This document shows positions 1-64,000 of a stretch of 64,000 nucleotides of DNA, one piece after another; the first letter of the stretch is position 1; every line of letters starts with the position of its first letter. This DNA comes from a virus, in IMG/VR virus record IMGVR_UViG_3300025652_000055, positions 3,272 to 67,271 of that record, one strand, 5' to 3'. The notes beneath the pieces are model-generated. The model did no database searches. It worked only from the letters and a program-made list of their open reading frames with translations, and was not told where the DNA came from. The position numbers and the translations under genes are program-made.

Positions 1-2
1 AT

Positions 3-305
3 TTTACACGTAATGATTTTATAGAGGGTGTATATACATACTCCTGGGACAAAGCAAGATGGGAACGCCTTCGTAATGAAGGTTGGATCGATGTTTGGCG
101 TCACCGAAACCGCACTTCAATTAAATACAGCGTTTACAAAACTTCTTTCAAATGTAAGCAGCTAATCTCAAGAATTTACAGAATATTGCTCGCCGAGGAG
201 GATTTACCTACCAGCGAGCGAAGCAAGTTTTATAACAACAAGTCATATACAGACAAGGTCTATAATAAGGCTATTGATGATATGATTAAAGACAAAGATA
301 GATAA
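3..305 (+). CDS. partial (5'-truncated) hypothetical phage protein
   Basis: Open frame from the window edge (FTRNDFIEGVYTYSWDKARWERLRNEGWIDVW...KDKDR) to TAA at 303-305; not in the ORF track. Confidence 0.75.
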   Translation, partial: FTRNDFIEGVYTYSWDKARWERLRNEGWIDVWRHRNRTSIKYSVYKTSFKCKQLISRIYRILLAEEDLPTSERSKFYNNKSYTDKVYNKAIDDMIKDKDR

Positions 306-323
306 CTAATTAAAAAAAAAGTA

Positions 324-947
324 ATGGCTTACAAAAAATCACCATTTAAAATGTCAGGTAAATCACCTTTCATGAAGGCGCTAGTAGGTAATCAAGGTAA
401 CTTACCAATACACTTACAAGAAAAAATTAAAGCTTCTCCAGCCAAACAAACTAAAAGTCAACTCGAAGAGTACAGATCAAAGAATGATTACTTAAACCCA
501 AAAGTTAAAAAAAGAAAAAACGTAAGTGACGAGCAGGTTATAAAAGAATTAGAGTCTCAAGAGTCTACAATGGGTAGAGCTAAGTTTAAGACAAAAGCAG
601 ACGTTAAAGCTGTAAAGTCAATGCAAGCTCTTGGTGGTGGTTCTAAGTATGATGATTTAATAGAACAAAAAGCTATAGAGAGATTTAAAAACTCTCCAGT
701 AAAGCAGAAAGACATAAAAATAAAAGACCTACCTGATGAAGCTGTTAAAACAGGTAAAAAGATAATTAAAGGAGTTAAAAAGCTAGGTAAGAAAATAGGT
801 AACATAAAGCTATCTACAAAAGAAGGTCAAAAGCGTAGACAAGAAAGAAGGGATTTAAGAGCTAAGCAAAAAGCTGAAAAAGATAGTCCAGCTAAGAAAT
901 ACGGTAAATCACCTGCAAAGAAAAAAGGTTGCAGTAAAAAATATTAA
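324..947 (+). CDS. Lys-rich SPxK-motif protein, putative internal head protein
   Basis: 207 aa, very basic, six SP[F/A/V][K/M] motifs. Confidence 0.6.
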   Translation: MAYKKSPFKMSGKSPFMKALVGNQGNLPIHLQEKIKASPAKQTKSQLEEYRSKNDYLNPKVKKRKNVSDEQVIKELESQESTMGRAKFKTKADVKAVKSMQALGGGSKYDDLIEQKAIERFKNSPVKQKDIKIKDLPDEAVKTGKKIIKGVKKLGKKIGNIKLSTKEGQKRRQERRDLRAKQKAEKDSPAKKYGKSPAKKKGCSKKY

Positions 948-948
948 G

Positions 949-1143
949 ATGGAAAACAAAACAAAAGCAATGCCTATAACGGCAAGAGTAAAAGCAGGTA
1001 GCTTCAAAGGTGAAACAAGTAAAAGCCCTGTTAAACCAGAGGATGGTGCTATAACTACAGCTGCTGGAAACAGAGCTATAACGACTAAGCCTGGAGATTA
1101 CTTATTTGACAATGCGCCTAAGTCGCCTTGTGAAACTTGTTAA
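949..1143 (+). CDS. small hypothetical protein with SPVK motif
   Basis: 64 aa ORF tightly packed between neighbours. Confidence 0.6.
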   Translation: MENKTKAMPITARVKAGSFKGETSKSPVKPEDGAITTAAGNRAITTKPGDYLFDNAPKSPCETC

Positions 1144-1148
1144 TATAA

Positions 1149-1520
1149 ATGGCATACTTACAAAGTAGAAGTCCTTTCAAGCAAAAGAAAGATTACCCTG
1201 TTATGGAGAAGAAACTTGATCCTGGTGTTATAGCTGAAGCTAATAATGACGGGACAATATTCGTTAGCAAGGACGTTTCTCCAGCTGTACAAAAACATGC
1301 TGTTAAAGAAGAAATAGAGCATCAAAAAGACATGGAATCGGGTAAGCTTGACTATACTGACGATAACGTTAAGTGGGACGGTAAAAACTATCCTAGAAAA
1401 AACGGTAAAGTACTTTACAGTGGGAAATGGCTTGACGAAGGTGATAATAGATTTCCTTGGGAAAAAGGAGCAAAACAAAGAGCTTATGGCTCTGTAGCAA
1501 AATCAAAATATGGCATTTAA
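1149..1520 (+). CDS. zincin-like small protein with degenerate HExxH (EEIEH)
   Basis: N-terminal SPFKQ; strand EANNDGTIFV, helix AVKEEIEHQ and downstream PWEK resemble phage metallopeptidase-like proteins. Confidence 0.5.
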   Translation: MAYLQSRSPFKQKKDYPVMEKKLDPGVIAEANNDGTIFVSKDVSPAVQKHAVKEEIEHQKDMESGKLDYTDDNVKWDGKNYPRKNGKVLYSGKWLDEGDNRFPWEKGAKQRAYGSVAKSKYGI

Positions 1521-1869
1521 ACTAAAACTAAAAAACGTAAGCGCTAGCGGTAAAAAAGCTAGTCCTTTTAAAATAAGCGAAGCATTAATCGCTGGTGCTG
1601 GTGTAGCGGCTGACAGGTTCGTAAACGTAGAAGACTCCTATAAAGTTGGAACTGGCGAAGGCGCTAAAACTGGAAGAGGTGGTACAGATCTTCTTACAAA
1701 AAACAAAGGTGGTGGTGGAGTTGAAACTTGTGAAGATAAGTTCGACCCTATAGATAATAATACAGAGTATGAAGCTTGCTTGGCAGAAAAAGAAGAAAAT
1801 ACAGAAGATACTACACCAGCTGTTGATGTCAAAACCGAAGGCACAGAGGATATAGTAGAAGCTGGATAA
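1510..1869 (+). CDS. SPxK-motif hypothetical protein
   Basis: Starts MAFKLK, contains SPFK, acidic C-terminus. Confidence 0.6.
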   Translation: MAFKLKLKNVSASGKKASPFKISEALIAGAGVAADRFVNVEDSYKVGTGEGAKTGRGGTDLLTKNKGGGGVETCEDKFDPIDNNTEYEACLAEKEENTEDTTPAVDVKTEGTEDIVEAG

Positions 1870-1883
1870 TAAAAAAAATAGAT

Positions 1884-3080
1884 ATGGGATTTAAAATGAG
1901 AAGATCTGGCATGAGCCTAGGATCAACAACAAGAATACAACCGCAGTTAACAAACTTGCAGTCTAGTCAAAGTTCTCCAATACATCAACAGGTCGACGCG
2001 GAGTTTGTCGCAAGTCAAGTTGATCAAGGAAGAAATGATGATGGTAGTGTTAATTTAAATGCTTCTAGACCTGGTGAAGGTGGCCGAAAGTCAGATGGGG
2101 CCTTTGGTAGAGCTTGTGGTTCTAGAAATGACGGGTCTGTTGGTACTGATCCTGAAACTGGTAAAAGATTCAAATGCTCTCGTGATCCCAACTACGTAAG
2201 ACCGACAGAAACGCCGGGGTACGAAGATGAAGAAAACTACTCTCTATCAATGGACACACCTGAAACTTCTGGTAATATGTTAACTCCTAGAGAAATGAGG
2301 AGAAACTATAGAGCTACTGATATATTTAGAAGAAGACAGGAAGATTTAATAAGAAGAGCTAATAAAGATTACAGACAAGCTATTAGAAGAGGACAAAAAC
2401 CACCACCAGGCGTAATGAAAATACTATCAGGTGAATACTTAGGTAATATGGATGGGGTTAATCAAGGTCAAGCAAGCACAGGTACAACAAACCTTTTTAC
2501 TGGTCAAAAAACATTTAAGTTTAATCCAAAAACAGGTGGTGGTAAAAAAGACTTAAACGATGCTTTAGCCACTGAGACTGCTCGTTTGATAGCAGCAAAA
2601 GAAGAAGCTGGAGAAAAATTTGAGTTAAGCGATATAAAAAAGCAAGCTACGCAGACTGTTAGTGACAATTATATAGCTGAAGGAAAAGTAAATGTTTATA
2701 ACCAAGGTCAATATCTAAGCGAAAGAAGTAGAAGATTATCGGACAATAGAGGCCTTACGCCAGAAGATTTTGGTGATTATGGTTTAAAAGGTAGAAGTCA
2801 ACGAAGAGTAGATAATGATTCTCTTAAAGTTAAAGGATATAAAGAGGATTTAATGAAAGGTGTTATTGAGAATCAAAACGCTAAAGATGGTGAACCTAAA
2901 TACCAGTACGATCCTAACAACAAAGAAGGTATGTCTGAAAAAGATTACTTAAGGCTAAAAAGAAAAATAACTAAAAAAAGAGGTGACAATAGCGCTTTTA
3001 AACAAAAAGACTCACCGATAAATATGACCGTGAATATAACTAAGCCATCTTACAAAATGGGTGGATTTGGATCTAAATAA
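1884..3080 (+). CDS. hypothetical protein, putative internal virion protein
   Basis: 398 aa; starts MGFKM; SPIHQ, SAFKQ and SPINM motifs. Confidence 0.6.
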   Translation: MGFKMRRSGMSLGSTTRIQPQLTNLQSSQSSPIHQQVDAEFVASQVDQGRNDDGSVNLNASRPGEGGRKSDGAFGRACGSRNDGSVGTDPETGKRFKCSRDPNYVRPTETPGYEDEENYSLSMDTPETSGNMLTPREMRRNYRATDIFRRRQEDLIRRANKDYRQAIRRGQKPPPGVMKILSGEYLGNMDGVNQGQASTGTTNLFTGQKTFKFNPKTGGGKKDLNDALATETARLIAAKEEAGEKFELSDIKKQATQTVSDNYIAEGKVNVYNQGQYLSERSRRLSDNRGLTPEDFGDYGLKGRSQRRVDNDSLKVKGYKEDLMKGVIENQNAKDGEPKYQYDPNNKEGMSEKDYLRLKRKITKKRGDNSAFKQKDSPINMTVNITKPSYKMGGFGSK

Positions 3081-3082
3081 CT

Positions 3083-3565
3083 ATGGCATTTAAATTACCA
3101 AATAAAAATATAAAATCAGCGATATCTACAACTGGCTATAAGTCTAATAGTCCGGATGTAGATAACGACGTTAATGTAATACCTAGTAGTAAAATTACTA
3201 TGAAAGGTGTTGACTTTCCTGTTAAAGGTGTAGGTAGCAATGGTGTTACAAAAAACATGAAACCAGGAGAAGATTATGATTTTGGTGATGCTGACTATGT
3301 TGTTGAAACTCCTATAAAGCAGTCTAACAAAAGAACTAAAGGTAAAGGTAGACATTTTAGAAAATCAGAAGAAGGTGCTGGTATGACATCAGCCGGTGTT
3401 GCTTCATATAGAAAACAAAACCCAGGTAGCAAGCTAAAGACAGCTGTAACTGGTAAAGTAAAAGCTGGTAGCAAGGCTGCTGGACGTAGAAAATCTTTTT
3501 GTGCTAGATCGAAAGGCTGGACAGGTGAAAGAGGTAAAGCTGCTAGACGCAGGTGGAAATGTTAA
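3083..3565 (+). CDS. two-part protein with C-terminal DUF6321-like basic domain
   Basis: NPGSKLKTAVTG...RRKSFCARS...RRWKC follows a TPIKQ junction. Confidence 0.6.
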   Translation: MAFKLPNKNIKSAISTTGYKSNSPDVDNDVNVIPSSKITMKGVDFPVKGVGSNGVTKNMKPGEDYDFGDADYVVETPIKQSNKRTKGKGRHFRKSEEGAGMTSAGVASYRKQNPGSKLKTAVTGKVKAGSKAAGRRKSFCARSKGWTGERGKAARRRWKC

Positions 3566-3575
3566 AACATATATT

Positions 3576-3893
3576 ATGACTTGGATAAAAAAACACTTAA
3601 AAGTATCTGTACCGTCTCCGCTAAAGCAGGAGAAGAAAAACGAAATCAACTTCAGGGCTAGCCAGAACACTCAAAAAAGTGAAACTGACGCGGGTGTATC
3701 TAAATCAACCCTTAGTGGTGGAATAGACTATAAGAGAGGTAATTTAAATTTAAATGCTTCTGGTGATACAAATAAAAACTATAACATTGGACTAAACATG
3801 TCTAATAAGAAAGGAAATGTTTCTGGAGGTGTTAACTATAATAAGGGACAATTCAGTAATAACATAGGTGGTAATCTTAAAATAAAGTTTTAA
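3576..3893 (+). CDS. small beta-strand-rich protein with C-terminal Phe
   Basis: ATG at 3576 preferred over the 3501 start; SPLKQ motif, then alternating strands ending GGNLKIKF. Confidence 0.55.
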   Translation: MTWIKKHLKVSVPSPLKQEKKNEINFRASQNTQKSETDAGVSKSTLSGGIDYKRGNLNLNASGDTNKNYNIGLNMSNKKGNVSGGVNYNKGQFSNNIGGNLKIKF

Positions 3894-3894
3894 T

Positions 3895-4344
3895 ATGCCT
3901 AAAAAGAAATTTAGTGAAACAAAAGTCGGAAAGTTTTTATCAAAAGCTGCTCCAGGTATATTAGGAACCGTGGGTGATATATTACCTGATAACGGTTTAT
4001 TTGGTGTTGTAAAAAATCTTATATCAAAAGATGAAGCAATGCCAGTTGAAGACAAAGAAAAAGCTTTAAAGCTATTAGAACAAGATATGGTTGAGATGCA
4101 AGAAATAAGTAAACGTTGGGCCAGCGATATGAAAAGCGATTCATGGCTCTCAAAAAATACACGTCCACTTACTTTAATATTTTTAACTGTCTCAATGGTT
4201 CTATTGATATTCTCAGATAGCATAGGTGAATCATTTGAAGTTGATTCTGGTTGGGTTGATTTATTAAAGTCTTTATTAATAACTGTATATGTAGCTTATT
4301 TTGGTTCGCGAGGAGCTGAGAAGTTTAAGAAAATATCTAAATAA
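3895..4344 (+). CDS. holin (3TM/GTA-holin-like)
   Basis: RWASDM..DSWLSKNTRPL, two TM segments, AYFGSRGAEK. Confidence 0.7.
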   Translation: MPKKKFSETKVGKFLSKAAPGILGTVGDILPDNGLFGVVKNLISKDEAMPVEDKEKALKLLEQDMVEMQEISKRWASDMKSDSWLSKNTRPLTLIFLTVSMVLLIFSDSIGESFEVDSGWVDLLKSLLITVYVAYFGSRGAEKFKKISK

Positions 4345-5027
4345 TGGCTAGAATAAACCAATATCCCTTAGATGGAAGTATAGATAAAACAGACTTACTT
4401 ATAGGTTCTGATAACGGTGGTACTACTAAGAACTATCAAGTATCAGATATTGGTAAAGCTATAAGTAAATTTAACATGGCTGGTCAACCTCAGATATGTT
4501 ATAGATATAATAAAGGTAATAACTTAACTGGTAATTTAAGCATAGTAGGCGAAACCAACGCTACTAAAACTTTTACATCAATAACTAGTGTAATAGTAAG
4601 TAAGTTTGCTTTTGGAGAAACAAACACTGCTGAAAATATATTACTAAACATGGTTGGTCAAGAAGTTACTATAACAGATATAGATAATCCAAACAATTTT
4701 GGAGCTTATACTTTAGACTCAGCAACAGTTTTGTCTAGTGATAATAATTTTTACACATTAGCTCTATTTAACACTGGAGGTGCAGGTAATATTGTTTATG
4801 ATCAGTTTTATGTAATGACTAGTAAGAAAGGTGATTTATCTTTTGTATATACTCAAACTAACCCTTCTAATACTTGGTCAATAACACATAACTTAGGCAA
4901 AAAACCTAGCGTGACAATAGTTACAACTACTGATACTACTGTAATAGGTGACGTAACATATAACAACAACAATCAATTAACCATAAACTTATCCAGTGCT
5001 AATTCTGGTAAAGCGTACTTAAACTAA
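4344..5027 (+). CDS. virion structural/tail-associated protein
   Basis: C-terminal WSITHNLGKKPSV...SGKAYLN module typical of phage fibre/baseplate proteins. Confidence 0.55.
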   Translation: MARINQYPLDGSIDKTDLLIGSDNGGTTKNYQVSDIGKAISKFNMAGQPQICYRYNKGNNLTGNLSIVGETNATKTFTSITSVIVSKFAFGETNTAENILLNMVGQEVTITDIDNPNNFGAYTLDSATVLSSDNNFYTLALFNTGGAGNIVYDQFYVMTSKKGDLSFVYTQTNPSNTWSITHNLGKKPSVTIVTTTDTTVIGDVTYNNNNQLTINLSSANSGKAYLN

Positions 5028-5050
5028 CAATAACTAACAAAACTTAAAAA

Positions 5051-7483
5051 ATGGCATTAAAATATTTAGTTGATTTAAATATCAACGATAACGTTCTTCA
5101 AAACGCAAGAGTATTATCAAGCGGTTCTGCACCAACCGGTTTAATTGGTGCTATTTACGTGGACACTAATGATAGCAATAAGCTAAAATACCATAATGGT
5201 AGTACGTTTATAGCGTTAGGATCTGCAACTGGAGATTTAACAGGTATAGACGCCGGGGCTGGTTTAACAGGTACAAGTTTAAGTGGTCCAGTACCAGTAT
5301 TAAACGTAGGATCTGGAACAGGTATAACTGTTAACACTAACGACGTTGCTGTTACCGCTGCTCAAACAGGCATAACAAGCATATACAATACTAGCTTATT
5401 TGTCGGTGGAGCTTCTGGTGTAAACTCTATTGCTTTTGAAGCAGGTAAAATAGCATTTGTATCAGCTAGTACTAATGTAGCGGCTATGTCTAGTGATTAT
5501 TTTAGACCTACTACTGATAACGCTATAAAACTTGGTGAAAGTACTAGAAGATGGTCAGAAATGAGAGCTGTTAATATTTACGGAGCTTTAACGGGTGATG
5601 TAACTGGTAATGCAGATACAGCCACAACTCTTGAAACAGCTAGAACAATCGGTGGTGTTAGTTTCAATGGTTCAGCAAATATAAACTTACCTGGTGTTAA
5701 TGCAGCGGGTAATCAAAGTACAAGTGGTAACGCAGCGTCAGCTACTATTCTTCAAACAGCTAGAGCTATTAACGGTGTGAATTTTAACGGTAGCACAGCT
5801 ATAACAATTACAGCTGCTGGTTCTACTTTATCAGATACTGTGCCTATTTCAAAAGGTGGTACCGGTGCGACTAGTGTTGGAGCTGCTTTAGCTAATCTTA
5901 GCGCTACTGATATCGGTAAATCGGTGTTTGCTCTTGCAAATCCAAGTGCTGTAACATTCCCAAGATTTAACGCTAACAATACTACAACAGCTTTAAGTGC
6001 TAGTGCTTTTAGAGCTGCTATTGGAGCGGGTACTGGTGCTGGTGATATAACTGCTGTAAACACAAACGCAGGTTCAGGTTTATCAGGAGGCGCATCAAGT
6101 GGTGCTGCTAATTTAGTTATTAAAAACGTAGACAACTTCACTGACAACACGATAATGGTGTGGAATGATGGAGATGGTAGTTTTGAAGATTCTCTTATCA
6201 CAGACAATGGATCTACTGTTGTAATAAATGGTAACCTAGATGTTCAAGGAACTACTACTACTATAGATTCAACTACAGTAGCTATTGGTGATAACATGAT
6301 GAAGTATGCTAAAGACAATACCGCAAACGCTTCTGATATTGGTTGGTATGGTAAAATAGTAGCAAGTGGTAGTAAATACCCTGGTATGTTTTATGATGCT
6401 AGCTCTGGTGTTTCAACGCCTGTATTCAAAGTTGGTATATCAACAACAGAACCAGGTGGTACAGCTGCAATAGCAACAAAAGGTACTGTAGACGCTAACT
6501 TAACTGGTAATGTGACTGGTAATGTAACTGGTAATGTAACAGGTTCTTCAGGATCTTGTACGGGTAACGCTGCTACAGCTACTGCTTTACAAAATGCGAG
6601 AACAATTGGTGGCGTATCTTTTAATGGAACAGCTAATATAAGTTTACCAGGTGTAAACCAAGGTGGTAACCAAGACACGTCTGGAAACGCAGCTTCTGCA
6701 ACAGTATTAGAAACTGCAAGAACAATTGGTGGTGTTAGTTTTAACGGTAGTGCCAATATCAATCTACCTGGTGTAAATGCAGCTGGTAACCAAAACACTA
6801 CTGGTAATGCTGCTTCAGCTACAGTGTTAGCAACTGGTAGAACTTTTAGAACAAACTTAGCTAGCACTACAGCTGTTAGTTTTAATGGTAGCGCAAACGT
6901 CACGCCAGGTGTAACAGGTACTTTACCAGTAGCTAACGGTGGTACTGGTCTTACTAGCTTATCTACTTTCGTTAGAACTACAGGTAATCAAACTATAGCA
7001 GGAACTAAAACTTTTAGCTCTACTATAGCTGGTAGCATTAATGGTAACGCGGCAACAGCAACGGCTTTAGCGACTGGTAGAACAATAGGTATGACTGGTG
7101 ATGTTGTTTGGACTTCAGGTTCATTCAATGGATCTGGAAACGTATCAGGAACTTCTACAATACAAACTAAAGCTGTTGAAAACTCTATGTTAGCTAATAA
7201 CATACAAGGTAGACAAACTCTGCTTAACTCTGGTGTTAGTGGTATTGGTAGAGCTTATAATACTGGCGGTAATGGTCTTACTATATTTACTATAACTTTA
7301 TCTACTTTTTATGGAACTGGAGATCCAGACGGTAGACTTATAATTGCTGAATTATATGAAGCTTCAACTTATGCTACTGTTTATGCAGATGTTGCTAGAT
7401 CAGAAACAGTAGTTACTGTTACAATGAAAGGTAGTGTAGCTGATTCAGCTTACGGAATATGGCTTAAACCAGTGGCAGCTTAA
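5051..7483 (+). CDS. tail fibre protein
   Basis: Gly/Ala/Thr-rich; repeated GNAxxAxxLxTARTIGGVSFNGSANI units. Confidence 0.75.
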   Translation: MALKYLVDLNINDNVLQNARVLSSGSAPTGLIGAIYVDTNDSNKLKYHNGSTFIALGSATGDLTGIDAGAGLTGTSLSGPVPVLNVGSGTGITVNTNDVAVTAAQTGITSIYNTSLFVGGASGVNSIAFEAGKIAFVSASTNVAAMSSDYFRPTTDNAIKLGESTRRWSEMRAVNIYGALTGDVTGNADTATTLETARTIGGVSFNGSANINLPGVNAAGNQSTSGNAASATILQTARAINGVNFNGSTAITITAAGSTLSDTVPISKGGTGATSVGAALANLSATDIGKSVFALANPSAVTFPRFNANNTTTALSASAFRAAIGAGTGAGDITAVNTNAGSGLSGGASSGAANLVIKNVDNFTDNTIMVWNDGDGSFEDSLITDNGSTVVINGNLDVQGTTTTIDSTTVAIGDNMMKYAKDNTANASDIGWYGKIVASGSKYPGMFYDASSGVSTPVFKVGISTTEPGGTAAIATKGTVDANLTGNVTGNVTGNVTGSSGSCTGNAATATALQNARTIGGVSFNGTANISLPGVNQGGNQDTSGNAASATVLETARTIGGVSFNGSANINLPGVNAAGNQNTTGNAASATVLATGRTFRTNLASTTAVSFNGSANVTPGVTGTLPVANGGTGLTSLSTFVRTTGNQTIAGTKTFSSTIAGSINGNAATATALATGRTIGMTGDVVWTSGSFNGSGNVSGTSTIQTKAVENSMLANNIQGRQTLLNSGVSGIGRAYNTGGNGLTIFTITLSTFYGTGDPDGRLIIAELYEASTYATVYADVARSETVVTVTMKGSVADSAYGIWLKPVAA
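5600..7150 (+). repeat. intragenic tail-fibre repeats (TARTIGGVSFNG units and ACTGGTAATGT[G/A] x3)
   Basis: Similar ~120-bp units near 5630, 6590 and 6710; 12-bp tandem at about 6503-6538. Confidence 0.7.
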
Positions 7484-7497
7484 TAACAATAATATTT

Positions 7498-7522
7498 AAC
7501 CGGCTCTTCGGGGTCGGTTTTT
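7498..7522 (+). terminator. intrinsic terminator
   Basis: AACCGGCTC-TTCG-GGGTCGGTT followed by T run. Confidence 0.8.
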
Positions 7523-7539
7523 AATTTAATATATAATAG

Positions 7540-9297
7540 ATGGCAAAAATATTAACCGATCAGTTGCATTTAGACTCTGTAAAATCCACCTACGGAGATT
7601 CAGAAGATCTTCAAGTGTACCACAATAGTGCTGATTCTTACATAGAAAGTTACACAGGTAACCTAACTTTTAGACAAAGACAAGACGATGGGGATATATC
7701 ATTTGAATCTGATGATGGAAGTGGAGGCACAACTCAATATTTTAGAGTTGATGGTGGTTCAACTATGAACGTTTTTTCTAAACCTACTTGGTATGGTGAT
7801 GGTGTAAAAGCTTTATTTGGAAATTCATCAGATCTACAAATACACCACGATGGTACTCATAGTTTTATAAGTGACCAAGGTAGTGGTAATTTAACTGTGT
7901 TAGCTAGCGCATTTGTAGTAAATAATGCTTCAGATACTGAAAACATGATTATTGCCAGTGCAGACGGTTCAGTAAATCTTTATTATAATGGTTCACAAAA
8001 GTTCAGAACTGTAAGTGCTGGAGTTGAAGTAACAGGTAATGCAACTCTTACAGGCAATGTAATAGCTCCTAATGTTTTTACTCAGAATCTTTATATAACA
8101 TCTTCAGGTACAAGTTCCACTAATAGAATAGACAATGATGGAACCCAGCTTTATTTAACATACGGTGGCGCAAGCAGTCGTGCTTTAGAAATTTTAAATA
8201 GCAATGGTAACGCAACTTTTGCAGGTGATTTAACAATACCAACTTACATAAACCACACCGGTGATAGTAACACTTATTTTGGTTTCAGCGCTGCTGATAC
8301 ATTTGGTGTTTTCTGTGGTGGTAACATGAAATTTAAGCAAACCGCCAGCGCAACCAACCTTTACACTAGTGAAATAATTACTTCAGGAAGCCCGCAATAT
8401 TTTACCTTTGGAGGATCAGGTGGTCATCAATTGGTTTTTAGAGGAAACGGTCCTAGTGGATATAGAAATAGTATAATAGCTACAGATGGTGGTGGTGTGC
8501 AGTTATATTATAACAACAGTGAAAAACTAGTCACACAATCTGGTGGCGTTAGCTTAGGTAATAATAGTCTTTATTTAGGTCAATACTCTGCTATAAATCT
8601 AAATGGAGTAGGACCTGGAGCAGGTAAAGTTATAACTGGTACTGGTACTAGCACTCAGTTAACTTGGAACGATAGTGTTTCAAATATAACCGTTGGCACA
8701 GGTTTAGACATTTCTTCAAGCACTAGCAATGGCGCTATAACTAAAAATTTAACATTAGATTTTAATGAACTACCAGTAATAGACGGCGATGACCCTCAAG
8801 CTGATTGGTTTATAGTAGAGTCTAGTGAGGATGAAAATAGTAAAATAAACCGCAGTGATTTACAATCTGTGGATGCGCATTGGAAAACTACTCAGACTAT
8901 ATTGACTTCTAATTTTGACGATAGAAGTAGTTCAACTAGTATCTATTACATGCCATTGAATTATATATCTGAAGTAACGTCTGCTAATTACTATAACACG
9001 TTTGCTTGTCCAAGAGGTGGTACTGTTAAGAGAATAATGATGATGCACACTGCTGGTTCAACAATGAGTACGTCTTTTACTACAGAATTATCAATTCTTA
9101 AAAACGGTTTATCGACTTCATTTTCTGGAGAATTAACACCTAGTAATGGAAGTAATGACGGCAGTAATATAACATGGTCACCCAACACCACTTTTACCGC
9201 TGGTGATAGATTAAACTTTAGATATCAGAAAAGCGCAACTAGTAAATATTGGTACGGGGTTAGTGTAAGTATAGTAGTAGAATTTGATAACATATAA
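7540..9297 (+). CDS. tail fibre/spike-like protein
   Basis: Repeated GxxxDLQIxHxGxxSxI and VxLYYNxxxKxxT motifs. Confidence 0.7.
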   Translation: MAKILTDQLHLDSVKSTYGDSEDLQVYHNSADSYIESYTGNLTFRQRQDDGDISFESDDGSGGTTQYFRVDGGSTMNVFSKPTWYGDGVKALFGNSSDLQIHHDGTHSFISDQGSGNLTVLASAFVVNNASDTENMIIASADGSVNLYYNGSQKFRTVSAGVEVTGNATLTGNVIAPNVFTQNLYITSSGTSSTNRIDNDGTQLYLTYGGASSRALEILNSNGNATFAGDLTIPTYINHTGDSNTYFGFSAADTFGVFCGGNMKFKQTASATNLYTSEIITSGSPQYFTFGGSGGHQLVFRGNGPSGYRNSIIATDGGGVQLYYNNSEKLVTQSGGVSLGNNSLYLGQYSAINLNGVGPGAGKVITGTGTSTQLTWNDSVSNITVGTGLDISSSTSNGAITKNLTLDFNELPVIDGDDPQADWFIVESSEDENSKINRSDLQSVDAHWKTTQTILTSNFDDRSSSTSIYYMPLNYISEVTSANYYNTFACPRGGTVKRIMMMHTAGSTMSTSFTTELSILKNGLSTSFSGELTPSNGSNDGSNITWSPNTTFTAGDRLNFRYQKSATSKYWYGVSVSIVVEFDNI

Positions 9298-11316
9298 ATG
9301 GCAAATATAAACGATAAAATACGAGGTAAAAGACTGTTTAAACAAGGTCTTGCTAGCCAAGAAGCTGTAAAAGGTGGTGATGGAGAAGTAACTGTTTCTA
9401 AACAAAAGTCAGATGAACTTGCTGGTTTAACAGATATTAGTGAAGTTTACAACGATGAAGGTTTATTTCAATCAAATAAGTTTTTAATAAAACACGTTGA
9501 AGACGTAAGATCGGATGTAGAGGAAATACATACATTTATAAAAGACGCTTTTGGTAGAGATTCTTCTCAAGCTGCTTCTCAAGGAGCTAAGGGTGATACT
9601 GGGTCTAGAGGGCCTAAGGGTGACGCGGGTGTTCAAGGTGCTACTGGACCGCAAGGGTCGACTGGCGCAAAAGGTAGCACAGGTTCAACCGGACCACAAG
9701 GTCCTAGAGGTTTAGCTGGTTCAAACGGGACAAATGGTACAAATGGAGCAAAAGGCGACACAGGATCACAAGGTCCACAAGGTGTTGCTGGAGCTAAAGG
9801 AAATACAGGTTCAACAGGGCCAACAGGTCCAACCGGACCAAAAGGTAATACTGGATCTCAAGGCCCACAGGGAATACAAGGCTCACAGGGTAGTGCAGGA
9901 TGGGGTATATCAATGCAAGGTCAAGTTTCCGCATCATCTGGTTTACCATCAAGTGGTAATTCAAATGGTGACGCTTATATAGTGCAATCAGATGATTCTA
10001 TATGGGTGTGGACATCAGCAGATGGATGGGTTTCAGGTGGATCTATTAAAGGTACGCAAGGTGTAAAAGGTAACACTGGATCTCAAGGACCACAAGGGGC
10101 TAAGGGTAACACTGGTAGTCAAGGTCCTCAAGGAATACAAGGAATACAAGGACCAGCTGGTCCAAAAGGAAACACTGGATCAACAGGTGGTATAGGACCA
10201 CAAGGTCCAAAAGGTAATACCGGTGCAACAGGTTTACAAGGTGCGGCTGGTAATGATGGTGCTGATGGTAGTAATGGATCAACAGGACCACAAGGCCCAA
10301 AAGGTAATACTGGAGCTGTAGGAGCTGCTGGAGGAACTGGCCCAGCTGGAGCTAAAGGAAATACAGGCTCTCAAGGAGCCACGGGTCCACAAGGACCTAG
10401 AGGATATACTGGTGCGGCTGGCTCTAACGGTACCGATGGTGCTAAAGGAGATAAAGGTGATACAGGACCTACTGGACCAACAGGACCAAAAGGTTCAACT
10501 GGAGCTGCTGGAGCAGTTGGTTCTCAAGGACCAAGAGGATATACAGGATTAACAGGACCTGCAGGGACAAATGGAACAAACGGAAGTCAAGGACCTAAAG
10601 GTAATACAGGCTCCGCAGGCGCAACAGGACCAAAAGGAGACAAAGGAGATCCCGGAGCTACTGGTGGTACAGGAGCGCAAGGGCCAAGAGGATATACTGG
10701 TGCCGCAGGAGGTACTGGTCCACAAGGACCTGCCGGAGCAAAAGGCTCAACAGGTGCGGCTGGCGCAAAAGGTGATACTGGAGCAGCGGGTACAAACGGT
10801 ACAAACGGAAGTCAAGGACCTAAAGGAGACAAAGGTAGTACTGGATCAACTGGGCCTCAAGGAGCACCAGGATTAGCAGGAGCTACTGGACCTCAAGGTG
10901 CTAAGGGTAATACTGGATCTACCGGTTCGCAAGGACCAACAGGACCAGCTGGTTCAACATCATATTCTGCAGGTAATTTAACAAGTCAAGGTTATGGTAG
11001 CGGTAATCTTACATGGCGACAAGGCTCTACTAATTTTGCTGGCCACACAGGTTGGGCTAGTAATATAATAAGTAACCACGGTGATGGATCTAACTATTAT
11101 AATCAAATGATAACACTGCCTTTCTGGGGAGCTCCTAGCTATTCTAGATTAGAAGGTGGTACTCAAAAAGGGCCATGGGTTTTCTTAACAGAAGAAAATC
11201 AGGGTAACTATATAAATGGATTTTCTGGCGAACAAGAAGTTATTGTTCCAGACGGCAAAGGCACTAAAACTGTAACTTTTGGTTACCAAAATGGTTTATT
11301 AAAATCAATAAAATAA
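9298..11316 (+). CDS. collagen-like tail fibre protein
   Basis: Long Gly-X-Y runs (about 9580-10950) interrupted by a GDAYIV..WVW domain. Confidence 0.85.
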   Translation: MANINDKIRGKRLFKQGLASQEAVKGGDGEVTVSKQKSDELAGLTDISEVYNDEGLFQSNKFLIKHVEDVRSDVEEIHTFIKDAFGRDSSQAASQGAKGDTGSRGPKGDAGVQGATGPQGSTGAKGSTGSTGPQGPRGLAGSNGTNGTNGAKGDTGSQGPQGVAGAKGNTGSTGPTGPTGPKGNTGSQGPQGIQGSQGSAGWGISMQGQVSASSGLPSSGNSNGDAYIVQSDDSIWVWTSADGWVSGGSIKGTQGVKGNTGSQGPQGAKGNTGSQGPQGIQGIQGPAGPKGNTGSTGGIGPQGPKGNTGATGLQGAAGNDGADGSNGSTGPQGPKGNTGAVGAAGGTGPAGAKGNTGSQGATGPQGPRGYTGAAGSNGTDGAKGDKGDTGPTGPTGPKGSTGAAGAVGSQGPRGYTGLTGPAGTNGTNGSQGPKGNTGSAGATGPKGDKGDPGATGGTGAQGPRGYTGAAGGTGPQGPAGAKGSTGAAGAKGDTGAAGTNGTNGSQGPKGDKGSTGSTGPQGAPGLAGATGPQGAKGNTGSTGSQGPTGPAGSTSYSAGNLTSQGYGSGNLTWRQGSTNFAGHTGWASNIISNHGDGSNYYNQMITLPFWGAPSYSRLEGGTQKGPWVFLTEENQGNYINGFSGEQEVIVPDGKGTKTVTFGYQNGLLKSIK

Positions 11317-11322
11317 ATAAAA

Positions 11323-11664
11323 ATGGCAATTACTTACAAATTTGAAATTCACAAAATAAACGCACTTGTTGAATCGCAAGGAAAAACAAACTTAATAACT
11401 AGAGTACATTACACCTATTCTGGCTCTAAAGATGTTAGTGGTACTAAATATTCTGCAGACATAGGTGGTACGCAAAGCTTTGAGTATACAGATGGAGATG
11501 ATTTTGTAGCTTACGAAAACACAGAAGCATTTGAGCGTATCGTAGTTGGGTGGTTAGAAACAGCTTTAGACCTAAGTGAATTACAGAGTCGTATCACAAG
11601 TATTATAGACGAAAAAATAACACCAGTTGATAATGATCTTTATTTTACATGGCAAGACTCATAA
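11323..11664 (+). CDS. tail-fibre-associated hypothetical protein
   Basis: 113 aa, directly follows the fibre genes. Confidence 0.55.
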   Translation: MAITYKFEIHKINALVESQGKTNLITRVHYTYSGSKDVSGTKYSADIGGTQSFEYTDGDDFVAYENTEAFERIVVGWLETALDLSELQSRITSIIDEKITPVDNDLYFTWQDS

Positions 11665-11727
11665 CATTTATAAATTAAAAGAAATAAGTGATTAGTATAT
11701 ATAGGATTAATAATTAAATATAATAAA

Positions 11728-11982
11728 ATGGCAAAAAAAATTAAAAAACAAGAATTACAGGATTTACAAGCTTTAGTTGGCGAGATAAATCAAATAAAAT
11801 TGCAAATAGGTGATATTGAAGTACAAAAACATATGTTACTTCACAAAGCCGCTTCAATTGAAAGCAATGAGCTAAAAGAATTTCAAGAGAAGCTAGAAGA
11901 TGCTTATGGTAAAGTTAACGTGAGTATCTCTGATGGCTCTATAACAGAAATAGAACAAGATGAGCCTAGTAAGAAAGATTAG
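11728..11982 (+). CDS. coiled-coil hypothetical protein
   Basis: Heptad pattern ending LEDAYGKVNVSISDG. Confidence 0.6.
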   Translation: MAKKIKKQELQDLQALVGEINQIKLQIGDIEVQKHMLLHKAASIESNELKEFQEKLEDAYGKVNVSISDGSITEIEQDEPSKKD

Positions 11983-12178
11983 TATAGGTAAAGACTATAA
12001 AAACGATTCAATGCATTACTCCGTGGGCCAAGAGGTTTACGGAGGACATGTTATTGATTGTATTCTTGAAGAAAAAGACAAGTACTGTATATTTATTAAA
12101 AAAGGTGTAGATGTTTTACCGTGGAAAGACTTTAATAAAAACATGGCTATTTCTGTTGAATACAACTTGGATTATTAA
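11960..12178 (+). CDS. hypothetical protein
   Basis: 72 aa, overlaps both neighbours. Confidence 0.6.
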   Translation: MSLVRKISIGKDYKNDSMHYSVGQEVYGGHVIDCILEEKDKYCIFIKKGVDVLPWKDFNKNMAISVEYNLDY

Positions 12179-12774
12179 TGAAGAGTGTAACAAACTTTAT
12201 AGTAAAACCTAAAAACAAAAGATACAACAACACTAAAAAAATAGGTGATAAAGAGTTAATATTAAACACGGAAATATTTACTCACCAAAACGTAAGCAGA
12301 AATGCTATTGTTTTGCAGACGCCAACAGTGGGTTGCACAGACATAAAGCAAGGTGACGAAGTAATAGTACATCACAACGTTTTTAGAAGATGGAAAGATA
12401 TAAGAAATAAAGAGAAAAACTCTAAGGCTTTTTACAAAGAAGATATGTATTTTGTAATGCCTGATCAAATATTTGCTTATAAAAGAAACAGCGTCTGGAA
12501 CGCAGTTAAAGGTTTTAGCTTTATAAAACCACTAGAAAACCAAGATAACTTCTCTATGGACAAGGAAATGCCTTTAATAGGCATCGTAAGACACGTAGAT
12601 CCAGAATTAAAAAGCCAAAATATAAAATTAAACTCTTTAGTAGGTTTTAAACCTAACTCAGAATATGAGTTTGTTATTGAAGGCGAAAGACTTTATAGAG
12701 TTCCAACATTTGCAATTACAATTAAATATGAATATCAAGGAAACGAAAAAGAATATAATCCAAGCTGGTCATAA
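12178..12774 (+). CDS. GroES-like co-chaperonin domain protein
   Basis: FIVKP...AIVLQTP...IKQGDEVIVHH; second repeat FIKPL...EYEFVIEGERLYRV. Confidence 0.55.
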   Translation: MKSVTNFIVKPKNKRYNNTKKIGDKELILNTEIFTHQNVSRNAIVLQTPTVGCTDIKQGDEVIVHHNVFRRWKDIRNKEKNSKAFYKEDMYFVMPDQIFAYKRNSVWNAVKGFSFIKPLENQDNFSMDKEMPLIGIVRHVDPELKSQNIKLNSLVGFKPNSEYEFVIEGERLYRVPTFAITIKYEYQGNEKEYNPSWS

Positions 12775-13003
12775 AGCTGTTGAAGAGCTTATAAAAGTAG
12801 CTGGTGAAAAAATAGTTGATTCAGGAGACGATATATCTGCAGATAGATTAAAGAACGCTGCAGCTACTAAAAAGTTAGCTATATTTGATGCTTTCGAGAT
12901 ATTAAATAGAATACAAGACGAAGAGGATATGCTTAACAATGTTGTAAAAGCAGAGGTTGAAGAAACATCATTTGGTGGTTTTGCAGAAAGAAGATCTAAG
13001 TAA
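12728..13003 (+). CDS. putative terminase small subunit
   Basis: Helical 91-aa ORF (start MNIKETKK) coupled directly to terL. Confidence 0.5.
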   Translation: MNIKETKKNIIQAGHKAVEELIKVAGEKIVDSGDDISADRLKNAAATKKLAIFDAFEILNRIQDEEDMLNNVVKAEVEETSFGGFAERRSK

Positions 13004-15216
13004 TGTACAAGCAGAGTCTATACAAGGTTGTAGAACCTATTAAAATAAATACCATAAAAAGACTTAATAAGTCTAAAAAATGGAAGTACGGATATAACAA
13101 AGAACACGACATTGTTGTTATATCTAAAACGGGTCAGATAGGTGAAATATATGAAATACAAAATTTTCAAATAGCATTACCAAAACACACAGATGTTTAT
13201 AAATTTGATAGTGACAAATGGGAGGTAAATGAATATCCCTCTGAGTTAAAAAGAATAAAAACTATATTTGATTGGAAAAATTATCCAGATGATTTTAAGA
13301 AAAAATATATAGATTACATAGAAAGTGAGTTTAAAAAAAGAGAAGAAGGTTTTTGGTATTACAATAAAGGCGTTCCTACTTATATTACTGGTACTCACTA
13401 CATGTACTTGCAATGGTCCAAGATTGATGTTGGGCAACCAGACTTTAGAGAAGCAAATAGATTATTCTATATATTCTGGGAAGCTTGTAAAGCAGATACA
13501 AGATGCTACGGAATGTGTTATCTTAAAAATAGACGTTCAGGATTCTCTTTTATGGCTTCAGGAGAAACAGTTAACCAAGCCACAATATCATCTGACGCTA
13601 GGTTCGGTATTTTATCTAAATCAGGACCAGATGCTAAAAAAATGTTTACCGATAAAGTCGTGCCAATATCAGTTAACTACCCTTTCTTCTTTAAACCAAT
13701 ACAAGACGGTATGGATCGTCCAAAAACAGAATTAGCATATAGAGTACCAGCTAGCAAGTTAACAAGAAGAAGTATTGTAAGTTCTGAAAAACCAGAAGAA
13801 TTAGAGGGATTAGATACAACTATTGATTGGAAAAACACAGGTGACAATAGTTATGATGGTGAAAAGCTTAAGTTACTAGTACACGATGAGTCTGGTAAGT
13901 GGGAGAGACCTAACAACATATTAAACAACTGGAGAGTTACAAAGACAACACTTAGACTAGGTTCTAGAATAATAGGTAAGTGTATGATGGGAAGTACGTC
14001 AAACGCTTTAGATAAAGGTGGAGACAATTTTAAGAAACTATATAAAAATTCAGATGTTACAAAAAGAAACCGCAATGGACAGACAAGCTCGGGACTATAT
14101 AGTTTGTTCATACCTATGGAATGGAACTACGAAGGATTCATTGATTCTTATGGGTTACCTGTCTTCGACACGCCTGACACAGAAAAAATTGGGCCTTTTG
14201 GCGAGACTATAGACACAGGTATATTAGAGCATTGGCAAAATGAAGTAGATGGATTAAAGAACGATGGTGATGCTTTAAATGAATTTTATAGGCAATTCCC
14301 AAGAACTGAAGAACACGCTTTCAGAGACGAAACAAAAAACAGTATATTTAATTTAGCAAAAATATACGAGCAAATAGATTTTAACGAGGATTTAAATAAT
14401 ACATCTCAAATTACAGTAGGTAGTTTTCAGTGGGTTAATGGTATAAAAGATTCTAAGGTAATGTTTTATCCAAATCCAGATGGAAGATTTAAAGTTAGCT
14501 GGGTTCCACCTATAAACAAACAGAATTACAGTGTAATTAAAAACGGCATTAAATATCCAGGCAATGAGCACATGGGTGCTTTTGGTTGTGACAGTTATGA
14601 CATATCAGGTACCGTTGATGGTAAAGGATCTAATGGCGCGCTGCATGGGTTGACAAAGTTTAGTATGGAAGATTGTCCACCTAATCAATTTTTTTTAGAA
14701 TATGTAGCTAGACCACAAACCGCTGAGATATTTTTTGAAGACGTTTTAATGGCGCTTATATTTTATGGGATGCCTTTACTTGCTGAAAATAATAAACCTC
14801 GTCTATTGTATTATTTAAGAAGACGTGGTTATAGAGGTTATTCTATGAATAGACCTGACAGAGTTTGGAACAAGCTTTCAACAGCTGAAAAAGAAGTAGG
14901 TGGTATACCTAACTCAAGTGAAGATATTAAGCAAGCACACGCTGCTGCTATTGAAATGTATATACAAGATCATGTTGGATTAAAGTCTGACAATACGTAT
15001 GGAACATGCTATTTTAACGAAACATTACAAGACTGGGCAAAGTTTGACATTAATAATCGTACAAAGTTTGATGCGGCTATTAGTTCAGGATTAGCTATCA
15101 TGGCTTGTAATAGACATTTATACAGAGCAAACCCCATTATGAAAAAAGAAAAATTAAACTTAAGCATAGCTAAATACGGACAATCAGGTATGCGTTCAAA
15201 ACTAATAGAAAATTAA
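13003..15216 (+). CDS. terL: terminase large subunit
   Basis: Walker A-like KNRRSGFS, Walker B LLVHDESGK, nuclease GCDSYD; located before the portal. Confidence 0.9.
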   Translation: MYKQSLYKVVEPIKINTIKRLNKSKKWKYGYNKEHDIVVISKTGQIGEIYEIQNFQIALPKHTDVYKFDSDKWEVNEYPSELKRIKTIFDWKNYPDDFKKKYIDYIESEFKKREEGFWYYNKGVPTYITGTHYMYLQWSKIDVGQPDFREANRLFYIFWEACKADTRCYGMCYLKNRRSGFSFMASGETVNQATISSDARFGILSKSGPDAKKMFTDKVVPISVNYPFFFKPIQDGMDRPKTELAYRVPASKLTRRSIVSSEKPEELEGLDTTIDWKNTGDNSYDGEKLKLLVHDESGKWERPNNILNNWRVTKTTLRLGSRIIGKCMMGSTSNALDKGGDNFKKLYKNSDVTKRNRNGQTSSGLYSLFIPMEWNYEGFIDSYGLPVFDTPDTEKIGPFGETIDTGILEHWQNEVDGLKNDGDALNEFYRQFPRTEEHAFRDETKNSIFNLAKIYEQIDFNEDLNNTSQITVGSFQWVNGIKDSKVMFYPNPDGRFKVSWVPPINKQNYSVIKNGIKYPGNEHMGAFGCDSYDISGTVDGKGSNGALHGLTKFSMEDCPPNQFFLEYVARPQTAEIFFEDVLMALIFYGMPLLAENNKPRLLYYLRRRGYRGYSMNRPDRVWNKLSTAEKEVGGIPNSSEDIKQAHAAAIEMYIQDHVGLKSDNTYGTCYFNETLQDWAKFDINNRTKFDAAISSGLAIMACNRHLYRANPIMKKEKLNLSIAKYGQSGMRSKLIEN

Positions 15217-15217
15217 T

Positions 15218-17641
15218 ATGGCTGAGTCAGTTGTAAAAGGTTATTTTCCGAGTCAAGTTGTACCTGACGCAGAGAAGTTAAGCGCCGAATATGGTTTACA
15301 AGTAGGTAAAGCCATAGAGTATGAATGGTTTGATGGATCTACATCTAATCAAAGATATAATCAGCACCAAGCTGAGTTTCATAAATTGAGACTATATGCT
15401 AGAGGTGAACAACCTATACAAAAGTATAAAGATGAATTATCTGTTAATGGAGATTTATCTTATTTAAATTTAGACTGGAAACCAGTTCCTATTGTACCAA
15501 AATTTGTAGATATAGTTGTTAACGGTATATCAGAAAGATCGTTTGATATAAAGTGTTATTCTCAAGATCCTTATGGTATAGAGAAAAGAACTAAGTACAT
15601 GGAGTCTATATTAAGAGACATGAAAACTAAAGATTTAAACTTATTTGCTGAAGAAGCATTTGGTATATCTTTGTTTGAGTCGCCTCCAGAGTTACTACCA
15701 AACTCACAAGAAGAGCTAGACTTACATATGAAGCTTAGTTATAAGCAAGGTATAGAACTAGCTGAAGAGCAAGCTATAAACGTTTTGCTTAAAGGTAATA
15801 GATATGATCTTACTAAAAAAAGAGTAAATTACGACTTAGCAACCATAGGAATAGGTTGTGTTAAAAATACATTTACAAAATCAGAAGGAGTAAAGGTTGA
15901 ATACGTTGATCCAGCTAATATAGTTTATTCATATACAGAAGATCCAGATTTTCAAGATATATATTACGTAGGTGAAATAAAAACTATACCTATAAACGAA
16001 CTTAAAAAAGAGTTTCCTGATTTAACAGATGAAGATTTAAAGGCTATACAAAGTCAAAGCATCCATCAAAATAGTTATTCAACTAATAGATATAATTCTT
16101 CTCATTACGATGATAAGAATCAAATACAAGTTTTGTACTTTAACTACAAGACTTATATGAATGAAGTTTATAAAGTTAAAGAAACAGCTACAGGAGCTGA
16201 AAAAATAATATTAAGAGATGATACTTTTGATCCACCTATCAATGAAATGACAGGTAATTTTGGTAAAATATCAAGATCATTAGAAGTTTTATATGAAGGT
16301 TGTTTAATTTTAGGTACAGATTATCTTTTGAGATGGGAAATGGCTAAAAATATGATGAGGCCTAAAAGTGATTATAGTAAAGTTAAAATGAACTACGCTA
16401 TAAACGCTCCTAGAATGTACAAAGGTAGAATTGATTCATTAGTAAAACGTATAACAGGGTTTGCTGACATGATTCAACTAACACACCTTAAGCTTCAACA
16501 GGTTATGTCTAGAATGGTTCCAGACGGTGTTTACTTAGACGCTGACGGACTAGCTGAAGTTGATCTTGGTAATGGTACAAATTATAATCCTCAAGAAGCG
16601 TTAAATATGTTCTTTCAGACGGGATCTATAATAGGTAGGTCTTTTACTTCTGAAGGAGATATGAATCCAGGTAAGGTACCTATTCAAGAAATACAAAGCG
16701 GTAGTGGTGGTCAGAAAATACAAAGCTTGATAACAAACTACAACTACTATATGCAGATGATAAGAGACGTCACCGGTTTAAATGAAGCTAGAGACGGTAG
16801 TACTCCAGATAGTAGAGCTTTAGTAGGTGTTCAAAAACTAGCTGCTGCAAATTCAAACACAGCAACAAGGCATATATTACAGTCTGGTTTAGCTTTAACT
16901 CAAGAGTTAGCGGAAGGCTTGTCTCTTAGAATATCTGACATATTAGAGTTTTCTCCAACAAAAGAGGCTTTTATACAAAAAATAGGAAATCAAAACGTAG
17001 GTATATTAGAAGATATATCTAATCTATATTTACATGATTTTGGTATATTTATAGAGTTAACACCTGATGATGAAGAAAAAGCTGTTTTAGAAAACAACAT
17101 ACAAGCAGCTGTTGCAGGTGGTTTAATAGATTTAGAAGACGCTATAGATCTTAGAGAGATAAAAAACATAAAGCTAGCAAACCAACTATTAAAGCAAAGA
17201 AGAAAAAAGAAACAAGACAGAGATCAACAGATACAACAAGAGAATATGCAGGCTCAAGCTCAAGCAAATGCTCAGGCTCAGCAGGTTGCAGCTCAAGCTG
17301 AAGTACAAAAATCTCAAGCTCTTTTTCAAATTCAATCTCAAATGGAGCAGCTTAAGGGCCAAATGAAGTCTCAACAAATGCAACAAGAAGCTATGTTGAA
17401 GAAAGATTTAATGACCTTAGAGTTTGAATTTAATATGAAGCTAAAAGGAATTGAAGCTGATGGCGCTAAAAACAAAGAAGCTTACAAGGAAGATCGTAAA
17501 GACGAAAGAACAAAAATACAAGCAACTCAACAAAGCGAGTTGATAGATCAAAGAAAAAATGACTCATCACCTAAAGATTTTGAATCTGCAGGTAATGACA
17601 ACATGAGTGGTTTTGACATGGGCCAGTTTGGACCTATGTAA
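15218..17641 (+). CDS. portal protein
   Basis: 807 aa after terL; PIVPKFVDIVVN, TGLNEARDG, Q-rich C-terminal coil. Confidence 0.85.
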   Translation: MAESVVKGYFPSQVVPDAEKLSAEYGLQVGKAIEYEWFDGSTSNQRYNQHQAEFHKLRLYARGEQPIQKYKDELSVNGDLSYLNLDWKPVPIVPKFVDIVVNGISERSFDIKCYSQDPYGIEKRTKYMESILRDMKTKDLNLFAEEAFGISLFESPPELLPNSQEELDLHMKLSYKQGIELAEEQAINVLLKGNRYDLTKKRVNYDLATIGIGCVKNTFTKSEGVKVEYVDPANIVYSYTEDPDFQDIYYVGEIKTIPINELKKEFPDLTDEDLKAIQSQSIHQNSYSTNRYNSSHYDDKNQIQVLYFNYKTYMNEVYKVKETATGAEKIILRDDTFDPPINEMTGNFGKISRSLEVLYEGCLILGTDYLLRWEMAKNMMRPKSDYSKVKMNYAINAPRMYKGRIDSLVKRITGFADMIQLTHLKLQQVMSRMVPDGVYLDADGLAEVDLGNGTNYNPQEALNMFFQTGSIIGRSFTSEGDMNPGKVPIQEIQSGSGGQKIQSLITNYNYYMQMIRDVTGLNEARDGSTPDSRALVGVQKLAAANSNTATRHILQSGLALTQELAEGLSLRISDILEFSPTKEAFIQKIGNQNVGILEDISNLYLHDFGIFIELTPDDEEKAVLENNIQAAVAGGLIDLEDAIDLREIKNIKLANQLLKQRRKKKQDRDQQIQQENMQAQAQANAQAQQVAAQAEVQKSQALFQIQSQMEQLKGQMKSQQMQQEAMLKKDLMTLEFEFNMKLKGIEADGAKNKEAYKEDRKDERTKIQATQQSELIDQRKNDSSPKDFESAGNDNMSGFDMGQFGPM

Positions 17642-17671
17642 TTAATTTTTATAATTTTATAATATTTTATT

Positions 17672-18820
17672 ATGGCTAAAGAAGAAAAAGTAGTCGATCA
17701 AGCTGTGGAAGAAATAAATCCACAAGTTGAAGAGACTGTAGAAGGTGATCTAGTACCTGAAGTTACTGTTAAAGAAGATGGTACACACAAAATAGATTTT
17801 GACAAACTAGTAGCTAAACCAATTAAAGGTGAGGTTGCAAAGCAAGACGTCAAAGAAAAAAAGGTTGAAGAAGCTGTGGCTAAAGAACCAGTAAACGAAG
17901 AACCTATTGTTTTAGAAGAAGTAACGCAAGAAGTTGTTCAAGAGAAAGTTGAGGAACTTGAAGAGCAGATAGAACAAGCTGTTGTTGAAGAGGCTGTGGG
18001 TATAGATTTACCTGACAACATTAAAAAAGTAGTAGACTTTGTAAACGAAACAGGTGGTAGCCTAGAAGATTACGTAAAGTTAAACCAAGATGTAGACGCT
18101 TTAAATGAAGAGCAGTTGTTGGTTGAGTACTACCAAATCACAAGACCTCACTTAGATCCATCTGAGATAAACTTTTTAATAGAAGATAAATTCGCTATTG
18201 AAGAAGATATGGAAGATGAAAGAGATATTAAAAGAAAAAAACTAGCTAGAAAAGAAGAATTAGCAAACGCTAAGAATCATCTAAACGGTTTAAAAACAAA
18301 ATACTATGAAGAGATCAAAGCTGGCTCTAGGTTAGCACCTGAGCAACAGAAGGCTGTAGATTTTTTCAATAGATATAACAAAGACAAAGAGGTTGCTGAA
18401 AAGCAAACTCAAACTTTCAACAATAAAACTAACCAAGTTTTTAATGACGATTTCAAAGGTTTTGAATACAAAGTCGGAGACAAGAGGTATAGGTTTAATG
18501 TTAAAAACCCGAATGAAGTAAAAGACAACCAAAGCAACATCAATAATTTTGTTAAGAAGTTTCTTAATAAAAACAACGAGATGCAAGATGCTACTGGTTA
18601 TCATAAATCTTTATTCACTGCAATGAATCCTGACGCAATTGCAAACCATTTTTACGAACAAGGAAAAGCTGATGCCATGAAGCAAAGTATTGCTGCTACG
18701 AAAAACATTAGTATGGATCCTAGGAAAGGTCAAGGTGCTGCGCCTCAACAAGGTACAACATATAGATCTATCGATGCAGATGGTCAGTCGGTTAAGTGGG
18801 GATTTAAAAAACGAAAATAA
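17672..18820 (+). CDS. putative capsid scaffold protein
   Basis: Acidic N-terminus, helical, located between portal and capsid genes. Confidence 0.6.
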   Translation: MAKEEKVVDQAVEEINPQVEETVEGDLVPEVTVKEDGTHKIDFDKLVAKPIKGEVAKQDVKEKKVEEAVAKEPVNEEPIVLEEVTQEVVQEKVEELEEQIEQAVVEEAVGIDLPDNIKKVVDFVNETGGSLEDYVKLNQDVDALNEEQLLVEYYQITRPHLDPSEINFLIEDKFAIEEDMEDERDIKRKKLARKEELANAKNHLNGLKTKYYEEIKAGSRLAPEQQKAVDFFNRYNKDKEVAEKQTQTFNNKTNQVFNDDFKGFEYKVGDKRYRFNVKNPNEVKDNQSNINNFVKKFLNKNNEMQDATGYHKSLFTAMNPDAIANHFYEQGKADAMKQSIAATKNISMDPRKGQGAAPQQGTTYRSIDADGQSVKWGFKKRK

Positions 18821-18847
18821 ATTAACAAAACTTAAAAATTAAAAATT

Positions 18848-20302
18848 ATGGCTTTAGCTGGAACTGGCGCTGAGTTATCACACGTGGTACCTCGCCCAAA
18901 CAAACTTGCATATGACAACAACTATTTGTCAATTGCAGACAATGATTTTAACTTTGCAAAACAATTCTTACCAGAAGTATATGAGAAAGAAGTAGAAAGA
19001 TACGGTAACCGTACTATCTCTGGTTTCTTAAGAATGGTAGGAGCTGAAATGCCTATGGCTTCTGACGAAGTTGTGTGGTCTGAACAAGGTAGAATCCATG
19101 TAGCATCTAACAACGCTACAATCGCAAACGTAAACGGAACAAGTGACGCGATTACATTAGTAACTGATCCTGCTGGAAACGGTGACGGATTAACTGCTGC
19201 TCAACAAGCTGCTTTATATTCTAAAGGAGATACATTAGTAGTTTCTCAAGGAAATAAAACAGTAAAAGCAAGAGTACAAGGTATAGCGGGAGTTGTACTT
19301 ACGGTATCTGCTTACGACTATGCTGCTATCCAAGCGGCTGGTGCTGGAAATGCTGGATTTGCTGCTGCTGCGGTAAAACTATTCATCTTTGGTTCTGAGT
19401 ATGCAAAAGGAACAGACAATGCTGACCAAGCATCTGTAGATTCTCCTTTCACTAAATTTACTAACAAACCAATCATATTAAAAGGTAAGTATTCTATCTC
19501 AGGATCTGATACTGCTCAAATCGGTTGGGTTGAAGTAGCTACTGAAGCTGGTGCTTCTGGTTACTTATGGTACTTAAAATCTGAATCTGAAACAAGAATT
19601 AGATTTGAGGACAAATTAGAAATGGCAATGATTGAAGCTGAGAAAACTGTAGCTGGATCTGGTCTTGCTGGATCTTTTGGTGGATCTGAAGGTTTATTTG
19701 CTGCTGTTGAATCTAGAGGATTGGTTTACAACAACCAAGACTTTGGAAACGCTGTACCTGCAAGTGGTATTCAAGAATTTGATAACATCTTACAAGAATT
19801 AGACAAGCAAGGAGCTATCGAAGAGAACATGATGTTCTTAGATAGAGCTACTAACTTATCTATCGATAAAATGTTAGCTAATCAAAATTCTTACGGAGCT
19901 GGAGGTACATCTTACGGTGTATTCGATAATTCTGAGGATATGGCTTTAAATTTAGGTTTCTCTGGTTTCAGACGTGGATCTTACGATTTCTACAAATCTG
20001 ACTGGAAATACTTAAACGATGCTACTACTCGTGGATTAATTGCTGACGTAGAAGGTATCATGGTACCTGCAGGAACAAGTACAGTATACGACCAATCATT
20101 AGGTAAAAATATCTCAAGACCTTTCTTACACATCCGTTACAGAGCTTCTGAAGCAGATGACAGAAAAATGAAGTCTTGGATCACTGGATCTGTTGGTGGA
20201 AACTTTACTTCCGACTTAGATAGCATGACTGTAAACTTCTTATCAGAAAGATGTTTATGTGTACAAGCTGCTAACAACTTTGTTTTACTTAAAAAAGTAT
20301 AA
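18848..20302 (+). CDS. major capsid protein
   Basis: 484 aa, strong codon bias, position after scaffold, followed by a hairpin. Confidence 0.85.
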   Translation: MALAGTGAELSHVVPRPNKLAYDNNYLSIADNDFNFAKQFLPEVYEKEVERYGNRTISGFLRMVGAEMPMASDEVVWSEQGRIHVASNNATIANVNGTSDAITLVTDPAGNGDGLTAAQQAALYSKGDTLVVSQGNKTVKARVQGIAGVVLTVSAYDYAAIQAAGAGNAGFAAAAVKLFIFGSEYAKGTDNADQASVDSPFTKFTNKPIILKGKYSISGSDTAQIGWVEVATEAGASGYLWYLKSESETRIRFEDKLEMAMIEAEKTVAGSGLAGSFGGSEGLFAAVESRGLVYNNQDFGNAVPASGIQEFDNILQELDKQGAIEENMMFLDRATNLSIDKMLANQNSYGAGGTSYGVFDNSEDMALNLGFSGFRRGSYDFYKSDWKYLNDATTRGLIADVEGIMVPAGTSTVYDQSLGKNISRPFLHIRYRASEADDRKMKSWITGSVGGNFTSDLDSMTVNFLSERCLCVQAANNFVLLKKV

Positions 20303-20310
20303 CATAACAA

Positions 20311-20354
20311 AAGTAATTCTTACCCTCGTTGTAATTACGGGGGTAACTATTACT
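20311..20354 (+). terminator. hairpin/terminator after the capsid gene
   Basis: AGTAAT..TTACCCTCGT / ACGGGGGTAA..ATTACT inverted repeat. Confidence 0.55.
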
Positions 20355-20382
20355 CTTATAAATTATTTAATTATATTATATC

Positions 20383-21162
20383 ATGGAAAAAACAAAAACA
20401 AAAAAACTACTAGGAATACCTGACGGTGTTCAGTGGGAAATAAAAGACAGGCTTTATACAATGGAAGCCAAAAACAAACCTCTAGTATATACAATACCAT
20501 CAAAGCACTCGTCTAAAAGACCATTGTTATATTTTGATGAAAAACTTGGATATCAAAGAGAACTTAAGTATGCTACTAATATGGCTAGTCCTTTAGTAGA
20601 CGAACAAGAAGGTGAAGCTACATTAGGTAGAATCATAATGAGAAACGGTAAGTTGTTTGTACCAAAAGAAGAGCAATGCTTACAAAAACTATTATCAATT
20701 TATCACCCATTAAAAGGTAGTATTTATTCAGAATACGATAAAGTTGAAGAGGCTCAAGATGATCTAGCTTACATGGAGTACGAAATAGAAGCTTTATTAG
20801 CTGCTAAAGCATTAGATGTTGACGCGGCAGAAGCTATATTAAGAGCTCAAATAGGTAGTGATGTTAACGAATTAACAAGCAAAGAAGTAAAAAGAGACGT
20901 TTTACTAATGGCTAGAAGAAACCCAGGAATGTTTCTACAGTTAGCTAATGATGAAAATGTTGAATTAAGAAACTTTGGGGCTAAGGCAGTTGAACAAAAC
21001 CTTATAAAATTATCAGCAGATCAAAGGATATTTTCATATCCTAATGGTAAAAAGCTATGTACTGTTCCTTATGACGAACATCCATATAATGCTTTAGCTG
21101 CTTGGTTTAAGACTGATCAAGGAATGGAAGTCTATAAGCAGTTTGCTAAAAAAGTAAAATAA
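20383..21162 (+). CDS. hypothetical protein (head module)
   Basis: 259 aa ORF downstream of the capsid gene. Confidence 0.6.
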   Translation: MEKTKTKKLLGIPDGVQWEIKDRLYTMEAKNKPLVYTIPSKHSSKRPLLYFDEKLGYQRELKYATNMASPLVDEQEGEATLGRIIMRNGKLFVPKEEQCLQKLLSIYHPLKGSIYSEYDKVEEAQDDLAYMEYEIEALLAAKALDVDAAEAILRAQIGSDVNELTSKEVKRDVLLMARRNPGMFLQLANDENVELRNFGAKAVEQNLIKLSADQRIFSYPNGKKLCTVPYDEHPYNALAAWFKTDQGMEVYKQFAKKVK

Positions 21163-21171
21163 AAATGTAAA

Positions 21172-21193
21172 GTAACCGCCTTCGGGCGGTTGC
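21172..21193 (+). terminator. hairpin/terminator
   Basis: GTAACCGCC-TTCG-GGCGGTTGC. Confidence 0.65.
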
Positions 21194-21212
21194 ATTTACT
21201 TAAAAATAAAAT

Positions 21213-21374
21213 ATGGCTTTTAACATGAAACAAAAAGGCTTCGGCGATACTGTTGAGGCTATTACAAAAGCTACAGGAATAAAAAAAGTAGTTGAAAAAA
21301 TAAGCGAAGCTACAGGTAGAGACTGTGGTTGCGATAAAAGAAAAGAATATTTAAATAAAAAATTCCCTTATTAA
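21213..21374 (+). CDS. small protein with CGC motif (53 aa)
   Basis: MAFNMKQKGFGDTVEAITKATGIK...DCGCDKRKEYLNKKFPY; below the ORF-track cutoff. Confidence 0.7.
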   Translation: MAFNMKQKGFGDTVEAITKATGIKKVVEKISEATGRDCGCDKRKEYLNKKFPY

Positions 21375-21376
21375 TT

Positions 21377-22078
21377 ATGGCTGTAAGTGTAGATACCGTT
21401 TATCAGACTGTTTTGAGTACTTTAAACAAAGAGCAACGTGGCTATGTCACACCTCAAGAGTTTAATTTATTTGCAGAGCAAGCTCAACTAGATATATTTG
21501 AACAATATTTCTACGACATAAATCAATTTGGTAGACTGCACGGTAATAGTACAGAATATTCAGACATGCTAGATATACTTGAAGAAAAAATAAGTATATT
21601 TGAAGCACCACCAGTGAATGTTACTATGGCTAACACGGGTATAGGTACTTTGCCAGCTAACTATAGGTTAGGTAATGTTATGCATACTACTAACGGTGTA
21701 GCTAGAATAGTTGAAAAGCTAAACAAAAAAGACATACAGATACTTCAAATGTCTCCATTAACAACTCCAAACTTAATTAGACCAGCTTACACTAGAACAA
21801 GTGAGACTACGATACAACTCTATCCAGCTACAATAGTAGCAAATGTTACATGTGATGTCATATCAAAACCTACTGCTCCTAATTGGAATTATGTTATGGT
21901 TTATGGTGAAGCCTTGTATAATGCTACTGGTAGTACTGATTTTCAACTGCATCAATCTGAAGAAATAGCTTTAGTCGAAAAAATATTAGAGCTAGCTGGT
22001 TTATCTACCAAGGAAGTTCAGATGTATCAAATTGCAAATCAAGAAGAAATGCAAACAATCCAACAAGAAAAACAATAA
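21377..22078 (+). CDS. putative head-tail adaptor/tail ring protein
   Basis: LNKEQRGYVTPQEFN; position in the structural module. Confidence 0.55.
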   Translation: MAVSVDTVYQTVLSTLNKEQRGYVTPQEFNLFAEQAQLDIFEQYFYDINQFGRLHGNSTEYSDMLDILEEKISIFEAPPVNVTMANTGIGTLPANYRLGNVMHTTNGVARIVEKLNKKDIQILQMSPLTTPNLIRPAYTRTSETTIQLYPATIVANVTCDVISKPTAPNWNYVMVYGEALYNATGSTDFQLHQSEEIALVEKILELAGLSTKEVQMYQIANQEEMQTIQQEKQ

Positions 22079-22081
22079 GAT

Positions 22082-23248
22082 ATGCCATTATTCAACGGAA
22101 CACAACAAGGTTACTATGAGCAAAGCCAAAGCTTTGTAGGCGCTGGAGCTGGAAACCTCACGGTTGGACCAGTAACTACAGCTGCGTTTGCTACTAGACC
22201 AACTCAACAGGTTGATATAGTGGTTTTTATAAACGGCATAGAAATAAACAAAAATAGTTACTCGTATAATGGCACAAACCCAGGTGACACTACTCCTGAC
22301 GATTCTTACGATATATTATTCAATAACACAAATCCAAACACAAACGTGCAAGCTGCTGATGGATCTCCTTTAGCAGGCTTAACTGTATTGTTTAGAGAGG
22401 TTTTAGCTACCGAGCAGTTTGGTAACTATCAATATGTTTCTTTAGAGAATATAATAAACAACTTTATAATATCTTACGTGGGTGAAGATAAAATAATATC
22501 TAAAGTAAGAAGAACAGATATCGCTTTTCACGCTCAAAGAGGTTTAGCTGAGCTTAGCTACGATACTTTAAAATCTTTTAAGTCTCAAGAGATTGAAATA
22601 CCACCTTCTCTATCTATGAAATTACCTCATGATTTTGTTAACTATGTTAAATTATCTTGGCTAGACAATGATGGTATTGAAAGGATATTAATGCCTACTA
22701 GAAAAACTAGTAACCCAGAGGCGCTAATACAAGATAGTAATTACGATTACAGTTTTGACACAGATGGAACTTTGTTAGCTGCTGACGATTCTGAAACGTG
22801 GAATAAATTCAAAGATGCTACAAACAGGAATAATACAAATCCAGATACTTTAGATGAATTTGAAAGATATAGAAGTACTCAGGGTGGTAGATATGGATTA
22901 GAGCCGGAGTTTGCTAATAGCAACGGAGTTTATTTTATAGACAATCTAAGAGGTAAAATATTTTTTGATTCTAGCCTGACAGGTAAAATAATAACATTAA
23001 AGTATATAAGCGATTCACTTGGCACAGACAATGAAATGCTTGTTCATAAGTTTGCAGAAGAAGCGTTGTACAAGCACATAGCTTACGCTATACTAGCTAC
23101 AAGAGCTAACACTCAAGAGTATTTAGTCATGAGGTTTAAAAAAGAAAAGTTTGCTGCAACTCGCCAAGCTAAATTAAGATTATCAAATTTAAAATCAGAG
23201 GAACTTGCTCAAGTAATGAGAGGTAAGTCTAAGATTATAAAACACTAA
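22082..23248 (+). CDS. putative tail ring/tubular protein
   Basis: LPHDFVNYVKL motif; precedes the large tail protein. Confidence 0.55.
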   Translation: MPLFNGTQQGYYEQSQSFVGAGAGNLTVGPVTTAAFATRPTQQVDIVVFINGIEINKNSYSYNGTNPGDTTPDDSYDILFNNTNPNTNVQAADGSPLAGLTVLFREVLATEQFGNYQYVSLENIINNFIISYVGEDKIISKVRRTDIAFHAQRGLAELSYDTLKSFKSQEIEIPPSLSMKLPHDFVNYVKLSWLDNDGIERILMPTRKTSNPEALIQDSNYDYSFDTDGTLLAADDSETWNKFKDATNRNNTNPDTLDEFERYRSTQGGRYGLEPEFANSNGVYFIDNLRGKIFFDSSLTGKIITLKYISDSLGTDNEMLVHKFAEEALYKHIAYAILATRANTQEYLVMRFKKEKFAATRQAKLRLSNLKSEELAQVMRGKSKIIKH

Positions 23249-23251
23249 AAT

Positions 23252-26200
23252 ATGCCAGAATTTATTCATAACTTTACTCAGGGGAAGATGAATCATGATC
23301 TTGATGAAAGAATGGTTCCAAACGGTCAATATAGAGATGCATTAAACGTAACTGTAGCTACTTCTGAATCTAGCAATGTTGGTGCTTTGCAAAATTTAAA
23401 AGGTAATACAGAGTTGAAAGGTTCTCCAGCATCTTCTGGTAATTGGTCTTCTGATTACATAAACTCTCTTAACAACCCAGTCTGTATAGGTTCTATAAGA
23501 CATGAGCCGACAGAGTGTATATATTGGTTTGTAGCTACCGACAAGGGTACTACTAGATCAAGCGTTAGTGTTATAGCTGAGTTTAATCAAAAAACTGGTG
23601 ACGTAACACCTGTATTAGTTGACACTAAAGGTATATTAAACTTTACTAAAAATAACTTAATAACAGGTGTAAATATAATAGACGACTTATTATTCTTTAC
23701 AGATAATGTTAATGAACCCAAGAAGGTAAATATAAAAAAGTTTAAAAAAGGTTCTTCAAACGGTGGTACACCTAGTTTCAGTGTACACAGTAAAATTCCA
23801 ACTTACAACACTTCTAACAGAAACTATACTTATAATTCTTCTGGCGCTGACTTTGCAGAAGAAGATATTACTGTTATTAAAAAATCTCCATTAGATGAAC
23901 CGGGTTTATCTATGTCAGCTTCGCTGGTAAACGGTCCTGGAACAGGCACCGATCCTATAACCACAACTTACTCTTTAAACAACTACTACAACTTTACGTA
24001 CATAACAGAAGCCGCTACTAATAACTCACCAGCGGAGTACAAGCCACTACCAACGTTTCAAGAATATCAAGAAGCTTTAGGTACCGGTGGAGCGTTTCCA
24101 ACTAATATGGAGTTTGTAAACATAGTTGTATCAGCAGTACCAACAGGTTACGAGCCTGGTGACGTTATAGTTCTTAGTGGAAGCTATATAAATGACTACA
24201 ACAACGAAGATGAATACACTATAAGATTAGAGATAGATTTCGTAAACGGAGCTAATTTAAGGTGTAAGATTCAATCTATACCTAATAAGATATTAAGATT
24301 TGGAGCAGATCAAGACGAGCTAATAACATGGGAGGTTCTATTAGAAGAGAAAGATCCTATGTTTGAATTTGATTTTCCAAGATTTGCTTACAGATGGAAG
24401 TATGAAAATGGTGAGTACTCTACTTTTTCACCTTTTTCTGGACCAGCGTTTATAGGTGGTCAATTTGAATACTTATCTTCTGATGGTTATAACTTAGGTA
24501 TGAGAAACAACCTAAGGTCTTTAAGTATAAATAATCTTTACTGGGGAAGTACAGAGGTTGTTGAACTAGATATATTGTACAAAGCATCTAACAGTAACAC
24601 TGTGTATGTAGTAGATACCTTAAAGGATAGAACTAAAACTAGCTTTACTATTAAAAATGAATTAATTGGAGCCGCTGTAGAAGCTAACCAACTACTCAGA
24701 CCTTGGGATAACGTTCCAAGAAAAGCTAAAGCTCAAGAGGTTTCAGCTAATAGACTTATATACGCTAACTATATACAAAATTATAATGTTCCAAAAGTTG
24801 GTCTTATTTTAAGTTTAGCTACAAACAATCACACTGGTTTAAATGAAGAATCTGATACGTTTAGAGAACCAATACAAAGCGTAAAGTCTATAAGAAAATA
24901 TCAACTAGGTATTGTGTTTCAAGACGCTTACGGAAGACAAACACCGGTTTTTTCGGATGCAAACGCTACTATAAGCATAGATAAAGATGCAGCTGTTGGT
25001 GTTAGCAAATTTATAGCCACCGTACCGCCTGTACAAAATATGCCTAGCTGGGTAACGCATTATAAGTATTTTATTAAAGATACATCTAACGAATACTACA
25101 ACTTAGCTTTAGATAGATTTTATTTTGCTGAAGATGGCAACGTTTGGTTGAGTTTCCCTTCATCAGAAAGAAGTAAAGTTCAAATAGATAGTTATCTTAT
25201 ACTAAAAAAACAACACGACGTAGATAATCCTTCTATTGGTCCTTGTAGATATAAAGTTTTAGATGTTCAGTCTCAAGCTCCTGAGTTTGTTGCTAATTCT
25301 AAAAAGATTATAGCTTCAGCTCGCTGTGAAGTTGACGCTGGTTTTCAAGAAGATTTCTCTTTAATAACTTTTACAGGACCTAACGCTGATGATAATTCTC
25401 AGTTTGCAACAGCTTTTAATGGCGATAGCTTTATTACAATATCCGACGGTGGTAATACAACAGACATATTAGGGGTTAAATTTGGTGGACCTGTTTCAAG
25501 TAATGGTACAATGTACGAGGTGCAGTTAGACGAGCCATTTGGAGCAGACGCTTCTTTCTTCGGGGTATCAGGTTTAGTAGAGGGTGCAACTATTACTATA
25601 AATGTTTATAAAAACGAAGAAGAAAGACTACCAGAGTTTGAAGGTAGATTTTTTGTTAAAATAAATAGAGATACAGATTTTGATGTTAACATAATAAAAA
25701 CTTTTTCAGGTTTAAATAAAAGGTACGGTATAGTTGGCGCGGCTTATGTCGATAGAGTTACCGCTAGTTCTTCTTTGAGAGGTAGTTCATCAAGATGGGG
25801 GACATTTTTTAGAGATGCGGGAGAGGCAGCTGGAAATCCGTTTGGTGACTGTACATGTCCTGATTCCTGGAGACACAAAGGTGTCGAGCTAGGTGGTAAC
25901 GGTAATAGGTTAAACGGTTTTAATGGAGTTCCTTCAAATTCAAGAGTATTTATAGATGGTCAAACAGGTATGGAGCAGGCTTTTCACGCTGGTGCCGCTT
26001 ATAATAGAGAGTGGTTAGGTATTCTTAGAGCTGGTTTTTCAAATCCTATTTACGAACACTTAGGTAGTCAAAAAGCGTTTTTTGCAGAAAAAGCTGTAAA
26101 AGGGGCTTTAGTAAGAATAGTACACATAGACGGTAGAGTTTCTAAACCTTATGAAATTAAAAACCACTGGAGATTCAGAGGTGCTAGGGGAATAAGAAGA

Positions 26201-28750
26201 TGTTTTTGTGTGGATGGTTGTGGTGACTGTCAAAAAAGTACGCTTGGAAGTAATAGAGTTTTTTCTTTAGCGTTAGAGCTAACTAGCAAGGTTCAAGAAG
26301 ACTGGGTTGGTAACGGATCAGAATCAGCCTTAACCAACATAAGAGGTTTTCAAATAGTTGAAGAAGTTATAAGTGATGATAACAAAATAATATCTTCTAA
26401 CAATCCAGCTGTTTTTGAAACAGAGCCAAAAGAAGCTGTAGATATTGATATATATTACGAAGCATCAAATGCGTTACCTATATCAACTATAAATCAACAA
26501 TCAAAAATATTAAATTACTATAACTGTTATAGCTTTGGAAATGGTGTTGAGTCTGATAGAATAAGAGATGATTTCAACGCACCTAGAATAGGTAAAGGAG
26601 TTAAAGTGTCTGCTTTACTAGATGAACCATATATGGAAGAAAGAAGGTCAAGTGGTCTTATATTTTCTCAAATATACAACTCTCAAGCAGGTATAAATAG
26701 ATTAAATCAGTTTATACAAGCACAGCCTATAACTAAAGATTTAAACCCAGAGTATGGATCTATACAAAAGCTACATTCTAGAAACACAAACTTAATTACG
26801 CTTTGTGAAGACAAATGTTTAAAAATACTAGCAAATAAAGATGCTTTATTTAACGCCGATGGAAGTGCTAATATAACTTCTAACAAGGCTGTTTTAGGAC
26901 AAGCTGTTCCTTATGCTGGTGAGTTTGGTATTAGTACAAACCCAGAGTCATTTGCTTCCTATGGATTTAGAGCTTATTTTTCAGATAAAAATAGAGGAGC
27001 TGTAATTAGATTATCACAAGACGGTATAACTAATATTGCTTTAAAAGGTATGTCTGACTTTTTTGCAGACAACTTACCTAGTTCTACTAAAATAATTGGA
27101 AGTTATAACGATGACAAAGAAAATTACAATTTAACACTAGATTATTTAACTGACGAGTGGCAAGATAAGCTTTCTAAGACACCTAAAGATAAAACACACT
27201 GTGAAGTACCTAATGATGAATCTGATGATATAGAAACAACTACAGTATCATTTAAAGAGACTGTTGACGGTTGGACTAGTAGAAAATCTTATTATACTAA
27301 GACTGGTAGTGTTTTTTACCCACTAGAAAGTGGTGAATCTTTAAATGACAAGTATTATACTTTTAATAAAGGATTAATATGGGAGCATGCCTCTAATGAT
27401 TTATATAATAATTTTTATGGAACTCAATATGATAGCTCTGTCAATGTAGTGATAAATGACGCTACAGAGTCTATCAAAGGGTTTAAAACATTAAACTACT
27501 CTGGTACTGATTCTAGAAAATACTCTTATAACACGTCCAGTGGTTTAACGGGGTTGAGTATAGATCAGGTTGTAGCTCAACAAATATCACCTTCTATAAT
27601 AAACGCTGAAAACTATACGCCTGGTTGGTATACTAACTATATCAATACTGATATGGAGGAAGGTATGATAAAAGAGTTTGCTAAGAAAGAAAATAAATAC
27701 TTCAATAAAATAAAAGGTATAAAAACTTACTACAATGATAATTGTGATAATAATATTGATTCTTCTGCTTTTCAAACTCAAGGATTAGGTTTAGCTACTG
27801 TAACTTCATCTGCTCCAACTGCATTTAAATTAACAGTTAAGGTTGACGCTTCTTGTTCTACAGGAACAGGTAATGATCCACTGCCAGACACTACTAAAAA
27901 GTTCTGGTACTACTGGACATGCACCAAAACAGGGTCTAACGTAAACGTAGATATAAGACAAACGGCAACAGACCAACTTGTTAAATGTGGTATAGAAGAG
28001 TTTTATAATAATTTCCCTAACAATTACACTGGTATTGATAAGAATTATTTTAATTTTAAATTCTTTAATTCTTCAGGTGTTAACGTGAACACTATACTTT
28101 ATAACGAAAACAACGAGTCTATATCTACTAGTGGTAAGTTTTTATATGTTGAACCAGCTTCAACGCCTGACAACAACGCTTTAAACGCTAATGTTTCTGG
28201 CACTGCTGTTCCAAATACTTACTTTATATTAACTGTAACAAACGGTGTTATAACCGCTAAAACTCAATACAATACTTTAGCTAGTTGTGGAACACCTCTT
28301 GTGGCTGTAGACTTTTCTTTGTTCGTTGGTTATAGAGTTGGTGGTAACTCTACTAATTTGTTAACCGGTACAGCAGCACAACACGGTACTCCTTCTGGAA
28401 GAGCAGCTCTAGCTAAAACACAATTAAAAGATTGGTTAACTGGTCCATTAATAGGTCAAGTGAGTTCAAATAGATTAATTAGACTATCTGATATATACAA
28501 GTATTCCGGTGCAACTGGTTTAGTTGTTGGAGCTCAGCTTCACAATGATGTTGGTCCAATTGCTACAGATGGTATATTTGGGCACAACACTAACTCAGCG
28601 CCAATACCTAATGGTTATTGGTCTTACACTTCACCATCAAGCAACTCATTAAAAACAGATGCCGGCTGGTCAAGTCTTGATAGTGCTTGGAAGTTTATAA
28701 CATTTGAAAATGGAATAGTTACTCACATAACAACAATGAATACATTATAA
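23252..28750 (+). CDS. tail stabilisation/nozzle-like protein (P22 gp10/T7 gp12-like)
   Basis: N-terminal GKMNHDLDERMVPNGQYRDALN; beta-propeller-like GEFGISTNPESF and YFSDKNRGAVIRL. Confidence 0.7.
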   Translation: MPEFIHNFTQGKMNHDLDERMVPNGQYRDALNVTVATSESSNVGALQNLKGNTELKGSPASSGNWSSDYINSLNNPVCIGSIRHEPTECIYWFVATDKGTTRSSVSVIAEFNQKTGDVTPVLVDTKGILNFTKNNLITGVNIIDDLLFFTDNVNEPKKVNIKKFKKGSSNGGTPSFSVHSKIPTYNTSNRNYTYNSSGADFAEEDITVIKKSPLDEPGLSMSASLVNGPGTGTDPITTTYSLNNYYNFTYITEAATNNSPAEYKPLPTFQEYQEALGTGGAFPTNMEFVNIVVSAVPTGYEPGDVIVLSGSYINDYNNEDEYTIRLEIDFVNGANLRCKIQSIPNKILRFGADQDELITWEVLLEEKDPMFEFDFPRFAYRWKYENGEYSTFSPFSGPAFIGGQFEYLSSDGYNLGMRNNLRSLSINNLYWGSTEVVELDILYKASNSNTVYVVDTLKDRTKTSFTIKNELIGAAVEANQLLRPWDNVPRKAKAQEVSANRLIYANYIQNYNVPKVGLILSLATNNHTGLNEESDTFREPIQSVKSIRKYQLGIVFQDAYGRQTPVFSDANATISIDKDAAVGVSKFIATVPPVQNMPSWVTHYKYFIKDTSNEYYNLALDRFYFAEDGNVWLSFPSSERSKVQIDSYLILKKQHDVDNPSIGPCRYKVLDVQSQAPEFVANSKKIIASARCEVDAGFQEDFSLITFTGPNADDNSQFATAFNGDSFITISDGGNTTDILGVKFGGPVSSNGTMYEVQLDEPFGADASFFGVSGLVEGATITINVYKNEEERLPEFEGRFFVKINRDTDFDVNIIKTFSGLNKRYGIVGAAYVDRVTASSSLRGSSSRWGTFFRDAGEAAGNPFGDCTCPDSWRHKGVELGGNGNRLNGFNGVPSNSRVFIDGQTGMEQAFHAGAAYNREWLGILRAGFSNPIYEHLGSQKAFFAEKAVKGALVRIVHIDGRVSKPYEIKNHWRFRGARGIRRCFCVDGCGDCQKSTLGSNRVFSLALELTSKVQEDWVGNGSESALTNIRGFQIVEEVISDDNKIISSNNPAVFETEPKEAVDIDIYYEASNALPISTINQQSKILNYYNCYSFGNGVESDRIRDDFNAPRIGKGVKVSALLDEPYMEERRSSGLIFSQIYNSQAGINRLNQFIQAQPITKDLNPEYGSIQKLHSRNTNLITLCEDKCLKILANKDALFNADGSANITSNKAVLGQAVPYAGEFGISTNPESFASYGFRAYFSDKNRGAVIRLSQDGITNIALKGMSDFFADNLPSSTKIIGSYNDDKENYNLTLDYLTDEWQDKLSKTPKDKTHCEVPNDESDDIETTTVSFKETVDGWTSRKSYYTKTGSVFYPLESGESLNDKYYTFNKGLIWEHASNDLYNNFYGTQYDSSVNVVINDATESIKGFKTLNYSGTDSRKYSYNTSSGLTGLSIDQVVAQQISPSIINAENYTPGWYTNYINTDMEEGMIKEFAKKENKYFNKIKGIKTYYNDNCDNNIDSSAFQTQGLGLATVTSSAPTAFKLTVKVDASCSTGTGNDPLPDTTKKFWYYWTCTKTGSNVNVDIRQTATDQLVKCGIEEFYNNFPNNYTGIDKNYFNFKFFNSSGVNVNTILYNENNESISTSGKFLYVEPASTPDNNALNANVSGTAVPNTYFILTVTNGVITAKTQYNTLASCGTPLVAVDFSLFVGYRVGGNSTNLLTGTAAQHGTPSGRAALAKTQLKDWLTGPLIGQVSSNRLIRLSDIYKYSGATGLVVGAQLHNDVGPIATDGIFGHNTNSAPIPNGYWSYTSPSSNSLKTDAGWSSLDSAWKFITFENGIVTHITTMNTL

Positions 28751-30801
28751 TGGCAGATCAAACAATTATAAATAACTATACGGTATCACAAGTTACGTAC
28801 TCTGTTACGGCAGGAACAAATGTAGCTTTGCAGCACGCTACGGCAATATTGATAATATCACCTTTAAGTGGTTATGTTGTTGTGGCTGAGGATTTTTCTT
28901 GGGTAAACACTACTTTAGCTAACATAGACACTGTTGTTTTTACGCAAGATGGGGCTGATGTTAGATGTATTGTTACTTTTGATAACCCATTCGCTATGCC
29001 TGCAGCAACAACTATATTAGCTTTATGTATAAGTGGTTCTGCTAAAATATCAACAGTTCAAGTCGTAGGTACTTACAATGCTACAGGTTCATCTACAAAT
29101 ATGACTATAGATCAAGAAAGTCCAGTTCCTGAAACAACAACCTTTGATATATCAGGAAATGCTCTTTCAGCTGTTATGTTTTTAGAAAAAACTTATACAG
29201 CAGCGAGTGGTTACTTTTTTGTTGAAGATTTTAATATAGAATATACAGGTTTCAATATGGTTGTTGACAACTACAATTGTGTTGAAACAAAGACTTATGA
29301 TGCAAATAATAAGTTAACAGCTATAAACTTAAAATTTTATTATACTTTCACAAACGAAGCAAGTATATACGGTAACAATATAAATGTTACAATTCCTGCT
29401 ACAGAAGCTACCTATGTTGTTAGTAATAAAATTAGAAATTATTCTTTTATTGGTGGTAACAATCAAGTTCAAGAACCTGGAGCTGTAAGAAAAGTTAGAA
29501 TATACGGAAACCCTACAACAACGTTCACTTTAGCTAGTGCGAACGGATCAATACTAGATATTGGTCAGCTGTCTACTGACGGTCTTGATACAATTGTGTT
29601 TTACGCAACAACACCGACTATTACAATGCCAGCTTCTGGTTATTTTGATATAAACATATACATACCGGCCTCTAGTTCAAACGTGACTTACACGTTTACA
29701 TTAGCTGGTGGTAATTTAATTAGTCCTTTCCCACAACCTAATCCTTTTTATATATATCAAAAAGCTAAAGTTAATTTAACTTTCACAGCAAGTGGTACAA
29801 ATATGGTGGTTAGTACAGTATTACCTAGTCAGACTAGTTTCGTAAAGACGTTTGACGCTAATAGTCAACCTACCAGTGGTGCTTCAACCGCTTCTCAAGT
29901 TGATTATAATTTTAAAGTAACTGGTAATGCAGGTCAAATTATAACTCTAGATAATCAAGATACCGTGGGTTACGCTACGTGGTCTAATTTAGAAAGTGTG
30001 GACAACGCCCTGTCCAGTGCTATAGCTAATACTTTAGTTTTACCTGTTGAAAGTGCTACAGGTATAGTTGCTGGTATGAGATTCTCTACACCTTACTTTT
30101 CATCAAGCGATGTATATACTGTTGCTAGTGTTAATAGTAATAACGTTACATTAACAGGTGGACCTAACTTAACATTACCAGATAACACAAACGTTAGTTT
30201 TAATAATAGAAAAGGTTCTGAATTAATACTACCTGTTAGCGTGGTTTTGAACATTGCTGGTACTGAAGCTACAATTACTGGACCTGGTACTATACAAGCG
30301 TATGGAGACTCGGATGTTACTTTTAACTTAGATTTAACCTCTGTTATTACTTTAGGATCTGCTAATGGATGTGTTGAATATGACATAGTTGTTGGTAACG
30401 CCGGTGGAACTGTAAAGTATTACGATTGTGTTACTAATACAAAAAGAGTTATATACACAAACAAAGGTGATACTAATTTTTCTATATGTGCACTATCTTC
30501 TCCAGCCCCTGTGGTATCAGGTACTATGACCTCTACTGCCAATGGTGATACTTGTGATACAACTGGTGTTGATCAAACGTGCGCTACTTGGACTATACAG
30601 TACAACCCAGCTACCACACCAAGAGCAAAACAAGTTGCTGTAACGTATGTAAACTGTGAAACATTAGCTGAAGAAACAATAAACATAGGTGTTTTATCAC
30701 CAGCTATAACACAGTGTGCTACAAGACAAACACCAGTAAGCGTTGATCCAGGTGATGGAGGAGCTACAATAACATTAACTAATCTAAATTGCACACCTTA
30801 A
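28750..30801 (+). CDS. beta-rich tail accessory protein
   Basis: Thr/Ser/Val-rich, with C-terminal Cys-containing repeats. Confidence 0.5.
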   Translation: MADQTIINNYTVSQVTYSVTAGTNVALQHATAILIISPLSGYVVVAEDFSWVNTTLANIDTVVFTQDGADVRCIVTFDNPFAMPAATTILALCISGSAKISTVQVVGTYNATGSSTNMTIDQESPVPETTTFDISGNALSAVMFLEKTYTAASGYFFVEDFNIEYTGFNMVVDNYNCVETKTYDANNKLTAINLKFYYTFTNEASIYGNNINVTIPATEATYVVSNKIRNYSFIGGNNQVQEPGAVRKVRIYGNPTTTFTLASANGSILDIGQLSTDGLDTIVFYATTPTITMPASGYFDINIYIPASSSNVTYTFTLAGGNLISPFPQPNPFYIYQKAKVNLTFTASGTNMVVSTVLPSQTSFVKTFDANSQPTSGASTASQVDYNFKVTGNAGQIITLDNQDTVGYATWSNLESVDNALSSAIANTLVLPVESATGIVAGMRFSTPYFSSSDVYTVASVNSNNVTLTGGPNLTLPDNTNVSFNNRKGSELILPVSVVLNIAGTEATITGPGTIQAYGDSDVTFNLDLTSVITLGSANGCVEYDIVVGNAGGTVKYYDCVTNTKRVIYTNKGDTNFSICALSSPAPVVSGTMTSTANGDTCDTTGVDQTCATWTIQYNPATTPRAKQVAVTYVNCETLAEETINIGVLSPAITQCATRQTPVSVDPGDGGATITLTNLNCTP

Positions 30802-30811
30802 AAAATAAATC

Positions 30812-31153
30812 ATGGCGACACAACCGATAACATTATTATTCCCTACAGCGGTAAACGTATCACTACAGGTTGGTGACACGGTTTATTATTTAGCTGCTAA
30901 CGAGGAAGTAGTAGAAATAGGTCCAATAACCAGTATAACTACAAACGCTAACGGATCAGTTACAATAGTGGCTAATATAGACACTTTAACAACACCGCCC
31001 ACAAACAGCAGTTATATATTTTTTACTAAAGATTCTCAAGGTAATACTTCTAATTTAAAAGGCTATTACGCAGAGGCACAATTTAGAAACGATAAAACAA
31101 CAGAGGTTGAATTGTTTTCAGTAGGATCAGAAATATTTGAAAGTAGTAAATAA
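30812..31153 (+). CDS. tail protein (nozzle C-terminal-like piece)
   Basis: NVSLQVGD...LKGYYAEAQFRND...ELFSVGSE. Confidence 0.55.
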   Translation: MATQPITLLFPTAVNVSLQVGDTVYYLAANEEVVEIGPITSITTNANGSVTIVANIDTLTTPPTNSSYIFFTKDSQGNTSNLKGYYAEAQFRNDKTTEVELFSVGSEIFESSK

Positions 31154-31185
31154 CCTGTAATTATAATAACATAAACAAAATTAAC

Positions 31186-31824
31186 ATGGCACAAGGAACG
31201 TATAAAAAATCACCAATAAAGCTTTTAACCGGAGGTATGATGGCTCAAGCAGCTGGAGGACTAATGGGTATTGCTGGTGGTATAATCGGTGGTGGTAAGC
31301 GTAGACGTGAACAAAGAGCTGCGCAAGCAGAAATGAATAGAAACAAAGCTAGATTTGAAAACTTAGACACTTCAAATTTAGCCGCGAACCTAGACAATGC
31401 TTACGAAGATCTAAGCGTTAATACTCAAGCTGCTGATTTTGCTAGAGATCAATCACAGCAAAACAACGCCAACATAATGAATAACATGGGTGGTGCAGCT
31501 GGTGGATCCGGAATTGCAGCTATGGCTCAAGCTTTAGCTGGTGCTGGAAATCAACAAGCGCAACAAGCAGCTGTAAGTATAGGACAACAAGAGCAAGGTA
31601 ATCAAATGAAAGCTGCTGGTGGAAGAATGAGTATTCAAAACGCTGAAATGGCAGGCGCTCAGGCTTCTAGAAACGCTGAACAAAACAAAGTGGAAACACT
31701 ATTAGGTATGTCACAACAGAGACTTGGCGCTGCTAACGCTGCTAGAGATGCAGCTACTCAATCTATAATGGGAGGAGTTGGCTCGATAGTTGGAGCCGGA
31801 GGAGACATGATAGATAATAGATAA
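31186..31824 (+). CDS. putative ejection/internal virion protein
   Basis: SPIK, then a Gly-rich hydrophobic segment and Ala/Gln-rich helices. Confidence 0.6.
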   Translation: MAQGTYKKSPIKLLTGGMMAQAAGGLMGIAGGIIGGGKRRREQRAAQAEMNRNKARFENLDTSNLAANLDNAYEDLSVNTQAADFARDQSQQNNANIMNNMGGAAGGSGIAAMAQALAGAGNQQAQQAAVSIGQQEQGNQMKAAGGRMSIQNAEMAGAQASRNAEQNKVETLLGMSQQRLGAANAARDAATQSIMGGVGSIVGAGGDMIDNR

Positions 31825-31834
31825 AAAAAACAAA

Positions 31835-33007
31835 ATGGCAAATGAATCATTAATAAAAGGCGCTGCTTTTGCGCATGGTGGTCTTAAGACCGGTGGGTTT
31901 GTAAATCCACAAGCCGCTTATGTGCAGGGTATGAATACACCTATGTCTGAGATCGGTAGAAGAGCTTTACAAGAGGCCGCGTACAAAAGAAAACAAGACG
32001 AGGTTGAGCTAAAAAACTATGTTAACAAGCTAGAGGACATAGAGCTGGGTAAAGTTGAAGATTCAATGAGACCTGAAGTTACTCAGTTTTTAGTTGATAA
32101 TAAAAATGACTATGCCGAAGCAGCTAGATTAGCAGCTGATTTAGATGCTGATGATCCAAGATACATGGAGGCTGTTAGTGAGATGAATAAAATAAATTCT
32201 AAATTTAAAGCCTTAAGTAAAAATTTAGATCTTTTTAAAGAAAAAAGAACTCAGTTTTATGATGATGTAAAAAACAACACTATAAGTAAGGGAGCTAACA
32301 TAGATGCTTTAACATCTCTTTTTAAAAATAACGAATACGCTATAGAGATAGATGAGTATGGTAATTTATCTATTGACAATGAAGGAGATCTTGTACCTTT
32401 AACTGATTTTGATGAAGACACTGATTATAATTACTTTTTAACAAACAACGAAGGGTTTAACACTTTAATGACGCTTAATGAAAAAGCAAATACTGGCGCT
32501 ACAAAAATATCAGGAGGTTTAGAACAGAATTACAGATACCAATTAAACGGTTTGTTTAACACTATGGGTAGAGAGGATTTAATGTCTATGGTATACGACA
32601 CTGTTATTAGTAATGTTCCCTTAAAAGATCGTGAAGATTTTGACGCGGGTTTACTTAATATTGAGAGAGAAGGAGAGCTTAGAGAGTGGTTATCTAATAC
32701 TTATTTAGATACTTTTAAAACAGTAGCTGCGCAAGCTGCTAAACAAAAAGAAATAAAAAATAGACCTAAAGAAAGTATAGCTCAAAGAAGAGCTCGTCAA
32801 GCGGCAGAGCAAGCTATGAAAAGATACAAAGAAATAACTTCTTCACCTGTGGCTGGTGCTTCAGTTCAAGGAAGAGGTGGTAAGTCTATAGTTTTTATAG
32901 CTAACGATAAGGGTGTGGTAGAACCGCGCCCTGTTAGAAATGGATCTTTAGACCCAACGGTTGTTATATACGAAGATGCAGACGCACAAGATTGGTTAAC
33001 AAAATAA
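31835..33007 (+). CDS. putative ejection/internal virion protein
   Basis: Helical 390 aa, located between the small ejection gene and the giant gene. Confidence 0.5.
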   Translation: MANESLIKGAAFAHGGLKTGGFVNPQAAYVQGMNTPMSEIGRRALQEAAYKRKQDEVELKNYVNKLEDIELGKVEDSMRPEVTQFLVDNKNDYAEAARLAADLDADDPRYMEAVSEMNKINSKFKALSKNLDLFKEKRTQFYDDVKNNTISKGANIDALTSLFKNNEYAIEIDEYGNLSIDNEGDLVPLTDFDEDTDYNYFLTNNEGFNTLMTLNEKANTGATKISGGLEQNYRYQLNGLFNTMGREDLMSMVYDTVISNVPLKDREDFDAGLLNIEREGELREWLSNTYLDTFKTVAAQAAKQKEIKNRPKESIAQRRARQAAEQAMKRYKEITSSPVAGASVQGRGGKSIVFIANDKGVVEPRPVRNGSLDPTVVIYEDADAQDWLTK

Positions 33008-33023
33008 ATTAAATTAAAGTAAT

Positions 33024-36000
33024 ATGCCAGATTATATAGTAGGTGACAGAAAATACACGGAAGAAGAAGCAAACACTGCTGCTTCTGGTTTAGGTATGGA
33101 CATGAGCACTTGGAAACAAACTTTTAACGCCAAGGTTGTGGCGGGAAACCAATTAGATCCTGCAGAAAATGCGGAGGCGAATGCAGGGTCGGAAAACAAT
33201 CAAGCCTCAAACCAAGGAGAATCGGGTTCGTTTGGAAATCCTTCTTCATCGGTATCACTATTGAATAGAGATGAAATAAAAGAAGAAACACCAGAGTGGA
33301 TATCACAAATATACGAGGAAAATCCTTATGATCCATCTGCTCAAGATCAACAAGTTTTAATGGGTGGTGGATTTGAACATAATATAAATTTGCTAAAAAA
33401 AGAGCAGAAGAAATATACAATGTTTGATGTTAAATCTAGTGACATAGACGAAGAAATAAAAAGACTTGAGTTTGAACAAAACAACACAGGTGAAAGAAAT
33501 AGAACAAGAAGATCTAGAAATCATAGAGAAGTAAAGAATAAACTGTCTGAATATGATGATCAAATAACTAGAATATACAGTGACGAAAGTTTAAACATAG
33601 ATGAGCAAAAAACTTTAGAGCTTGCTGTAATAGAGGATAAAAATACTTATTTAAACTTCGGTATATCTAAGGCTGAAAAAAAAGATTACGAAGAAAACTT
33701 AAAGATTTTAGAGAATATATCTAAAACAACAGATAATGAGGCTAATAGTTCTGGCTTTCAGATACACTCTGATAATGAAGAAGAACAAATAGAGTTAACA
33801 CAACAAGTAGAAGACGAGATATTAAATACCGTAGGTAGTGACAGAAGAGCTAAGCAGAGATTAATTGGATCTGTTAGCGACGAAGCTATTACAGCTACTA
33901 TGGGTTTTGAGCAGAAAGAGCAGATAATAAACAATGCTAAAATGCAGGTTATTAGTAAAGCTTCTGATAAAGCTCAAAAAGATATGGCTCGTTTGCAAAA
34001 CGATCTTTATAAAGATTTTGATTCTGAAGATGATTTAACTCAAGCTGCTGTTGATGACTTTAATTTAAAAGCTAAAGAGATACAAGATACGTTTTATAAT
34101 CTAGCTGGTCAATATGATTTTGATTTAGCTACTAAAGCTTTCATGACTACAAACTTTGAAACAACAGCTGAGTTTCAAGAGTGGAGAGATAAGAAAATAG
34201 AAGACGGTGAGTTTGTGTCAAGTGCTGCTGATTTTGGCGCAACAATAACTCAAGGTTTGAGAGATTTTGGTACAGAGTACTTTTATGGAACAGCATCTAT
34301 GGTAAACAGGCTAGCGCTTTATGGTTTAACAAAAGCTGGTGTAGACACTCAAGGTATGTACGATAGGTTAAACTATATGGACGACTTAGTTGATAGTAGT
34401 TTTCTTAAAAACAATACATTTGGGACGTCTGATGTAGGAGGTTCTTTGTGGAAAGATGGTGTTAACGTTAGATCTAGTTTTAAAACTTTAGGTAACATGC
34501 TTCCTTTTACTTTAGCTTTAGCGGCTTCAGTTAAAAAAGGAGACTTACGTAAACTTAAAGACGTGTACAAGCTTTTTGGTAAAAACAAATCTGGATTAAA
34601 ATACGGTAACATTGGCTTAAACGTTCCTAAAATAAAAATAGGTGGTAAAACCTTATTAGAAGGTGGTAGAAAAACTATTGGTGGTATAAACATGAATACC
34701 ATTAGAATGGGCCAAACAGCTTACATGGGTACCATAAGAGATAATTATAATGAAGCTATAGACATGGGCTTGGATGAAGGTCAAGCTTTAGCATATAGTA
34801 ACATGGCATCTTTCGCAACATCCGTTGTTCAAGGTATAATGCCAGACGCTAACTTCTTTAATACAGCTGCGGGTAAAGGATTATTGAATACTTTCAAAGG
34901 TGATTTAAGTAAAGCAGCTAGTAAAAAAGCTATAAAAGAAGTAAGCAAACAATTTGCAAATAATCTTATAGGAGAGATTGGCGAAGAGGAAATGGAACTA
35001 CTTCTTACAGATATGGCTAAATTAACCGTTGGATTATCTAATCAAACAGGGTTTTTAGACGCACAGACTCAGTTCGAAACTTTAATGGGTACACTTATAC
35101 TTTCAGGCTCAACGTCTGTAGCAACATCTACTGTTGGTGGTGGTTACAGCAATGTTAAAAAACAAGTATACTTAGAAGCAAGAGCAAACATTACCGGCGT
35201 TATGGAAACGTTGAAAGCTAACAAAGAGTACAACCAAAATCTATACGACAGAGCTAAAGCTGCTGGTAAACAAGATTTAATGGATAGAGCTAAGCTAGAT
35301 CTTGATCAAGCTAATGCTGCTTTACAACATGGTAATGATATTAAAAACGCTATAAACTTAGGTGGAGAGTTTGTTACTGATAAAGAAATAGATTTATACA
35401 TACAAAAGCAAAAACTACTTGATGCTAAAAAGAATCTAGGAGCTAAAGCTACAGCAACTGTAGAGATGATGATTGATGGTGTTGCTACTACTTTTACTGG
35501 AGATTTACAAGGTATAAACGAAAAGATATCAGAAATAGATGGTGAAATTGCTGGTGGAAGGGTAACCCAAAACAAGGAAGAGATATCAAAGAAAACAACT
35601 GAAGCTTCTGAGAAAACAGCTAAAAAGCTGGGTATTGATATGAATACTTTTGAAGATGACGATGTTTCTGTTGAAGGTAGCAAAACCGCAGACCAAAAAG
35701 TTAAAGATAGAATAGACGAAATAAACGCTGGGTTACCTGAGAGAAACAAAGGTAAAAGCAAAGAAGAACAAGATCAAAAAGTAAACGTAAAAAGAGTAGG
35801 CGACAATGGTTTTGTAGTACAATATAAAGATGGTACTCAGGAAATAATAATAAACAAAACTAAGTCAGAAAAAAATAGTGAAACAACAGTTGCTCAGCAC
35901 GAGGTATTACATAGTGTTTTAAATGAAACACTAATGAAAAACCCTAAAGCAGCTCAAGCTATGGCTGGTGTTTTAAAAGAGCAAGTGGACAGTATGATAG

Positions 36001-39000
36001 CTAAAGGTTATGATCCTAGTTCATATTTGTCGGCTAAACTACAAGCTTACAAGAATAACTCAGCTGATGTTCAAGCAGAGGAATTACTTACTTTCTTTTC
36101 AGATGGTATGGCTCAAGGTTTCATAGGTTTTGAAGAAAACACGTTTACTAAAATAAAAGATGTTTTAAGACAAACGTTTCAAAATTTAGGTATAAAAGGT
36201 ATAGAGTTTAATACAGGTAGAGATGTTTATAACTTTCTAAAAGACTACAACAAGTCAATGGCTAGTGGTAAAGGTATTAAAGGTTCTATATTAGATGTAG
36301 CTAAAAAAGGTGCTAAAGGTAGTTTAGTTAACGGTATAGGATCTCAAACAGCTTTAGAAAGAAAGGTTAACAAATCTTTTGATACAAAAGCTAAAGGCTA
36401 TGGATCTGAAATAGTAAATTTTTATACACCATATATAAAGAAAGCGGTATTTGGTAATAACAAAAGTCTTTACGGTAATAAAGCTTTAGTTGGTCAAGTT
36501 AGAGAAGTTCAAGCTAAGATACTTGACATAGTTAAAAATCACAACAACTCTGATCCTATATCTCTTACAGATAAAATAGGTAGATTATTTGGACCTACTG
36601 GTACTAGTGAAAACACTAAAAGTTCTAAAGATTTATATAGTAGTACTGAAATGATCATGGGACTTGACGAGTCTATGACAGAAGATGATAGAATAGAACA
36701 CATGAGTAACATGTCTGAGTCTAATAAAACTAGACTAGGACAATTAGTTGGTTACGAGTATACTAATGAAGTAAAGAAGAGATTAAGAAAGTTTAGTAAG
36801 ATACCAGGGTTTAAAGCTGTTGAAGAAAGCATTTTAGCTGATATAACTTATGGTACTACAAAACAAGGTAAAAGCGGTAAAGAAGTAAAAGTACAAGGTA
36901 TTGTTGGTATAGTTGAAAGATACAGTGGAGCTATAGAGCTTAACAGATGGATCAATGGTCAGCTAGATAATAAAATACAAGGTATAGTAGAAAGCTACAA
37001 CTTAGGTAAAGAAGTTCAAGAGTTTAGTACAAAAAGTGCTAAAGGTCCAAGTATAAACAAAGGTAAATATACTAATATATTAAAGACAAACGCTGTACCT
37101 AGTTTTGCTAAAAGACAATTAAAGGAAAGTGTTATTAAAGTTGTTAGAGTTTTAAAAACATCTGTATTCAAAGCAACTTCTAAAAACGTAACAATAGCTC
37201 CTTGGATAAGAGAGTTTAAAAAAGAAGTAGGTAAACAGAACGATATAGTTTTTAAAAAAATAATGGGTGGTTTAGCTAATGATAAATTCTCTAAATACTT
37301 ATTAAAAAACAAAAAGGTTATATTAGAAAATATGACAACCACTTGGTTAGGTGGAGCAATACCAGCGGCTGTACAAAAGAAGGTTGATGGTAGATGGACA
37401 CCAGACTGGAAAGGTAAAAAAGTAGACTTTGAGTCTAGCGCAGAGACAGGTAGAACTTCTGGGTTAGAAATGGTAAAAAGAGATACTGATATATCTGATG
37501 AAAAGTTTTTATCTTACTTTGGCGAAGTTGTAGTTAAAGATGGTAAACCTACATTAAAATCTTTAACTAGAGGTAGAAAGGAGTCTTTAGCTAAAGCTAT
37601 GGCTGAAGAAACTGGTTTAGAACTTGTAGCAAATGATTCCGAGGTATTTAATGAACTAACCAGTAATCAAGATAGACTAGGTGTAGTATCAGCTTCTATA
37701 GACATACTTGATATAGGTAGAGATATAGAAAGAGGAAACGCTAAGTCAAACAAGTCACCAGAAGTAGTACAAGAGGCTTTGTTTAACATGATGAATGAAG
37801 CTATATTAAATGGTGGTAATTCAGATTCTTATTTGCTTTACAAGTCAGAGCAACCTAAAGATATACAGGCTTACGCTGAAGAGATTGGCTTAGGTACTTA
37901 TTTTGATGAAGGTAAAACTGGTTATAAAAAACCTTTACTAGAGTGGTCTGATATGCCAGTGCTGTTTGGGCCAGCAAAAGAAATATACAAAAGAACCATA
38001 ACAAACAAAACCAAAGATGAGTCAATGAAACAATTGGCTGATTTTTCAAACGCTTTGATAGACGTATTACCTCCAGATTTAGTTGATGCTGTTGGTAATG
38101 ATATGTTTGCTATAGTTTACGCATACCTAGATGGTGCAGAGAAAAAATCTGACGGTAAGCCAGGTAAGTATAATTATTTAGCTAAAAAAAGAAAAGCAAA
38201 AGCAGATCAAGAATCTGATATAGAGTTAACTTTTAACCCTGCAGACATAAGAATATTTAACTCTGCTAGTGGTGTTATGAAGCAAATAACAACTATACTT
38301 AAAAAAGATATAACAGCAGCTGAAAAGCAGGCTATGGTTGAAGAGAAATTTGGAGACATAATAGCTAAAGCTGAAATAGCGAACATAGAAGCTTTAAAGT
38401 ATATAATGGACAAAGCTACTGAGCTTATAGCTGAAGATCCTTCGCTAGCTCCTGGTTTTATGAGGTGGATGGAAACTTCAACAAACAACGTAAAAGCTCA
38501 AAGAGGTTTAACAAGGTTACCATTAATACAATATGTTGATGGATCAATGGAAGCAGATGAAACTCATGTGTTTTATGATCAAGCTAAGGAATTTGCTATA
38601 GAAAGATCTACAGCTATGTATGATAAGCTTCCAGCTAAAACTAAAAAGGAAGTAACACTACAGCAATTTATAGATGAAAGATTAGAAAAACATCCACCAG
38701 AAAAACATTTAAAGTTCAAGGGTGAGCATGTTGATCCAGCTGCAAACGTTATGCTTGACTTAGCTAAAGTTGCATTAAAAACAGCTGCTAAGATACATCA
38801 AATGGGTTTACTTAACAAGCCTAAGCAATTACGTGCTATAAATACTTTTGCTGGGTTAGAGATGGATAAAATACTACGTACTTATAGTCAAACACTTGGT
38901 TCAGAGTTATTTTCAGCTATTCAAGATAACTCACTAGGTACAACGTCTAAGCTTGGTGACTTTAGAGGACTAACAGTTGATCCTAATTCCTACAACACGT

Positions 39001-41969
39001 TCTTAACGTCGGAAGGCATACAAGCTGTAGAGTATATAAAAAGAGAAAACTTATCTATAGATTTTATAAATAAAATAATAAGTAGAGTAAATGTAGATAA
39101 TTATATAAATAATCAAAATAGGACTGACGCATTAAACAATGCCCTTGACCCTAATAAGAAGGTAAAAGGTATTTCTGTTTTTGATTTTGATGATACGTTG
39201 GCTCAGACCAAGTCTAATGTGCTATACACAATGCCTGACGGCACTAAGGGTAAAATAGATGCTACACAGTTCGCGGCTCAATCGGCTGACTTAGAAGCTC
39301 AGGGAGCTGTTTTTGATTTTAGCGAGTTTAGCCAAGTAATAGACGGTAAAAAAGGTCCTTTAGCTGATTTAGCTCTAAAACGTCAAGGCAAGTTTGGTAG
39401 TGGGGATATTTTTGTTTTAACCGCAAGACCTCAAGCCTCCGATATTGCTATTCAAAAGTTTTTAAAAGAAATAGGTTTAGATCTTAAAATAGCTAATATA
39501 ACAGGTTTAGCAGACGGCACGGCTCAAGCTAAGGCAGATTGGATAGTGGGTAAAGCGGCTGATGGTTACAATGACTTTTATTTTGCTGACGATGCTATTA
39601 AAAATGTCAAAGCAGTTAAAGAAGCACTTAGTGTTTTAGATGTTAAAGGTGATGTGCAACAAGCTATAGTAAAATCAAACAAAGGTAGAAGCCAAGAGTT
39701 TAACGAGATGCTAGAGGCTAGAACTGGTATTGATGCCGTAAAAACTTTCTCTAAAGCAAAAGGAGAAATGTTAGGTAGAGGTAAAGGTAGGTTTAGATAT
39801 TTTCTACCTCCATCAGCAGAAGACTTTATGGGTCTAATGTACAACTTTTTAGGTAAAGGTAAAAAGGGTGATGCAGATAAAAAGTGGATAGAAGATAACT
39901 TAATGAAGCCTTACTCAAGAGGTATTGCTAATATAGAAAGAGCTAAGCAAGCGGTACAAACTTCTTACAACGCTTTAAGATCAGAATTTAAAGATGTAAG
40001 AAAAAAACTAGGTAAGCAAATACCAGATTTAGGTTTTACTTACGATCAAGCTATTAGAGTATACTTGTACACTAAAGCAGGACATAAAATACCTGGATTA
40101 TCTAAAAGTGATCTAAAAGATTTATTAACTATAGTAAGCGGAGATCAAAGAGTTAAACTATTTGCAGACAGTGTTGGTTTAATATCTAATCAAAAAGAAG
40201 GTTACACTGCCCCAGGAGAATATTGGTTGACAGGTAGTATAGCTAGTGACTTAAATGATATAACACAAAAAGTAGGTAGAAAAGAGTTTATAAAAGAGTT
40301 TATAGATAATTCAAAAGAAATATTTAGTGAAGAAAACTTAAACAAGATTGAGGCTGCTTATGGTCAAAACTTTAGAGAATCACTAGAAGACATACTCTAT
40401 AGAATGGAGAATGGTACTAATAGGACTTTTGGTAAAAACAAGCTTGCAAACAAATGGAGTAATTGGTTAAACAACTCTGTTGGTGCTATAATGTTTTTTA
40501 ACATGAGATCTGCTTTGCTACAAACTCTGTCAACTGTAAACTTCGTTAACTGGACAGATAATAACCCTGCTAAGGCCGCGTTGGCGTTTGCAAACCAACC
40601 TCAATACTGGAGAGATTTTGCAACTATATTTAATTCAGATAAATTAAAACAAAGACGTAAAGGTTTAAAGACAGATGTAAATGAGGCTGAACTAGCTAAT
40701 GCAATGGCTGGTAGCAAGAACAAGGCACAAGCTGCTTTTCAATACTTATTAAAAATAGGTTTTACACCTACTCAAATAGCGGATAGTTTTGCTATAGCTT
40801 CAGGTGGCGCTACAATGTACAGAAATAGAATAAAAACATATTTAAAACAAGGCATGGATCAAAAACAGGCTGAAGATAAAGCTTGGGAAGATTTCTCTAT
40901 GTTAGCAGAAGAAACTCAACAGTCATCTGATCCGTCTTTAATATCCGCACAGCAAGCTGGTCCTTTAGGTAGGTTTGTTTTAGCTTTCCAAAATACACCT
41001 ATGCAGTACAATAGGCTTATTAAGAAAGCTGGTAGAGATTTAATAAATGGTAGAGGAGACTGGAAAACTAATGTTTCTAAGATAGCTTACTATGGAGCAA
41101 TACAAAACTTTATATTCTCTGCTATGCAGAAAGCTTTATTTAGTATGTTGTTTGAAGATGAAGAAGAACGATGTGAAGGTTTAGAAGGTAAGAAACTTGA
41201 GGCGTGTCAAAATAAAGAGTGGAAAGTAGATGTTGGTAATAGTATGGCAGACAGTATTCTTAGAGGTAGTGGACTTTATGGTGCTGTAGGAGCAACGCTT
41301 AAAAACGCTATAAGACAATTTAGAAAACAAGAAAATAAAGGATTTACAGCAGATCACACGTACACTATATTAGAATTGGCTAACTTATCCCCACCGTTGG
41401 GTTCTAAGCTAAGAAAAGTATATAGCGCTATACAAACCTATAGATTTGAGAAAGATGTTATAAAAGAAAGAGGATTAAATTTAGATAGCCCTACTTGGTC
41501 TGTAATAGGTAATCTAGTAAGTGGCGGTACAAATGTTCCTTTAGACAGGCTTGTTAAGAAGTTTAACAACATAAATGCAGCACTAGACGAGAGGAACGCT
41601 ATATGGAAAAGAGCTTTCTTTGCATTTGGATGGAATACATGGGATTTAAAAGCTGAGCCTAACGAAACACATGAGCAAATAAAATCAGACGCTAAAGCTA
41701 AAAGAAAAGAAGCTGGCAAGATAAAAGCTAAAGAAACTAGAGAGCAAAACAAAATAAAAGAAGCTCAACGTTTAGCAAACATGGACCCTATAGAAAGAGC
41801 TGAATACGAGGCTGAGAAAAAAAGAAAAAGATCTGAGTCTGCTAAAAAAGGTGCTGAAACAAGAAGAATAAATAAAAGAATAAAAGACTCTATAGCTAGG
41901 TCTTCGATTTTAGAAAGACAAGATAGATTATTAGAAGAGTACAGAAAGAAAAACAAAAAAAACAAATAA
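33024..41969 (+). CDS. giant multidomain virion (ejected) protein with zincin HEVLH, sigma-region-2-like segment and HAD domain
   Basis: 2981 aa; HEVLH at 35898-35912; HAD motifs VFDFDDTL, VLTAR and YFADD at about 39170-39600. Confidence 0.7.
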   Translation: MPDYIVGDRKYTEEEANTAASGLGMDMSTWKQTFNAKVVAGNQLDPAENAEANAGSENNQASNQGESGSFGNPSSSVSLLNRDEIKEETPEWISQIYEENPYDPSAQDQQVLMGGGFEHNINLLKKEQKKYTMFDVKSSDIDEEIKRLEFEQNNTGERNRTRRSRNHREVKNKLSEYDDQITRIYSDESLNIDEQKTLELAVIEDKNTYLNFGISKAEKKDYEENLKILENISKTTDNEANSSGFQIHSDNEEEQIELTQQVEDEILNTVGSDRRAKQRLIGSVSDEAITATMGFEQKEQIINNAKMQVISKASDKAQKDMARLQNDLYKDFDSEDDLTQAAVDDFNLKAKEIQDTFYNLAGQYDFDLATKAFMTTNFETTAEFQEWRDKKIEDGEFVSSAADFGATITQGLRDFGTEYFYGTASMVNRLALYGLTKAGVDTQGMYDRLNYMDDLVDSSFLKNNTFGTSDVGGSLWKDGVNVRSSFKTLGNMLPFTLALAASVKKGDLRKLKDVYKLFGKNKSGLKYGNIGLNVPKIKIGGKTLLEGGRKTIGGINMNTIRMGQTAYMGTIRDNYNEAIDMGLDEGQALAYSNMASFATSVVQGIMPDANFFNTAAGKGLLNTFKGDLSKAASKKAIKEVSKQFANNLIGEIGEEEMELLLTDMAKLTVGLSNQTGFLDAQTQFETLMGTLILSGSTSVATSTVGGGYSNVKKQVYLEARANITGVMETLKANKEYNQNLYDRAKAAGKQDLMDRAKLDLDQANAALQHGNDIKNAINLGGEFVTDKEIDLYIQKQKLLDAKKNLGAKATATVEMMIDGVATTFTGDLQGINEKISEIDGEIAGGRVTQNKEEISKKTTEASEKTAKKLGIDMNTFEDDDVSVEGSKTADQKVKDRIDEINAGLPERNKGKSKEEQDQKVNVKRVGDNGFVVQYKDGTQEIIINKTKSEKNSETTVAQHEVLHSVLNETLMKNPKAAQAMAGVLKEQVDSMIAKGYDPSSYLSAKLQAYKNNSADVQAEELLTFFSDGMAQGFIGFEENTFTKIKDVLRQTFQNLGIKGIEFNTGRDVYNFLKDYNKSMASGKGIKGSILDVAKKGAKGSLVNGIGSQTALERKVNKSFDTKAKGYGSEIVNFYTPYIKKAVFGNNKSLYGNKALVGQVREVQAKILDIVKNHNNSDPISLTDKIGRLFGPTGTSENTKSSKDLYSSTEMIMGLDESMTEDDRIEHMSNMSESNKTRLGQLVGYEYTNEVKKRLRKFSKIPGFKAVEESILADITYGTTKQGKSGKEVKVQGIVGIVERYSGAIELNRWINGQLDNKIQGIVESYNLGKEVQEFSTKSAKGPSINKGKYTNILKTNAVPSFAKRQLKESVIKVVRVLKTSVFKATSKNVTIAPWIREFKKEVGKQNDIVFKKIMGGLANDKFSKYLLKNKKVILENMTTTWLGGAIPAAVQKKVDGRWTPDWKGKKVDFESSAETGRTSGLEMVKRDTDISDEKFLSYFGEVVVKDGKPTLKSLTRGRKESLAKAMAEETGLELVANDSEVFNELTSNQDRLGVVSASIDILDIGRDIERGNAKSNKSPEVVQEALFNMMNEAILNGGNSDSYLLYKSEQPKDIQAYAEEIGLGTYFDEGKTGYKKPLLEWSDMPVLFGPAKEIYKRTITNKTKDESMKQLADFSNALIDVLPPDLVDAVGNDMFAIVYAYLDGAEKKSDGKPGKYNYLAKKRKAKADQESDIELTFNPADIRIFNSASGVMKQITTILKKDITAAEKQAMVEEKFGDIIAKAEIANIEALKYIMDKATELIAEDPSLAPGFMRWMETSTNNVKAQRGLTRLPLIQYVDGSMEADETHVFYDQAKEFAIERSTAMYDKLPAKTKKEVTLQQFIDERLEKHPPEKHLKFKGEHVDPAANVMLDLAKVALKTAAKIHQMGLLNKPKQLRAINTFAGLEMDKILRTYSQTLGSELFSAIQDNSLGTTSKLGDFRGLTVDPNSYNTFLTSEGIQAVEYIKRENLSIDFINKIISRVNVDNYINNQNRTDALNNALDPNKKVKGISVFDFDDTLAQTKSNVLYTMPDGTKGKIDATQFAAQSADLEAQGAVFDFSEFSQVIDGKKGPLADLALKRQGKFGSGDIFVLTARPQASDIAIQKFLKEIGLDLKIANITGLADGTAQAKADWIVGKAADGYNDFYFADDAIKNVKAVKEALSVLDVKGDVQQAIVKSNKGRSQEFNEMLEARTGIDAVKTFSKAKGEMLGRGKGRFRYFLPPSAEDFMGLMYNFLGKGKKGDADKKWIEDNLMKPYSRGIANIERAKQAVQTSYNALRSEFKDVRKKLGKQIPDLGFTYDQAIRVYLYTKAGHKIPGLSKSDLKDLLTIVSGDQRVKLFADSVGLISNQKEGYTAPGEYWLTGSIASDLNDITQKVGRKEFIKEFIDNSKEIFSEENLNKIEAAYGQNFRESLEDILYRMENGTNRTFGKNKLANKWSNWLNNSVGAIMFFNMRSALLQTLSTVNFVNWTDNNPAKAALAFANQPQYWRDFATIFNSDKLKQRRKGLKTDVNEAELANAMAGSKNKAQAAFQYLLKIGFTPTQIADSFAIASGGATMYRNRIKTYLKQGMDQKQAEDKAWEDFSMLAEETQQSSDPSLISAQQAGPLGRFVLAFQNTPMQYNRLIKKAGRDLINGRGDWKTNVSKIAYYGAIQNFIFSAMQKALFSMLFEDEEERCEGLEGKKLEACQNKEWKVDVGNSMADSILRGSGLYGAVGATLKNAIRQFRKQENKGFTADHTYTILELANLSPPLGSKLRKVYSAIQTYRFEKDVIKERGLNLDSPTWSVIGNLVSGGTNVPLDRLVKKFNNINAALDERNAIWKRAFFAFGWNTWDLKAEPNETHEQIKSDAKAKRKEAGKIKAKETREQNKIKEAQRLANMDPIERAEYEAEKKRKRSESAKKGAETRRINKRIKDSIARSSILERQDRLLEEYRKKNKKNK

Positions 41970-41976
41970 GGTAAAA

Positions 41977-43179
41977 ATGAAAAACATCCTAATTACTATT
42001 TTAACACTACTGACGTTAACAGTTAACGGACAAGAAAAAGAAAAAGGTAAATTTTTTAAAAACTTTTTTAACGATTTTTTAAAGTACGGAACAATATATG
42101 GAGCTGGAGATGTTTCTAACTCTATAGAAGCATCTGAACCAACTTATTTTGTGCGAACAAATCCTGACGGTGGCTTGTATGACATACCTGTTGTTGTCGA
42201 CAATACACCTGATTATCCTTTTGATTATAGATTAGGTTTTGGAATTAGAAAACTAGCAAGGTTTGATTATGAAAGAAAACCTAGAAACTATTATGACGGA
42301 ACAGAGCAACAATTAGCTTTTACAGCACCTACATCAGCTCTGCAAGGTTTAGAATATCAAGTGCATTTTGAAAAAGAACGCTGGAGAGGTGAGTTGTTTA
42401 AGAATCATAGAGTTTTTGTAAAGCACACTGGTAAGTATCATATAATAAAAGCAGAATCAAGAGAGGTTGGTAAAATAAATTTAAAATACAAATCAGCTGA
42501 ACTAAGAGCTAGATTACCTATAGGTAAAAAACTTAGTATATCTGCTGGAGCAATATACCGTACTCATGATAGACCTTACGGATATAACCCTATTGAAATA
42601 TGGTTGAATGAAACTCAAATGGTAGATGGTCAAGAGCTTCCAGTAAACTATTGGTACGAATTAGGTTTTTTATATGGCTATGATGATATATACTATAATG
42701 AGCAGGACGAGCTAGGTAACTCAACTTCTGATTGGTATTGGATAGATCCAGATGGAAACAGAGTTGCAGATACAGATCTTGAGTTTAGAGAAACAGTGTT
42801 TACAGAGTTAATGAATCGGTACAATGGTGAGCAGTGGGATTTGTTAGATGCTTTTGGTGAGGTTGCACCTGTTGTCGGTTTTGATTTTTATCATTATAAA
42901 AGAAGCTTTTGGCTTCACGCTTATGCCAACTACATACTACCTTATCATCGTTATATACAAGGAGATGAAGCTGTTAGTTATTTAAATAGAAACAACTGGG
43001 GTAAAGGTGGATTAATGCAAGATTCAGAACTTGAACAGTGGGAGGATTACTCTGCTGGATTAAATTTAGGTTGGAAAATTAGTAAAAACCTTGGCGTGTT
43101 TGCTGAGGGTGAATATAGTAAAATGTGGGATAGTGAATTATTCATAACCACTTTTGGTTTAAACTTTACATTTAGATAA
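41977..43179 (+). CDS. putative outer-membrane beta-barrel protein
   Basis: Signal peptide, aromatic alternating strands, C-terminal FGLNFTFR. Confidence 0.6.
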   Translation: MKNILITILTLLTLTVNGQEKEKGKFFKNFFNDFLKYGTIYGAGDVSNSIEASEPTYFVRTNPDGGLYDIPVVVDNTPDYPFDYRLGFGIRKLARFDYERKPRNYYDGTEQQLAFTAPTSALQGLEYQVHFEKERWRGELFKNHRVFVKHTGKYHIIKAESREVGKINLKYKSAELRARLPIGKKLSISAGAIYRTHDRPYGYNPIEIWLNETQMVDGQELPVNYWYELGFLYGYDDIYYNEQDELGNSTSDWYWIDPDGNRVADTDLEFRETVFTELMNRYNGEQWDLLDAFGEVAPVVGFDFYHYKRSFWLHAYANYILPYHRYIQGDEAVSYLNRNNWGKGGLMQDSELEQWEDYSAGLNLGWKISKNLGVFAEGEYSKMWDSELFITTFGLNFTFR

Positions 43180-43181
43180 AT

Positions 43182-43469
43182 ATGAGCGCACCACAGATAG
43201 GAGAAAGCACAAAGGTAACACTTGACTTAAAAACAATAGGTATAATAGTTGGGTTTACTATTTCGCTGGCAACAACTTATTTTACATTAAAATCTGATAT
43301 AGCAGTCGCTATGACAGAACCTAAGCCAGAGATATCAAAAATAGAATTTGATATGAAAGATGAATTAATACGTCAAACAATAATGGACACACAAGATGAC
43401 GTAGAACAAATTTTAGAAAAATTAGATAAACTTGATGAAAGAGTTTATGAAATTCAAAAACAAAAATAA
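43182..43469 (+). CDS. membrane-anchored coiled-coil protein
   Basis: One TM helix followed by a coiled coil. Confidence 0.55.
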   Translation: MSAPQIGESTKVTLDLKTIGIIVGFTISLATTYFTLKSDIAVAMTEPKPEISKIEFDMKDELIRQTIMDTQDDVEQILEKLDKLDERVYEIQKQK

Positions 43470-43876
43470 TGAAAAACTTTATTTTAATTTTATTTACTAC
43501 ATTCTGTTTTAGTCAATCAGACGTGCCTGAAAAATATTGGTTGAACGATGATACTTTTGATGAAGTTGTTATTGGTTCTGCTTTTGACGACAATGAAGGC
43601 GATACTATATTAGTTGAGTTTTGGGCTGAGTTTAATGCTGAAAATTGTTTTGCTGAATGGGATCAAATTAAAAATGCTAAATACTATAGAATAAACATAG
43701 CTGATTCACCAAAGACTAAAAAACAATATAGAGTTAGAATGGCGCCTACTCTTATAATATTTAAAAACGGATCAAAGCAAAATGTTTTCAAAGCTGGCTT
43801 AGATCTTCTTTTGCCAACAGATTTGAAAGAAGTACAAGAAACTATAAACGAAATTAACAACGCAAACAAATTTTAA
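43469..43876 (+). CDS. exported thioredoxin-fold protein lacking CxxC
   Basis: Signal peptide; LVEFWAEFN; YRVRMAPTLIIFKNG. Confidence 0.65.
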   Translation: MKNFILILFTTFCFSQSDVPEKYWLNDDTFDEVVIGSAFDDNEGDTILVEFWAEFNAENCFAEWDQIKNAKYYRINIADSPKTKKQYRVRMAPTLIIFKNGSKQNVFKAGLDLLLPTDLKEVQETINEINNANKF

Positions 43877-43877
43877 C

Positions 43878-44111
43878 ATGTGGAAATTAACTAAAGAGTA
43901 CTGGAAAGACGTGTGGGCTTTATTATGGAGCAAAACAAGTATAGATGAAAAAGCTATAGCCACCGTGAAAGAAATTAAAAAAAGATATAAACTTACAGCT
44001 GAAGAGTTAGCAGACGTTGCTAAAGCTATAAAAGAAGTTGGTAATCAGATTGGTGATATAGATGATGCTGTAAAAGGTAAAGCAAGAAAAGGAAGAAAAA
44101 CAAAAAAATAG
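43878..44111 (+). CDS. hypothetical protein
   Basis: 77 aa ORF in the operon. Confidence 0.55.
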   Translation: MWKLTKEYWKDVWALLWSKTSIDEKAIATVKEIKKRYKLTAEELADVAKAIKEVGNQIGDIDDAVKGKARKGRKTKK

Positions 44112-44458
44112 TGAATAAGTTTATAGTTTTCTTGCTGTTTTTTCCAAGTTTGTGTGTGGCTCAGTTAGATTTATATGGCTGGAAAGTTGAAGAGGATAAA
44201 GTAATGCATTATTTAGCGGGTGTTGCTATAACTAGCGTTGCGCATGATCTTATATTTGAAGAAACAAAAAGTAAAGAAAAAGCTATAATGTATTCTATGG
44301 CAACAACTTTATTAGTGGCTACTTTTAAAGAAGTTTTTATAGATAGAGGGAGGGGTGATGGTCAAGATATTGCTGCTAGTATGTACGGCGCGATTACTGT
44401 TGGTGTCACTATAGAAATTGATGATTTATTTAAACGTAAAAGAAAATGGAAAAAATAA
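44111..44458 (+). CDS. membrane protein (YfiM/VanZ-like)
   Basis: GTG start; DKVMHYLAG...KEVFID...DIAA pattern. Confidence 0.55.
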   Translation: MNKFIVFLLFFPSLCVAQLDLYGWKVEEDKVMHYLAGVAITSVAHDLIFEETKSKEKAIMYSMATTLLVATFKEVFIDRGRGDGQDIAASMYGAITVGVTIEIDDLFKRKRKWKK

Positions 44459-44910
44459 GTAAACACGTAAGTTATCGCGAAGGCATGTATAGCAGAACAG
44501 CGGATAGACGAGGTATAGACAACACACCTACTGAAGAGCATTTAGCTACAATGAAAATTACTGCTGAAAAAATATTTGAACCTCTTAGAGCTCACGTAGG
44601 AGCTACTATAAAGATAAATTCTTTTTATCGTGGACCTAAACTAAACAAAGCTATAGGCGGGGCTAAAAAGTCACAACATATGAGTGGGCAAGCAATGGAT
44701 ATTGACGATACATTTGGTCACATGTCTAATGCTGATATGTATTATTGGATAAAAGATAACTTAAACTTTGATCAGTTAATATGGGAATTTGGTACAGACA
44801 AAAATCCAAACTGGCTACATGTAAGTTATGTTAACGATGAAGATAATAGAAACAGATGCTTAAAAGCTTATAAAGATTCTAACAACAAGACTAAATATAA
44901 AGTAATATGA
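44446..44910 (+). CDS. endolysin, peptidase M15A family
   Basis: INSFYR..LNKAIGG..SQHMSGQAMD...WLHVSY. Confidence 0.85.
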   Translation: MEKISKHVSYREGMYSRTADRRGIDNTPTEEHLATMKITAEKIFEPLRAHVGATIKINSFYRGPKLNKAIGGAKKSQHMSGQAMDIDDTFGHMSNADMYYWIKDNLNFDQLIWEFGTDKNPNWLHVSYVNDEDNRNRCLKAYKDSNNKTKYKVI

Positions 44911-45155
44911 AAACACCTATGAAAAGAAAAGGTTGTGGACCTCAAGGGTTAGGTTCACCTATTAAACTAGCGCCGATACTTGGTATGGTAGCTAAATCAT
45001 TAATTGCTGGTAAAATTGCAGAAAAAGCGTCACCGGCTAAATTTAAAGGCGCTAACTCTAAAAACTCTGACTGTTGGAAAGGTTATAAAAAACAAGGTAC
45101 AAAACCATCTCCTAGTAAACCAGGAGTAACTGTTAATAATTGTGTTAAGAAATAA
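44907..45155 (+). CDS. small basic SPxK protein with CWKGY...NCVK module
   Basis: TPMK, SPIK and SPAK motifs. Confidence 0.6.
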   Translation: MKTPMKRKGCGPQGLGSPIKLAPILGMVAKSLIAGKIAEKASPAKFKGANSKNSDCWKGYKKQGTKPSPSKPGVTVNNCVKK

Positions 45156-45186
45156 AAAAGGGAGGCTAACTAAACCTCCCAATTTT
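45155..45186. terminator. bidirectional terminator between the convergent arms
   Basis: AAAAA-GGGAGG-loop-CCTCCC-AATTTT. Confidence 0.7.
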
Positions 45187-45200
45187 AACTAACTAACTAA

Positions 45201-46919
45201 CTAACCATCACACGCAAGACAATCTTCACTCATCGCTTGCTGTGCAATATCTCCACGCAAGACAGATTCTGTCCGCGTATAATATAAGGTTTTAACACCT
45301 TTTTTCCATGCTTCAAAATGAACTTTGTTAATCCACTTTGGTGTTGCTACACTAGGAAAAGCTAAGTTTAAACTAACTGACTGATCTACATATTGCTGTC
45401 TCAGTCCAGCTTGATTAACTAATTCTAGTTGATTAATCTCCTTAAACGTTTTAAATACCTCCTTTGCGGGTGTTTCGTGTGCCAACACAACATCATCAAG
45501 CTCAGTAATATTCTGCACGCTACCACCATCGGCCAAGATCTTGTCCCATGTTTCATTATTATTTATTTTAAGTTTTCTAAACAATTTAACTAAAGAAGGA
45601 TTTTTACGTATAAAAGTTCCTTTAGCGGTTTGCTCTGTAAATACATTAGCAGCCCAAGGTTCTATACCCGGCGAAACATTCCCACTAAGCTTACTGTTAG
45701 AAACAGTGGGAGCCACAGCGCGTAAATGAGTATTACGCATACCAGTTCCAGAACACCATAAAGGTTCTCCGTAAGTCTCAGCCAACGCCATTGAAGCTCT
45801 TTCACTTTCAATTTTGATCTGACTAAATATTTTCCTAGTTTCAAACTGAGCAAGTAAACCTTCGAACGAGATACCTTTTTCTTGTAAGTACGTGTGCCAG
45901 CCCAAAACTCCCAAGCCAAGAGCTCTTCCTTTCGTAGCTGACCTAACCGCGTTTTCAAAGCCTCGTAAGCCTTTAGCTCGCTGTATAAACTCTTCCATGA
46001 CCCCATCAAGGAACCATATACTGTCGTAAATAAGGTTTGTGCCTTTCCACTCTTCATATCTAGCTAAGTTTAATGATGATAAACAGCATACAAAACTATG
46101 GTTTTCATCAGTGTGCAATGTGATCTCAGAACATATGTTTGTCATATGTACCTTGAGACCGTTGTCTTTGTATGCGACTGGATTATTTTTGTTTGTATTT
46201 CCCTTAAATAAAATATAAGGTTCTCCAGTTGCTTTACGCTTTTGTAATAATTTTGACCATCTTTTTCTTGCGTCTTTATCACCTCCTTCAACTTTTCGCA
46301 TAAACTTGTCGCCGACCACAGCGCACTGGTGTAGGTTGAGGGACTGACGATTAACGTCTCCTTTAGGTTCTCTAATTTCGATCCAGTCTTCGAAATCGGC
46401 ATGCTCAATATTGATGTTAACTGAAGCAGCTCCTCTTCGGACAGATCCTTGATTAGTGGCAAGTATTGTTGAATCGTAAATCTTACAAAACGGCACAACT
46501 CCATCAGATGTTCCATTTCCTGTTATTTTAGCGCCGGCGGGTCTTATTTGATTTATACCGATACCAACTCCACCGCCATGCTTAGCGAGTAGCATCATCT
46601 CTAGGTTTTTTTGTCCAATATCCTGTATCGAATCAGCAACGTCAATACCAAAACAGCTAATAGGAAGGCCGCGGTCAGTCCCTGTGTTGGAGAGTACAGG
46701 ACTAGCAAGACACAACCAACCATTCCAGATATAATTAAAAAAAGTTTCAGCCATTTCTGGTTTATATAATCTACGAGCAACCGTCTTAGCGACTCTTTGG
46801 TATGCTTCTCTAGGTGTTTCTCCGTGATATAAATATCCCCCGGATATTGTCTTCTTGTAGACGTCCGTATTACCCCACGCAGGGTAATCTTCTCCTTTGA
46901 TCCATTCATTATTCCACAT
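45201..46919 (-). CDS. nrdA: ribonucleotide reductase class Ia alpha subunit (compact)
   Basis: PISCF, TNICSEI, VAPTVS, KTLYY, C-terminal CLAC. Confidence 0.92.
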   Translation of the reverse strand: MWNNEWIKGEDYPAWGNTDVYKKTISGGYLYHGETPREAYQRVAKTVARRLYKPEMAETFFNYIWNGWLCLASPVLSNTGTDRGLPISCFGIDVADSIQDIGQKNLEMMLLAKHGGGVGIGINQIRPAGAKITGNGTSDGVVPFCKIYDSTILATNQGSVRRGAASVNINIEHADFEDWIEIREPKGDVNRQSLNLHQCAVVGDKFMRKVEGGDKDARKRWSKLLQKRKATGEPYILFKGNTNKNNPVAYKDNGLKVHMTNICSEITLHTDENHSFVCCLSSLNLARYEEWKGTNLIYDSIWFLDGVMEEFIQRAKGLRGFENAVRSATKGRALGLGVLGWHTYLQEKGISFEGLLAQFETRKIFSQIKIESERASMALAETYGEPLWCSGTGMRNTHLRAVAPTVSNSKLSGNVSPGIEPWAANVFTEQTAKGTFIRKNPSLVKLFRKLKINNNETWDKILADGGSVQNITELDDVVLAHETPAKEVFKTFKEINQLELVNQAGLRQQYVDQSVSLNLAFPSVATPKWINKVHFEAWKKGVKTLYYTRTESVLRGDIAQQAMSEDCLACDG

Positions 46920-46923
46920 ATTT

Positions 46924-47190
46924 TTATACTATAAAGTGTTTTATCCAAGCTACTAAACCATTAAAGTTTAAAGCTACTAAATTCCATTGTTTTCTTGATG
47001 CTGTTTGTACCATCACACATATAAAACCCAAGATGTAAAGCCTAGGTTCCAAAGTCCATTGTGCTGCTATTAAAAAACCAGCACCCATATATCCAATTCT
47101 AGTTGTTATTCTTTCATTCCAAGTCAAACGTCTTTGCCTCACTAGATTCTTTGCTAGCGTCTTCTTTAAGTTTTTCCAAGGCTTCATCAT
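46924..47190 (-). CDS. small membrane protein (start uncertain)
   Basis: Three short hydrophobic segments; QWNLVALN. Confidence 0.5.
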   Translation of the reverse strand: MMKPWKNLKKTLAKNLVRQRRLTWNERITTRIGYMGAGFLIAAQWTLEPRLYILGFICVMVQTASRKQWNLVALNFNGLVAWIKHFIV

Positions 47191-47329
47191 ATTCTTTAAA
47201 TTTTTGAATTGTTTTTAATGTCCCCACAGCTAACTCTCTTATGTGAGATTGCTCTTGAGCTATTTGATTTAGGACCTTGGCTACTTGTTGTAGCCTTTGG
47301 TCCATTTGTATTAATTTACTTTCTTTCAT
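47114..47329 (-). CDS. hypothetical protein
   Basis: 71 aa helical ORF. Confidence 0.55.
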   Translation of the reverse strand: MKESKLIQMDQRLQQVAKVLNQIAQEQSHIRELAVGTLKTIQKFKEYDEALEKLKEDASKESSEAKTFDLE

Positions 47330-47744
47330 TGTTCTTTTTATTTACACTAGGTTTTAAAACAGGTTTTACGCTAGGTGGATTAATTGGTTTATAAGGTTGA
47401 ACGTCAACTGTCGGTTTAGGCATGTTTATTGGCTTGTTATTTGGCTTTGAATTAGGTTTAGACCTGTTCCAGTTATAACCTTGATTAGGATTTGGAATAA
47501 GATAATAATTGTTATTCCAAGGTTGCCAATTCTGCCTGTATTGATATCTAAATGGATCGCGATCTATTAGCTCTCTAATTCTTCTGTCAAGTACTCTAAA
47601 CTTAAAGTCTCCAACCGGAACAGCTAAAGTGTCTCCCTTTTCTGTTATTGTTAATATACTTTTAATTTTGTAGCTTGAAATATCATACGTGCTACCACAA
47701 GATGTTAGCGTTAATATTAATGCAATAATTATTAGTTTTTTCAT
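47316..47744 (-). CDS. putative lipoprotein
   Basis: Lipobox LTSC; Pro/Asn-rich C-terminus. Confidence 0.65.
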   Translation of the reverse strand: MKKLIIIALILTLTSCGSTYDISSYKIKSILTITEKGDTLAVPVGDFKFRVLDRRIRELIDRDPFRYQYRQNWQPWNNNYYLIPNPNQGYNWNRSKPNSKPNNKPINMPKPTVDVQPYKPINPPSVKPVLKPSVNKKNNERK

Positions 47745-47836
47745 ATTTTTATTTTAGTTCTTCTTTTTGTTTTACAAAGTCTCTCATGCCGTTCCAGTTA
47801 AGATCGTTGTATATATCCTCTTCAGTTATATATATT

Positions 47837-48805
47837 TTACCAGATGTCTTCGAAGTCTTCGTTTTCCCCAGCTTTCGAATAATCAGTCGGCCTAATTGCG
47901 AAAAAATCAGTATGAGTGACCCCGCCGGTAAGATGATAGAACCAATCAAGATTAGCCGCTGCTTTAACGTCATACGAGAAATACGATCCAAGATCGATGT
48001 AACCGAGTTCTGTAAGTTTTTCATTTGTTCTTTTTCTTATAAATTGTTTTAAGTCTCCTGCTTTAATGCCTTCAATGTCACCCATCTCAAACATCTTGTC
48101 AATATATTTTTCTTCTAAATTAACCATTGCTTCAGCTGCCTCAACAACGTCATCTCTACAAGCTTCTAGCAACTTAGAGTCTTCTTGACACATATGCTTA
48201 AATAATTGACAACCCATTTTACTATGCAATGATTCGTCTCTTACAGACCATTTCATTTGTTGCCCGATGCCCTTGAGTAAATTTCGAAGCTGAAAACTAT
48301 ACAACACTGCAAAAGCACTATACAAGCTAACTCCTTCAGCGAAGGCTGAAAATACAGCCAAGCTTTTTGCAATACCAGTAGTATCACTACCGCTGTAAGC
48401 AACCAAATTATCAAATCTTTCAGACGTCGCTGGTTCGTGTAAAAACGCTTCATAGTCTTCTAGTTTTAAAGTTTCATTTAAATAACTGTAAGCTACTGCG
48501 TGTACAGTTTCCTGTGAGCCAAACATCATGGCCATTTGTCTTATTTCGTGTTTAGGAAACCACGATACGACCTTCTGGGTCCAATAGTCTGAAACAGCGC
48601 ATTCGGTTTGCGCGAATCCAAGAAGTATGTTCCCAACAAGGTTTTTTTCTTTTTCGTCAAGTCTTTCATTCCAATCTTTTATATCGCTCTGCATTGAGAT
48701 TTCAGTATGTAACCAAAATGCTTGAGCTTGTTTTAACCAGCCCTCTGTGTAATATTCAGGGTATTCAAACGGTTTGTACGCTATGCGCTCATCAAACAAA
48801 CCCAT
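47837..48805 (-). CDS. nrdB: ribonucleotide reductase class Ia beta subunit
   Basis: ETVHAVAY, EGVSLYSAF, RDESLH, DFFA. Confidence 0.92.
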   Translation of the reverse strand: MGLFDERIAYKPFEYPEYYTEGWLKQAQAFWLHTEISMQSDIKDWNERLDEKEKNLVGNILLGFAQTECAVSDYWTQKVVSWFPKHEIRQMAMMFGSQETVHAVAYSYLNETLKLEDYEAFLHEPATSERFDNLVAYSGSDTTGIAKSLAVFSAFAEGVSLYSAFAVLYSFQLRNLLKGIGQQMKWSVRDESLHSKMGCQLFKHMCQEDSKLLEACRDDVVEAAEAMVNLEEKYIDKMFEMGDIEGIKAGDLKQFIRKRTNEKLTELGYIDLGSYFSYDVKAAANLDWFYHLTGGVTHTDFFAIRPTDYSKAGENEDFEDIW

Positions 48806-48951
48806 TAGTTTTCAAAAACTTCTAGAGCTAAATCTACGAAAGGTATGTATAGCACATAAGTGGTTTGTTCTTTTTCTTCGTACGTTCTCATGCCTATTAA
48901 AAACCCTGGGTACAAACCAAGGCTAAGGCTCCAATTTTTTGATTCTGTCAT
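48805..48951 (-). CDS. small hypothetical protein (48 aa)
   Basis: MTESKNWSLSLGLYPG...; stop overlaps the nrdB start. Confidence 0.6.
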   Translation of the reverse strand: MTESKNWSLSLGLYPGFLIGMRTYEEKEQTTYVLYIPFVDLALEVFEN

Positions 48952-49109
48952 ATTTTATATTCTTTACATTTTTCTACTAAATCATTGTATTTTATTTTTC
49001 CAAACTGTTCCCATCTCCAACTTAGCCATTTATCAAGTTGACGTTCTCCGTATTTTTGCCTTGCTATTCTTTTTGCTTGGCTAGGATCAATCTTACTGTT
49101 TCGTCGCAT
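48948..49109 (-). CDS. small hypothetical protein (53 aa)
   Basis: MRRNSKIDPSQAKRIARQKY...; ATGA overlap with the next gene. Confidence 0.5.
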   Translation of the reverse strand: MRRNSKIDPSQAKRIARQKYGERQLDKWLSWRWEQFGKIKYNDLVEKCKEYKI

Positions 49110-49519
49110 TCCTTGTGATTTTGTGGTTTATATAATGTAAGAGGTCCTAATCGTCTTTCAGTTATAAGCTTCTTAAATAACTTCCATCTTAATGGAAATG
49201 ATTCATTAGCTCTACCTTTAGTTTCAATTATAAAACCCTTACCTACAAAGTCTGGCGTATATTTTATATTTAATATCTTTTTATTACCTCTGTTTTTATA
49301 TTCTCCTTTACCATTACCGCATCTTTCATATGATTCAAAAGGAAAATCAAAAGCTTCTGATAACTCAAAAGTTTGGCCTTCATATAAAGCTGTTATCTTA
49401 GCTTTACGTAATGCCATATACATATAACGCTCTAAACCAGAGGCGAAGTTGATCCCATCATATGAGATCTTCTTCGACTGTACTGGTCCTTTTTTTCTTT
49501 TATAAGATTTTTTCTTCAT
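49064..49519 (-). CDS. endonuclease I-like Holliday junction resolvase
   Basis: FASGLE...YTPDF...IIETKG (T7 gp3-like PD-(D/E)xK). Confidence 0.75.
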   Translation of the reverse strand: MKKKSYKRKKGPVQSKKISYDGINFASGLERYMYMALRKAKITALYEGQTFELSEAFDFPFESYERCGNGKGEYKNRGNKKILNIKYTPDFVGKGFIIETKGRANESFPLRWKLFKKLITERRLGPLTLYKPQNHKECDETVRLILAKQKE

Positions 49520-49814
49520 TAACTTCTATATCATGATAGTGTAAACCATCGTTACCATTTTGGCCTACAATATTCATTCTGTTAAGCATAGCTTCTTCTA
49601 TCTCGTCTTGTAAACAATGTCTAGCTGATTCTAAGTATAGTATTGCATCCATTAGTTCTTCTTGTACATCAACAATAAACCTATTAAGATCTTTCTTTTG
49701 ACCTTCGATTTCTTGCATCATTGTAGCTCCATATTTCTTTTGGCCTATTAAGCTACGTTCGTCCATCTTCCTTAGTACGTTCTGTACTATCTTGTCTTGT
49801 GTTTTAATCTGCAT
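49500..49814 (-). CDS. small helical protein, possible NTP-pyrophosphohydrolase-like
   Basis: GQKKYG...QEELMDAILYLE. Confidence 0.5.
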   Translation of the reverse strand: MQIKTQDKIVQNVLRKMDERSLIGQKKYGATMMQEIEGQKKDLNRFIVDVQEELMDAILYLESARHCLQDEIEEAMLNRMNIVGQNGNDGLHYHDIEVNEEKIL

Positions 49815-50565
49815 CTTTTACGAATGTTCCGTTAATCATTTTACCTGTTCTTCTAGCTATTACATTATAAGCGGTATCAATACAGTCTTCTATATTATAT
49901 CCTTCTAAATGAGCTAAATTAGTTAGCACAACAACTATATCACCTATAGCGTCTATTATTTCTGGTTTATCATTTTTAAGTAATGCTTTAGCAAGTTCAC
50001 CAGCTTCTTCCTGTAACTTAACATATTGTGTATGTGAATTACCTTTATCATATAAACCTCTGTCTTTAGCCCAAAACCTTATAAGATCAAATCTATCAGG
50101 TGTTACGTCTGGATTGTGCTTTGGATTAAAAAAGGCTTCATAAAAAGCCTTGTTGTAAATGTAACTTCGATTTTCATTATACATCGAAGGTTTAGCGTTT
50201 TGCATTATCCAAGTAACATGTTCTTGAGATAATTTAAACTTATAATCTGGCGTTTCCCATTCAATACCTATGTTATCCATGAGGTTACCTTTTAACTTTG
50301 TTATAGGTACTGGGAACGTACTTGTTTGTTCTGTTGGGTTTATTTTCATATTTGATTTAAATAAATTTTTATATAATGTTCTGTCTCTTTTGTAGCCATA
50401 AGACTTTTGAAGTTCTATTTCCATGTTTGATATCAAATTAATATCTGTACTAGAAAGTAGAACTTCGTATTCATCTGAAGCATAACCTTGTTGCTCCGTA
50501 ACCCTTTTATTAAGATTACGTGTAACTCCGATTTTTTTACCGGGAATGTGATATATGTAATACAT
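49804..50565 (-). CDS. MazG-like NTP pyrophosphohydrolase with N-terminal GIY-YIG-like domain
   Basis: C-terminal KLQEEAGEL...DAIGD; N-terminal YYIYH...IGVT..L..R...E. Confidence 0.75.
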   Translation of the reverse strand: MYYIYHIPGKKIGVTRNLNKRVTEQQGYASDEYEVLLSSTDINLISNMEIELQKSYGYKRDRTLYKNLFKSNMKINPTEQTSTFPVPITKLKGNLMDNIGIEWETPDYKFKLSQEHVTWIMQNAKPSMYNENRSYIYNKAFYEAFFNPKHNPDVTPDRFDLIRFWAKDRGLYDKGNSHTQYVKLQEEAGELAKALLKNDKPEIIDAIGDIVVVLTNLAHLEGYNIEDCIDTAYNVIARRTGKMINGTFVKDAD

Positions 50566-50567
50566 AT

Positions 50568-51209
50568 TTATAATTTATTTTTATATAAGTGCATATTGTG
50601 TGCGTGGTGGTAATACCAACCTGTTTCAATAGACAGTCTGTCTGCAACCATCTCTTGCAATGATGCAAATTGATACTGATCATTACAGAAACCGTACCAG
50701 ATGTCATTAGAACGCATATAGACGGACATACAAAGCCTATTGTTTATAATACTAAATTGCACAGCGTAAGTACAAGGTGTATCTTTAGAATAATCATACC
50801 ACTCTTTTGCATCGTATATACTTATAGCGGCTTGTCTAGTGTCTTTATTTTCTCTAAGTTTATCTACAACGTAATCTATTTGATTGCTTCGTTTCCATTG
50901 ATAACCATAATTAGAGTTTACATTACCATGATCATCAGCCATACGTGCCCATATTGGTGGTACCTTACCATATAGCTCAGCTAGTTTATCAACACTAGGA
51001 TCACCAGATAAATACCAAGACCATTCTGCTGCTGCATACTTCTTGTTCCAGTTGCGTTCAGTATTTGTTATAGCTTTATCTGAAGGATTGTCTATATAAA
51101 AACCACAATTAAATATAGCTTTAGTATCACCAAAGTCTATACCCTCTTGTAGTATTTCATCTAGCACAGCTTCATAAGCTTCGTTAGCATTTTTAAATCT
51201 TTTTTTCAT
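50568..51209 (-). CDS. thymidylate synthase family protein, dCMP hydroxymethylase-like
   Basis: Catalytic PC, MRSNDIWYGFCND, HLY. Confidence 0.8.
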   Translation of the reverse strand: MKKRFKNANEAYEAVLDEILQEGIDFGDTKAIFNCGFYIDNPSDKAITNTERNWNKKYAAAEWSWYLSGDPSVDKLAELYGKVPPIWARMADDHGNVNSNYGYQWKRSNQIDYVVDKLRENKDTRQAAISIYDAKEWYDYSKDTPCTYAVQFSIINNRLCMSVYMRSNDIWYGFCNDQYQFASLQEMVADRLSIETGWYYHHAHNMHLYKNKL

Positions 51210-51444
51210 ACTTTTTATAATAATATCTATAAAACTTAAATATCTCTGACCATATTTGATCTTTTAAATAAACATATGGTGATCTACTTGTTTTATTGTT
51301 CATCTCTATATCTATATACCATTCATAAGTACTTTTTGCGTAGGGTGATATTTTTATGTTGTTTGCTATACACCACTGTTGCGCATTATAGTCCTCACGT
51401 TTAGGCATATACTTGCCCATATCTACTTTTCCTCTTTTAGCCAT
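51193..51444 (-). CDS. hypothetical protein
   Basis: 83 aa ORF in the operon. Confidence 0.55.
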   Translation of the reverse strand: MAKRGKVDMGKYMPKREDYNAQQWCIANNIKISPYAKSTYEWYIDIEMNNKTSRSPYVYLKDQIWSEIFKFYRYYYKKYEKKI

Positions 51445-53166
51445 TTACTCCCAAGGCATTTTCTCTTGTGAAATATTTAATGGCTCATGAGGTATAAAAC
51501 AACCTGACTTTGGCTCCCATTTAAAATGGGCTTCAGCACCATTCTCACCAAGGTTTTGAAACTTAACCTTAAGAACTTTAGCTTTAACAGTTTTTGCTTC
51601 ATAGTCTCTATGAACTAATATACCGTGGTAACTAGCATCATACCATTCACCACCACCTTTAATATTGTACATAGATGGTTCTTCCATTTTACCTTCTTTG
51701 TCTTTGTACATTTTAGTTGGGTGAGCAACTATAAATACTAATACGTCATACTTTTTAGCAAAGATCTCTATCTTAGCTAAGTATTCCATTGTGTACCTAT
51801 TTACATCATCAGAACCTCCGACGTCTCTAACCTTATTAAAAGGATCAATGACTAAGCATTTAATACCTTTACGTTTAACAAGCTCAGCTCCTTTACGTAG
51901 CACAGACTCTAATGTATAACGCTCCATATCAATGTGAAAATAGTTAGCGTTACAATGGTCAGCAATTTGATTCCATTTGTCTCCATGTATATCTTCAGCT
52001 GTTGGCATACCTTGCCAAGTCTTACGCATTAACTTATGAGCATGTAAATAAGTCGGTTGATTTTCTGGCGAAGCAAACGCTGTTTTCCAGCCATAGTTCG
52101 CGTTATATCCGACAACCATCTGATCCACAAAGTCTGATTTACCGGAGCTCGGAATACCAGTGACAGTAATAAATTGACCAGTGTAAGTTGAAAAGATGTC
52201 ATCAAAATTTTGAAGGCCAACTTGAAATCCTGGTTTAAAGCCATTACGAACAAAGTCCGTAACTTCATCTTCAATATCCCTGAATGTTGTAACATTCTCA
52301 AGCGGTACTGGTCTTGCTCCTGCAATACGCTCTGATAGTTTTTCTTTGCCATACTTTTGTAAATATTCATTAGCATCTTTACAATCATCAAATGATGCTA
52401 GGTAACAAACTTCAGCTCCAAGTCTACGGACTAATTCTGATTGTAGTGCTTGACCTGCTTCGTCTGAGTCAACAGCTAATATTATTTTTTCTTTATCTTC
52501 AAAATAATCAATACAATTATCAAGATAATCAAGATTATTAGAATTTAATGTAGCACCATTAGGTACAGATATACTATTAGGTATACCAGCTTCATGCAAC
52601 GCTAACACATCCATTTCACCTTCAGTTATGATACAATATTCATAACCTACTATGCTGTTTATATTATAGAATACTTTTTCAGCACCCTTATATAATTTAA
52701 AGTTCTTTCTTCCATCACGATACTTAATGTTAATAAGTTGATCGCCTATGAAATAATTAAACTTTATAGTGTTCTCGGGTTTACCGGTCTGTGGCATAAA
52801 CTCAAGACCTTCACTAACTTCTAAGTCAATCAAGGTCTGAGTTCCTATACCTCTTGTTTTGAACCATTCAATTACTTTGTCACTTAAAAACTCAGGGTGC
52901 TCAGTGGAACTAGGTGGACCAACAGGTCTAACATATTCTTTTTCACTAGCTCCTTTACGCTGATAAGTATGTAACTGAAATGATGTGTTACAATTGTGAC
53001 AAGTACCGAGACCCCGTTCCCAATCATAAGACGCACATTTTGCCTTTTGATTCTTGGGTTTTCTATCGTGAGAACAAAGTGGGCATGTGCCTTGCTTTTT
53101 TCCCTCTTCAAGCTTATGTTGATTGAATTCATCAATCAAAAATCCATTGATCTCTGTTGTCTGCAT
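51445..53166 (-). CDS. primase-helicase (T7 gp4/Twinkle-like)
   Basis: Zn finger CPLC..CHNC, TOPRIM TEGEMD and DSDEAG, Walker A GIPSSGKS, VIDP, VAHP. Confidence 0.92.
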   Translation of the reverse strand: MQTTEINGFLIDEFNQHKLEEGKKQGTCPLCSHDRKPKNQKAKCASYDWERGLGTCHNCNTSFQLHTYQRKGASEKEYVRPVGPPSSTEHPEFLSDKVIEWFKTRGIGTQTLIDLEVSEGLEFMPQTGKPENTIKFNYFIGDQLINIKYRDGRKNFKLYKGAEKVFYNINSIVGYEYCIITEGEMDVLALHEAGIPNSISVPNGATLNSNNLDYLDNCIDYFEDKEKIILAVDSDEAGQALQSELVRRLGAEVCYLASFDDCKDANEYLQKYGKEKLSERIAGARPVPLENVTTFRDIEDEVTDFVRNGFKPGFQVGLQNFDDIFSTYTGQFITVTGIPSSGKSDFVDQMVVGYNANYGWKTAFASPENQPTYLHAHKLMRKTWQGMPTAEDIHGDKWNQIADHCNANYFHIDMERYTLESVLRKGAELVKRKGIKCLVIDPFNKVRDVGGSDDVNRYTMEYLAKIEIFAKKYDVLVFIVAHPTKMYKDKEGKMEEPSMYNIKGGGEWYDASYHGILVHRDYEAKTVKAKVLKVKFQNLGENGAEAHFKWEPKSGCFIPHEPLNISQEKMPWE

Positions 53167-53183
53167 TTAATTTAATTTAATTG

Positions 53184-53291
53184 TTACTCGCCATCTCTAC
53201 AATCTGGACATATGTCGCAGAAATCTATCTCTTCTTGAGACATGCTAGCATGACACATTTGACACGCTAGCTCTCCATTGTTTCTGTACAT
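53184..53291 (-). CDS. 35-aa Cys-rich microprotein
   Basis: MYRNNGELACQMCH...FCDICPDCRDGE; start overlaps the SSB stop. Confidence 0.55.
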   Translation of the reverse strand: MYRNNGELACQMCHASMSQEEIDFCDICPDCRDGE

Positions 53292-53599
53292 TAAAATGGT
53301 AGATCATCTACAGGTTGAGCAACTGACGCGGCTTGAGCTTGTTGATCTTGTCTTGGCGCTGCCGCAACGTTGTCACCATTAGTCCAAACCACTTTTACAT
53401 TACCTAAGTAAGTTTTAGCTACTTTAGCCTCACGTTCTTCTTTAGATTGCTCGACAACAACTGGTCCTTGATTACCAAATTGATCTATCTCATCATTAAG
53501 AGTTATTGTAATTGGTAAATACTTACCTTTTTTACCTACATATATCTTATCTTTAGGGATATCATTAAGGTTTATACTTGCTTTAATTATACTTGCCAT
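53291..53599 (-). CDS. single-stranded DNA-binding protein
   Basis: Bacteroidota-phage-type SSB with C-terminal DDLPF. Confidence 0.75.
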   Translation of the reverse strand: MASIIKASINLNDIPKDKIYVGKKGKYLPITITLNDEIDQFGNQGPVVVEQSKEEREAKVAKTYLGNVKVVWTNGDNVAAAPRQDQQAQAASVAQPVDDLPF

Positions 53600-53600
53600 A

Positions 53601-53777
53601 TTAATATGCTTTTATTTGGTTAAACATCCTTGTTAATTGTTCTTTTGTAGCACCAGTATTTCTTCTCATGTTATCTACTGCTTTTACGTGGTTTTGATTT
53701 GTGTAAAAGTTGGTCTTGTTAGTTTCTAATCCTGTTACTGTGCAAATTTTTGTTTGGTTTTTTCTTGGTCTTGCCAT
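53601..53777 (-). CDS. small hypothetical protein (58 aa)
   Basis: MARPRKNQTKICTVTG...; fills the intergenic gap exactly. Confidence 0.6.
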   Translation of the reverse strand: MARPRKNQTKICTVTGLETNKTNFYTNQNHVKAVDNMRRNTGATKEQLTRMFNQIKAY

Positions 53778-53779
53778 AA

Positions 53780-54511
53780 TTAAAGTGTTTTGTTTATAAA
53801 ATATTGAGTTGGGTCAAAGCCTTCAGACTTATAAAATAATTCATAAGCCTGTACTGCTCTTTCGACTTTGTCCTTTCCTCTTTCGTAAAACTGTGGTGAG
53901 CAGTCAAAAATACCTATTTGATGTGTGTTTTTATCTATTACTATAAATAACATCTCGTAACCAAATAGTTTACTATAAATATAAGCTTGCGAGTCATAAT
54001 TATACTTGGTTGCTGAATATTTAAACTTACTAAGATCTGCTGTCGTCTTCAAATCAATGATCAGCTTTTCGTTGTGGTTTATTATATCTGCCTTACCTTT
54101 CCAATTATGACCTTCTAGCTCAGTAATGCCTGGTACTTCGTACTCTGTGTTGCTATCACGAATTAAATCTCTACATATATCATTGGCTAACATTTTTTCT
54201 GTCATGATCTCTATAGAATCTACCTCGTGCTGTAGCAAGCAAAGTTCTCCGCCTGACATCTCTTTATACGCTTTAGTGTTTCTAGTGCTAGACTCTACAA
54301 TTTTAAACTTTTTAAGTTTATCAGGTTCGAGTATAGCTGTGTGGAAATATCCACCAACTAAAAACGCCGGTCTTGGTGCCAAAGGCTTGCCTAGCGCTAA
54401 AGGGTTTGAAAGTAAAGTACTGATGTCTGAATTACTAAGGTATTTCTTACCAAAATCACCATAGTAATTAGAATCATCACGTAACTTTTCTATTGCTTCA
54501 TCTTTATTCAT
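53780..54511 (-). CDS. PD-(D/E)xK exonuclease (RecE/DUF3799-like)
   Basis: LSNSD, GGYFHTAILEP, KGKAD, IDLKTT, YDSQAYIY. Confidence 0.8.
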   Translation of the reverse strand: MNKDEAIEKLRDDSNYYGDFGKKYLSNSDISTLLSNPLALGKPLAPRPAFLVGGYFHTAILEPDKLKKFKIVESSTRNTKAYKEMSGGELCLLQHEVDSIEIMTEKMLANDICRDLIRDSNTEYEVPGITELEGHNWKGKADIINHNEKLIIDLKTTADLSKFKYSATKYNYDSQAYIYSKLFGYEMLFIVIDKNTHQIGIFDCSPQFYERGKDKVERAVQAYELFYKSEGFDPTQYFINKTL

Positions 54512-54512
54512 A

Positions 54513-55067
54513 TTATAGTGTGTTTAATGCGCCTTCTACTTCTTTAGAAAGAGCATACTTGGCTTTAATAGCCGATACTTTACCACCTGCTGCTATGTAT
54601 TGAACCGCTTTATCGTAAGCTGGATCTTTTTTAGAGGTTAAAGTTGGTTTTTGTGGCGTAAATTTGTGAATTACTTTGCCGTGATCATTAGTTGCATCAC
54701 TGTCAGCTGTATCATCAATTAGAAACAAGTTACCTAACGCATATTTTTTTGCATAAGAAGATGCACTACCGAACTGCTGAGGTACGTTCATACCTTTTTG
54801 GTTCAAGTCTACACCGACGATAGCAGTAGCGTGTATAGCATTGTCGCCGTCACTTACAGACGCAGTAGACTGCATCATAGGGACAGGATCAACACTGAGT
54901 ATTTGCTCATTGATTGTTACCGTAACTCCTAACTCTAATAGAAAGGGTTTTGTTGCTTCGAGAATGTCTTCGGCTGATCTGAAGTTGTACTTGCCGAATG
55001 AATTAAATCTTGATTTTTTAGATTTAAATTTTGTCTGGATCGTAGCCAGTTTTTCATTTAAGTTCAT
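54513..55067 (-). CDS. ERF-family ssDNA annealing protein
   Basis: FGKYNFRSAEDI...GSASSYAKKYAL..LFLIDD. Confidence 0.85.
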   Translation of the reverse strand: MNLNEKLATIQTKFKSKKSRFNSFGKYNFRSAEDILEATKPFLLELGVTVTINEQILSVDPVPMMQSTASVSDGDNAIHATAIVGVDLNQKGMNVPQQFGSASSYAKKYALGNLFLIDDTADSDATNDHGKVIHKFTPQKPTLTSKKDPAYDKAVQYIAAGGKVSAIKAKYALSKEVEGALNTL

Positions 55068-55138
55068 ATGGTTTTTATTTGGTCTATATATATAATCACA
55101 TATAAACGTTATTAATTAAATTTTATTTTTCGCTTAAC

Positions 55139-55894
55139 TTACAGGTAGTCAATCACTTGCGATGGCTTTGTGTTTGCTATTAAGCTTTTAATACCATCTC
55201 TTTTTATCTGTGAAACTCTAACTATTGCCGTGTTAACTTTCATGTTTAGTTTCTTAGCTATTTGTATCGCGGAGTGTTTATCACAGTCTAAACCATAACT
55301 CATTCTAACAACCTCTCCTTGCTCATGAGTTAAGTGTTCTTTTATTAAACCCATTAAGTAAGCGTTCATTAGATGAATATTATAAGATGGAGTTTTATCT
55401 TCTATATTGTATATAGGATTATCATCGCTTCTTGTTGACTCATCAATACTAGAAAATATTGAGTTGAAAAACATTGCCACCATTTTATCATCTTCAGGGT
55501 TATTTCTTATTTCATTAAGCTTATGTTCTGGTATACGTATATCACCCCGTTTCATATCAATTGCTCTACGTATTTGACCTTTTATTCTTTTTGATAGAAA
55601 AGATTTTAATGTTTTTTCTACGTCAGGTGATTCGTCTATCATTTGCCAGTCTATTTTATCTACTGCTAAAATCAAACCTATACTACCTTCTTGTAATAAG
55701 TCATTTATACTTAGAACACCTGAAGCCTGCTGTGATGTAGCAAACTTTCTAGCTAAGCTTTCTACTAAAGGAAGAAATTTTATTATAAGTTCTTTTCTTG
55801 TATACTCGTCATAAAACTTACCTTCAAGATTTGCTATAGATGTCTTAACATCTTCTTTGTATCTTATGTAGTTTTGTATGTTATATTTTTTCAT
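55139..55894 (-). CDS. sigma-70 family RNA polymerase sigma factor
   Basis: Region 2 FLPLVESLARKF...DLLQEGSIGLILAVDK; region 4 HTH with RVSQIK. Confidence 0.85.
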   Translation of the reverse strand: MKKYNIQNYIRYKEDVKTSIANLEGKFYDEYTRKELIIKFLPLVESLARKFATSQQASGVLSINDLLQEGSIGLILAVDKIDWQMIDESPDVEKTLKSFLSKRIKGQIRRAIDMKRGDIRIPEHKLNEIRNNPEDDKMVAMFFNSIFSSIDESTRSDDNPIYNIEDKTPSYNIHLMNAYLMGLIKEHLTHEQGEVVRMSYGLDCDKHSAIQIAKKLNMKVNTAIVRVSQIKRDGIKSLIANTKPSQVIDYL

Positions 55895-56504
55895 TTTCCA
55901 TGTTTAATATTTCTTTTTCGTCTCTTAACTGTTTAGTTAAATTACGTTGAACTGTTCTAGTAGAGCAATCGAGTAGACCTGCTATTTTTGACCATGTTAT
56001 ATTCTCATATTTATAAGATATATCTAACATAGCTTGATATATAGCTTCTGCATCTACTCTACTTGACCTACCTATTAACCTACCTACAATGCTCATCTTC
56101 TCACTAGGTGTTAACCCACAATAGTCTTTAAATATTATTTTACGCATTTTATTAACTGGAGGTTCTCCACCAGTATTGAAAACATCGTCAATCATTTCTT
56201 GTAGTTTTTTATCACTGATAAAGAAGGTAACAAAACCATTCTGCTTGTCAGCTATAAACTCATACACATGAGATGGTAGTAAACCATTCTCTTGATTTAA
56301 ATAATATAAAACTAAAAAATGCCATTTTAAAGATCTATACGTTGTGATCTTTGCTTTAGAACGAAACAAGTGGTAACATTCATATGTACCACCTGCGTAG
56401 TATCTATATAAAGAGGTTTCTTCAGTCGGTTTATCGTTAATAGGGTCTTGTCTGTACCTTACTCTACGTTCATTCAACCATTTCATGTTTCTATCTTGTG
56501 ACAT
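55881..56504 (-). CDS. hypothetical protein with C-terminal HTH
   Basis: ITWSKIAGLLDCSTRTVQRN. Confidence 0.6.
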   Translation of the reverse strand: MSQDRNMKWLNERRVRYRQDPINDKPTEETSLYRYYAGGTYECYHLFRSKAKITTYRSLKWHFLVLYYLNQENGLLPSHVYEFIADKQNGFVTFFISDKKLQEMIDDVFNTGGEPPVNKMRKIIFKDYCGLTPSEKMSIVGRLIGRSSRVDAEAIYQAMLDISYKYENITWSKIAGLLDCSTRTVQRNLTKQLRDEKEILNMENEKI

Positions 56505-56629
56505 TAGGGTCTTACTTTAGTATTCTTAGGGGCTTTTGTCAGCCTAGGTTTAATAAAATTTTTAATTTTAGTTCTTATACCGAAGGAATCGGTTGTTATA
56601 ATGTGCTTATATAATTTTAATCTACTCAT
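56504..56629 (-). CDS. small basic hypothetical protein (41 aa)
   Basis: MSRLKLYKHII...; stop overlaps the next start. Confidence 0.45.
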   Translation of the reverse strand: MSRLKLYKHIITTDSFGIRTKIKNFIKPRLTKAPKNTKVRP

Positions 56630-56957
56630 AAATTATTTCTATTTTTACGGCATCCCATCTTCCACCTCTTACGTCTGTGTCAACTAAAAAGTCTATTCTG
56701 TTTGTCCATCGTTTATTCATTCTATCTTGTACTGTCCATACTCCATCCATTTCTCCTGCACCTGACACTAGCACCTTAGCTCCGAATACAAAGCCTAGGT
56801 TTTCTAAATCTCTACTAACAGCAATCCATCTATGATCACCTGGGCAGCATTGTTCTATATGCGCTCCTGATGCGGTTATAAATGGTGTACTATCAGTTTG
56901 GTTAGGCTCAGCATGGTATATTGTTGCTGTTACTATAATGTACATTAGTATATTCAT
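56622..56957 (-). CDS. 3D-domain/RlpA-like cell-wall protein
   Basis: TATIYH..QTDSTPFITASG..IAVSRD..VQDRM..RIDF. Confidence 0.75.
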   Translation of the reverse strand: MNILMYIIVTATIYHAEPNQTDSTPFITASGAHIEQCCPGDHRWIAVSRDLENLGFVFGAKVLVSGAGEMDGVWTVQDRMNKRWTNRIDFLVDTDVRGGRWDAVKIEIIYE

Positions 56958-57435
56958 GTGGTCTAAATTTAAATTCTTCGTTTTTATTAGCTACTTTATG
57001 TTTCTCTTGCTCATAATAATTCCAGTAAGCTGTTATACTACAATCTGGAACTTTGTAATTTTCTGGCATACATTGAGGAGGTTCTGTAAAAGTACTGTCC
57101 GGTATACCTAGAGGTAAATGTTTTAAAGGTTCTTTGCATTTTTTTATAGTTAAATGTATTTTATTATATCTTTTAGTATATTCTTCACCTAATGCTATCA
57201 TGTGATTATAAAGCCACATATACTGTTCTGCATTTTGCCTACACCATATGGTAGACGGATGATTGTAGTGAGCTTTCTTATATGGTACTGTAACCATTGG
57301 GTAATGAAGCTCGGCGTAATGGTGATGTGCTGTGCAAAGCATTTGAGCCGACTCTAGTATCATCTTAACTTTATGCTTATCGTAAAAGTGGCTCGCTGCT
57401 TTGACTGGATCTTTATCTAAATAAAATATATTCAT
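56908..57435 (-). CDS. pyrimidine-dimer DNA glycosylase-like protein
   Basis: MNIFYLD...DKHKVKMILESAQML...HYNHPSTIW...EYTKRY..IH. Confidence 0.7.
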   Translation of the reverse strand: MNIFYLDKDPVKAASHFYDKHKVKMILESAQMLCTAHHHYAELHYPMVTVPYKKAHYNHPSTIWCRQNAEQYMWLYNHMIALGEEYTKRYNKIHLTIKKCKEPLKHLPLGIPDSTFTEPPQCMPENYKVPDCSITAYWNYYEQEKHKVANKNEEFKFRPHEYTNVHYSNSNNIPC

Positions 57436-57542
57436 TAGTATCTTCGTTTACTTGTTCTGTTGTAATGTGCATCTAATAATAAGTGTACTACTTCTTCGCT
57501 TATCATATTATCATTGTATAGTTGGTATATTAACTTACTCAT
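57435..57542 (-). CDS. small hypothetical protein (35 aa)
   Basis: Start MSKLIYQ preferred over the upstream start inside the ligase gene. Confidence 0.45.
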   Translation of the reverse strand: MSKLIYQLYNDNMISEEVVHLLLDAHYNRTSKRRY

Positions 57543-58380
57543 AGTTACGTATTGCTTTGTAAAATGGATGTCTGTAACTACCTGCTGGTGTACGTTCGAA
57601 ATAAGTAAATGTAGCACGTTTGCCTATATAGTCACCAACGTTGTCTAGTATATCTGCTAGCATTTTGTAGTTGTAACCTTTACCTGGAGGACAACCAAAC
57701 TCTACACCTTCGTCATCCATCATTAAGAATTTACCTAGTGTACCTGTTCGTTTGCCTTTACCAGGAACATAGCCTACTATAGTAGCTTCTGTGTCATGAA
57801 AGTCTTTGAACTTTTGTAAGTTGTAAGAACGTTTGCACTCGTAAGGTTTGTCAAGACGCAAGATAGAGCCTTCGTAGCCTTCATCTAAGTTAGCTTGATG
57901 CTGTATATTAGCTTGATCTTGAGTTATACGAGTAGTATACACGTGTTTAACACAATAAGAATACATATCAGAACAAGCTAGTTGATCCATTCTGTAACTA
58001 TAAGGCATGTTTAACACGGTTTCTATGTAGTCATAACAATGAAATTGTACTAATTTAGATGCCTCAGTTCTGTCAGATGGCGTTGGTTTAGTTTTTCTGA
58101 CTAATGATATGATCTTGTTAAAATCGTCTCTTAGATCGTGATTATACAACTCACCGTCAAGTATAATATCAGGGTGTTGTGTAAAGAAATAATGCAATGA
58201 ATTAGTAATGTGAGCTATATTAAGCCACGGTTTACCAGTACGTGAAAAAGCTTGTACTTCATTGTTGTCGCCGAGTTTAATTACACAACGAACGCCGTCA
58301 AGCTTAGGTTGCATATATACATTCTCGGACCAGTCGACAGGTTTTTTGTCTACTTTGTATGCGAGCATTGGTTTTATCAT
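57535..58380 (-). CDS. ATP-dependent DNA ligase
   Basis: KLDGVR, LDGELY, EGSILR, QKFK, RHP. Confidence 0.92.
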   Translation of the reverse strand: MIKPMLAYKVDKKPVDWSENVYMQPKLDGVRCVIKLGDNNEVQAFSRTGKPWLNIAHITNSLHYFFTQHPDIILDGELYNHDLRDDFNKIISLVRKTKPTPSDRTEASKLVQFHCYDYIETVLNMPYSYRMDQLACSDMYSYCVKHVYTTRITQDQANIQHQANLDEGYEGSILRLDKPYECKRSYNLQKFKDFHDTEATIVGYVPGKGKRTGTLGKFLMMDDEGVEFGCPPGKGYNYKMLADILDNVGDYIGKRATFTYFERTPAGSYRHPFYKAIRNYE

Positions 58381-58381
58381 A

Positions 58382-58624
58382 TTATTTGAATTTGTTTAGT
58401 TCTTTTTCTATTTCTATTATTTTTTTCTTTAGTTTTTCACAGGCACTATAATTTTCTTTATCTAAATTATAATCTAACTCCGTCATAGCTGTAGCTAATT
58501 GGGTTAACAGGCTTTGTTCCTGAAGTTCACGAGTGTCATACACGCCGTCTGCTTGTTGAATTATACCGTCAAGTACTAATTCTGCTATTTTACTAGCCAA
58601 CTCGTCAATTTGTTTGTCTGTCAT
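58382..58624 (-). CDS. hypothetical protein (UVR-like C-terminus)
   Basis: Likely start MTDKQ just downstream of the promoter motif; ENYSACEKLK. Confidence 0.55.
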   Translation of the reverse strand: MTDKQIDELASKIAELVLDGIIQQADGVYDTRELQEQSLLTQLATAMTELDYNLDKENYSACEKLKKKIIEIEKELNKFK

Positions 58625-58629
58625 ATTTA

Positions 58630-58660
58630 TATTATCGGTTCTCGTTCGTATTATTTTTGT
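58630..58660 (-). promoter_or_regulatory. putative early promoter, copy 1
   Basis: ACAAAAATAATACG-AACGAGAACC-GATAATA. Confidence 0.75.
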
Positions 58661-59103
58661 ATAGGCCATTCTTTGTAGCCATAATCAGGTGTATTATATC
58701 TTATATCAACATTATATGAAGGTAAAACAAATACGTTCTCAGACGAATAGTTGTCATAACAACTAATCCAAACGTCAGACTTACCTACCCATATTATATA
58801 AGTATAGTGATGGTCAATACTGTCTACACTAGGATAAAGATATTGACTATTGTAGTGAAAATCTGCAACCAAATGCGCAGCTATTCTCGATCCATCACCG
58901 AAATTGTTGAACTTTTTATATTCTTGCATGTAATTCACCCATCTAGATAAGTCAACACCAAGACCTTCAGGATAGCCGTCGTGATGTAAATACATGTTTA
59001 CATAGCTTTTGTCAGCCAGCAAAGATGGTTTACAAGCAAAACCTAGCTCGTTGTTTTCAGCTTCTGATCTGTCAACAACCATTGTTATACTTCTTGTACT
59101 CAT
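58651..59103 (-). CDS. conserved phage early protein
   Basis: MSTRS...YLHHDGYPEGLG. Confidence 0.65.
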   Translation of the reverse strand: MSTRSITMVVDRSEAENNELGFACKPSLLADKSYVNMYLHHDGYPEGLGVDLSRWVNYMQEYKKFNNFGDGSRIAAHLVADFHYNSQYLYPSVDSIDHHYTYIIWVGKSDVWISCYDNYSSENVFVLPSYNVDIRYNTPDYGYKEWPIQK

Positions 59104-59122
59104 AATTATATTTTAAAATTAG

Positions 59123-59195
59123 GTGCGCAGGGAGGACTCGAACCTCCGACCTCTAGCTTATGAGGCTAGCGAGCTGCCTGCTGCTCTACCGCGCA
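59123..59195 (-). tRNA. tRNA with CAU anticodon (Met)
   Basis: Full cloverleaf: TGCGCGG/CTGCGCA, GAGC/GCTC, CTAGC-CTCATAA-GCTAG, GGAGG-TTCGAGT-CCTCC. Confidence 0.9.
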
Positions 59196-59207
59196 ATGTG
59201 TATAGCA

Positions 59208-59477
59208 TTAGTCAAGTAATACCATATATGCTTTTACATTATTTTTCTTAAACCAGTCTAGTGCTTTATCAAAATGATTAATCTGCTGTTTAGTAGGCTT
59301 AATTCCCATAGCCCACACGTGATTACAACCCATAATGAAGTCGTATAAAGATAGCTCTATGTTATTAAGTTCATAAGTTTCACCACTAAAAGGGTTAGTA
59401 ACTTTATCACCTTCGTTATACACAGAGCCATCAAACCACTTAGGTATTTTTTGTTCAACACTATTCATCTTCAGCAT
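59208..59477 (-). CDS. hypothetical protein
   Basis: ORF with VTNPFSGE...AYMVLLD. Confidence 0.6.
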   Translation of the reverse strand: MLKMNSVEQKIPKWFDGSVYNEGDKVTNPFSGETYELNNIELSLYDFIMGCNHVWAMGIKPTKQQINHFDKALDWFKKNNVKAYMVLLD

Positions 59478-59817
59478 CTATTACATTAAAACAATCTTCT
59501 ACATAGTCACATATACATTCTTCTAAGTCAGACTCACCGTCGAATTCTATATTAGATAATCTTAGTTGGTTATCGTAGTCAATTTCAAAGTCATAAGTAT
59601 AAGAGTCTATGTTATCAAAACTTACCTGTTGTACTGCTTGATGTACAGCTTCTCTTAACTCATCTATCTGAGAAGGATAAAGCTTAGGTTTACTAATGTC
59701 AGCTAGTTTTTTCTGAGCTTCTATTAGATCGTCTTTTAGTACTTTTGCGTTTAACTCTACTGAGTTTAAAGTTGTTTCCAGTTTGTCAACTTTTTCTTGT
59801 AATTCTATTTTAGTCAT
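59461..59817 (-). CDS. hypothetical protein
   Basis: Coiled-coil N-terminus, acidic C-terminus. Confidence 0.6.
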   Translation of the reverse strand: MTKIELQEKVDKLETTLNSVELNAKVLKDDLIEAQKKLADISKPKLYPSQIDELREAVHQAVQQVSFDNIDSYTYDFEIDYDNQLRLSNIEFDGESDLEECICDYVEDCFNVIDAEDE

Positions 59818-60029
59818 AGTTCTTTATTTATTATATTATCTATTTTATTTATTAAGTAATCTTTGTCTGACATATTGCCATAATATTCTTGTAAATGCCA
59901 AGCTATATCGTGTAGCTTGTTTTCTAAAGCTGTAATATATATTTTATCATCTTGTTTAATAGGCATTTGTCTTGGATCTATATCACCAGACTCTACTAAT
60001 TCGTGGTATTTTTTTATTGTATCACTCAT
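59814..60029 (-). CDS. hypothetical protein
   Basis: 71 aa, coupled to its neighbours. Confidence 0.55.
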   Translation of the reverse strand: MSDTIKKYHELVESGDIDPRQMPIKQDDKIYITALENKLHDIAWHLQEYYGNMSDKDYLINKIDNIINKEL

Positions 60030-60268
60030 TAGCTTTTGTCTATAATTTTATCACCATACATAAAGCTATATGAATCTAGCTCCCAGCTGTTAACTCCGCC
60101 ATATGTCAATAGGTCTCTAACCTCGTCAATAGTCAAGGCTGACCATATGTATTTTGACATTAGTGTATATTTTAATCTTTTAGCTGTAGCGTATTCTCTA
60201 GCGCTAGCTCTTAATTTTAGCTTTACATCTGGTAAAAGCTCGTCGTAAATTGTTTTTAAATCTGCCAT
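60029..60268 (-). CDS. hypothetical protein
   Basis: Likely start MADLKTIY just downstream of the promoter motif. Confidence 0.6.
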   Translation of the reverse strand: MADLKTIYDELLPDVKLKLRASAREYATAKRLKYTLMSKYIWSALTIDEVRDLLTYGGVNSWELDSYSFMYGDKIIDKS

Positions 60269-60279
60269 TTGTTTTATTA

Positions 60280-60310
60280 TATTATCGGTTTTTATTCGTA
60301 TTAAATTTGT
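60280..60310 (-). promoter_or_regulatory. putative early promoter, copy 2
   Basis: ACAAATTTAATACG-AATAAAAACC-GATAATA. Confidence 0.75.
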
Positions 60311-60315
60311 ATTAG

Positions 60316-60393
60316 TGGAGGTGGACAGAATCGAACTGTCTTCCGTAATAGTTCCATATAGGCTTTCTATCACGTCAAAACCAGGTCACCCCC
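60316..60393 (-). ncRNA. mini-tmRNA-like RNA (tRNA-like domain only)
   Basis: GGGGGTG/CACCTCC-A acceptor with G3.U70; ACCTGGTTTTGAC without a D-stem; helix GTGATAG/CTATTAC; T-arm GACAG-TTCGATT-CTGTC. Confidence 0.75.
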
Positions 60394-60397
60394 ATTA

Positions 60398-60502
60398 CGT
60401 AGTTATCTCCGTTTCCATGAGTTCATAACGATCCCTCACCACTTCAACGATCGGACTTCCACCGTGCATGCAGTTAATTACTCTGCAACCCGTGATACTA
60501 CG
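60398..60502 (-). ncRNA. putative structured RNA, module A
   Basis: Termini pair (CGTAGTATC / GATAACTACG); internal TGCAG/CTGCA and CGATC/GATCG stems. Confidence 0.45.
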
Positions 60503-60503
60503 A

Positions 60504-60591
60504 CTTATAAAATTAAAGGATCTTCGTCAGCTTAACCACGTATCTCCTCGCTGAGTTCCTACAGCCATACTGAGCCCTTCACATTTATAAG
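60504..60591 (-). ncRNA. putative structured RNA, module B
   Basis: Termini CTTATAAA/TTTATAAG plus an inner GAAGGG/TCCTTT pairing. Confidence 0.35.
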
Positions 60592-60595
60592 ATTT

Positions 60596-60686
60596 TAGTA
60601 ACTAGCGAAGGAATCGAACCTTCATACTCGTCAGTAGTAATGAACTCTGTTTAACTTAATAACACCTGTTACATCCATACCTAGTT
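60596..60686 (-). ncRNA. tRNA-like element (acceptor stem plus T-arm)
   Basis: AACTAG../GCTAGTT-ACTA; GAAGG-TTCGATT-CCTTC. Confidence 0.6.
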
Positions 60687-60863
60687 TACCGGCTATTGTG
60701 TGATCACTAATCGTATCTTTCGCCATCGGTTTTCGTATTTATATAGAGCCATATACCGTAAAACTCTAAGCTAGCTATTCACTTATGTAATTTAGGTACC
60801 ATTTATCGTGGTATCTTTACGGTATACACCCACCTAAATCCTAATTAAGCTACTCGTCTAGCG

Positions 60864-61052
60864 TCATCTTCTGCGCTGCGATCTATGAATTATAGCGCTA
60901 AGTTCTTGACTTACTATTTGAATCGTGTTACCTGTTTTGTGGTAAGTAATAGGAACATAAGAATGTTTTTTTACTTCAGAACAAGGAGGACATGTTTTAT
61001 ATCCTAGATTTAATCGATAAGGGTGGACTTCGTCGCCGCATTTACAGTACAT
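60864..61052 (-). CDS. DksA/TraR-type C4 zinc-finger protein
   Basis: CKCGDEV...RL....TCPPC. Confidence 0.6.
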   Translation of the reverse strand: MYCKCGDEVHPYRLNLGYKTCPPCSEVKKHSYVPITYHKTGNTIQIVSQELSAIIHRSQRRR

Positions 61053-61079
61053 AGTTTATTATTTTAATTGTTACATTTA

Positions 61080-61110
61080 TATTATCCGAAAGTTATCGTA
61101 TTATTTTTGT
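61080..61110 (-). promoter_or_regulatory. putative early promoter, copy 3
   Basis: ACAAAAATAATACG-ATAACTTTCG-GATAATA. Confidence 0.75.
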
Positions 61111-61301
61111 AAAGGAAATCTTTCTTGTGATAAATACATGTACTCAATAGCTTTTGCCATAACATAATCGTGTAAGTCATTATAAGAATCACCTTCAACG
61201 TGTTGGTCAGCGATCTGCCAGTGTATACTGTCTCTCATTAATTCCATAGAAACATCAGCAATTGCTTGTGATATTTCATCTATTTCTTTCATTCTACTCA
61301 T
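61101..61301 (-). CDS. hypothetical early protein
   Basis: 66 aa ORF. Confidence 0.55.
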   Translation of the reverse strand: MSRMKEIDEISQAIADVSMELMRDSIHWQIADQHVEGDSYNDLHDYVMAKAIEYMYLSQERFPLQK

Positions 61302-61491
61302 AAAATCTATCTTTTATATTTAATAAAGCTAATTTATAGCCAAAGTTTTTAGCCATTTGCATTAATAAGAAATCATTAGTGCCATGATTAGCTTGTGTAA
61401 ATTGTTCTAGTGTTTGTTCGTTAGGTGTGGCTACAATGCCCTTGTCTAACATATGTAGCTCGTGCTCTACAAAATCTTTTACTTTTTCCAT
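61294..61491 (-). CDS. hypothetical early protein
   Basis: 65 aa ORF. Confidence 0.55.
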   Translation of the reverse strand: MEKVKDFVEHELHMLDKGIVATPNEQTLEQFTQANHGTNDFLLMQMAKNFGYKLALLNIKDRFYE

Positions 61492-61492
61492 A

Positions 61493-61747
61493 TTATTTAT
61501 CGTATATTGTTACTTCAACCCAACCTTTTTCAGAGTGACCTGCTTCGCATTTAACTCCTTCGTCTGTTAGTTGTTTTTCTAGTTTTTCTGCTGCTTGCCA
61601 TAAAGATGGTTCAGGTATCTCGTCATGGTCATCATCATACATAACCTCACCTCTACATTGGTAAAACTGATCTTTACCATCGTCTTGACTTACAAATTCA
61701 AAATCCCATCCGTTGATTCTTACATCTTGTTTCATCCACTCTTTCAT
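61493..61747 (-). CDS. hypothetical early protein
   Basis: 84 aa acidic ORF. Confidence 0.55.
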   Translation of the reverse strand: MKEWMKQDVRINGWDFEFVSQDDGKDQFYQCRGEVMYDDDHDEIPEPSLWQAAEKLEKQLTDEGVKCEAGHSEKGWVEVTIYDK

Positions 61748-61749
61748 AT

Positions 61750-61881
61750 TTATTCTTGATTTAATAATTCATCTATTTCACAGAACAGCATATCGTCTAT
61801 GTCTGCTTTACTGTATTTGTTTCCGTCCCACGTAGACACTAGCTCGTAAGCTAAATCCCACGGATTTTTTATTTTACTCAT
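61750..61881 (-). CDS. small hypothetical protein (43 aa)
   Basis: MSKIKNPWDLAYELV...; fills the gap. Confidence 0.55.
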   Translation of the reverse strand: MSKIKNPWDLAYELVSTWDGNKYSKADIDDMLFCEIDELLNQE

Positions 61882-61891
61882 AATTTATATT

Positions 61892-62317
61892 TTAATAATT
61901 CCATACAGACACTCCGCCGTACATTGTTAAGTTTTTTAAGTTGTAGTTTCTTTTACAGAATTCTACTATGTATATAAGTCTTGCTAGCGGATCAGTTATT
62001 AGTTCTCTAGCATAAGCATTATACTTCATTGTCTTAAGCTCACCACCATTCAATACAGTGTATCTTTGATGTTGCTTATATACTTTGTTTAGTTGATATA
62101 TTCTATCGCTAGAATTACATCTTCTAACATAACCTGTCTTATATGAGGCGAACTGATCGCCATTAGGTAACACAAATTGTCTTGTGCCATTTTTCTTTTG
62201 TCTGTCAGTAGTCATTTCTTTAATGTTATACTCGATAAACATACGCTCAGCGAATAAGTCTACTAGTTCTGCACGTCTCTGTTTCCAGTCCATATGCTCT
62301 TGATATAAATCTCTCAT
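61892..62317 (-). CDS. hypothetical early protein
   Basis: 141 aa ORF. Confidence 0.6.
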   Translation of the reverse strand: MRDLYQEHMDWKQRRAELVDLFAERMFIEYNIKEMTTDRQKKNGTRQFVLPNGDQFASYKTGYVRRCNSSDRIYQLNKVYKQHQRYTVLNGGELKTMKYNAYARELITDPLARLIYIVEFCKRNYNLKNLTMYGGVSVWNY

Positions 62318-62571
62318 AGTGTTTTTATTATTAATTTTAATTGCTTGTTGTCAAACTTCTTACTTGTTTCTTGCCACATACGGTTGTGAGTGAACTTTTT
62401 GGACTTAGCAAAATTAGATTTTTGCCTTGTTACAACTTTGTTGTACTCTTTCTCAGTGAGTCCACTGCACGATCCGCTGTGAAGGATAAGACGTCTATGC
62501 CCATCTTTCCTTAGTTTACGCTGTGCTTCGACATAGGCACACAGCTCTTTCATGTTACTTGGATTAGACAT
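62314..62571 (-). CDS. hypothetical early protein
   Basis: 85 aa basic ORF. Confidence 0.55.
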   Translation of the reverse strand: MSNPSNMKELCAYVEAQRKLRKDGHRRLILHSGSCSGLTEKEYNKVVTRQKSNFAKSKKFTHNRMWQETSKKFDNKQLKLIIKTL

Positions 62572-62764
62572 ATGACCAGATTGAAGGGTTATATTCTACG
62601 TAAGTAAGACCTTTGTGATTGAACCACGAGGTGATACCTTCTTGATCTTTGTCTTCGTTGTAAATGAAAGCAAATCTTTTTGGTAGTTCGCCGACGGAAT
62701 AGCCTTTGTAGTTTTGGCCGGCGAGTTTAATAATTTTGTTTGATTGGAATTTAATTGATTGCAT
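62564..62764 (-). CDS. hypothetical early protein
   Basis: 66 aa, first gene after promoter copy 4. Confidence 0.55.
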   Translation of the reverse strand: MQSIKFQSNKIIKLAGQNYKGYSVGELPKRFAFIYNEDKDQEGITSWFNHKGLTYVEYNPSIWSYV

Positions 62765-62790
62765 AGTGTATATATTATTTGTTACATTAT

Positions 62791-62821
62791 TATTATCGGT
62801 TCTCGTTCGTATTATTTTTGT
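62791..62821 (-). promoter_or_regulatory. putative early promoter, copy 4
   Basis: 31/31 identical to copy 1. Confidence 0.75.
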
Positions 62822-62939
62822 AATACAACATAGAATCTAACTCATTATTATTATACCTCGCCCAGTACTGTCTTTCTACAGCCTCTATTTGAGATCTCGT
62901 TATCTTGAACAGTGGTTTATGTGAATGCTTTCTCTTCAT
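62793..62939 (-). CDS. small hypothetical protein (48 aa)
   Basis: MKRKHSHKPLF...; ATGA overlap with the upstream gene. Confidence 0.45.
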   Translation of the reverse strand: MKRKHSHKPLFKITRSQIEAVERQYWARYNNNELDSMLYYKNNTNENR

Positions 62940-63133
62940 CTGTAGTCGACGTTAGGTTTAACATTAGCGGCAACACCTTGTCTGAATTTCCACTCGTTTT
63001 GTCTGTATTTAGCATCAGTACACCATTTTTTCCATGCTTTACTTGCAGGCTTTTCACCCCACTTAGCTTCGAATTCTTGTACTTGTTTTAATTTTGCAGC
63101 GATCTGTTCCGCTGGATAGTCATTATATTGCAT
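62936..63133 (-). CDS. hypothetical early protein
   Basis: 65 aa ORF. Confidence 0.55.
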   Translation of the reverse strand: MQYNDYPAEQIAAKLKQVQEFEAKWGEKPASKAWKKWCTDAKYRQNEWKFRQGVAANVKPNVDYR

Positions 63134-63137
63134 AGTA

Positions 63138-63275
63138 TTATTTATTAGTTGATTTATAGAACTCTATTCTGTCAAGAACATCTTGTCTAGTTATTTTCTT
63201 TTCTTCGAGTTGTAATAGTATATCGTGTGACATATCTATTTGCTTGCCATTTTGGCATGTAAGTATATATTGCAT
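63138..63275 (-). CDS. small hypothetical protein (45 aa)
   Basis: MQYILTCQNGKQIDM...; AATACT-ATG leader shared with neighbours. Confidence 0.55.
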   Translation of the reverse strand: MQYILTCQNGKQIDMSHDILLQLEEKKITRQDVLDRIEFYKSTNK

Positions 63276-63287
63276 AGTATTATTTAT

Positions 63288-63344
63288 TAGTAGACATAGT
63301 GAGAGTCGAACTCACCGCACATTATTGTACACGCCAATATGTCT
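63288..63344 (-). ncRNA. minimal tRNA-like element
   Basis: AGACATA/TATGTCT-ACTA perfect 7-bp stem; GTGAG-TTCGACT-CTCAC; only 22 nt between the arms. Confidence 0.65.
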
Positions 63345-63402
63345 TTTGTTCTATCCAGTTAAGCTCGTTGCCCGCAGGTTCGGATAGTCACCTTTTTGTA
63401 CA

Positions 63403-63522
63403 CTAGTAGAAATCGTAGTAGATATCCATAACTTTAGACTTTTGCTCGTCAGTTAATTTAGTGTAATGTTTGTCGTAGAGATTCCACGAGATTTTTAGTA
63501 ATGTATAAGAGAATGTTGACAT
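63403..63522 (-). CDS. small hypothetical protein (39 aa)
   Basis: MSTFSYTLLKISW...; AATACT-ATG leader. Confidence 0.5.
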   Translation of the reverse strand: MSTFSYTLLKISWNLYDKHYTKLTDEQKSKVMDIYYDFY

Positions 63523-63743
63523 AGTATTATTATTTAAGTTATTATTTAGTTATTTTATATTTAATATAATTAGTATTTAATAGTTTAGTTATATTATTAG
63601 TTTGATATTGAGATAATATAATTATTTTATTGTTTAAAGATTTAATATTATAATGGTTATTAGTTAGAATATTAATAGTTTTTTTGATTTGATATTTGTT
63701 AGTTGATAGTTTGATAATATATAGTTTTTATTGGTTACATTTA

Positions 63744-63774
63744 TATTATCTGATTTTAACCGTATTTTATTTGT
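63744..63774 (-). promoter_or_regulatory. putative early promoter, copy 5
   Basis: ACAAATAAAATACG-GTTAAAATCA-GATAATA. Confidence 0.7.
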
Positions 63775-63777
63775 AAA

Positions 63778-63957
63778 TTAATCACATATACCACATGGAA
63801 TGGAATCCATCGCTGAGTAATCTACTTGACCTGTTATCATCATGAAGATGATGAAAGCTATTCCGCCAAAGGCTAAGGTTGCAAGTGATGCTATAAATCC
63901 TTTAATAGCGATGTCTGTTACTTTGATAAGTACGTAGTGTATAAATTTTCTGTTCAT
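63778..63957 (-). CDS. small membrane protein (59 aa)
   Basis: One TM helix; C-terminal CGIC. Confidence 0.55.
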   Translation of the reverse strand: MNRKFIHYVLIKVTDIAIKGFIASLATLAFGGIAFIIFMMITGQVDYSAMDSIPCGICD

Positions 63958-63980
63958 ATTATTATTTTATTATTAGTTAT

Positions 63981-64000
63981 TAGTAGACACCGGTGGAATC
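63981..64000 (-). ncRNA. 3' end of another tRNA or tRNA-like element (truncated by the window)
   Basis: ...GATT-CCACC-GGTGTCT-ACTA, same spacing as the element at 63288. Confidence 0.5.

Follow-up and report, generated by a model that had tools for sequence, protein, structure and literature searches.

Domain 2 of the sigma-70 factors (sigma2) docks on the beta' clamp helices of RNA polymerase and touches the -10 element, and it binds single-stranded non-template DNA. A lone sigma2 can serve as a specificity factor, as in phage T4, where the late sigma gp55 has a sigma2-like domain only. This free protein of about 185 aa is made during infection and has gp33 and the sliding clamp as its partners; we know of no instance of its being packaged. 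The known phage sigmas, T4 gp55 and SPO1 gp28 among them, are made after infection, and the transcription tools that phages are known to deliver are either complete polymerases, as in N4 and the crassviruses, or modifying enzymes such as T4 Alt. As described for PhiCrAss001, the muzzle gene gp44 is followed by those for cargo gp45 and gp46 and for the RNAP-associated gp47, gp49 and gp50, all detected in virions by mass spectrometry (PMC10172136). Zincin-bearing giant 'polyvalent' proteins that are delivered with the DNA, the N4 virion RNA polymerase (vRNAP) included, are presented as an established class in a survey whose main text uses the word 'sigma' 0 times and describes no sigma-type domain (PMC5512222).

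The window analysed here, a stretch of 64,000 nucleotides of viral DNA, encodes a giant protein of 2,981 aa, and an original prediction made from the sequence alone had proposed that it may carry an injected sigma factor. The nearest described kind is sigma-70 domain 2 (PF04542), above all that of the ECF/group 4 and group 3 factors (SigR 1h3l, sigmaE 2mao, SigC 2o7g, sigma28 6pmj), with which the segment shares the core motif aromatic-D/N-P..G..L..aromatic-hydrophobic, and some members of its family reach the Pfam cut-off. Unlike in the sigma-70 factors, the domain lies inside a 2,981-aa protein and not in the N-terminal half of one of 170-600 aa, is not followed by sigma3 or sigma4, and carries a 13-residue hairpin in region 2.2; the residues that we take to contact beta' and the -10 element are not kept, and the window's own sequence stays under all profile thresholds. 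It resembles T4 gp55 as a phage-encoded, sigma2-only module, but it sits within what is presumed to be a cargo protein of the virion, and the comparative data oppose promoter reading. The polyvalent proteins of Iyer et al. 2017, as set out there, are likewise giant multidomain phage proteins with a conserved HExxH in a virion block, with modules for nucleic-acid ends and presumed delivery with the DNA, although our protein has no Pfam LPD or peptidase match and no polymerase domain was found in it (PMC5512222). Like the crassvirus cargo as reported for PhiCrAss001 (gp45-gp50), it is encoded downstream of a muzzle gene, is very large and mostly helical, and would be ejected into the host to start transcription-related events (PMC10172136). 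In contrast to the crassvirus vRNAP, no RNA polymerase domain was detected in it and a polymerase-docking sigma2 is predicted instead. A sigma2 module and a canonical sigma gene, with no polymerase domain detected, imply reliance on the host polymerase.

The giant gene and its surroundings

The features of the virion block and of the giant protein are as follows.

23252..28750, plus strand: muzzle-like tail protein of crAss type (1,832 aa), encoded four genes before the giant gene (Pfam crAss_MUZ_C, phrog_14478)
33024..41969, plus strand: giant ORF, 2,981 aa, multidomain and of 'polyvalent' type, probable virion cargo (ORF list, translation)
35898..35912, plus strand: HEVLH zincin (HExxH) sequence motif, aa 959-963, starting at nt 35898
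36624..37037, plus strand: sigma2-like domain (sigma-70 regions about 1.2-2.4), aa 1201-1338, from the AlphaFold2 helices
36855..36893, plus strand: beta-hairpin insertion TKQGKSGKEVKVQ, aa about 1278-1290, within the region-2.2-like part (model)
37059..37823, plus strand: strongly conserved block, aa 1346-1600, after an acidic or polar linker (conservation profile, near-invariant columns)
39132..39677, plus strand: HAD-type phosphatase domain, polynucleotide-kinase-phosphatase-like, aa 2037-2218 (phrog_415 match)
39771..41723, plus strand: most conserved C-terminal region, aa 2250-2900, then a Lys/Arg-rich tail (conservation profile)

The 1,832-aa ORF matches crAss_MUZ_C with 27.8 bits (cut-off 27) and phrog_14478, 'virion structural protein', with E 2e-130, and portal, terminase, virion-protein and tail-fibre genes also lie upstream of the giant gene. 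The placing of the giant gene in the virion module is borne out by this setting, as it follows the muzzle gene, at the position that the genes for ejected cargo and vRNAP proteins have in crAss-like phages. Since it stands four genes after the muzzle gene in the virion block, its product is most probably packaged in the virion and enters the cell together with the DNA, judging by synteny with the crassvirus cargo genes.

A search with region 1100-1500 returned 45 giant homologues of 1,647-3,206 aa, and a relative of the protein is encoded on 179 viral contigs. Among the cultured phages of INPHARED no match was found by blastn with nt 36000-38000 or by tblastn with aa 1120-1620 and aa 2230-2900. 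The zincin residues H959, E960 and H963 are kept in 43 of the 45 aligned homologues, the remaining two being gapped there, and the giant ORF had no match to a peptidase or LPD family in Pfam. With its size, its several domains and its conserved HExxH, and encoded in the virion module of a phage, the protein agrees with the polyvalent type, and the motif would mark a putative peptidase. The conserved block at aa 1346-1600 had no PDB sequence match, and the ESM Atlas returned nothing above 0.78 for aa 1346-1620. The HAD domain matches phrog_415, 'polynucleotide kinase', with E 1.6e-4; its motif FDFDDTL stands at aa 2053 (nt 39180) and the DxDxT motif occurs in 29 of the 45 homologues, and Zeta_toxin/AAA_33 kinase domains are present in several relatives. 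Across aa 2250-2900 the share of homologues that have the query's residue at a given position is 0.43-0.77, and Pfam gave no match there at E<=0.01 (weak rows: DUF885, E 0.033; DUF4355, E 0.91). No Pfam RNA-polymerase domain was found in the giant ORF, where the sole DxD-type motif is that of the HAD domain. A six-frame genome search with PF00940 matched nothing in the phage, and nothing in the control genomes either.

The sigma2-like segment

The residues on which the original prediction rested are present in frame 1 of the plus strand, at aa 1237-1318 of ORF 33024..41969, with RLGQLVGYEY beginning at aa 1237 (nt 36732), QGIVGIVERYSG beginning at aa 1291 (nt 36894), and NRWINGQLDNKI beginning at aa 1307 (nt 36942). 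The span originally assigned, 36700-37010, corresponds to aa 1226-1329 and falls within the domain delimited by AlphaFold2, aa 1201-1338. It was placed correctly between the HEVLH motif (aa 959) and the HAD motif (aa 2053).

The likeness to sigma-70 region 2 that had been noted by eye exceeds chance at the level of the family and of the fold, but not on the window's own sequence. The latter has no Sigma70 Pfam match at E<=10, whether searched as the whole protein or in 400-aa, 200-aa or 137-aa pieces, does not reach the PF04542 gathering score of 24 bits, and had no BLASTP match to the phage's own sigma. Among its relatives the picture differs. One of the 29 members of alignment A1 matches Sigma70_r2/Sigma70_ECF (E 4.7e-6), as do 5 of 25 homologous segments, the best of which (P0020) scores 28.4 bits at E 1.4e-6 against a cut-off of 24. 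Further segments, taken as representatives at 50% identity, gave 15 matches in 48, the best with 28.7 bits (E 1.2e-6) and the next with 21.4 (E 2.2e-4). In all, two of the 73 scanned segments lie above the Pfam cut-off and 18 more fall below it in the same register, whereas any other Pfam family was matched by at most two segments per scan. The matches run from profile positions about 1-20 to 65-69 of 71, and because the A2 profile joins these segments to the window at E down to 1e-31, homology to PF04542 is established transitively. A six-frame PF04542 search of the related genomes touched two giant ORFs (2,920 and 2,828 aa; E 0.010 and 0.024). When 14 full-length homologues were searched against Pfam no sigma match appeared; the excised segments alone give matches. 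Searched against PDB sequences with hmmsearch, the A1 profile found nothing and the A2 profile six chance-level rows (E 0.23-2.8), none of them a sigma. The domain profile recovered 371 proteins at E<=1e-3 from 1.84 billion representatives, and the best 150 of the 371 are giant proteins or fragments. Among 30 neighbour clusters in the ESM Atlas there is one in which 19% of the members have PF04542.

Profile-profile alignment with hhalign, using 184 sequences against six E. coli sigmas, paired aa 1245-1314 with RpoE 28-78 at P 0.01; region 2.1 was aligned with the phage's own sigma at P 0.009, and against E. coli RpoE alone 17 columns fell in register at E 0.42. As the minimum P in 76 control comparisons (38 windows with two profiles) was 0.0047, a P of about 0.01 falls inside the control range and we give it little weight. 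The register is identical in all the Pfam and hhalign alignments. In the 184 sequences position 1300 is always aromatic and is followed by D/N and then P; L1306 is kept in 80%, an aromatic at 1309 in 96%, a hydrophobic residue at 1310 in 99%, N1311 in 69% and a basic residue at 1317 in 82%. This conserved core agrees with the pattern F-D-P..G..F..Y-A of the E. coli RpoD sequence: the F-D-P turn is kept, and an aromatic equivalent to Y430 is found in 96% of the sequences. None of the residues Q406/E407, W433/W434, Q437 and T440 is preserved at its position in the hhalign register. We take the QE of region 2.2 to bind beta', and W433, W434, Q437 and T440 to serve melting and the -10 element in sigma70; ECF sigmas also deviate at these beta'-binding and -10 positions. 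Within alignment A2 the 13-residue hairpin is confined to the protein of the window and its seven close relatives, and its strands correspond to E83-86 and E92-95 of the domain model.

The AlphaFold2 model of aa 1196-1345 has a pLDDT of 88.4, and its predicted fold is that of sigma2. Compared by VIA-align with 48,161 PDB representatives, it gave sigma domain 2 at all of ranks 1-13, with modest Z of 5.3-6.0: SigR, ShbA, sigma32, RpoS, sigma28 and SigB at ranks 1-6, then pro-sigmaK, 7d7d_F (chain F of 7d7d, which we take to be T4 gp55), sigmaE region 2, 7ye1_F, SigC, sigmaS and SigW. Of the best 50 rows, 23 name sigma in their titles and four more are chain F of initiation complexes; CnrH, BldN and AlgU, presumably sigmas, were counted as such. 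A separately built model of 501 aa matched sigma2 again, over aa about 1199-1334, so that the relation of the predicted fold to sigma domain 2, on which the original prediction could have failed, is upheld. Foldseek searches of the PDB with two models returned nothing at E<=0.001 (best E 0.42 and 0.69), with a WhiG chain at rank 12 (E about 1). Judged by its family profiles and predicted structure, the segment is a genuine but very diverged domain of the sigma-70 region-2 type. Such a fold alone tells nothing about function. Co-folding with beta' 215-345 of Flavobacterium johnsoniae (RPOC_FLAJ1), run without controls, scored 0.31 and 0.00 where the mark is 0.32, which speaks neither for binding nor against it.

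What the giant protein contains is not a complete sigma factor. Neither Sigma70_r4 nor r4_2 was found in the giant ORF (Pfam, E<=10), region 3 was found neither by Pfam nor among the fold matches, which are restricted to sigma2 in both models, and the six-frame PF08281 genome search matched the small sigma ORF and its neighbour and nothing else. As no region 4 was found, the domain would be a sigma2-only module. Two further stretches were considered and rejected: aa 2534-2612 as sigma4-like (P 0.006 and 0.12, failing against 76 tests, with no Pfam r4 or r4_2 match), and aa 1127-1189, picked by eye as a second sigma-like stretch, which gave generic three-helix matches only.

Candidate early promoters and the phage's own sigma

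58630..63764, minus strand: five exact copies of TACG-N10-GATAATA, candidate early promoters, the motif lying in a conserved stretch of about 45 nt
55139..55894, minus strand: the phage's own sigma factor of canonical type (251 aa), distinct from the giant protein (Sigma70_r2 match)

The five copies of the motif stand upstream of small early genes and of the phage's small sigma gene. The product of the latter, at 251 aa, matches Sigma70_r2 with 26 bits (cut-off 24), and its region 4 is weak. Each of the 8,000 scored candidates was a relative of it at E<=0.001, and orthologues 55-84% identical are present in 14 of 16 related genomes. Its recognition helix, KSF(L/F)SKRIKG.IRR, is invariant in the 14 orthologues.

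The original prediction was that the sigma-like domain of the giant protein may redirect host polymerase to these promoters, and here the comparison between genomes speaks against it. All 17 of the 17 related phage genomes carry exact copies of the motif, at 135 sites in total as compared with one site for the reversed control, yet identity over the sigma2-like domain is 10-16%, and over its 2.3-2.4 helix 13-26%, in 13 of the 14 relatives scored. In two more of 16 relatives the domain profile fell short of E 1e-3. Loss of the domain from two genomes, L044 and L061, was considered and rejected, as a divergent copy lies at the expected place, with E 1.1e-5 for the L061 domain and by eye in L044. 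An invariant motif, a diverged sigma2-like domain and an invariant helix in the 251-aa sigma together disfavour promoter reading by an injected sigma. On these sequence comparisons the sigma2-like domain probably does not read the early promoters sequence-specifically; a conserved factor, either the host primary sigma or the 251-aa sigma, is the more likely reader.

Possible roles of the domain

The explanation we favour, and to which we would give about an even chance, is that the sigma2-like domain is a virion-delivered module for docking on RNA polymerase. The giant protein would be ejected alongside the DNA, in the manner of crassvirus and N4 cargo and vRNAP proteins. The zincin might then cut out a fragment bearing the domain, or the whole protein may act, and the domain would dock the ejected protein or fragment on the host RNA polymerase core upon entry. 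Docking could retain polymerase at the incoming genome end, or could instead bar the host's sigma from polymerase. More tentative, and less likely than not, is the fuller scenario in which the giant protein enters ahead of or with the DNA and its sigma2 module seizes the host core where the DNA comes in, a delivered handle on the host enzyme taking the place of the virion RNA polymerase that crAss-like and N4-like phages use.

The domain may alternatively be derived from sigma2 and have no polymerase role, having been reused for binding single-stranded DNA or DNA ends, or for the structure or packing of the cargo. The very high divergence within the family (10-16% identity) would fit this, as would conserved positions that are mostly buried hydrophobic and turn residues and neighbouring domains that, from their sequence matches, would act on nucleic-acid ends (the HAD phosphatase and, in relatives, a PNK-type P-loop kinase). 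However, the domain keeps its position in nearly every one of several hundred giant proteins (371 representatives, E<=1e-3), all the solved structures it resembles are polymerase-bound sigma domains, and nothing positive points to DNA binding; we consider reuse somewhat unlikely. That there is no homology at all, and that an ordinary helical bundle came to look like sigma2 by convergence or chance, we regard as very improbable. It would account for the absence of a sigma match from the window's own sequence, for PDB profile searches without a sigma, for the empty Foldseek result and for an hhalign P of 0.01 inside the control range. It is difficult to square with two members that exceed the Sigma70_r2 cut-off (28.4 and 28.7 bits) and 18 more sub-threshold matches in 73, with sigma chains at ranks 1-13 of 48,161, repeated with an independent model, or with the agreement in register across alignments.

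A true injected minimal sigma of the gp55 kind, perhaps freed by the zincin, that directs the host core to TACG-N10-GATAATA before any phage protein synthesis is in our view improbable, less so than a chance resemblance. The sigma2 homology and fold stand, the motif includes a -10-like GATAATA, and the gene has the position of the virion RNA polymerase genes of crAss-like phages. Copies of the motif also precede the gene of the 251-aa sigma itself, so this sigma would be absent at time zero unless it too were delivered. Against this, the motif is constant in 17 of 17 genomes while identity in the supposed recognition helix is 13-26% in 13 of the 14 scored relatives, and the domain profile misses E 1e-3 in the two further relatives of the 16. 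No region 4 or second DNA-reading element was detected for the TACG box, the presumed -10 and melting positions W433, W434, Q437 and T440 are not conserved, and the helix of the 251-aa sigma, invariant in 14 of 14, suits an invariant promoter better.

A sigma2 domain housed in a presumed cargo protein of the virion would represent a third route by which a phage seizes transcription at time zero. In the fuller scenario the giant protein would also be the first protein of sigma descent inside a virus particle. Our literature searches found no published description of a sigma2 domain in such a giant protein. Under that fuller scenario its action could extend to transcription control, transcription-driven genome entry or host shut-off, in each case before phage gene expression. 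Phages of this group abound in marine metagenomes, as seen from the 8,000 scored relatives of the small sigma and the 179 contigs with the giant protein. The segment also illustrates that a sigma2 domain can diverge far under profile thresholds and yet retain its predicted fold.

The giant open reading frame and its setting

The virus record, of which the window takes in 64,000 of 67,271 bases, is rated complete by CheckV, and the phage's terminase is most similar to the terminases of podoviruses infecting Flavobacterium, Cellulophaga and Tenacibaculum. The giant ORF is the last gene of a virion block in which the portal, the tail fibres, the terminase and 'virion structural' proteins are also encoded. 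The strings quoted in the original prediction, which described a sigma region-2-like segment within this protein, were located at aa 1237-1318. As originally placed, this segment lies between a zincin motif (HEVLH, aa 959) and a HAD motif (FDFDDTL, aa 2053).

23252-28750, plus strand: muzzle-like ORF of 1,832 aa, four genes upstream of the giant ORF; Pfam crAss_MUZ_C, 27.8 bits (cut-off 27)
33024-41969, plus strand: giant ORF, 2,981 aa, containing the sigma2-like segment
37059-37823, plus strand: conserved block, aa 1346-1600, the best conserved part near the segment
39132-39677, plus strand: HAD phosphatase of the polynucleotide-kinase type, aa 2037-2218, the sole PHROGs match in the giant protein
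40623-40859, plus strand: sigma4-like stretch GFTPTQIADSFAIASGGATMYRNRIKTYLKQ, aa 2534-2612, aligning with the region 4 helix-turn-helix

By its crAss_MUZ_C match, the tail of this Flavobacteriia podovirus has the muzzle module in common with crassviruses. In PhiCrAss001 the muzzle gp44 is followed by the cargo proteins gp45 and gp46 and the RNAP-associated gp47, gp49 and gp50, and virions contain all of these, according to PMC10172136. By comparison with that gene order, the giant ORF occupies a cargo position, and we infer that its product is packaged in the virion. Many relatives of the giant protein (for example the homologues P0011 and P0015) also carry a Zeta_toxin/AAA_33 P-loop kinase, which together with the HAD phosphatase suggests a delivered end-healing (PNKP-like) activity that may perhaps counter host tRNA or RNA cleavage defences. 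The conserved block at aa 1346-1600 has the consensus ILENMTTTWL..A.P.AVQK.V.G..T.DW.GKKIDRE...AGRTSG, with GKKVDFE and ETGRTSG in the window. It adopts a mixed alpha/beta fold in a 501-aa AlphaFold2 model and had no match in Pfam, PDB sequences or the ESM Atlas.

Sequence and fold evidence for a sigma region 2-like domain

The window's giant protein matched no Pfam Sigma70 family at E<=10, whether searched whole, in ten overlapping pieces or as the 137-aa domain, and BLASTP of the segment against the phage's own sigma returned nothing. With aa 1100-1500 as query, 45 of 3,413 candidates came out as giant homologues (E<=0.001). The alignment of most begins only at aa ~1295-1350, and the segment falls in a weakly conserved zone, where the query residue is common to a mean of 0.22 of the homologues per position. 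After realignment, the motif of the distant relatives, aromatic-D/N-P..G..L..aromatic-I/L.G.I..R, matches ERYSGAIELNRWINGQLDNKI.

Segments excised from the homologues match Pfam Sigma70_r2 or Sigma70_ECF, all in one register. A sigma match was obtained for one of 29 segments from A1, an alignment of homologues (best E 4.7e-6), and for five of 25 in a second scan, led by the homologue P0020 (28.4 bits, E 1.4e-6) and followed by matches at E 0.024, 0.11, 0.18 and 0.19. A third scan covered 48 segments, out of 75 listed for representatives at 50% identity, and gave 15 sigma matches, the best at 28.7 and then 21.4 bits and the lower-ranked at E 0.0025 to 0.15. Non-sigma Pfam families each appeared in at most two segments of any single scan. 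These matches came from excised segments only; full-length homologues gave no sigma match against Pfam. In a search of 1.84 billion proteins, the domain profile, A2, retrieved 371 representatives (E<=1e-3); those listed, 150 in number, are either fragments or giants of 2,000-3,400 aa in which the domain falls near residues 900-1,700. Using hhalign the same register was recovered against RpoE 28-78 (P 0.01) and against the phage sigma's region 2.1 (P 0.009), values that carry little weight because the giant protein yielded P as low as 0.0047 in 76 control comparisons along its length. In the ESM Atlas, PF04542 was found in one of 30 neighbour clusters, on 19% of its members.

AlphaFold2 modelled aa 1196-1345 (39 sequences) as eight helices and a hairpin, with a pLDDT of 88.4 and pTM of 0.78, and aa 1120-1620 (29 sequences) with a pLDDT of 76.6. 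Foldseek returned nothing for either model. In a VIA-align search of 48,161 PDB representatives the top ranks were sigma domains, with 7d7d_F, sigmaE region 2, 7ye1_F, SigC, sigmaS and SigW at ranks 8-13. A sigma factor is named in the titles of 23 of the 50 rows listed, including CnrH, BldN and AlgU, which we take to be sigma factors, and chain F of an initiation complex accounts for four further rows. In the 501-aa model, aa ~1199-1334 give the same matches, always to the sigma2 part of the chains only. In homology and in fold, the predicted region-2 likeness is borne out.

Extent of the likeness and the reading of the candidate early promoters

Region 4 was not found in the giant ORF, using Pfam at E<=10 and a six-frame genome search, and the fold matches end at sigma2. 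The stretch GFTPTQIADSFAIASGGATMYRNRIKTYLKQ aligned in the same register with RpoE 104-179 (P 0.006) and with region 4 of the phage sigma (P 0.12). This likeness is not significant after 76 tests, a Pfam region 4 match is absent, and we treat the stretch only as a lead. In the hhalign register the domain does not keep the positions of Q406/E407, W433/W434, Q437 and T440, which are important residues in sigma70; at the position of Y430, 96% of 184 sequences retain an aromatic.

55139-55894, minus strand: the phage's own small sigma, 251 aa; canonical, Sigma70_r2 at 26 bits, region 4 weak
55881-56504, minus strand: 207-aa ORF adjoining the sigma gene; HTH_23 (E 8e-4) and a weak six-frame Sigma70_r4_2 match (E 0.01)
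58630-63764, minus strand: five exact copies of the candidate early promoter motif TACG-N10-GATAATA, upstream of small early genes and the sigma gene
29-49 of the genome, plus strand, outside the window: also a location of the motif

Each of the five window copies sits within a conserved stretch of ~45 nt (TACAAAaATAA-TACG-N10-GATAATAtaaatgtaac). The motif looks different from TTTG ... TAnnTTTG, the Bacteroidota primary-sigma consensus. Our comparison set was 16 related genomes of 60-72 kb, each carrying the giant protein. The exact motif is present in 17/17 genomes, at 135 sites in strand-biased clusters; the reversed pattern occurs once. Scores for the sigma2-like domain cover 14 of the 16 relatives: identity is 96% in one and 10-16% overall in the other 13, with 13-26% in the would-be -10-reading helix. 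The remaining two have a divergent copy in place, below the E 1e-3 threshold. It is unlikely, judging from these sequences, that so variable a domain reads an invariant motif, and the proposal that an injected sigma redirects polymerase to TACG-N10-GATAATA is not supported.

A conserved reader fits better, and could be either the primary sigma of the host or the phage's small sigma. The latter has orthologues in 14/16 related genomes (open frames of 251-286 aa, 55-84% identical), and its region 2.3-2.4 helix, KSF(L/F)SKRIKG.IRR, is kept in 14/14; of the other two genomes, one gave a 38-aa open frame (E 0.0013) and one none. In two related genomes this search reached the giant ORF as well. All 8,000 of 8,000 scored metagenome candidates were relatives of the small sigma at E<=0.001, many from ocean surveys. 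Two observations speak against the small sigma as the reader: its gene sits downstream of the motif cluster, and the related genome G004 has six motif copies with no sigma detected. The adjoining 207-aa ORF may encode a second small transcription factor or the sigma's partner.

We take the domain to be a putative polymerase-docking module of a presumed virion-delivered polyvalent protein, where docking would either recruit polymerase to the incoming DNA or block the host's sigma. Giant polyvalent proteins with zincin domains, including N4 vRNAP, are described in PMC5512222, the main text of which does not mention sigma, and our literature search turned up no publication that describes a sigma domain within a virion protein.

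Other genes of the window

9298-11316, plus strand: tail-fibre ORF, 672 aa, matching many PHROG tail-fibre families strongly through collagen-like repeats
43469-43876: thioredoxin
44446-44910: Peptidase_M15, a likely endolysin
45201-46919 and 47837-48805, minus strand: both subunits of ribonucleotide reductase
53780-55067, minus strand: ERF recombinase and a PDDEXK-like protein
57535-58380, minus strand: ATP-dependent DNA ligase

What the first reader, a model, noticed from the sequence alone, without database searches (positions are those of the whole stretch)
60313..60393. Mini-tmRNA: tRNA-like domain of tmRNA with the whole mRNA-like domain missing
Seen: the minus strand reads GGGGGTG ACCTGGTTTTGAC GTGATAG [AAAGCCTATATGGAA] CTATTAC GGAA GACAG TTCGATT CTGTC CACCTCC A CTA. 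Known: tmRNA has a G3.U70/A73 alanine acceptor, a stemless D-loop ending UU(U/C)GAC, helix 2a, a short GGAC-like linker and a T-arm, and all of these are present. Here helix 2a closes a 15-nt loop rather than the roughly 250-nt pseudoknot/tag region. Inference: an alanylatable SmpB-binding RNA that either sequesters SmpB to block trans-translation or releases stalled ribosomes without tagging. MLD-less tmRNAs are known from some mitochondria; I am not aware of a characterised phage example.
Basis: partly seen in the sequence, partly recalled or inferred. Interest (0 to 1): 0.9.

Follow-up and report, generated by a model that had tools for sequence, protein, structure and literature searches.

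The report
Phage mini-tmRNA, tRNA-like domain only
An uncultured phage of Flavobacterium-type bacteria carries an 81-base gene for a cut-down ribosome-rescue RNA (tmRNA) that keeps only the alanine-accepting end; it is real and conserved, belongs to the same family as one published phage example, and probably interferes with or hijacks the host's rescue of stalled ribosomes.

Summary
Window 60313-60393 (minus strand) matches Rfam tmRNA (RF00023) at 66.1 bits, against a cut-off of 47 (E 1.4e-23). All 304 interior model positions are replaced by 11 nt. ARAGORN misses it.

It is one member of a large phage RNA family:
- A strict pattern found 93 stretches in IMG/VR but only 6, all in MAGs, among 185,579 species genomes.
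- Across 70 distinct sequences, 95.2% of cells pair (shuffles 67.2%), and every helix-2a pair covaries.
- The published "TLD only" tmRNA of mycobacteriophage DS6A hits the same model with the same interior design.
- This scan has reported the same kind before on other DNA.

Local context:
- The genome is a lytic-type podovirus related to Flavobacterium and Cellulophaga phages, with no SmpB and no integrase.
- The gene ends an ORF-free array of structured RNAs.
- In 80 loci fetched by a neighbouring protein, 12 carry this mini-tmRNA. Another 40 carry a different G3.U70 frame with swappable inserts.

Function is inferred: competition for host SmpB, or tag-less rescue. Expression was not shown. 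Verdict: new member of a known kind.

The parts
60313..60393 (-). Mini-tmRNA gene (81 nt including the 3-nt CUA trailer). The mature RNA is probably 60316-60393 plus an added CCA.
   Evidence: Rfam RF00023 66.1 bits; own model R1 82.2 bits; fold.
60387..60393 (-). Acceptor stem, 5' strand (RNA positions 1-7, G3 included).
   Evidence: It pairs with 60317-60323, and G3.U70 is the wobble pair.
60375..60386 (-). Stemless D-loop region ending GGUUUUGA(C).
   Evidence: matches the tmRNA consensus GG.UUCGAC.
60344..60374 (-). Helix 2a (8 bp: 60367-60374 with 60344-60351). It encloses an AAAG bulge (60363-60366), a 2-bp hairpin with a 5-nt loop (60354-60362) and AA (60352-60353).
   Evidence: All 8 helix-2a pairs covary in the family. 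The A-rich bulge is kept in most of the 70 distinct sequences and in DS6A.
60324..60340 (-). T-arm: 5-bp stem and 7-nt UUCGAUU loop.
   Evidence: 100% of cells pair and 4 of 5 pairs covary.
60316..60323 (-). Acceptor stem 3' strand (60317-60323) and discriminator A73 (60316).
60313..60315 (-). CUA trailer in place of an encoded CCA. The same N73-CUA trailer follows this phage's tRNA-Met and its other tRNA-like RNAs.
60394..60861 (-). ORF-free array of structured RNA modules directly upstream, in the same probable transcription unit. It includes a tRNA-like module (60594-60689) and a module with conserved flanks and a variable interior (60768-60861).
60864..61052 (-). 62-aa Cys-rich early ORF that precedes the RNA array. 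It was used as the RNA-independent anchor to fetch relatives.
   Evidence: No Pfam or PHROG family.
61064..61111 (-). Copy of a 48-nt promoter-like repeat upstream of the 62-aa ORF. It is the probable start of the unit that ends with the mini-tmRNA.
   Evidence: family D1, 5 copies.
60264..60311 (-). Next copy of the 48-nt repeat. It begins 2 nt after the mini-tmRNA and precedes the 79-aa ORF 60029-60268.
59122..59195 (-). Phage tRNA-Met (CAU), 1.1 kb downstream on the same strand.

Best explanation
[quoted passage not shown] It belongs to the same RNA family as the published 'TLD only' tmRNA of mycobacteriophage DS6A.

Shown here: its identity, its structure, its conservation with covariation, its near-restriction to phage sequence, and the absence of a phage SmpB, an integrase or any conserved neighbouring protein.

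Inferred:
1. It is transcribed early, as the last unit of an RNA array that starts at the promoter-like repeat at 61064-61111.
2. Host tRNA enzymes mature it: RNase P at G1, a 3' cut after A73, then CCA addition.
3. Host alanyl-tRNA synthetase charges it through G3.U70 and A73, and it binds host SmpB and EF-Tu.
4. It has no resume codon, tag or stop codon, so it competes with host tmRNA for SmpB and for stalled ribosomes. This lowers ssrA tagging and degradation of proteins during infection.

I put identity at about 0.9 and this particular mechanism at about 0.5.
For: - Rfam tmRNA at 66.1 bits against a cut-off of 47, with the interior deleted.
- The fold is as described.
- Family size: 93 IMG/VR stretches match a strict pattern, giving 70 unique sequences of 62-86 nt.
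- Structure counts on 70 distinct rows: 95.2% of cells paired against 67.2% in shuffles and 41-53% with slid partners. 17 of 22 pairs change on both sides, covering 458 cells.
- RNA-independent sampling through the 62-aa ORF gave 148 relatives, of which 80 loci were kept. In these, 12 loci have this mini-tmRNA with compensatory changes in helix 2a and the T stem. G3.U70 is kept in 45 of 49 distinct matches, while pair 4:69 is CG 32, GC 11, AU 4, UA 1.
- DS6A 28478-28557 hits the same model at 57.6 bits with the same A-rich bulge and hairpin.
- Only 6 pattern hits occur in 185,579 species genomes, all in MAGs. In three of those MAGs a full-length tmRNA with a different TLD coexists.
- No SmpB, tyrosine integrase or serine recombinase is found in the 67-kb genome that CheckV rates complete.
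- No protein family lies within 2.5 kb of the RNA in more than 4 of 51 mini-tmRNA subfamilies, so the partners are probably host factors.
- Literature: a TLD-like molecule strongly inhibits tmRNA, perhaps by titrating SmpB (Mao et al. 2009, as cited in PMC4131195; passage read; the original paper is not held). DS6A's form is said to inhibit endogenous tmRNA in E. coli (PMC11915505, passage read).
Against: - No experiment or read data here shows a discrete transcript. Contigs from RNA libraries cover the flanks, but none listed spans 60313-60393.
- Alanylation and SmpB binding cannot be tested with these tools.
- CCA is not encoded (CUA).
- I could not fetch a Flavobacteriia host tmRNA or SmpB for comparison.
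- The gene is dispensable in the lineage. Of 80 protein-anchored relatives, only 12 have it. The six loci examined among those most similar by that protein (89-95% identity) have none within the stretch fetched.
- Pairs 1-4 and the last T-stem pair were fixed by my search pattern, so their invariance in the pattern-derived set is by construction.
- The same phage carries other tRNA-like RNAs without alanine identity. A role unrelated to trans-translation is therefore possible.
Confidence: 0.55

Rival explanations
1. Productive tag-less rescuer or alanine-tailer. The charged mini-tmRNA with host SmpB enters stalled ribosomes and accepts the nascent chain. It then either lets the chain be released without a degradation tag, or adds one or several alanines through repeated rounds without a template. 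This would free ribosomes for phage translation when host mRNA is being destroyed.
For: [quoted passage not shown]
- CDS-less tmRNAs persist in jakobid mitochondria together with SmpB and are thought still to help with incomplete mRNAs (PMC11915505, passage read).
- G3.U70 is kept while its neighbouring pair covaries, which argues that charging matters. According to PMC4131195, inhibition did not require chargeability, so conserved chargeability fits this rival slightly better than pure titration.
Against: - With no stop codon or resume codon, release would need another factor, which is neither shown nor found near the gene.
- There is no in vivo evidence.
- The interior 'AAA-GCC' cannot serve as a conserved mini reading frame. 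From my own reading of the sequences printed, an in-frame stop follows in some members but not in this one or its close relatives. I made no systematic count.
Confidence: 0.25
2. A tRNA-shaped handle with no role in trans-translation. It could be a processing and stability module (RNase P / 3'-end punctuation) for the early RNA array. It could also be a decoy or sponge for a host tRNA-acting enzyme or defence.
For: - It sits at the 3' end of a 470-nt ORF-free array of structured RNAs.
- In one relative (L004) the two upstream modules and the mini-tmRNA abut without spacers.
- This phage has other top-half tRNA mimics without alanine identity (60594-60689, 63288-63344). All of them, and its tRNA-Met, share the N73-CUA trailer.
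- In 40 of 80 related loci a different G3.U70 frame carries variable 25-80-nt inserts. One of these inserts matches 29 nt of this window's array at 96.6% identity.
Against: - A mere processing handle would not need the tmRNA-specific D-loop, the GGAC-like linker or the G3.U70 wobble. Yet this RNA scores 66 bits on the tmRNA model.
- The same design recurs in 51 sequence subfamilies in unrelated genomic contexts, and in DS6A where it stands alone.
Confidence: 0.15
3. A relic: a fragment of host ssrA picked up by imprecise excision or kept as an attachment site, or a decayed tRNA-Ala gene, with no function.
For: ssrA is a common integration site, and phages can carry ssrA fragments (general statement in PMC9004378, passage read).
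Against: - The genome has no integrase or recombinase.
- Both halves of the TLD are present and precisely joined.
- There is strong compensatory covariation.
- Hits are about 170-fold more frequent per contig in viral than in genome collections: 93 in 2.9 million against 6 in 32.2 million contigs.
- Where a host-like tmRNA is in the same MAG, its TLD differs.
- ARAGORN and the tRNA model do not claim it.
Confidence: 0.03

Closest known systems
'TLD only' (CDS-less; 'Standard, no CDS') tmRNA of Mycobacterium phage DS6A. Sources: tmRNA Website tmID 11587; Hudson, Lau & Williams 2014, PMC4131195; Mao et al. 2009, as cited there; PMC11915505.
   Same: The architecture and size are the same (80 nt against 81 nt): a G3.U70 acceptor, a stemless D-loop, helix 2a, an A-rich 3-nt bulge followed by a GC-rich hairpin, and a T-arm. 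DS6A hits the model built from this family at 57.6 bits over the full length. Both are in phages and neither has a tag reading frame.
   Different: The host phylum differs (Actinomycetota against probable Bacteroidota), as do GC content (0.70 against 0.47) and context. DS6A's stands alone between two CDSs and is not annotated in the record. This one ends a multi-module RNA array. The sequences are too far apart for BLAST: a blastn search of the phage collection, which holds DS6A, gave no match.
Bacterial tmRNA (ssrA; Rfam RF00023).
   Same: The tRNA-like domain passes the family model above its gathering score. It carries the alanine identity elements.
   Different: It lacks the whole mRNA-like domain: resume codon, tag reading frame, stop codon and pseudoknots. 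It is 81 nt, against 389-390 nt for the full-length examples fetched here. CCA is not encoded.
CDS-less mitochondrial tmRNA of jakobids, and the roughly 65-bp plastid forms (Jacob et al. 2004, in the reference list of PMC3929946; PMC11915505).
   Same: These are natural tmRNA derivatives reduced to the tRNA-like domain with no tag.
   Different: They are organellar and co-occur with a dedicated SmpB. The mitochondrial forms are classed as 'Permuted, no CDS' in PMC11915505, whereas this one is of the standard, non-permuted type. They were not compared by sequence here.
Engineered TLD fragments used for SmpB co-crystals and in vitro trans-translation (T. thermophilus 25 + 34 nt joined by a UUCG loop; reviewed in PMC3929946).
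   Same: The content is nearly identical: acceptor, D-loop, a few pairs of helix 2a, and T-arm. This shows that such an RNA can bind SmpB and act on ribosomes.
   Different: They are laboratory constructs. The natural phage RNAs mostly carry a conserved A-rich bulge and an extra hairpin that the constructs lack.

Membership tests
tmRNA (Rfam RF00023) | Scores at or above the curated gathering score of the family covariance model. | tested here: met
   66.1 bits against 47, E 1.4e-23, model 1-374.
tmRNA (Rfam RF00023) | 7-bp acceptor stem with G3.U70 and discriminator A73 (alanine identity). | tested here: met
   Read from the sequence and the fold. G3.U70 is in 45 of 49 distinct matches of RNA-independent relatives.
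tmRNA (Rfam RF00023) | Stemless D-loop (GG..UU.GAC), helix 2a, and a T-arm with a 7-nt T-loop. | tested here: met
   Covariation in helix 2a (8 of 8 pairs) and the T-arm (4 of 5 pairs).
tmRNA (Rfam RF00023) | mRNA-like domain: resume codon, tag reading frame ending in a stop codon, and flanking pseudoknots. | tested here: not met
   304 model positions are replaced by 11 nt. The interior is a 15-nt bulge plus hairpin. It is therefore a derivative form, not a complete tmRNA.
tmRNA (Rfam RF00023) | Charged with alanine; binds SmpB and EF-Tu. | not testable with these tools
   No RNA-protein tool was available. No SmpB gene in the phage.
TLD-only ('Standard, no CDS') tmRNA, DS6A type | Non-permuted tmRNA tRNA-like domain of about 60-90 nt with no tag CDS. 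| tested here: met
TLD-only ('Standard, no CDS') tmRNA, DS6A type | Homology or shared architecture with the DS6A element. | tested here: met
   The model built from this family finds DS6A 28478-28557 at 57.6 bits, E 3.4e-12, full length, with the same A-rich bulge and hairpin.
TLD-only ('Standard, no CDS') tmRNA, DS6A type | Inhibits endogenous tmRNA when expressed. | not testable with these tools
   Reported for DS6A or a similar molecule in PMC4131195 and PMC11915505 (passages read). Not tested for this RNA.
Canonical tRNA-Ala | Cloverleaf with D-stem and anticodon arm, called by tRNA finders. | tested here: not met
   No ARAGORN call. In the Rfam clan competition tmRNA wins. There is no anticodon arm in the fold.
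ssrA-derived attachment site or fragment | Adjacent integrase; only one end of ssrA, identical to the host gene. | tested here: not met
   No PF00589 or PF00239 in the genome. Both TLD halves are present. In three MAGs the TLD differs from the co-resident full-length tmRNA.
mt-tmRNA (jakobid type) | Best match to the mitochondrial CDS-less model. | tested here: inconclusive
   One lower-scoring clan member was suppressed under the tmRNA hit. Its name was not printed.

The most novel reading that the evidence does not exclude
The alanine-type tRNA-like domain may be a swappable chassis in this phage lineage. At the same genomic position, 12 of 80 relatives carry the 'empty' mini-tmRNA. Another 40 of 80 carry a second G3.U70/A73 frame whose helix holds variable structured inserts of 25-80 nt, exactly where tmRNA holds its mRNA-like domain. 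At least one of those inserts recurs as a free module in this window's upstream array.

If the frames are charged and bind SmpB, these would be natural 'tm-like' RNAs that carry non-coding RNA cargo to stalled ribosomes, or use rescue factors for another purpose. The mini-tmRNA might also add template-free alanine tails, as TLD plus SmpB does in vitro.
Probability: 0.12. Interest if true: 0.85.

Novelty: new member of a known kind. Interest (0 to 1): 0.5.

Why it matters
tmRNA-SmpB is the main ribosome-rescue system of bacteria. How phages deal with it is little studied.

- In print I found one phage TLD-only tmRNA (DS6A). The 2025 tmRNA database counts nine 'Standard, no CDS' sequences in all (PMC11915505).
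- This case shows that the form is a widespread, conserved phage RNA family. One strict pattern alone gave 51 sequence subfamilies. The family spans hosts as far apart as mycobacteria and probable Flavobacteriia.
- The family has a conserved A-rich bulge that the laboratory TLD constructs lack.

It offers a natural minimal substrate for asking three questions: whether phages block, bypass or exploit trans-translation; whether charging matters; and how small a functional tmRNA can be.

Tried and rejected
- **Expression.** One run search and one lay of four freshwater-labelled metatranscriptome runs. Contigs at 99-100% identity cover 59252-60294, 60627-61047 and 60679-60866. No listed contig spans 60313-60393. 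These are contigs, and DNA may be present in RNA libraries, so this shows neither expression nor silence of the mini-tmRNA.
- **Cultured relatives.** Megablast of 59000-61500 hit only a tRNA-Met in Mycobacterium phage Phabba. Blastn of the 81 nt and tblastn of the 62-aa ORF against 50,697 phage records gave no match. The two nearest records by terminase (MW202828, Flavobacterium phage elemoF) have no tmRNA hit above the cut-off. I did not test the Cellulophaga, Tenacibaculum or Maribacter phage records.
- **Host tmRNA comparison.** No Flavobacteriia tmRNA or SmpB was therefore compared.
- **Sigma-70 scan.** The promoter count equalled the shuffles, 11 against 11.4, and no minus-strand terminator was found. 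The host probably uses other promoter types, so I give this no weight.
- **Neighbouring small ORFs.** They have no informative Pfam or PHROG family.
- **Conserved protein partner.** Clustering the ORFs within 2.5 kb of 100 mini-tmRNAs found none. The best cluster covers 4 of 51 subfamilies.
- **Second frame ('type 2').** None of the 20 loci tested (of the 40 that carry it) reaches the Rfam tmRNA gathering score. I do not call those RNAs tmRNA.
- **Hidden tag.** I considered whether the interior AAA-GCC is a resume codon and set it aside. This member has no in-frame stop. This is my own reading of the sequences, without a systematic count.
- **Mao et al. 2009.** The paper is not held. What I say of it comes from passages of papers that cite it. 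Supplementary tables of PMC11915505 that list the nine 'Standard, no CDS' sequences were not seen.

Full report
**Observation**

Its minimum-free-energy fold has these parts (-26.8 kcal/mol, z -2.57):
- a 7-bp acceptor stem with a G3.U70 wobble;
- 12 unpaired D-loop bases;
- an 8-bp helix 2a;
- an AAAG bulge;
- a 2-bp hairpin with a 5-nt loop;
- AA, then a 3-nt linker;
- a 5-bp T-arm with a 7-nt loop;
- discriminator A.

Rfam's tmRNA model (RF00023) hits exactly these coordinates. It scores 66.1 bits against a gathering score of 47 (E 1.4e-23 for the whole window). It spans model positions 1-374, with 304 interior positions replaced by 11 nt. A lower-scoring match from the same clan was suppressed, so no tRNA-type model does better. 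ARAGORN reports only tRNA-Met at 59122-59195.

**The genome**

The window is bases 3272-67271 of a 67,271-bp IMG/VR virus record that CheckV rates complete. GC content is about 35%.
- The plus-strand half encodes terminase, portal, structural and tail-fibre proteins. A 1832-aa protein has a crAss-type muzzle domain.
- The minus-strand half encodes ribonucleotide reductase, thymidylate synthase, MazG, primase-helicase, an Erf-type annealing protein, an exonuclease, a sigma factor and a DNA ligase.
- The terminase finds 87 phage records: 68 Flavobacterium, 15 Cellulophaga, 2 Tenacibaculum, 1 Maribacter and 1 uncultured. The best is 62.5% identical, and the Flavobacterium 'elemo' podoviruses are 44%.
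- The host is therefore probably a member of the Flavobacteriia. This is an inference.
- The genome has no SmpB, no tyrosine integrase and no serine recombinase.

**Local context**

All genes around the RNA are on the minus strand.
- A 48-nt promoter-like repeat occurs five times in 58400-64000.
- One copy (61064-61111) precedes a 62-aa Cys-rich ORF (60864-61052).
- About 470 nt without a credible ORF follow (60394-60861), then the mini-tmRNA.
- The next repeat copy (60264-60311) starts 2 nt after the mini-tmRNA and precedes a 79-aa ORF.
- No minus-strand terminator-like site lies between them.
- I therefore infer one early unit: promoter, small ORF, RNA array, mini-tmRNA.
- The neighbouring small proteins match no informative family.
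- The three bases after the discriminator are CUA. The same N73-CUA trailer follows this phage's tRNA-Met and two other tRNA-like elements. This fits a shared 3'-end maturation followed by CCA addition (inference).

**Family found by pattern**

- A narrow pattern found two near-identical copies. A wider one found nine loci.
- A general pattern fixed only G1-G4, parts of the D-loop, the T-loop and CUCCA. It found 93 stretches in IMG/VR, giving 70 unique sequences of 62-86 nt.
- A covariance model built from them (R1) realigned 95 matches, 70 of them distinct.
- On that alignment 95.2% of cells form standard pairs. Column shuffles give 67.2 +/- 0.9%, and partners slid by 1-3 columns give 41-53%.
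- 17 of 22 pairs change on both sides, covering 458 cells. All eight helix-2a pairs and four of five T-stem pairs covary.
- Caveat 1: pairs 1-4 and the last T-stem pair were fixed by the pattern.
- Caveat 2: the alignment was fitted to the model's structure.

**An unnoticed interior design**

After helix 2a comes a 3-nt A-rich bulge: A in 60, A in 53, and A or G in 59 of the 70 distinct rows. A short GC-rich hairpin follows. About eight or nine of the shortest members simply close helix 2a with a loop.

**Restriction to phages**

- The same pattern found only 6 stretches in one genome for each of 185,579 species, all in MAGs.
- That is 93 per 2.9 million viral contigs against 6 per 32.2 million genome contigs.
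- In three of those MAGs a full-length tmRNA of 389-390 nt is also present. Its tRNA-like domain differs from the mini form. The mini forms are therefore not fresh copies of the local ssrA.
- ARAGORN made an overlapping call for only 4 of 100 mini-tmRNAs. Those calls were long (about 300-650 nt) tmRNA predictions plus one tRNA-Val call. They do not match the mini form.
- 18 of 100 have a tRNA or tmRNA call within 1 kb.
- 24 of 73 unique sequences encode CCA, and 12 have CUA.
- No protein family lies within 2.5 kb in more than 4 of 51 sequence subfamilies.

**An RNA-independent test**

Pattern hits cannot prove conservation of what the pattern fixes. I therefore fetched relatives through the 62-aa ORF. 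This gave 148 relatives, of which the best 80 loci were kept.

Model R1 found 60 matches in them:

| Class | Loci (of 80) |
|---|---|
| This mini-tmRNA ('type 1') | 12 |
| A second frame ('type 2') | 40 |
| Both | 0 |
| Neither, at E up to 0.01 | 28 (some loci are cut short) |

- Type-1 copies show compensatory changes in helix 2a and the T stem, and one D-loop variant.
- Type 2 has a different D-loop and linker but again G3.U70 and A73. It carries variable inserts of about 25-80 nt in the helix.
- None of the 20 type-2 loci tested (of the 40) reaches the Rfam tmRNA cut-off.
- Over all 49 distinct matches, pair 3:70 is G.U in 45. The adjacent pair 4:69 is CG 32, GC 11, AU 4, UA 1. A wobble kept next to a freely compensating pair argues for selection on alanine identity.
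- The gene is accessory. The six loci examined among those closest by the ORF (L118-L120, L122-L124; 89-95% identity) have the array's tRNA-like module but no mini-tmRNA within the DNA fetched.

**What is known**

- Earlier notes of this scan pointed me to the DS6A precedent, and I checked it.
- PMC4131195 lists 'Mycobacterium phage DS6A (TLD only)'. [quoted passage not shown] 2009 (passages).
- PMC11915505 counts 9 'Standard, no CDS' and 72 'Permuted, no CDS' sequences among 97,179. It says the DS6A form inhibits endogenous tmRNA in E. coli (passages).
- I fetched DS6A 27500-29500. No RNA is annotated there. Model R1 hits record positions 28478-28557 at 57.6 bits, with the same bulge-and-hairpin interior.
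- This window's RNA and DS6A's are therefore one family.
- PMC3929946 (passages) reports that SmpB with a TLD fragment supports polyalanine synthesis in vitro without a template. It also reports that a 25 + 34-nt TLD was co-crystallised with SmpB.
- Three literature searches found no paper describing a widespread phage family of such RNAs: tmRNA, phage and the two domain names; tmRNA with DS6A; tmRNA, phage-encoded, SmpB, trans-translation and tRNA-like from 2015 on.

**Mechanism**

Identity and structure are shown. The rest is inferred from established tmRNA biology: RNase P and 3'-end maturation with CCA addition, charging by AlaRS through G3.U70, and binding to host SmpB and EF-Tu.

With no resume codon, tag or stop codon, the RNA cannot complete trans-translation.
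- The best-supported outcome is competition with host tmRNA, as reported for the DS6A-like molecule.
- The main rival is productive use: tag-less release or alanine tailing. The conserved chargeability favours this slightly, and the in-vitro polyalanine result allows it.
- A third reading treats it as a tRNA-shaped handle or decoy within the RNA array.
- A relic or attachment-site origin is nearly excluded.

**Expression**

Four freshwater-labelled metatranscriptome runs hold flanking parts at 99-100% identity. No listed contig spans the 81 nt. Small structured RNAs are often lost from such libraries, so this decides nothing.

**Verdict**

This is a real, conserved phage mini-tmRNA and a new member of a known but barely studied kind. 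This scan has found the same kind before on other DNA. The additions here are:
- membership in the DS6A family, shown by a shared model;
- the conserved A-rich bulge;
- the near-absence of the family from cellular genomes;
- the lack of any conserved protein partner;
- alternation, at one genomic position, with a second alanine-type frame that carries variable inserts.

Noticed in passing
window 60594-60689 (-): A tRNA-like module of about 96 nt. It has a perfect 5-bp T-arm, a 6-7-bp acceptor-like stem without G3.U70, discriminator A and a CUA trailer. It scores only 15.8 bits on Rfam tRNA. Its ends are conserved and its interior is swapped among relatives, with a compensatory T-stem change in L009. 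It is present even in close relatives that lack the mini-tmRNA.
   Followed up: partly
window 60768-60861 (-): A module with conserved 5' and 3' flanks and a variable interior whose stem covaries among relatives (window, L002, L004, L005, L006, L008). No Rfam family matches it. In L004 it abuts the tRNA-like module, which in turn abuts the mini-tmRNA.
   Followed up: partly
L126-L196 (40 loci, e.g. L143:3318-3424, L194:3190-3283): A second alanine-type tRNA-like frame (G3.U70, A73) at the same genomic position in sister phages. It carries variable 25-80-nt inserts. L194's insert matches window 60418-60446 at 96.6% over 29 nt. By eye, other inserts resemble array modules of the window's clade. 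None of the 20 loci tested passes the Rfam tmRNA cut-off.
   Followed up: partly
window 63288-63344 (-): A 57-nt 'top-half' tRNA mimic: a 7-bp acceptor-like stem, a small interior, a 5-bp T-arm, then A-CUA. It has no alanine identity.
   Followed up: no
window 58614-58661, 60264-60311, 61064-61111, 62775-62822, 63728-63775: Five copies of a 48-nt repeat on the early (minus) strand, each ahead of a gene. It is probably a phage-specific early promoter. It does not fit the sigma-70 consensus scan.
   Followed up: partly
window 59120-59125, 60313-60316, 60594-60600, 63288-63291 (-): All tRNA-like genes of this phage, the true tRNA-Met included, are followed by the same trailer (discriminator, then CUA).
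   Followed up: partly
window 33024-41969 (+) and 23252-28750 (+): A 2981-aa ORF with no Pfam family at all. A 1832-aa ORF with a crAss-type muzzle C-terminal domain, which hints at kinship with crAss-like podoviruses.
   Followed up: no
L053:4049-4116 (+): A second, weaker (30.4 bits) tRNA-like-domain match about 500 nt from that contig's mini-tmRNA.
   Followed up: no
L119:~3900-3990, L124:~3330-3410: In these close relatives a canonical-looking tRNA gene, rather than a mini-tmRNA, follows the tRNA-like module directly.
   Followed up: no
L116 (DS6A 28478-28557): The published DS6A TLD-only tmRNA carries no feature in its GenBank record. It lies in the gap between gp33 and gp34.
   Followed up: yes

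Follow-up and report, generated by a model that had tools for sequence, protein, structure and literature searches.

What does a phage keep in a stretch of about 550 nt without an evident open reading frame, when its genome is densely packed outside such gaps? The stretch lies in a window of 64,000 nt, i.e., the whole stretch of DNA that was analyzed, which comprises bases 3272-67271 of a 67,271-bp virus record rated as complete by CheckV. In an earlier note it was interpreted as tandem array of back-to-back structured RNAs, composed of a mini-tmRNA, modules A and B, a tRNA mimic and a module C, which was supposed to be processed from one transcript and to form a host-takeover or anti-defence cassette. 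Here, it is reported that 60313-60862, read on the minus strand, is a genuine array of abutting structured RNAs, and that this marine phage carries at least six small structured RNA genes in one non-coding stretch of 550 bases (Table 1). The array was confirmed by comparison with related viruses, while module C as a single unit and the description of the region as the sole stretch without coding sequence had to be given up.

Genomic context of the array

The window has a GC content of about 33%, and among its genes are those for DNA ligase, sigma factor, primase-helicase and ribonucleotide reductase as well as one for a protein of 2981 aa. The ligase shows at most 37% identity to isolates, and as a blastn search in 'distant' mode with 60250-60900 against 50,697 GenBank phage records yielded no match, no cultured relative is available for annotation. 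Since every gene between 45 and 64 kb is encoded on the minus strand, the array is to be read on this strand as well, from 60862 down to 60313. It follows a zinc-finger-like ORF, for which, as for its neighbors, no Pfam or PHROGs family was found above cut-off. The 3'-end of this ORF also precedes the arrays in the related loci L108, L110, L113, L115-L118, L120, and L121. No ORF of at least 40 aa is present on the minus strand of 60374-60863, in agreement with the earlier description; by the same test, 44542-45029 (488 nt) and 63276-63777 (502 nt) are ORF-free to the same degree. The GC content at 60300-60599 is 0.425-0.435 vs. about 0.30-0.34 in the flanks, and the T-loop motif GTTCGATTCNNNC, with 0.03 occurrences expected, has two copies in the window, each of them inside the array. 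A search for antisense targets within the phage returned 30 complementary 11-nt words with overlapping runs of at most 13 nt, which by a rough estimate is of the order of chance, and no target is put forward.

Table 1. Features of the array and its surroundings in window coordinates.
Feature	Position	Strand	Basis or remark
Promoter-like motif of the phage (AATACGA-N10-GATAATATA), located 5' of the zinc-finger gene	61078..61102	-	Probable transcript start region
Zinc-finger-like ORF, four cysteines, 62 aa	60864..61052	-	ORF list; array begins 1 nt past its stop codon
E1 hairpin frame	60771..60862	-	Comparison of 36 distinct copies
E2a, short conserved hairpin AGAGU...GCUCU, A-rich tail ending AAAACCG	60727..60767 (about)	-	7 distinct copies
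E2b, linker or hairpin closed by GGC...GCC	60690..60726 (about)	-	Comparison with L121, L132, L009
tRNA-like unit ('mimic')	60598..60686	-	26 instances, 18 distinct
B frame	60504..60591	-	Fold z -2.81; 7 distinct copies
A three-helix frame	60398..60502	-	12 distinct copies
Mini-tmRNA, tRNA-like domain (TLD) only	60313..60393	-	Rfam RF00023, own model R1, fold z -2.91, clade-wide pair counts
Next promoter-motif copy, serving the downstream gene (ATG at 60268)	60278..60302	-	Motif search; 14 nt past the mini-tmRNA

The folding energy of the whole stretch of 566 nt is no better than that of shuffled sequence (z -0.2). Folded by module, the mini-tmRNA (z -2.9) and B (z -2.8) stand out, while A (-0.4), the mimic (+0.25) and E1 (-0.7) do not. 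As folding energy backs only the mini-tmRNA and B, the case for A and E1 rests on comparison with relatives, for which 53 syntenic loci on uncultured viral contigs of 19-72 kb were recovered via the ligase. In the array the tmRNA is the sole Rfam family above threshold. Beyond it, a scan of 59000-61400 against Rfam 15 at E up to 10 returned only a tRNA trace of 15.8 bits on the mimic and no match to GOLLD, ROOL, YrlA, RNase P RNA, self-cleaving ribozymes or riboswitches, and none of these families reached the gathering score in 13 related loci. A mere trace of YrlA (18.6 bits vs. a cut-off of 69) spans two adjacent TLDs of locus L028.

The borders that had been drawn from the sequence alone coincide with the breakpoints seen in loci L090, L108, and L120; this holds for A (60398-60502), for B (60504-60591) and for the mimic (60596-60686). 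The modules are closed by terminal stems as stated before; the spacers, given earlier as 1-4 nt, amount to 6, 1, and 4 nt. Module C (about 60690-60860) splits into E1 (60862-60771), E2a and E2b.

A mini-tmRNA consisting of the tRNA-like domain

The last unit of the array had been placed at 60316-60393 as mini-tmRNA, and this assignment holds: Rfam RF00023 scores 66.1 bits (E 1.4e-23; cut-off 47) at 60393-60313 of the minus strand. On the 374-position model both ends match and 11 nt stand for 304 inner positions; according to the Rfam alignment the mRNA-like domain, resume codon, tag frame and pseudoknots PK1-PK4 are absent, and ARAGORN called neither a tmRNA nor a tag peptide at this site. The unit proper (60393-60316) has 78 nt and is composed of an acceptor stem, a helix-2 stub with a small hairpin and a T arm. 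The acceptor stem GGGGGUG/CACCUCC contains G3:U70, the discriminator is A73, and a D-loop analog is present in addition to the T arm. As the 3'-trailer reads CUA in place of CCA, charging of the mini-tmRNA needs trimming and CCA addition.

A listing by script yielded 79 distinct TLD units of 59-138 nt, all of which carry G3:U70 as this was required for listing; CUA is the trailer in 46 and CCA in 12 of them, and RNAalifold on 58 of the units reports 14 pairs, 10 of which are compensatory. Because of the bias toward G3:U70 in this listing, a separate model, R1, was built, on which the unit in the window scores 82.3 bits. Searched against the window and the 53 related loci, R1 gave 44 matches (38 distinct) that are distributed over the window and 41 of the 53 loci, with two matches each in L028 and L037. 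In the alignment fitted to R1 the acceptor and T stems are completely paired in all 38 distinct TLDs. Overall, 90.3% of cells are paired vs. 69.2% in shuffled alignments, none of 500 shuffles reaching as high, and a control with slid partners gave 43-53%. Pair 3:70 is G-U in 37 of the 38 TLDs and A-U in one, an extra copy in L028, while the neighboring pair 4:69 covaries (A-U 16, C-G 15, G-C 7). A wobble that is kept next to a covarying pair is the pattern predicted by an alanine identity element, and G3:U70 is known to mark tRNA-Ala and tmRNA for alanyl-tRNA synthetase (AlaRS). Judged by these identity elements, G3:U70 and A73, the mini-tmRNA is predicted to be charged by AlaRS. The phage genome contains no SmpB gene of its own.

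A TLD pattern with short linker was found in 53 stretches of IMG/VR (2.9 million viral contigs), while this TLD-only pattern had only three matches in prokaryotes (185,579 species, one genome each). A search for the host by the 5'-end of the TLD returned eight matches scattered over unrelated phyla, and no host was inferred. In L028, a tRNA match of 37.5 bits over 157 nt was read as a chimeric alignment of the 5'-side of an E1 and the 3'-side of the next TLD and not as an intron-bearing tRNA.

A tRNA-like unit with a single central arm

The second tRNA-like unit has a nearly invariant acceptor-like stem, AACUAG/CUAGUU, and a single variable central arm at the position where a tRNA has D and anticodon arms. 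It is followed by a linker GACGRGUAU, a T arm with GGUUCGAUUCC and finally A-C-UAA. The T arm has 5 or 6 bp and its stem changes in a compensatory manner (GAAGG/CCUUC, GAGGG/CCCUC, UAAGG/CCUUA, GAGAG/CUCUC) in an alignment of 17 copies; a T arm with a GGUUCGAAUCC-type loop stacked on the acceptor stem is found across the 18 distinct copies. The term tRNA mimic is appropriate in so far as T arm and acceptor-like stem are present, but the unit fails the tRNA models, with 15.8 bits for RF00005 vs. a cut-off of 29 (E 9.4) and no tRNA called by ARAGORN at default settings. With introns allowed and thresholds lowered ARAGORN called tRNAs with introns of 91-338 nt, which were rejected as implausible. 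The mimic is tRNA-like in the manner of the TLD and not a cloverleaf tRNA.

Similar elements were observed at other sites. The combination of T arm, acceptor stem, A/C and CUAA recurs at 63344-63291, in an intergenic gap just before a gene, and a further T-arm element at 63980-64000 is cut by the end of the window. Many related loci have a T-arm/CUAA element 2-4 kb upstream, and in the clade CUAA also follows the genuine genes for tRNA-Met and tRNA-Gln.

E1, E2a, E2b, A and B

E1 was found in 39 instances. It is built from P1 (5 bp), an internal loop with AGUA opposite GAA, P2 (GCUUA/UAAGU) and a hypervariable arm between AUUAGG and ACA. P1 is counted as 5 bp as its two outermost pairs are weak (2:107 is unpaired in 21 of 29 sequences). 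The alignment comprises 29 sequences and omits the copies from L012, L018, L040, L045, L085, and L110, in which the arms extend the unit to 116-185 nt, and that of L115, the arm of which equals that of L030. For P1, P2 and the first six arm pairs 89.1% of cells are paired vs. 75.6% in shuffles, compensatory changes affect 13 of 18 pairs, and none of 500 shuffles scores as high; slid controls gave 21-40%. The invariant AGUA facing GAA reads like a sarcin-ricin/loop-E motif. A contig from RNA library X17 matches 60771-60861 exactly and then diverges, which gives the same border of E1.

The distinct copies of E2a are from the window, L002, L030, L108, L117, L121, and L128, and its fifth stem pair is U-G, C-G or U-A. 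The loop CGGU and the tail ACCG, both invariant across the copies, would be able to pair, and E2a is a possible H-type pseudoknot. E2a has no match in Rfam; a preQ1-type riboswitch, considered for the hairpin with A-rich tail, was dropped for this reason and the element kept as pseudoknot candidate. E2b is identical in L121 and L132 and partially present in L009 and it is the weakest element of the array. E2a and E2b folded together yield a z of +0.29.

The order in A is P1, AUCACGRG, P2 with the loop AGUAAUUAA, the invariant GCACGGUGGAAGUCCGA, P3 as carrier of the arm, RAGAUAAC and P1'. The invariant 17-mer GCACGGTGGAAGTCCGA was found in 17 stretches of IMG/VR, resulting in the 12 distinct units of 78-144 nt. 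In P1 and P2 87.8% of cells are paired vs. 75.6% in shuffles, with the units of L109 and L111, which close in shifted register, scored as unpaired; 9 of 13 pairs show compensatory change and none of 500 shuffles scores as high, a comparison to be read with the small sample of 12 related sequences in mind, in which kinship alone can outscore the shuffle control without structure. As MAFFT misaligned the 3'-side of P3, covariation of its base was taken by eye (CGUU/AACG, UGUU/AACA, CGUCA/UGACG, CGCAU/AUGCG). A contains the stretch GGAAGUCCG, which we take to resemble RNase P; the candidate of a mini RNase P RNA was rejected, as a scan at E up to 10 returned no RNase P family and 105 nt are far too short. 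Both E1 and A are new conserved RNAs and show compensatory base changes.

B combines a conserved core, GUGAAGGGCUCAGUAYGG ... UUAAGCUGACGAAGAUCCUUUAAU, with a closing stem of its own and an apical arm that varies, and it was found in seven stretches of IMG/VR, the copy in the window being one of the seven distinct ones. The closing stems differ among copies (CUUAUAAA/UUUAUAAG, CUUAUG/CAUAAG, GAUUA/UAAUC, GCAC/GUGC, compared by eye), and RNAalifold finds 2 of 19 pairs compensatory. B is conserved and barely covarying and is the least supported frame. Covariation among homologues is present in the TLD, E1 and A, and the T stem of the mimic is compensatory.

Modularity and exchange of arms

BLAST of the stretch against the 53 loci revealed a mosaic, with the subset of relatives that carries a module differing from one module to the next. 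L090 contains mimic, A and TLD without B, and L108 contains E2a, B, A and TLD without mimic. In L120, A is located directly 3' of the zinc-finger gene, and the array of L121 comprises E2a, a further unit, E2b, mimic, B, A and TLD. Close relatives differ by independent gain, loss and reordering of array units.

The variable inner parts, the arms, are exchanged as well. They were extracted from 78 TLD, 32 E1, 19 mimic, 6 A and 5 B units and compared by BLAST between classes (E up to 1e-3), which resulted in 36 pairs: 30 E1-TLD, three A-E1, two B-E1 and one A-TLD. The best match, between a TLD of L013 and an E1 of L018, extends over 61 nt with 100% identity. At 96% identity over 25 nt, the B arm of the window recurs as arm of an E1 in L030, and the window-type A arm is found, over 22 nt and with 100% identity, in an E1 of L015. 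A TLD of L110 contains the window-type E1 arm, and the A arm is carried by a TLD of L137. The 19-nt core of the A arm matched no host RNA in prokaryote genomes; all three matches are in MAG contigs of 609-2018 nt, two of which are fragments of a like phage array containing the end of the zinc-finger gene, E1, mimic, TLD and tRNA-Met. That the same hairpins are exchanged between unrelated frames points to the hairpins as selected, functional parts, and the hypervariability among close relatives suggests a function driven by conflict. In the literature searched, no description of hairpin exchange between unrelated frames was found. Fremin et al. (2023; PMC10690425) present a catalogue of about 10,000 viral structured RNAs, the supplementary tables of which may include some of the array modules.

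Transcription and proposed processing

The motif AATACGA-N8-12-GATAATATA has three exact copies in the window, all on the minus strand (61102-61078, 60302-60278, 58652-58628), with zero expected. The copy at 60302-60278 holds TTAATA-17-TATAAT with 10 of 12 matches in a simple scan, and in L130 and L133 a motif of the same kind is located immediately upstream of the B unit. An element of about 40 nt in this region recurs several times per related locus. A generic promoter scan found 12 sites vs. 13.0 +/- 3.3 expected, a count that is uninformative. On the minus strand, a scan of 62000-59000 returned no terminator-like site. The zinc-finger gene and the array are bridged without differences by contigs from three metatranscriptome libraries of three studies (X15, 60627-61047; X16, 60705-61097; X19, 60666-61032), which, being contigs only, may include DNA carry-over. 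A contig of X17 joins the downstream gene to the mini-tmRNA (60027-60403, four differences). X15 has no cover at 60313-60514, which is not evidence of absence. Promoter motif, missing terminator and contigs fit a co-transcription of the array with the zinc-finger gene. The single transcript that had been postulated to start from a promoter at 61080-61110 is in line with the motif at 61078-61102. The contigs fit such a transcript, but contigs from RNA libraries prove neither transcription nor a single transcript.

Cutting into several small RNAs is suggested by the two tRNA-like units, which would offer sites for RNase P and 3'-trimming, and by the independent presence of the units among relatives. 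Not every unit has an obvious release route, as B and A, and likewise E1 and E2, adjoin without a tRNA-like border.

Proposed mechanism and alternative explanations

Our preferred explanation, to which we assign a probability of roughly 0.55, is that the locus encodes a row of at least six RNAs, probably co-transcribed early and cut at the tRNA-like units, of which the TLD is directed against SmpB and the other frames display swapped arms. Presence and conservation of the RNAs, their covariation and modularity and the exchange of arms are observed, while transcription as one unit, processing, alanylation, SmpB titration and any decoy role are inferences. A sigma-70-like phage promoter would probably drive the array early in infection together with the upstream zinc-finger gene, and host tRNA-processing enzymes would probably separate the RNAs at the two tRNA-like units. 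The TLD-only tmRNA would most likely bind host SmpB, plus AlaRS and EF-Tu, and in this way block or divert trans-translation, the rescue of ribosomes and tagging of proteins, in the infected cell. The TLD would thereby be a working, chargeable SmpB ligand without message that either interferes with trans-translation or is used in a tag-less manner. E1, mimic, B and A would be constant frames closed by a terminal stem, each showing an inner hairpin; the frames may serve as scaffolds for stability and processing and the swapped arms as the working parts that bind host or defence factors or act as decoys for them.

A more far-reaching version, which is tentative, is a combinatorial display of RNA. 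A few constant and nuclease-resistant frames that are expressed early (TLD, mimic, E1, A, B) would each present a fast-exchanging payload hairpin from a shared pool, and the payloads would bind or decoy defence or translation factors.

Alternatively, the tRNA-like units and stem-closed modules could act purely in cis, as RNase P or 3'-end signals and protective mRNA ends, without any function in trans. Such punctuation, which we regard as unlikely, is suggested by the position of the array between a gene and the next promoter, by like T-arm/CUAA elements in other intergenic gaps before genes (63344-63291; 63980-64000), by the presence of such an element 2-4 kb upstream in many related loci and by the CUAA that trails the tRNA-Met and tRNA-Gln genes of the clade. 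However, it would need just an acceptor stem and a T arm, whereas G3:U70 is kept in 37 of 38 TLDs beside a covarying neighbor, tmRNA-specific positions score 66 bits and TLD-only RNAs recur in 53 viral stretches outside the array context. E1, A and B are not tRNA-like and yet are conserved with covariation (B barely), and the exchange of arms would be left unexplained.

It is improbable that the 550 nt form a single large multi-domain RNA, unprocessed and ornate in the manner of GOLLD and ROOL, which are located near tRNA genes in phages. The modules abut with spacers of 1-6 nt, neither promoter nor terminator lies inside the array and RNA-library contigs span several modules, as such an RNA would predict. 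However, a fixed tertiary architecture is not easily reconciled with independent gain, loss and reordering of modules, Rfam, with GOLLD and ROOL included, gave no match at E up to 10 apart from tmRNA and the tRNA trace, and the whole stretch folds with a z of only -0.2.

It is very improbable that the units are decaying pseudogenes of captured tRNA and tmRNA genes together with neutral junk. The failure of the mimic in tRNA models (15.8 bits), the missing CCA and the strongly variable content among relatives are what decay would produce, but the helices of TLD, E1 and A are preserved by compensatory changes, the mini-tmRNA is retained in 41 of 53 loci and the genome is otherwise densely packed. 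Finally, small peptides can practically be discounted: the minus strand does contain an ORF of 31 aa (60726-60631), besides a few more ORFs of 25-37 aa, but the former crosses E2b and the mimic and its frame is shifted by a 2-nt length difference in L121, and in their compensatory pair changes the units behave like RNA.

Comparison with known systems

Among the array units only the TLD-only tmRNA has a precedent, which is found in mycobacteriophage DS6A. Mycobacterium phage DS6A is listed as 'TLD only' tmRNA (Hudson, Lau and Williams, 2014, PMC4131195; tmRNA Website), and a similar TLD-only molecule is cited there to strongly inhibit tmRNA, perhaps via titration of SmpB. The mini-tmRNA is equally phage-encoded and contains the TLD while the coding part is absent, and in make-up both are phage-borne tmRNAs cut to little beyond the TLD and without a tag reading frame, as far as DS6A is described (PMC4131195). 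Different from DS6A, the TLD of the window is a clade-wide gene (41 of 53 loci) and the last unit of a multi-RNA array, and the helix-2 stub in its clade bears exchangeable arms. By analogy to this published precedent, the mini-tmRNA is a reasonable hypothesis for a host-takeover or anti-defence element; the cassette interpretation of the earlier note is partly supported, for this one member only. With the bacterial one-piece tmRNA (RF00023) the mini-tmRNA has the 5'- and 3'-parts in common above gathering score, whereas the mRNA-like domain, resume codon, tag frame and four pseudoknots of the bacterial molecule are all missing.

The tRNA gene cluster of phage T4 contains small stable RNAs (species 1 and 2, RNA C and D) with unassigned function, and, as analogy only, these are likewise structured non-tRNA RNAs that are co-transcribed and processed with tRNAs; we know of no exchangeable arms or accompanying mini-tmRNA in the T4 cluster. 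An analogy from engineering is provided by the tRNA scaffolds of Ponchon and Dardel, which are reportedly used for expressing recombinant RNAs and in which a foreign hairpin replaces the anticodon arm and gains stability and correct processing. Unlike these scaffolds, the array is natural, and its inserts are exchanged between several frames that are unrelated to each other (TLD, mimic, E1, A, B). RNA anti-CRISPRs, which Camara-Wilpert and colleagues are said to have described in 2023, are reportedly solitary repeat units. For AcrIIIA1, it is reported that tmRNA fragments of about 90 nt including the TLD co-purify with the Acr and that the associated t(m)RNA fragments bind RNase R (PMC11662646). 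These systems would resemble the array, by analogy, in that phages turn small structured RNAs or pieces of t(m)RNA against host immunity; the AcrIIIA1 fragments derive from host RNAs (PMC11662646), whereas the TLD of the window is phage-encoded.

Biological implications

The frames would serve as natural RNA expression scaffolds, and the remaining members of the array are new conserved RNA folds, of which E1 and A are ready for surveys with covariance models and for structural work. Trans-translation is an antibiotic target, and if the mini-tmRNA titrates SmpB, such RNAs would be natural inhibitors of this process. To our knowledge, phage counter-measures are known almost solely as proteins. 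If the combinatorial display of hairpins is true, the locus would be for RNA what the anti-defence islands of phages are for proteins, and the TLD frame could even deliver a payload to SmpB or to stalled ribosomes. The phage clade maintains a dedicated, fast-changing small-RNA locus, the one interpretable member of which, the mini-tmRNA, is most likely aimed at a core system of the host, ribosome rescue.

The CUA(A) trailer and additional tRNA-like elements

Throughout the clade, CUA(A) occupies the position of CCA 3' of the TLDs (tmRNAs cut down to the tRNA-like domain, the last unit of the array of small structured RNAs), of the mimics (tRNA-like array units) and of the true tRNA-Met and tRNA-Gln genes. 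Among the distinct TLDs, 46 of 79 carry CUA and 12 of 79 carry CCA. The CUA(A) trailer may act as a 3'-processing signal.

The same trailer is found on T-arm elements in intergenic gaps. A third tRNA-like mini-element in the window is composed of the acceptor AGACAUA/UAUGUCU with a linker of 22 nt and the T arm GUGAG-UUCGACU-CUCAC; it precedes the next gene, the start of which directly adjoins it. A like element (GTGAG TTCGATT CTCAC ... A CTAA) is present in many related loci 2-4 kb upstream of the array. Another T-arm element, the same as one at L002:619 (a related locus), is truncated, as the window end, which is also the record end, falls inside it; its remainder may be located at the opposite end of the record.

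In the related locus L028 (3703-3881) two TLD units are arranged in tandem, with no spacer after CUA. The first possesses A3-U70 in place of the alanine identity pair G3:U70; its score against the Rfam tmRNA model is only 38.1 bits, and it may be a copy that no longer has alanine identity.

Features of the window
Feature	Position	Strand	Description
tRNA-like mini-element, 54 nt	63291-63344	minus	acceptor stem, T arm, A, CUAA
T-arm element, 3' part	63980-64000	minus	..GAUUCCACC GGUGUCU A CUAA
CUA(A) examples	60313-60315, 60595-60597, 59120-59122		
AT-rich non-coding stretch, ~250 nt	63522-63780		GC 0.13-0.22
ORF, 2981 aa	33024-41969	plus	single weak PHROG match
Four-cysteine protein ORF, 62 aa	60864-61052	minus	end directly precedes RNA array

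Other regions of the window

The very AT-rich stretch is abundant in short ACTAA/TAATA-like repeats and lies downstream of a look-alike of the phage promoter motif near 63740-63770; it may serve as an origin of replication or have a regulatory role. The PHROG match of the large ORF is a polynucleotide-kinase-like segment encompassing residues 2037-2218 (E 1.6e-4).

The array and the adjacent zinc-finger gene

Pieces of the same phage array type, comprising the zinc-finger gene end, the conserved hairpin frame E1, mimic, TLD and tRNA-Met, were found in two contigs of 609 and 716 nt (L136 and L137) binned in an 'Aliivibrio sp.' MAG, a placing more probably due to a binning artefact than indicative of the host. 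The four-cysteine protein matched no Pfam and no PHROG family. In the window the array directly follows the end of its gene, an arrangement shared by at least L108, L110, L113, L115-L118, L120 and L121, and the protein is a candidate partner of the array RNAs.
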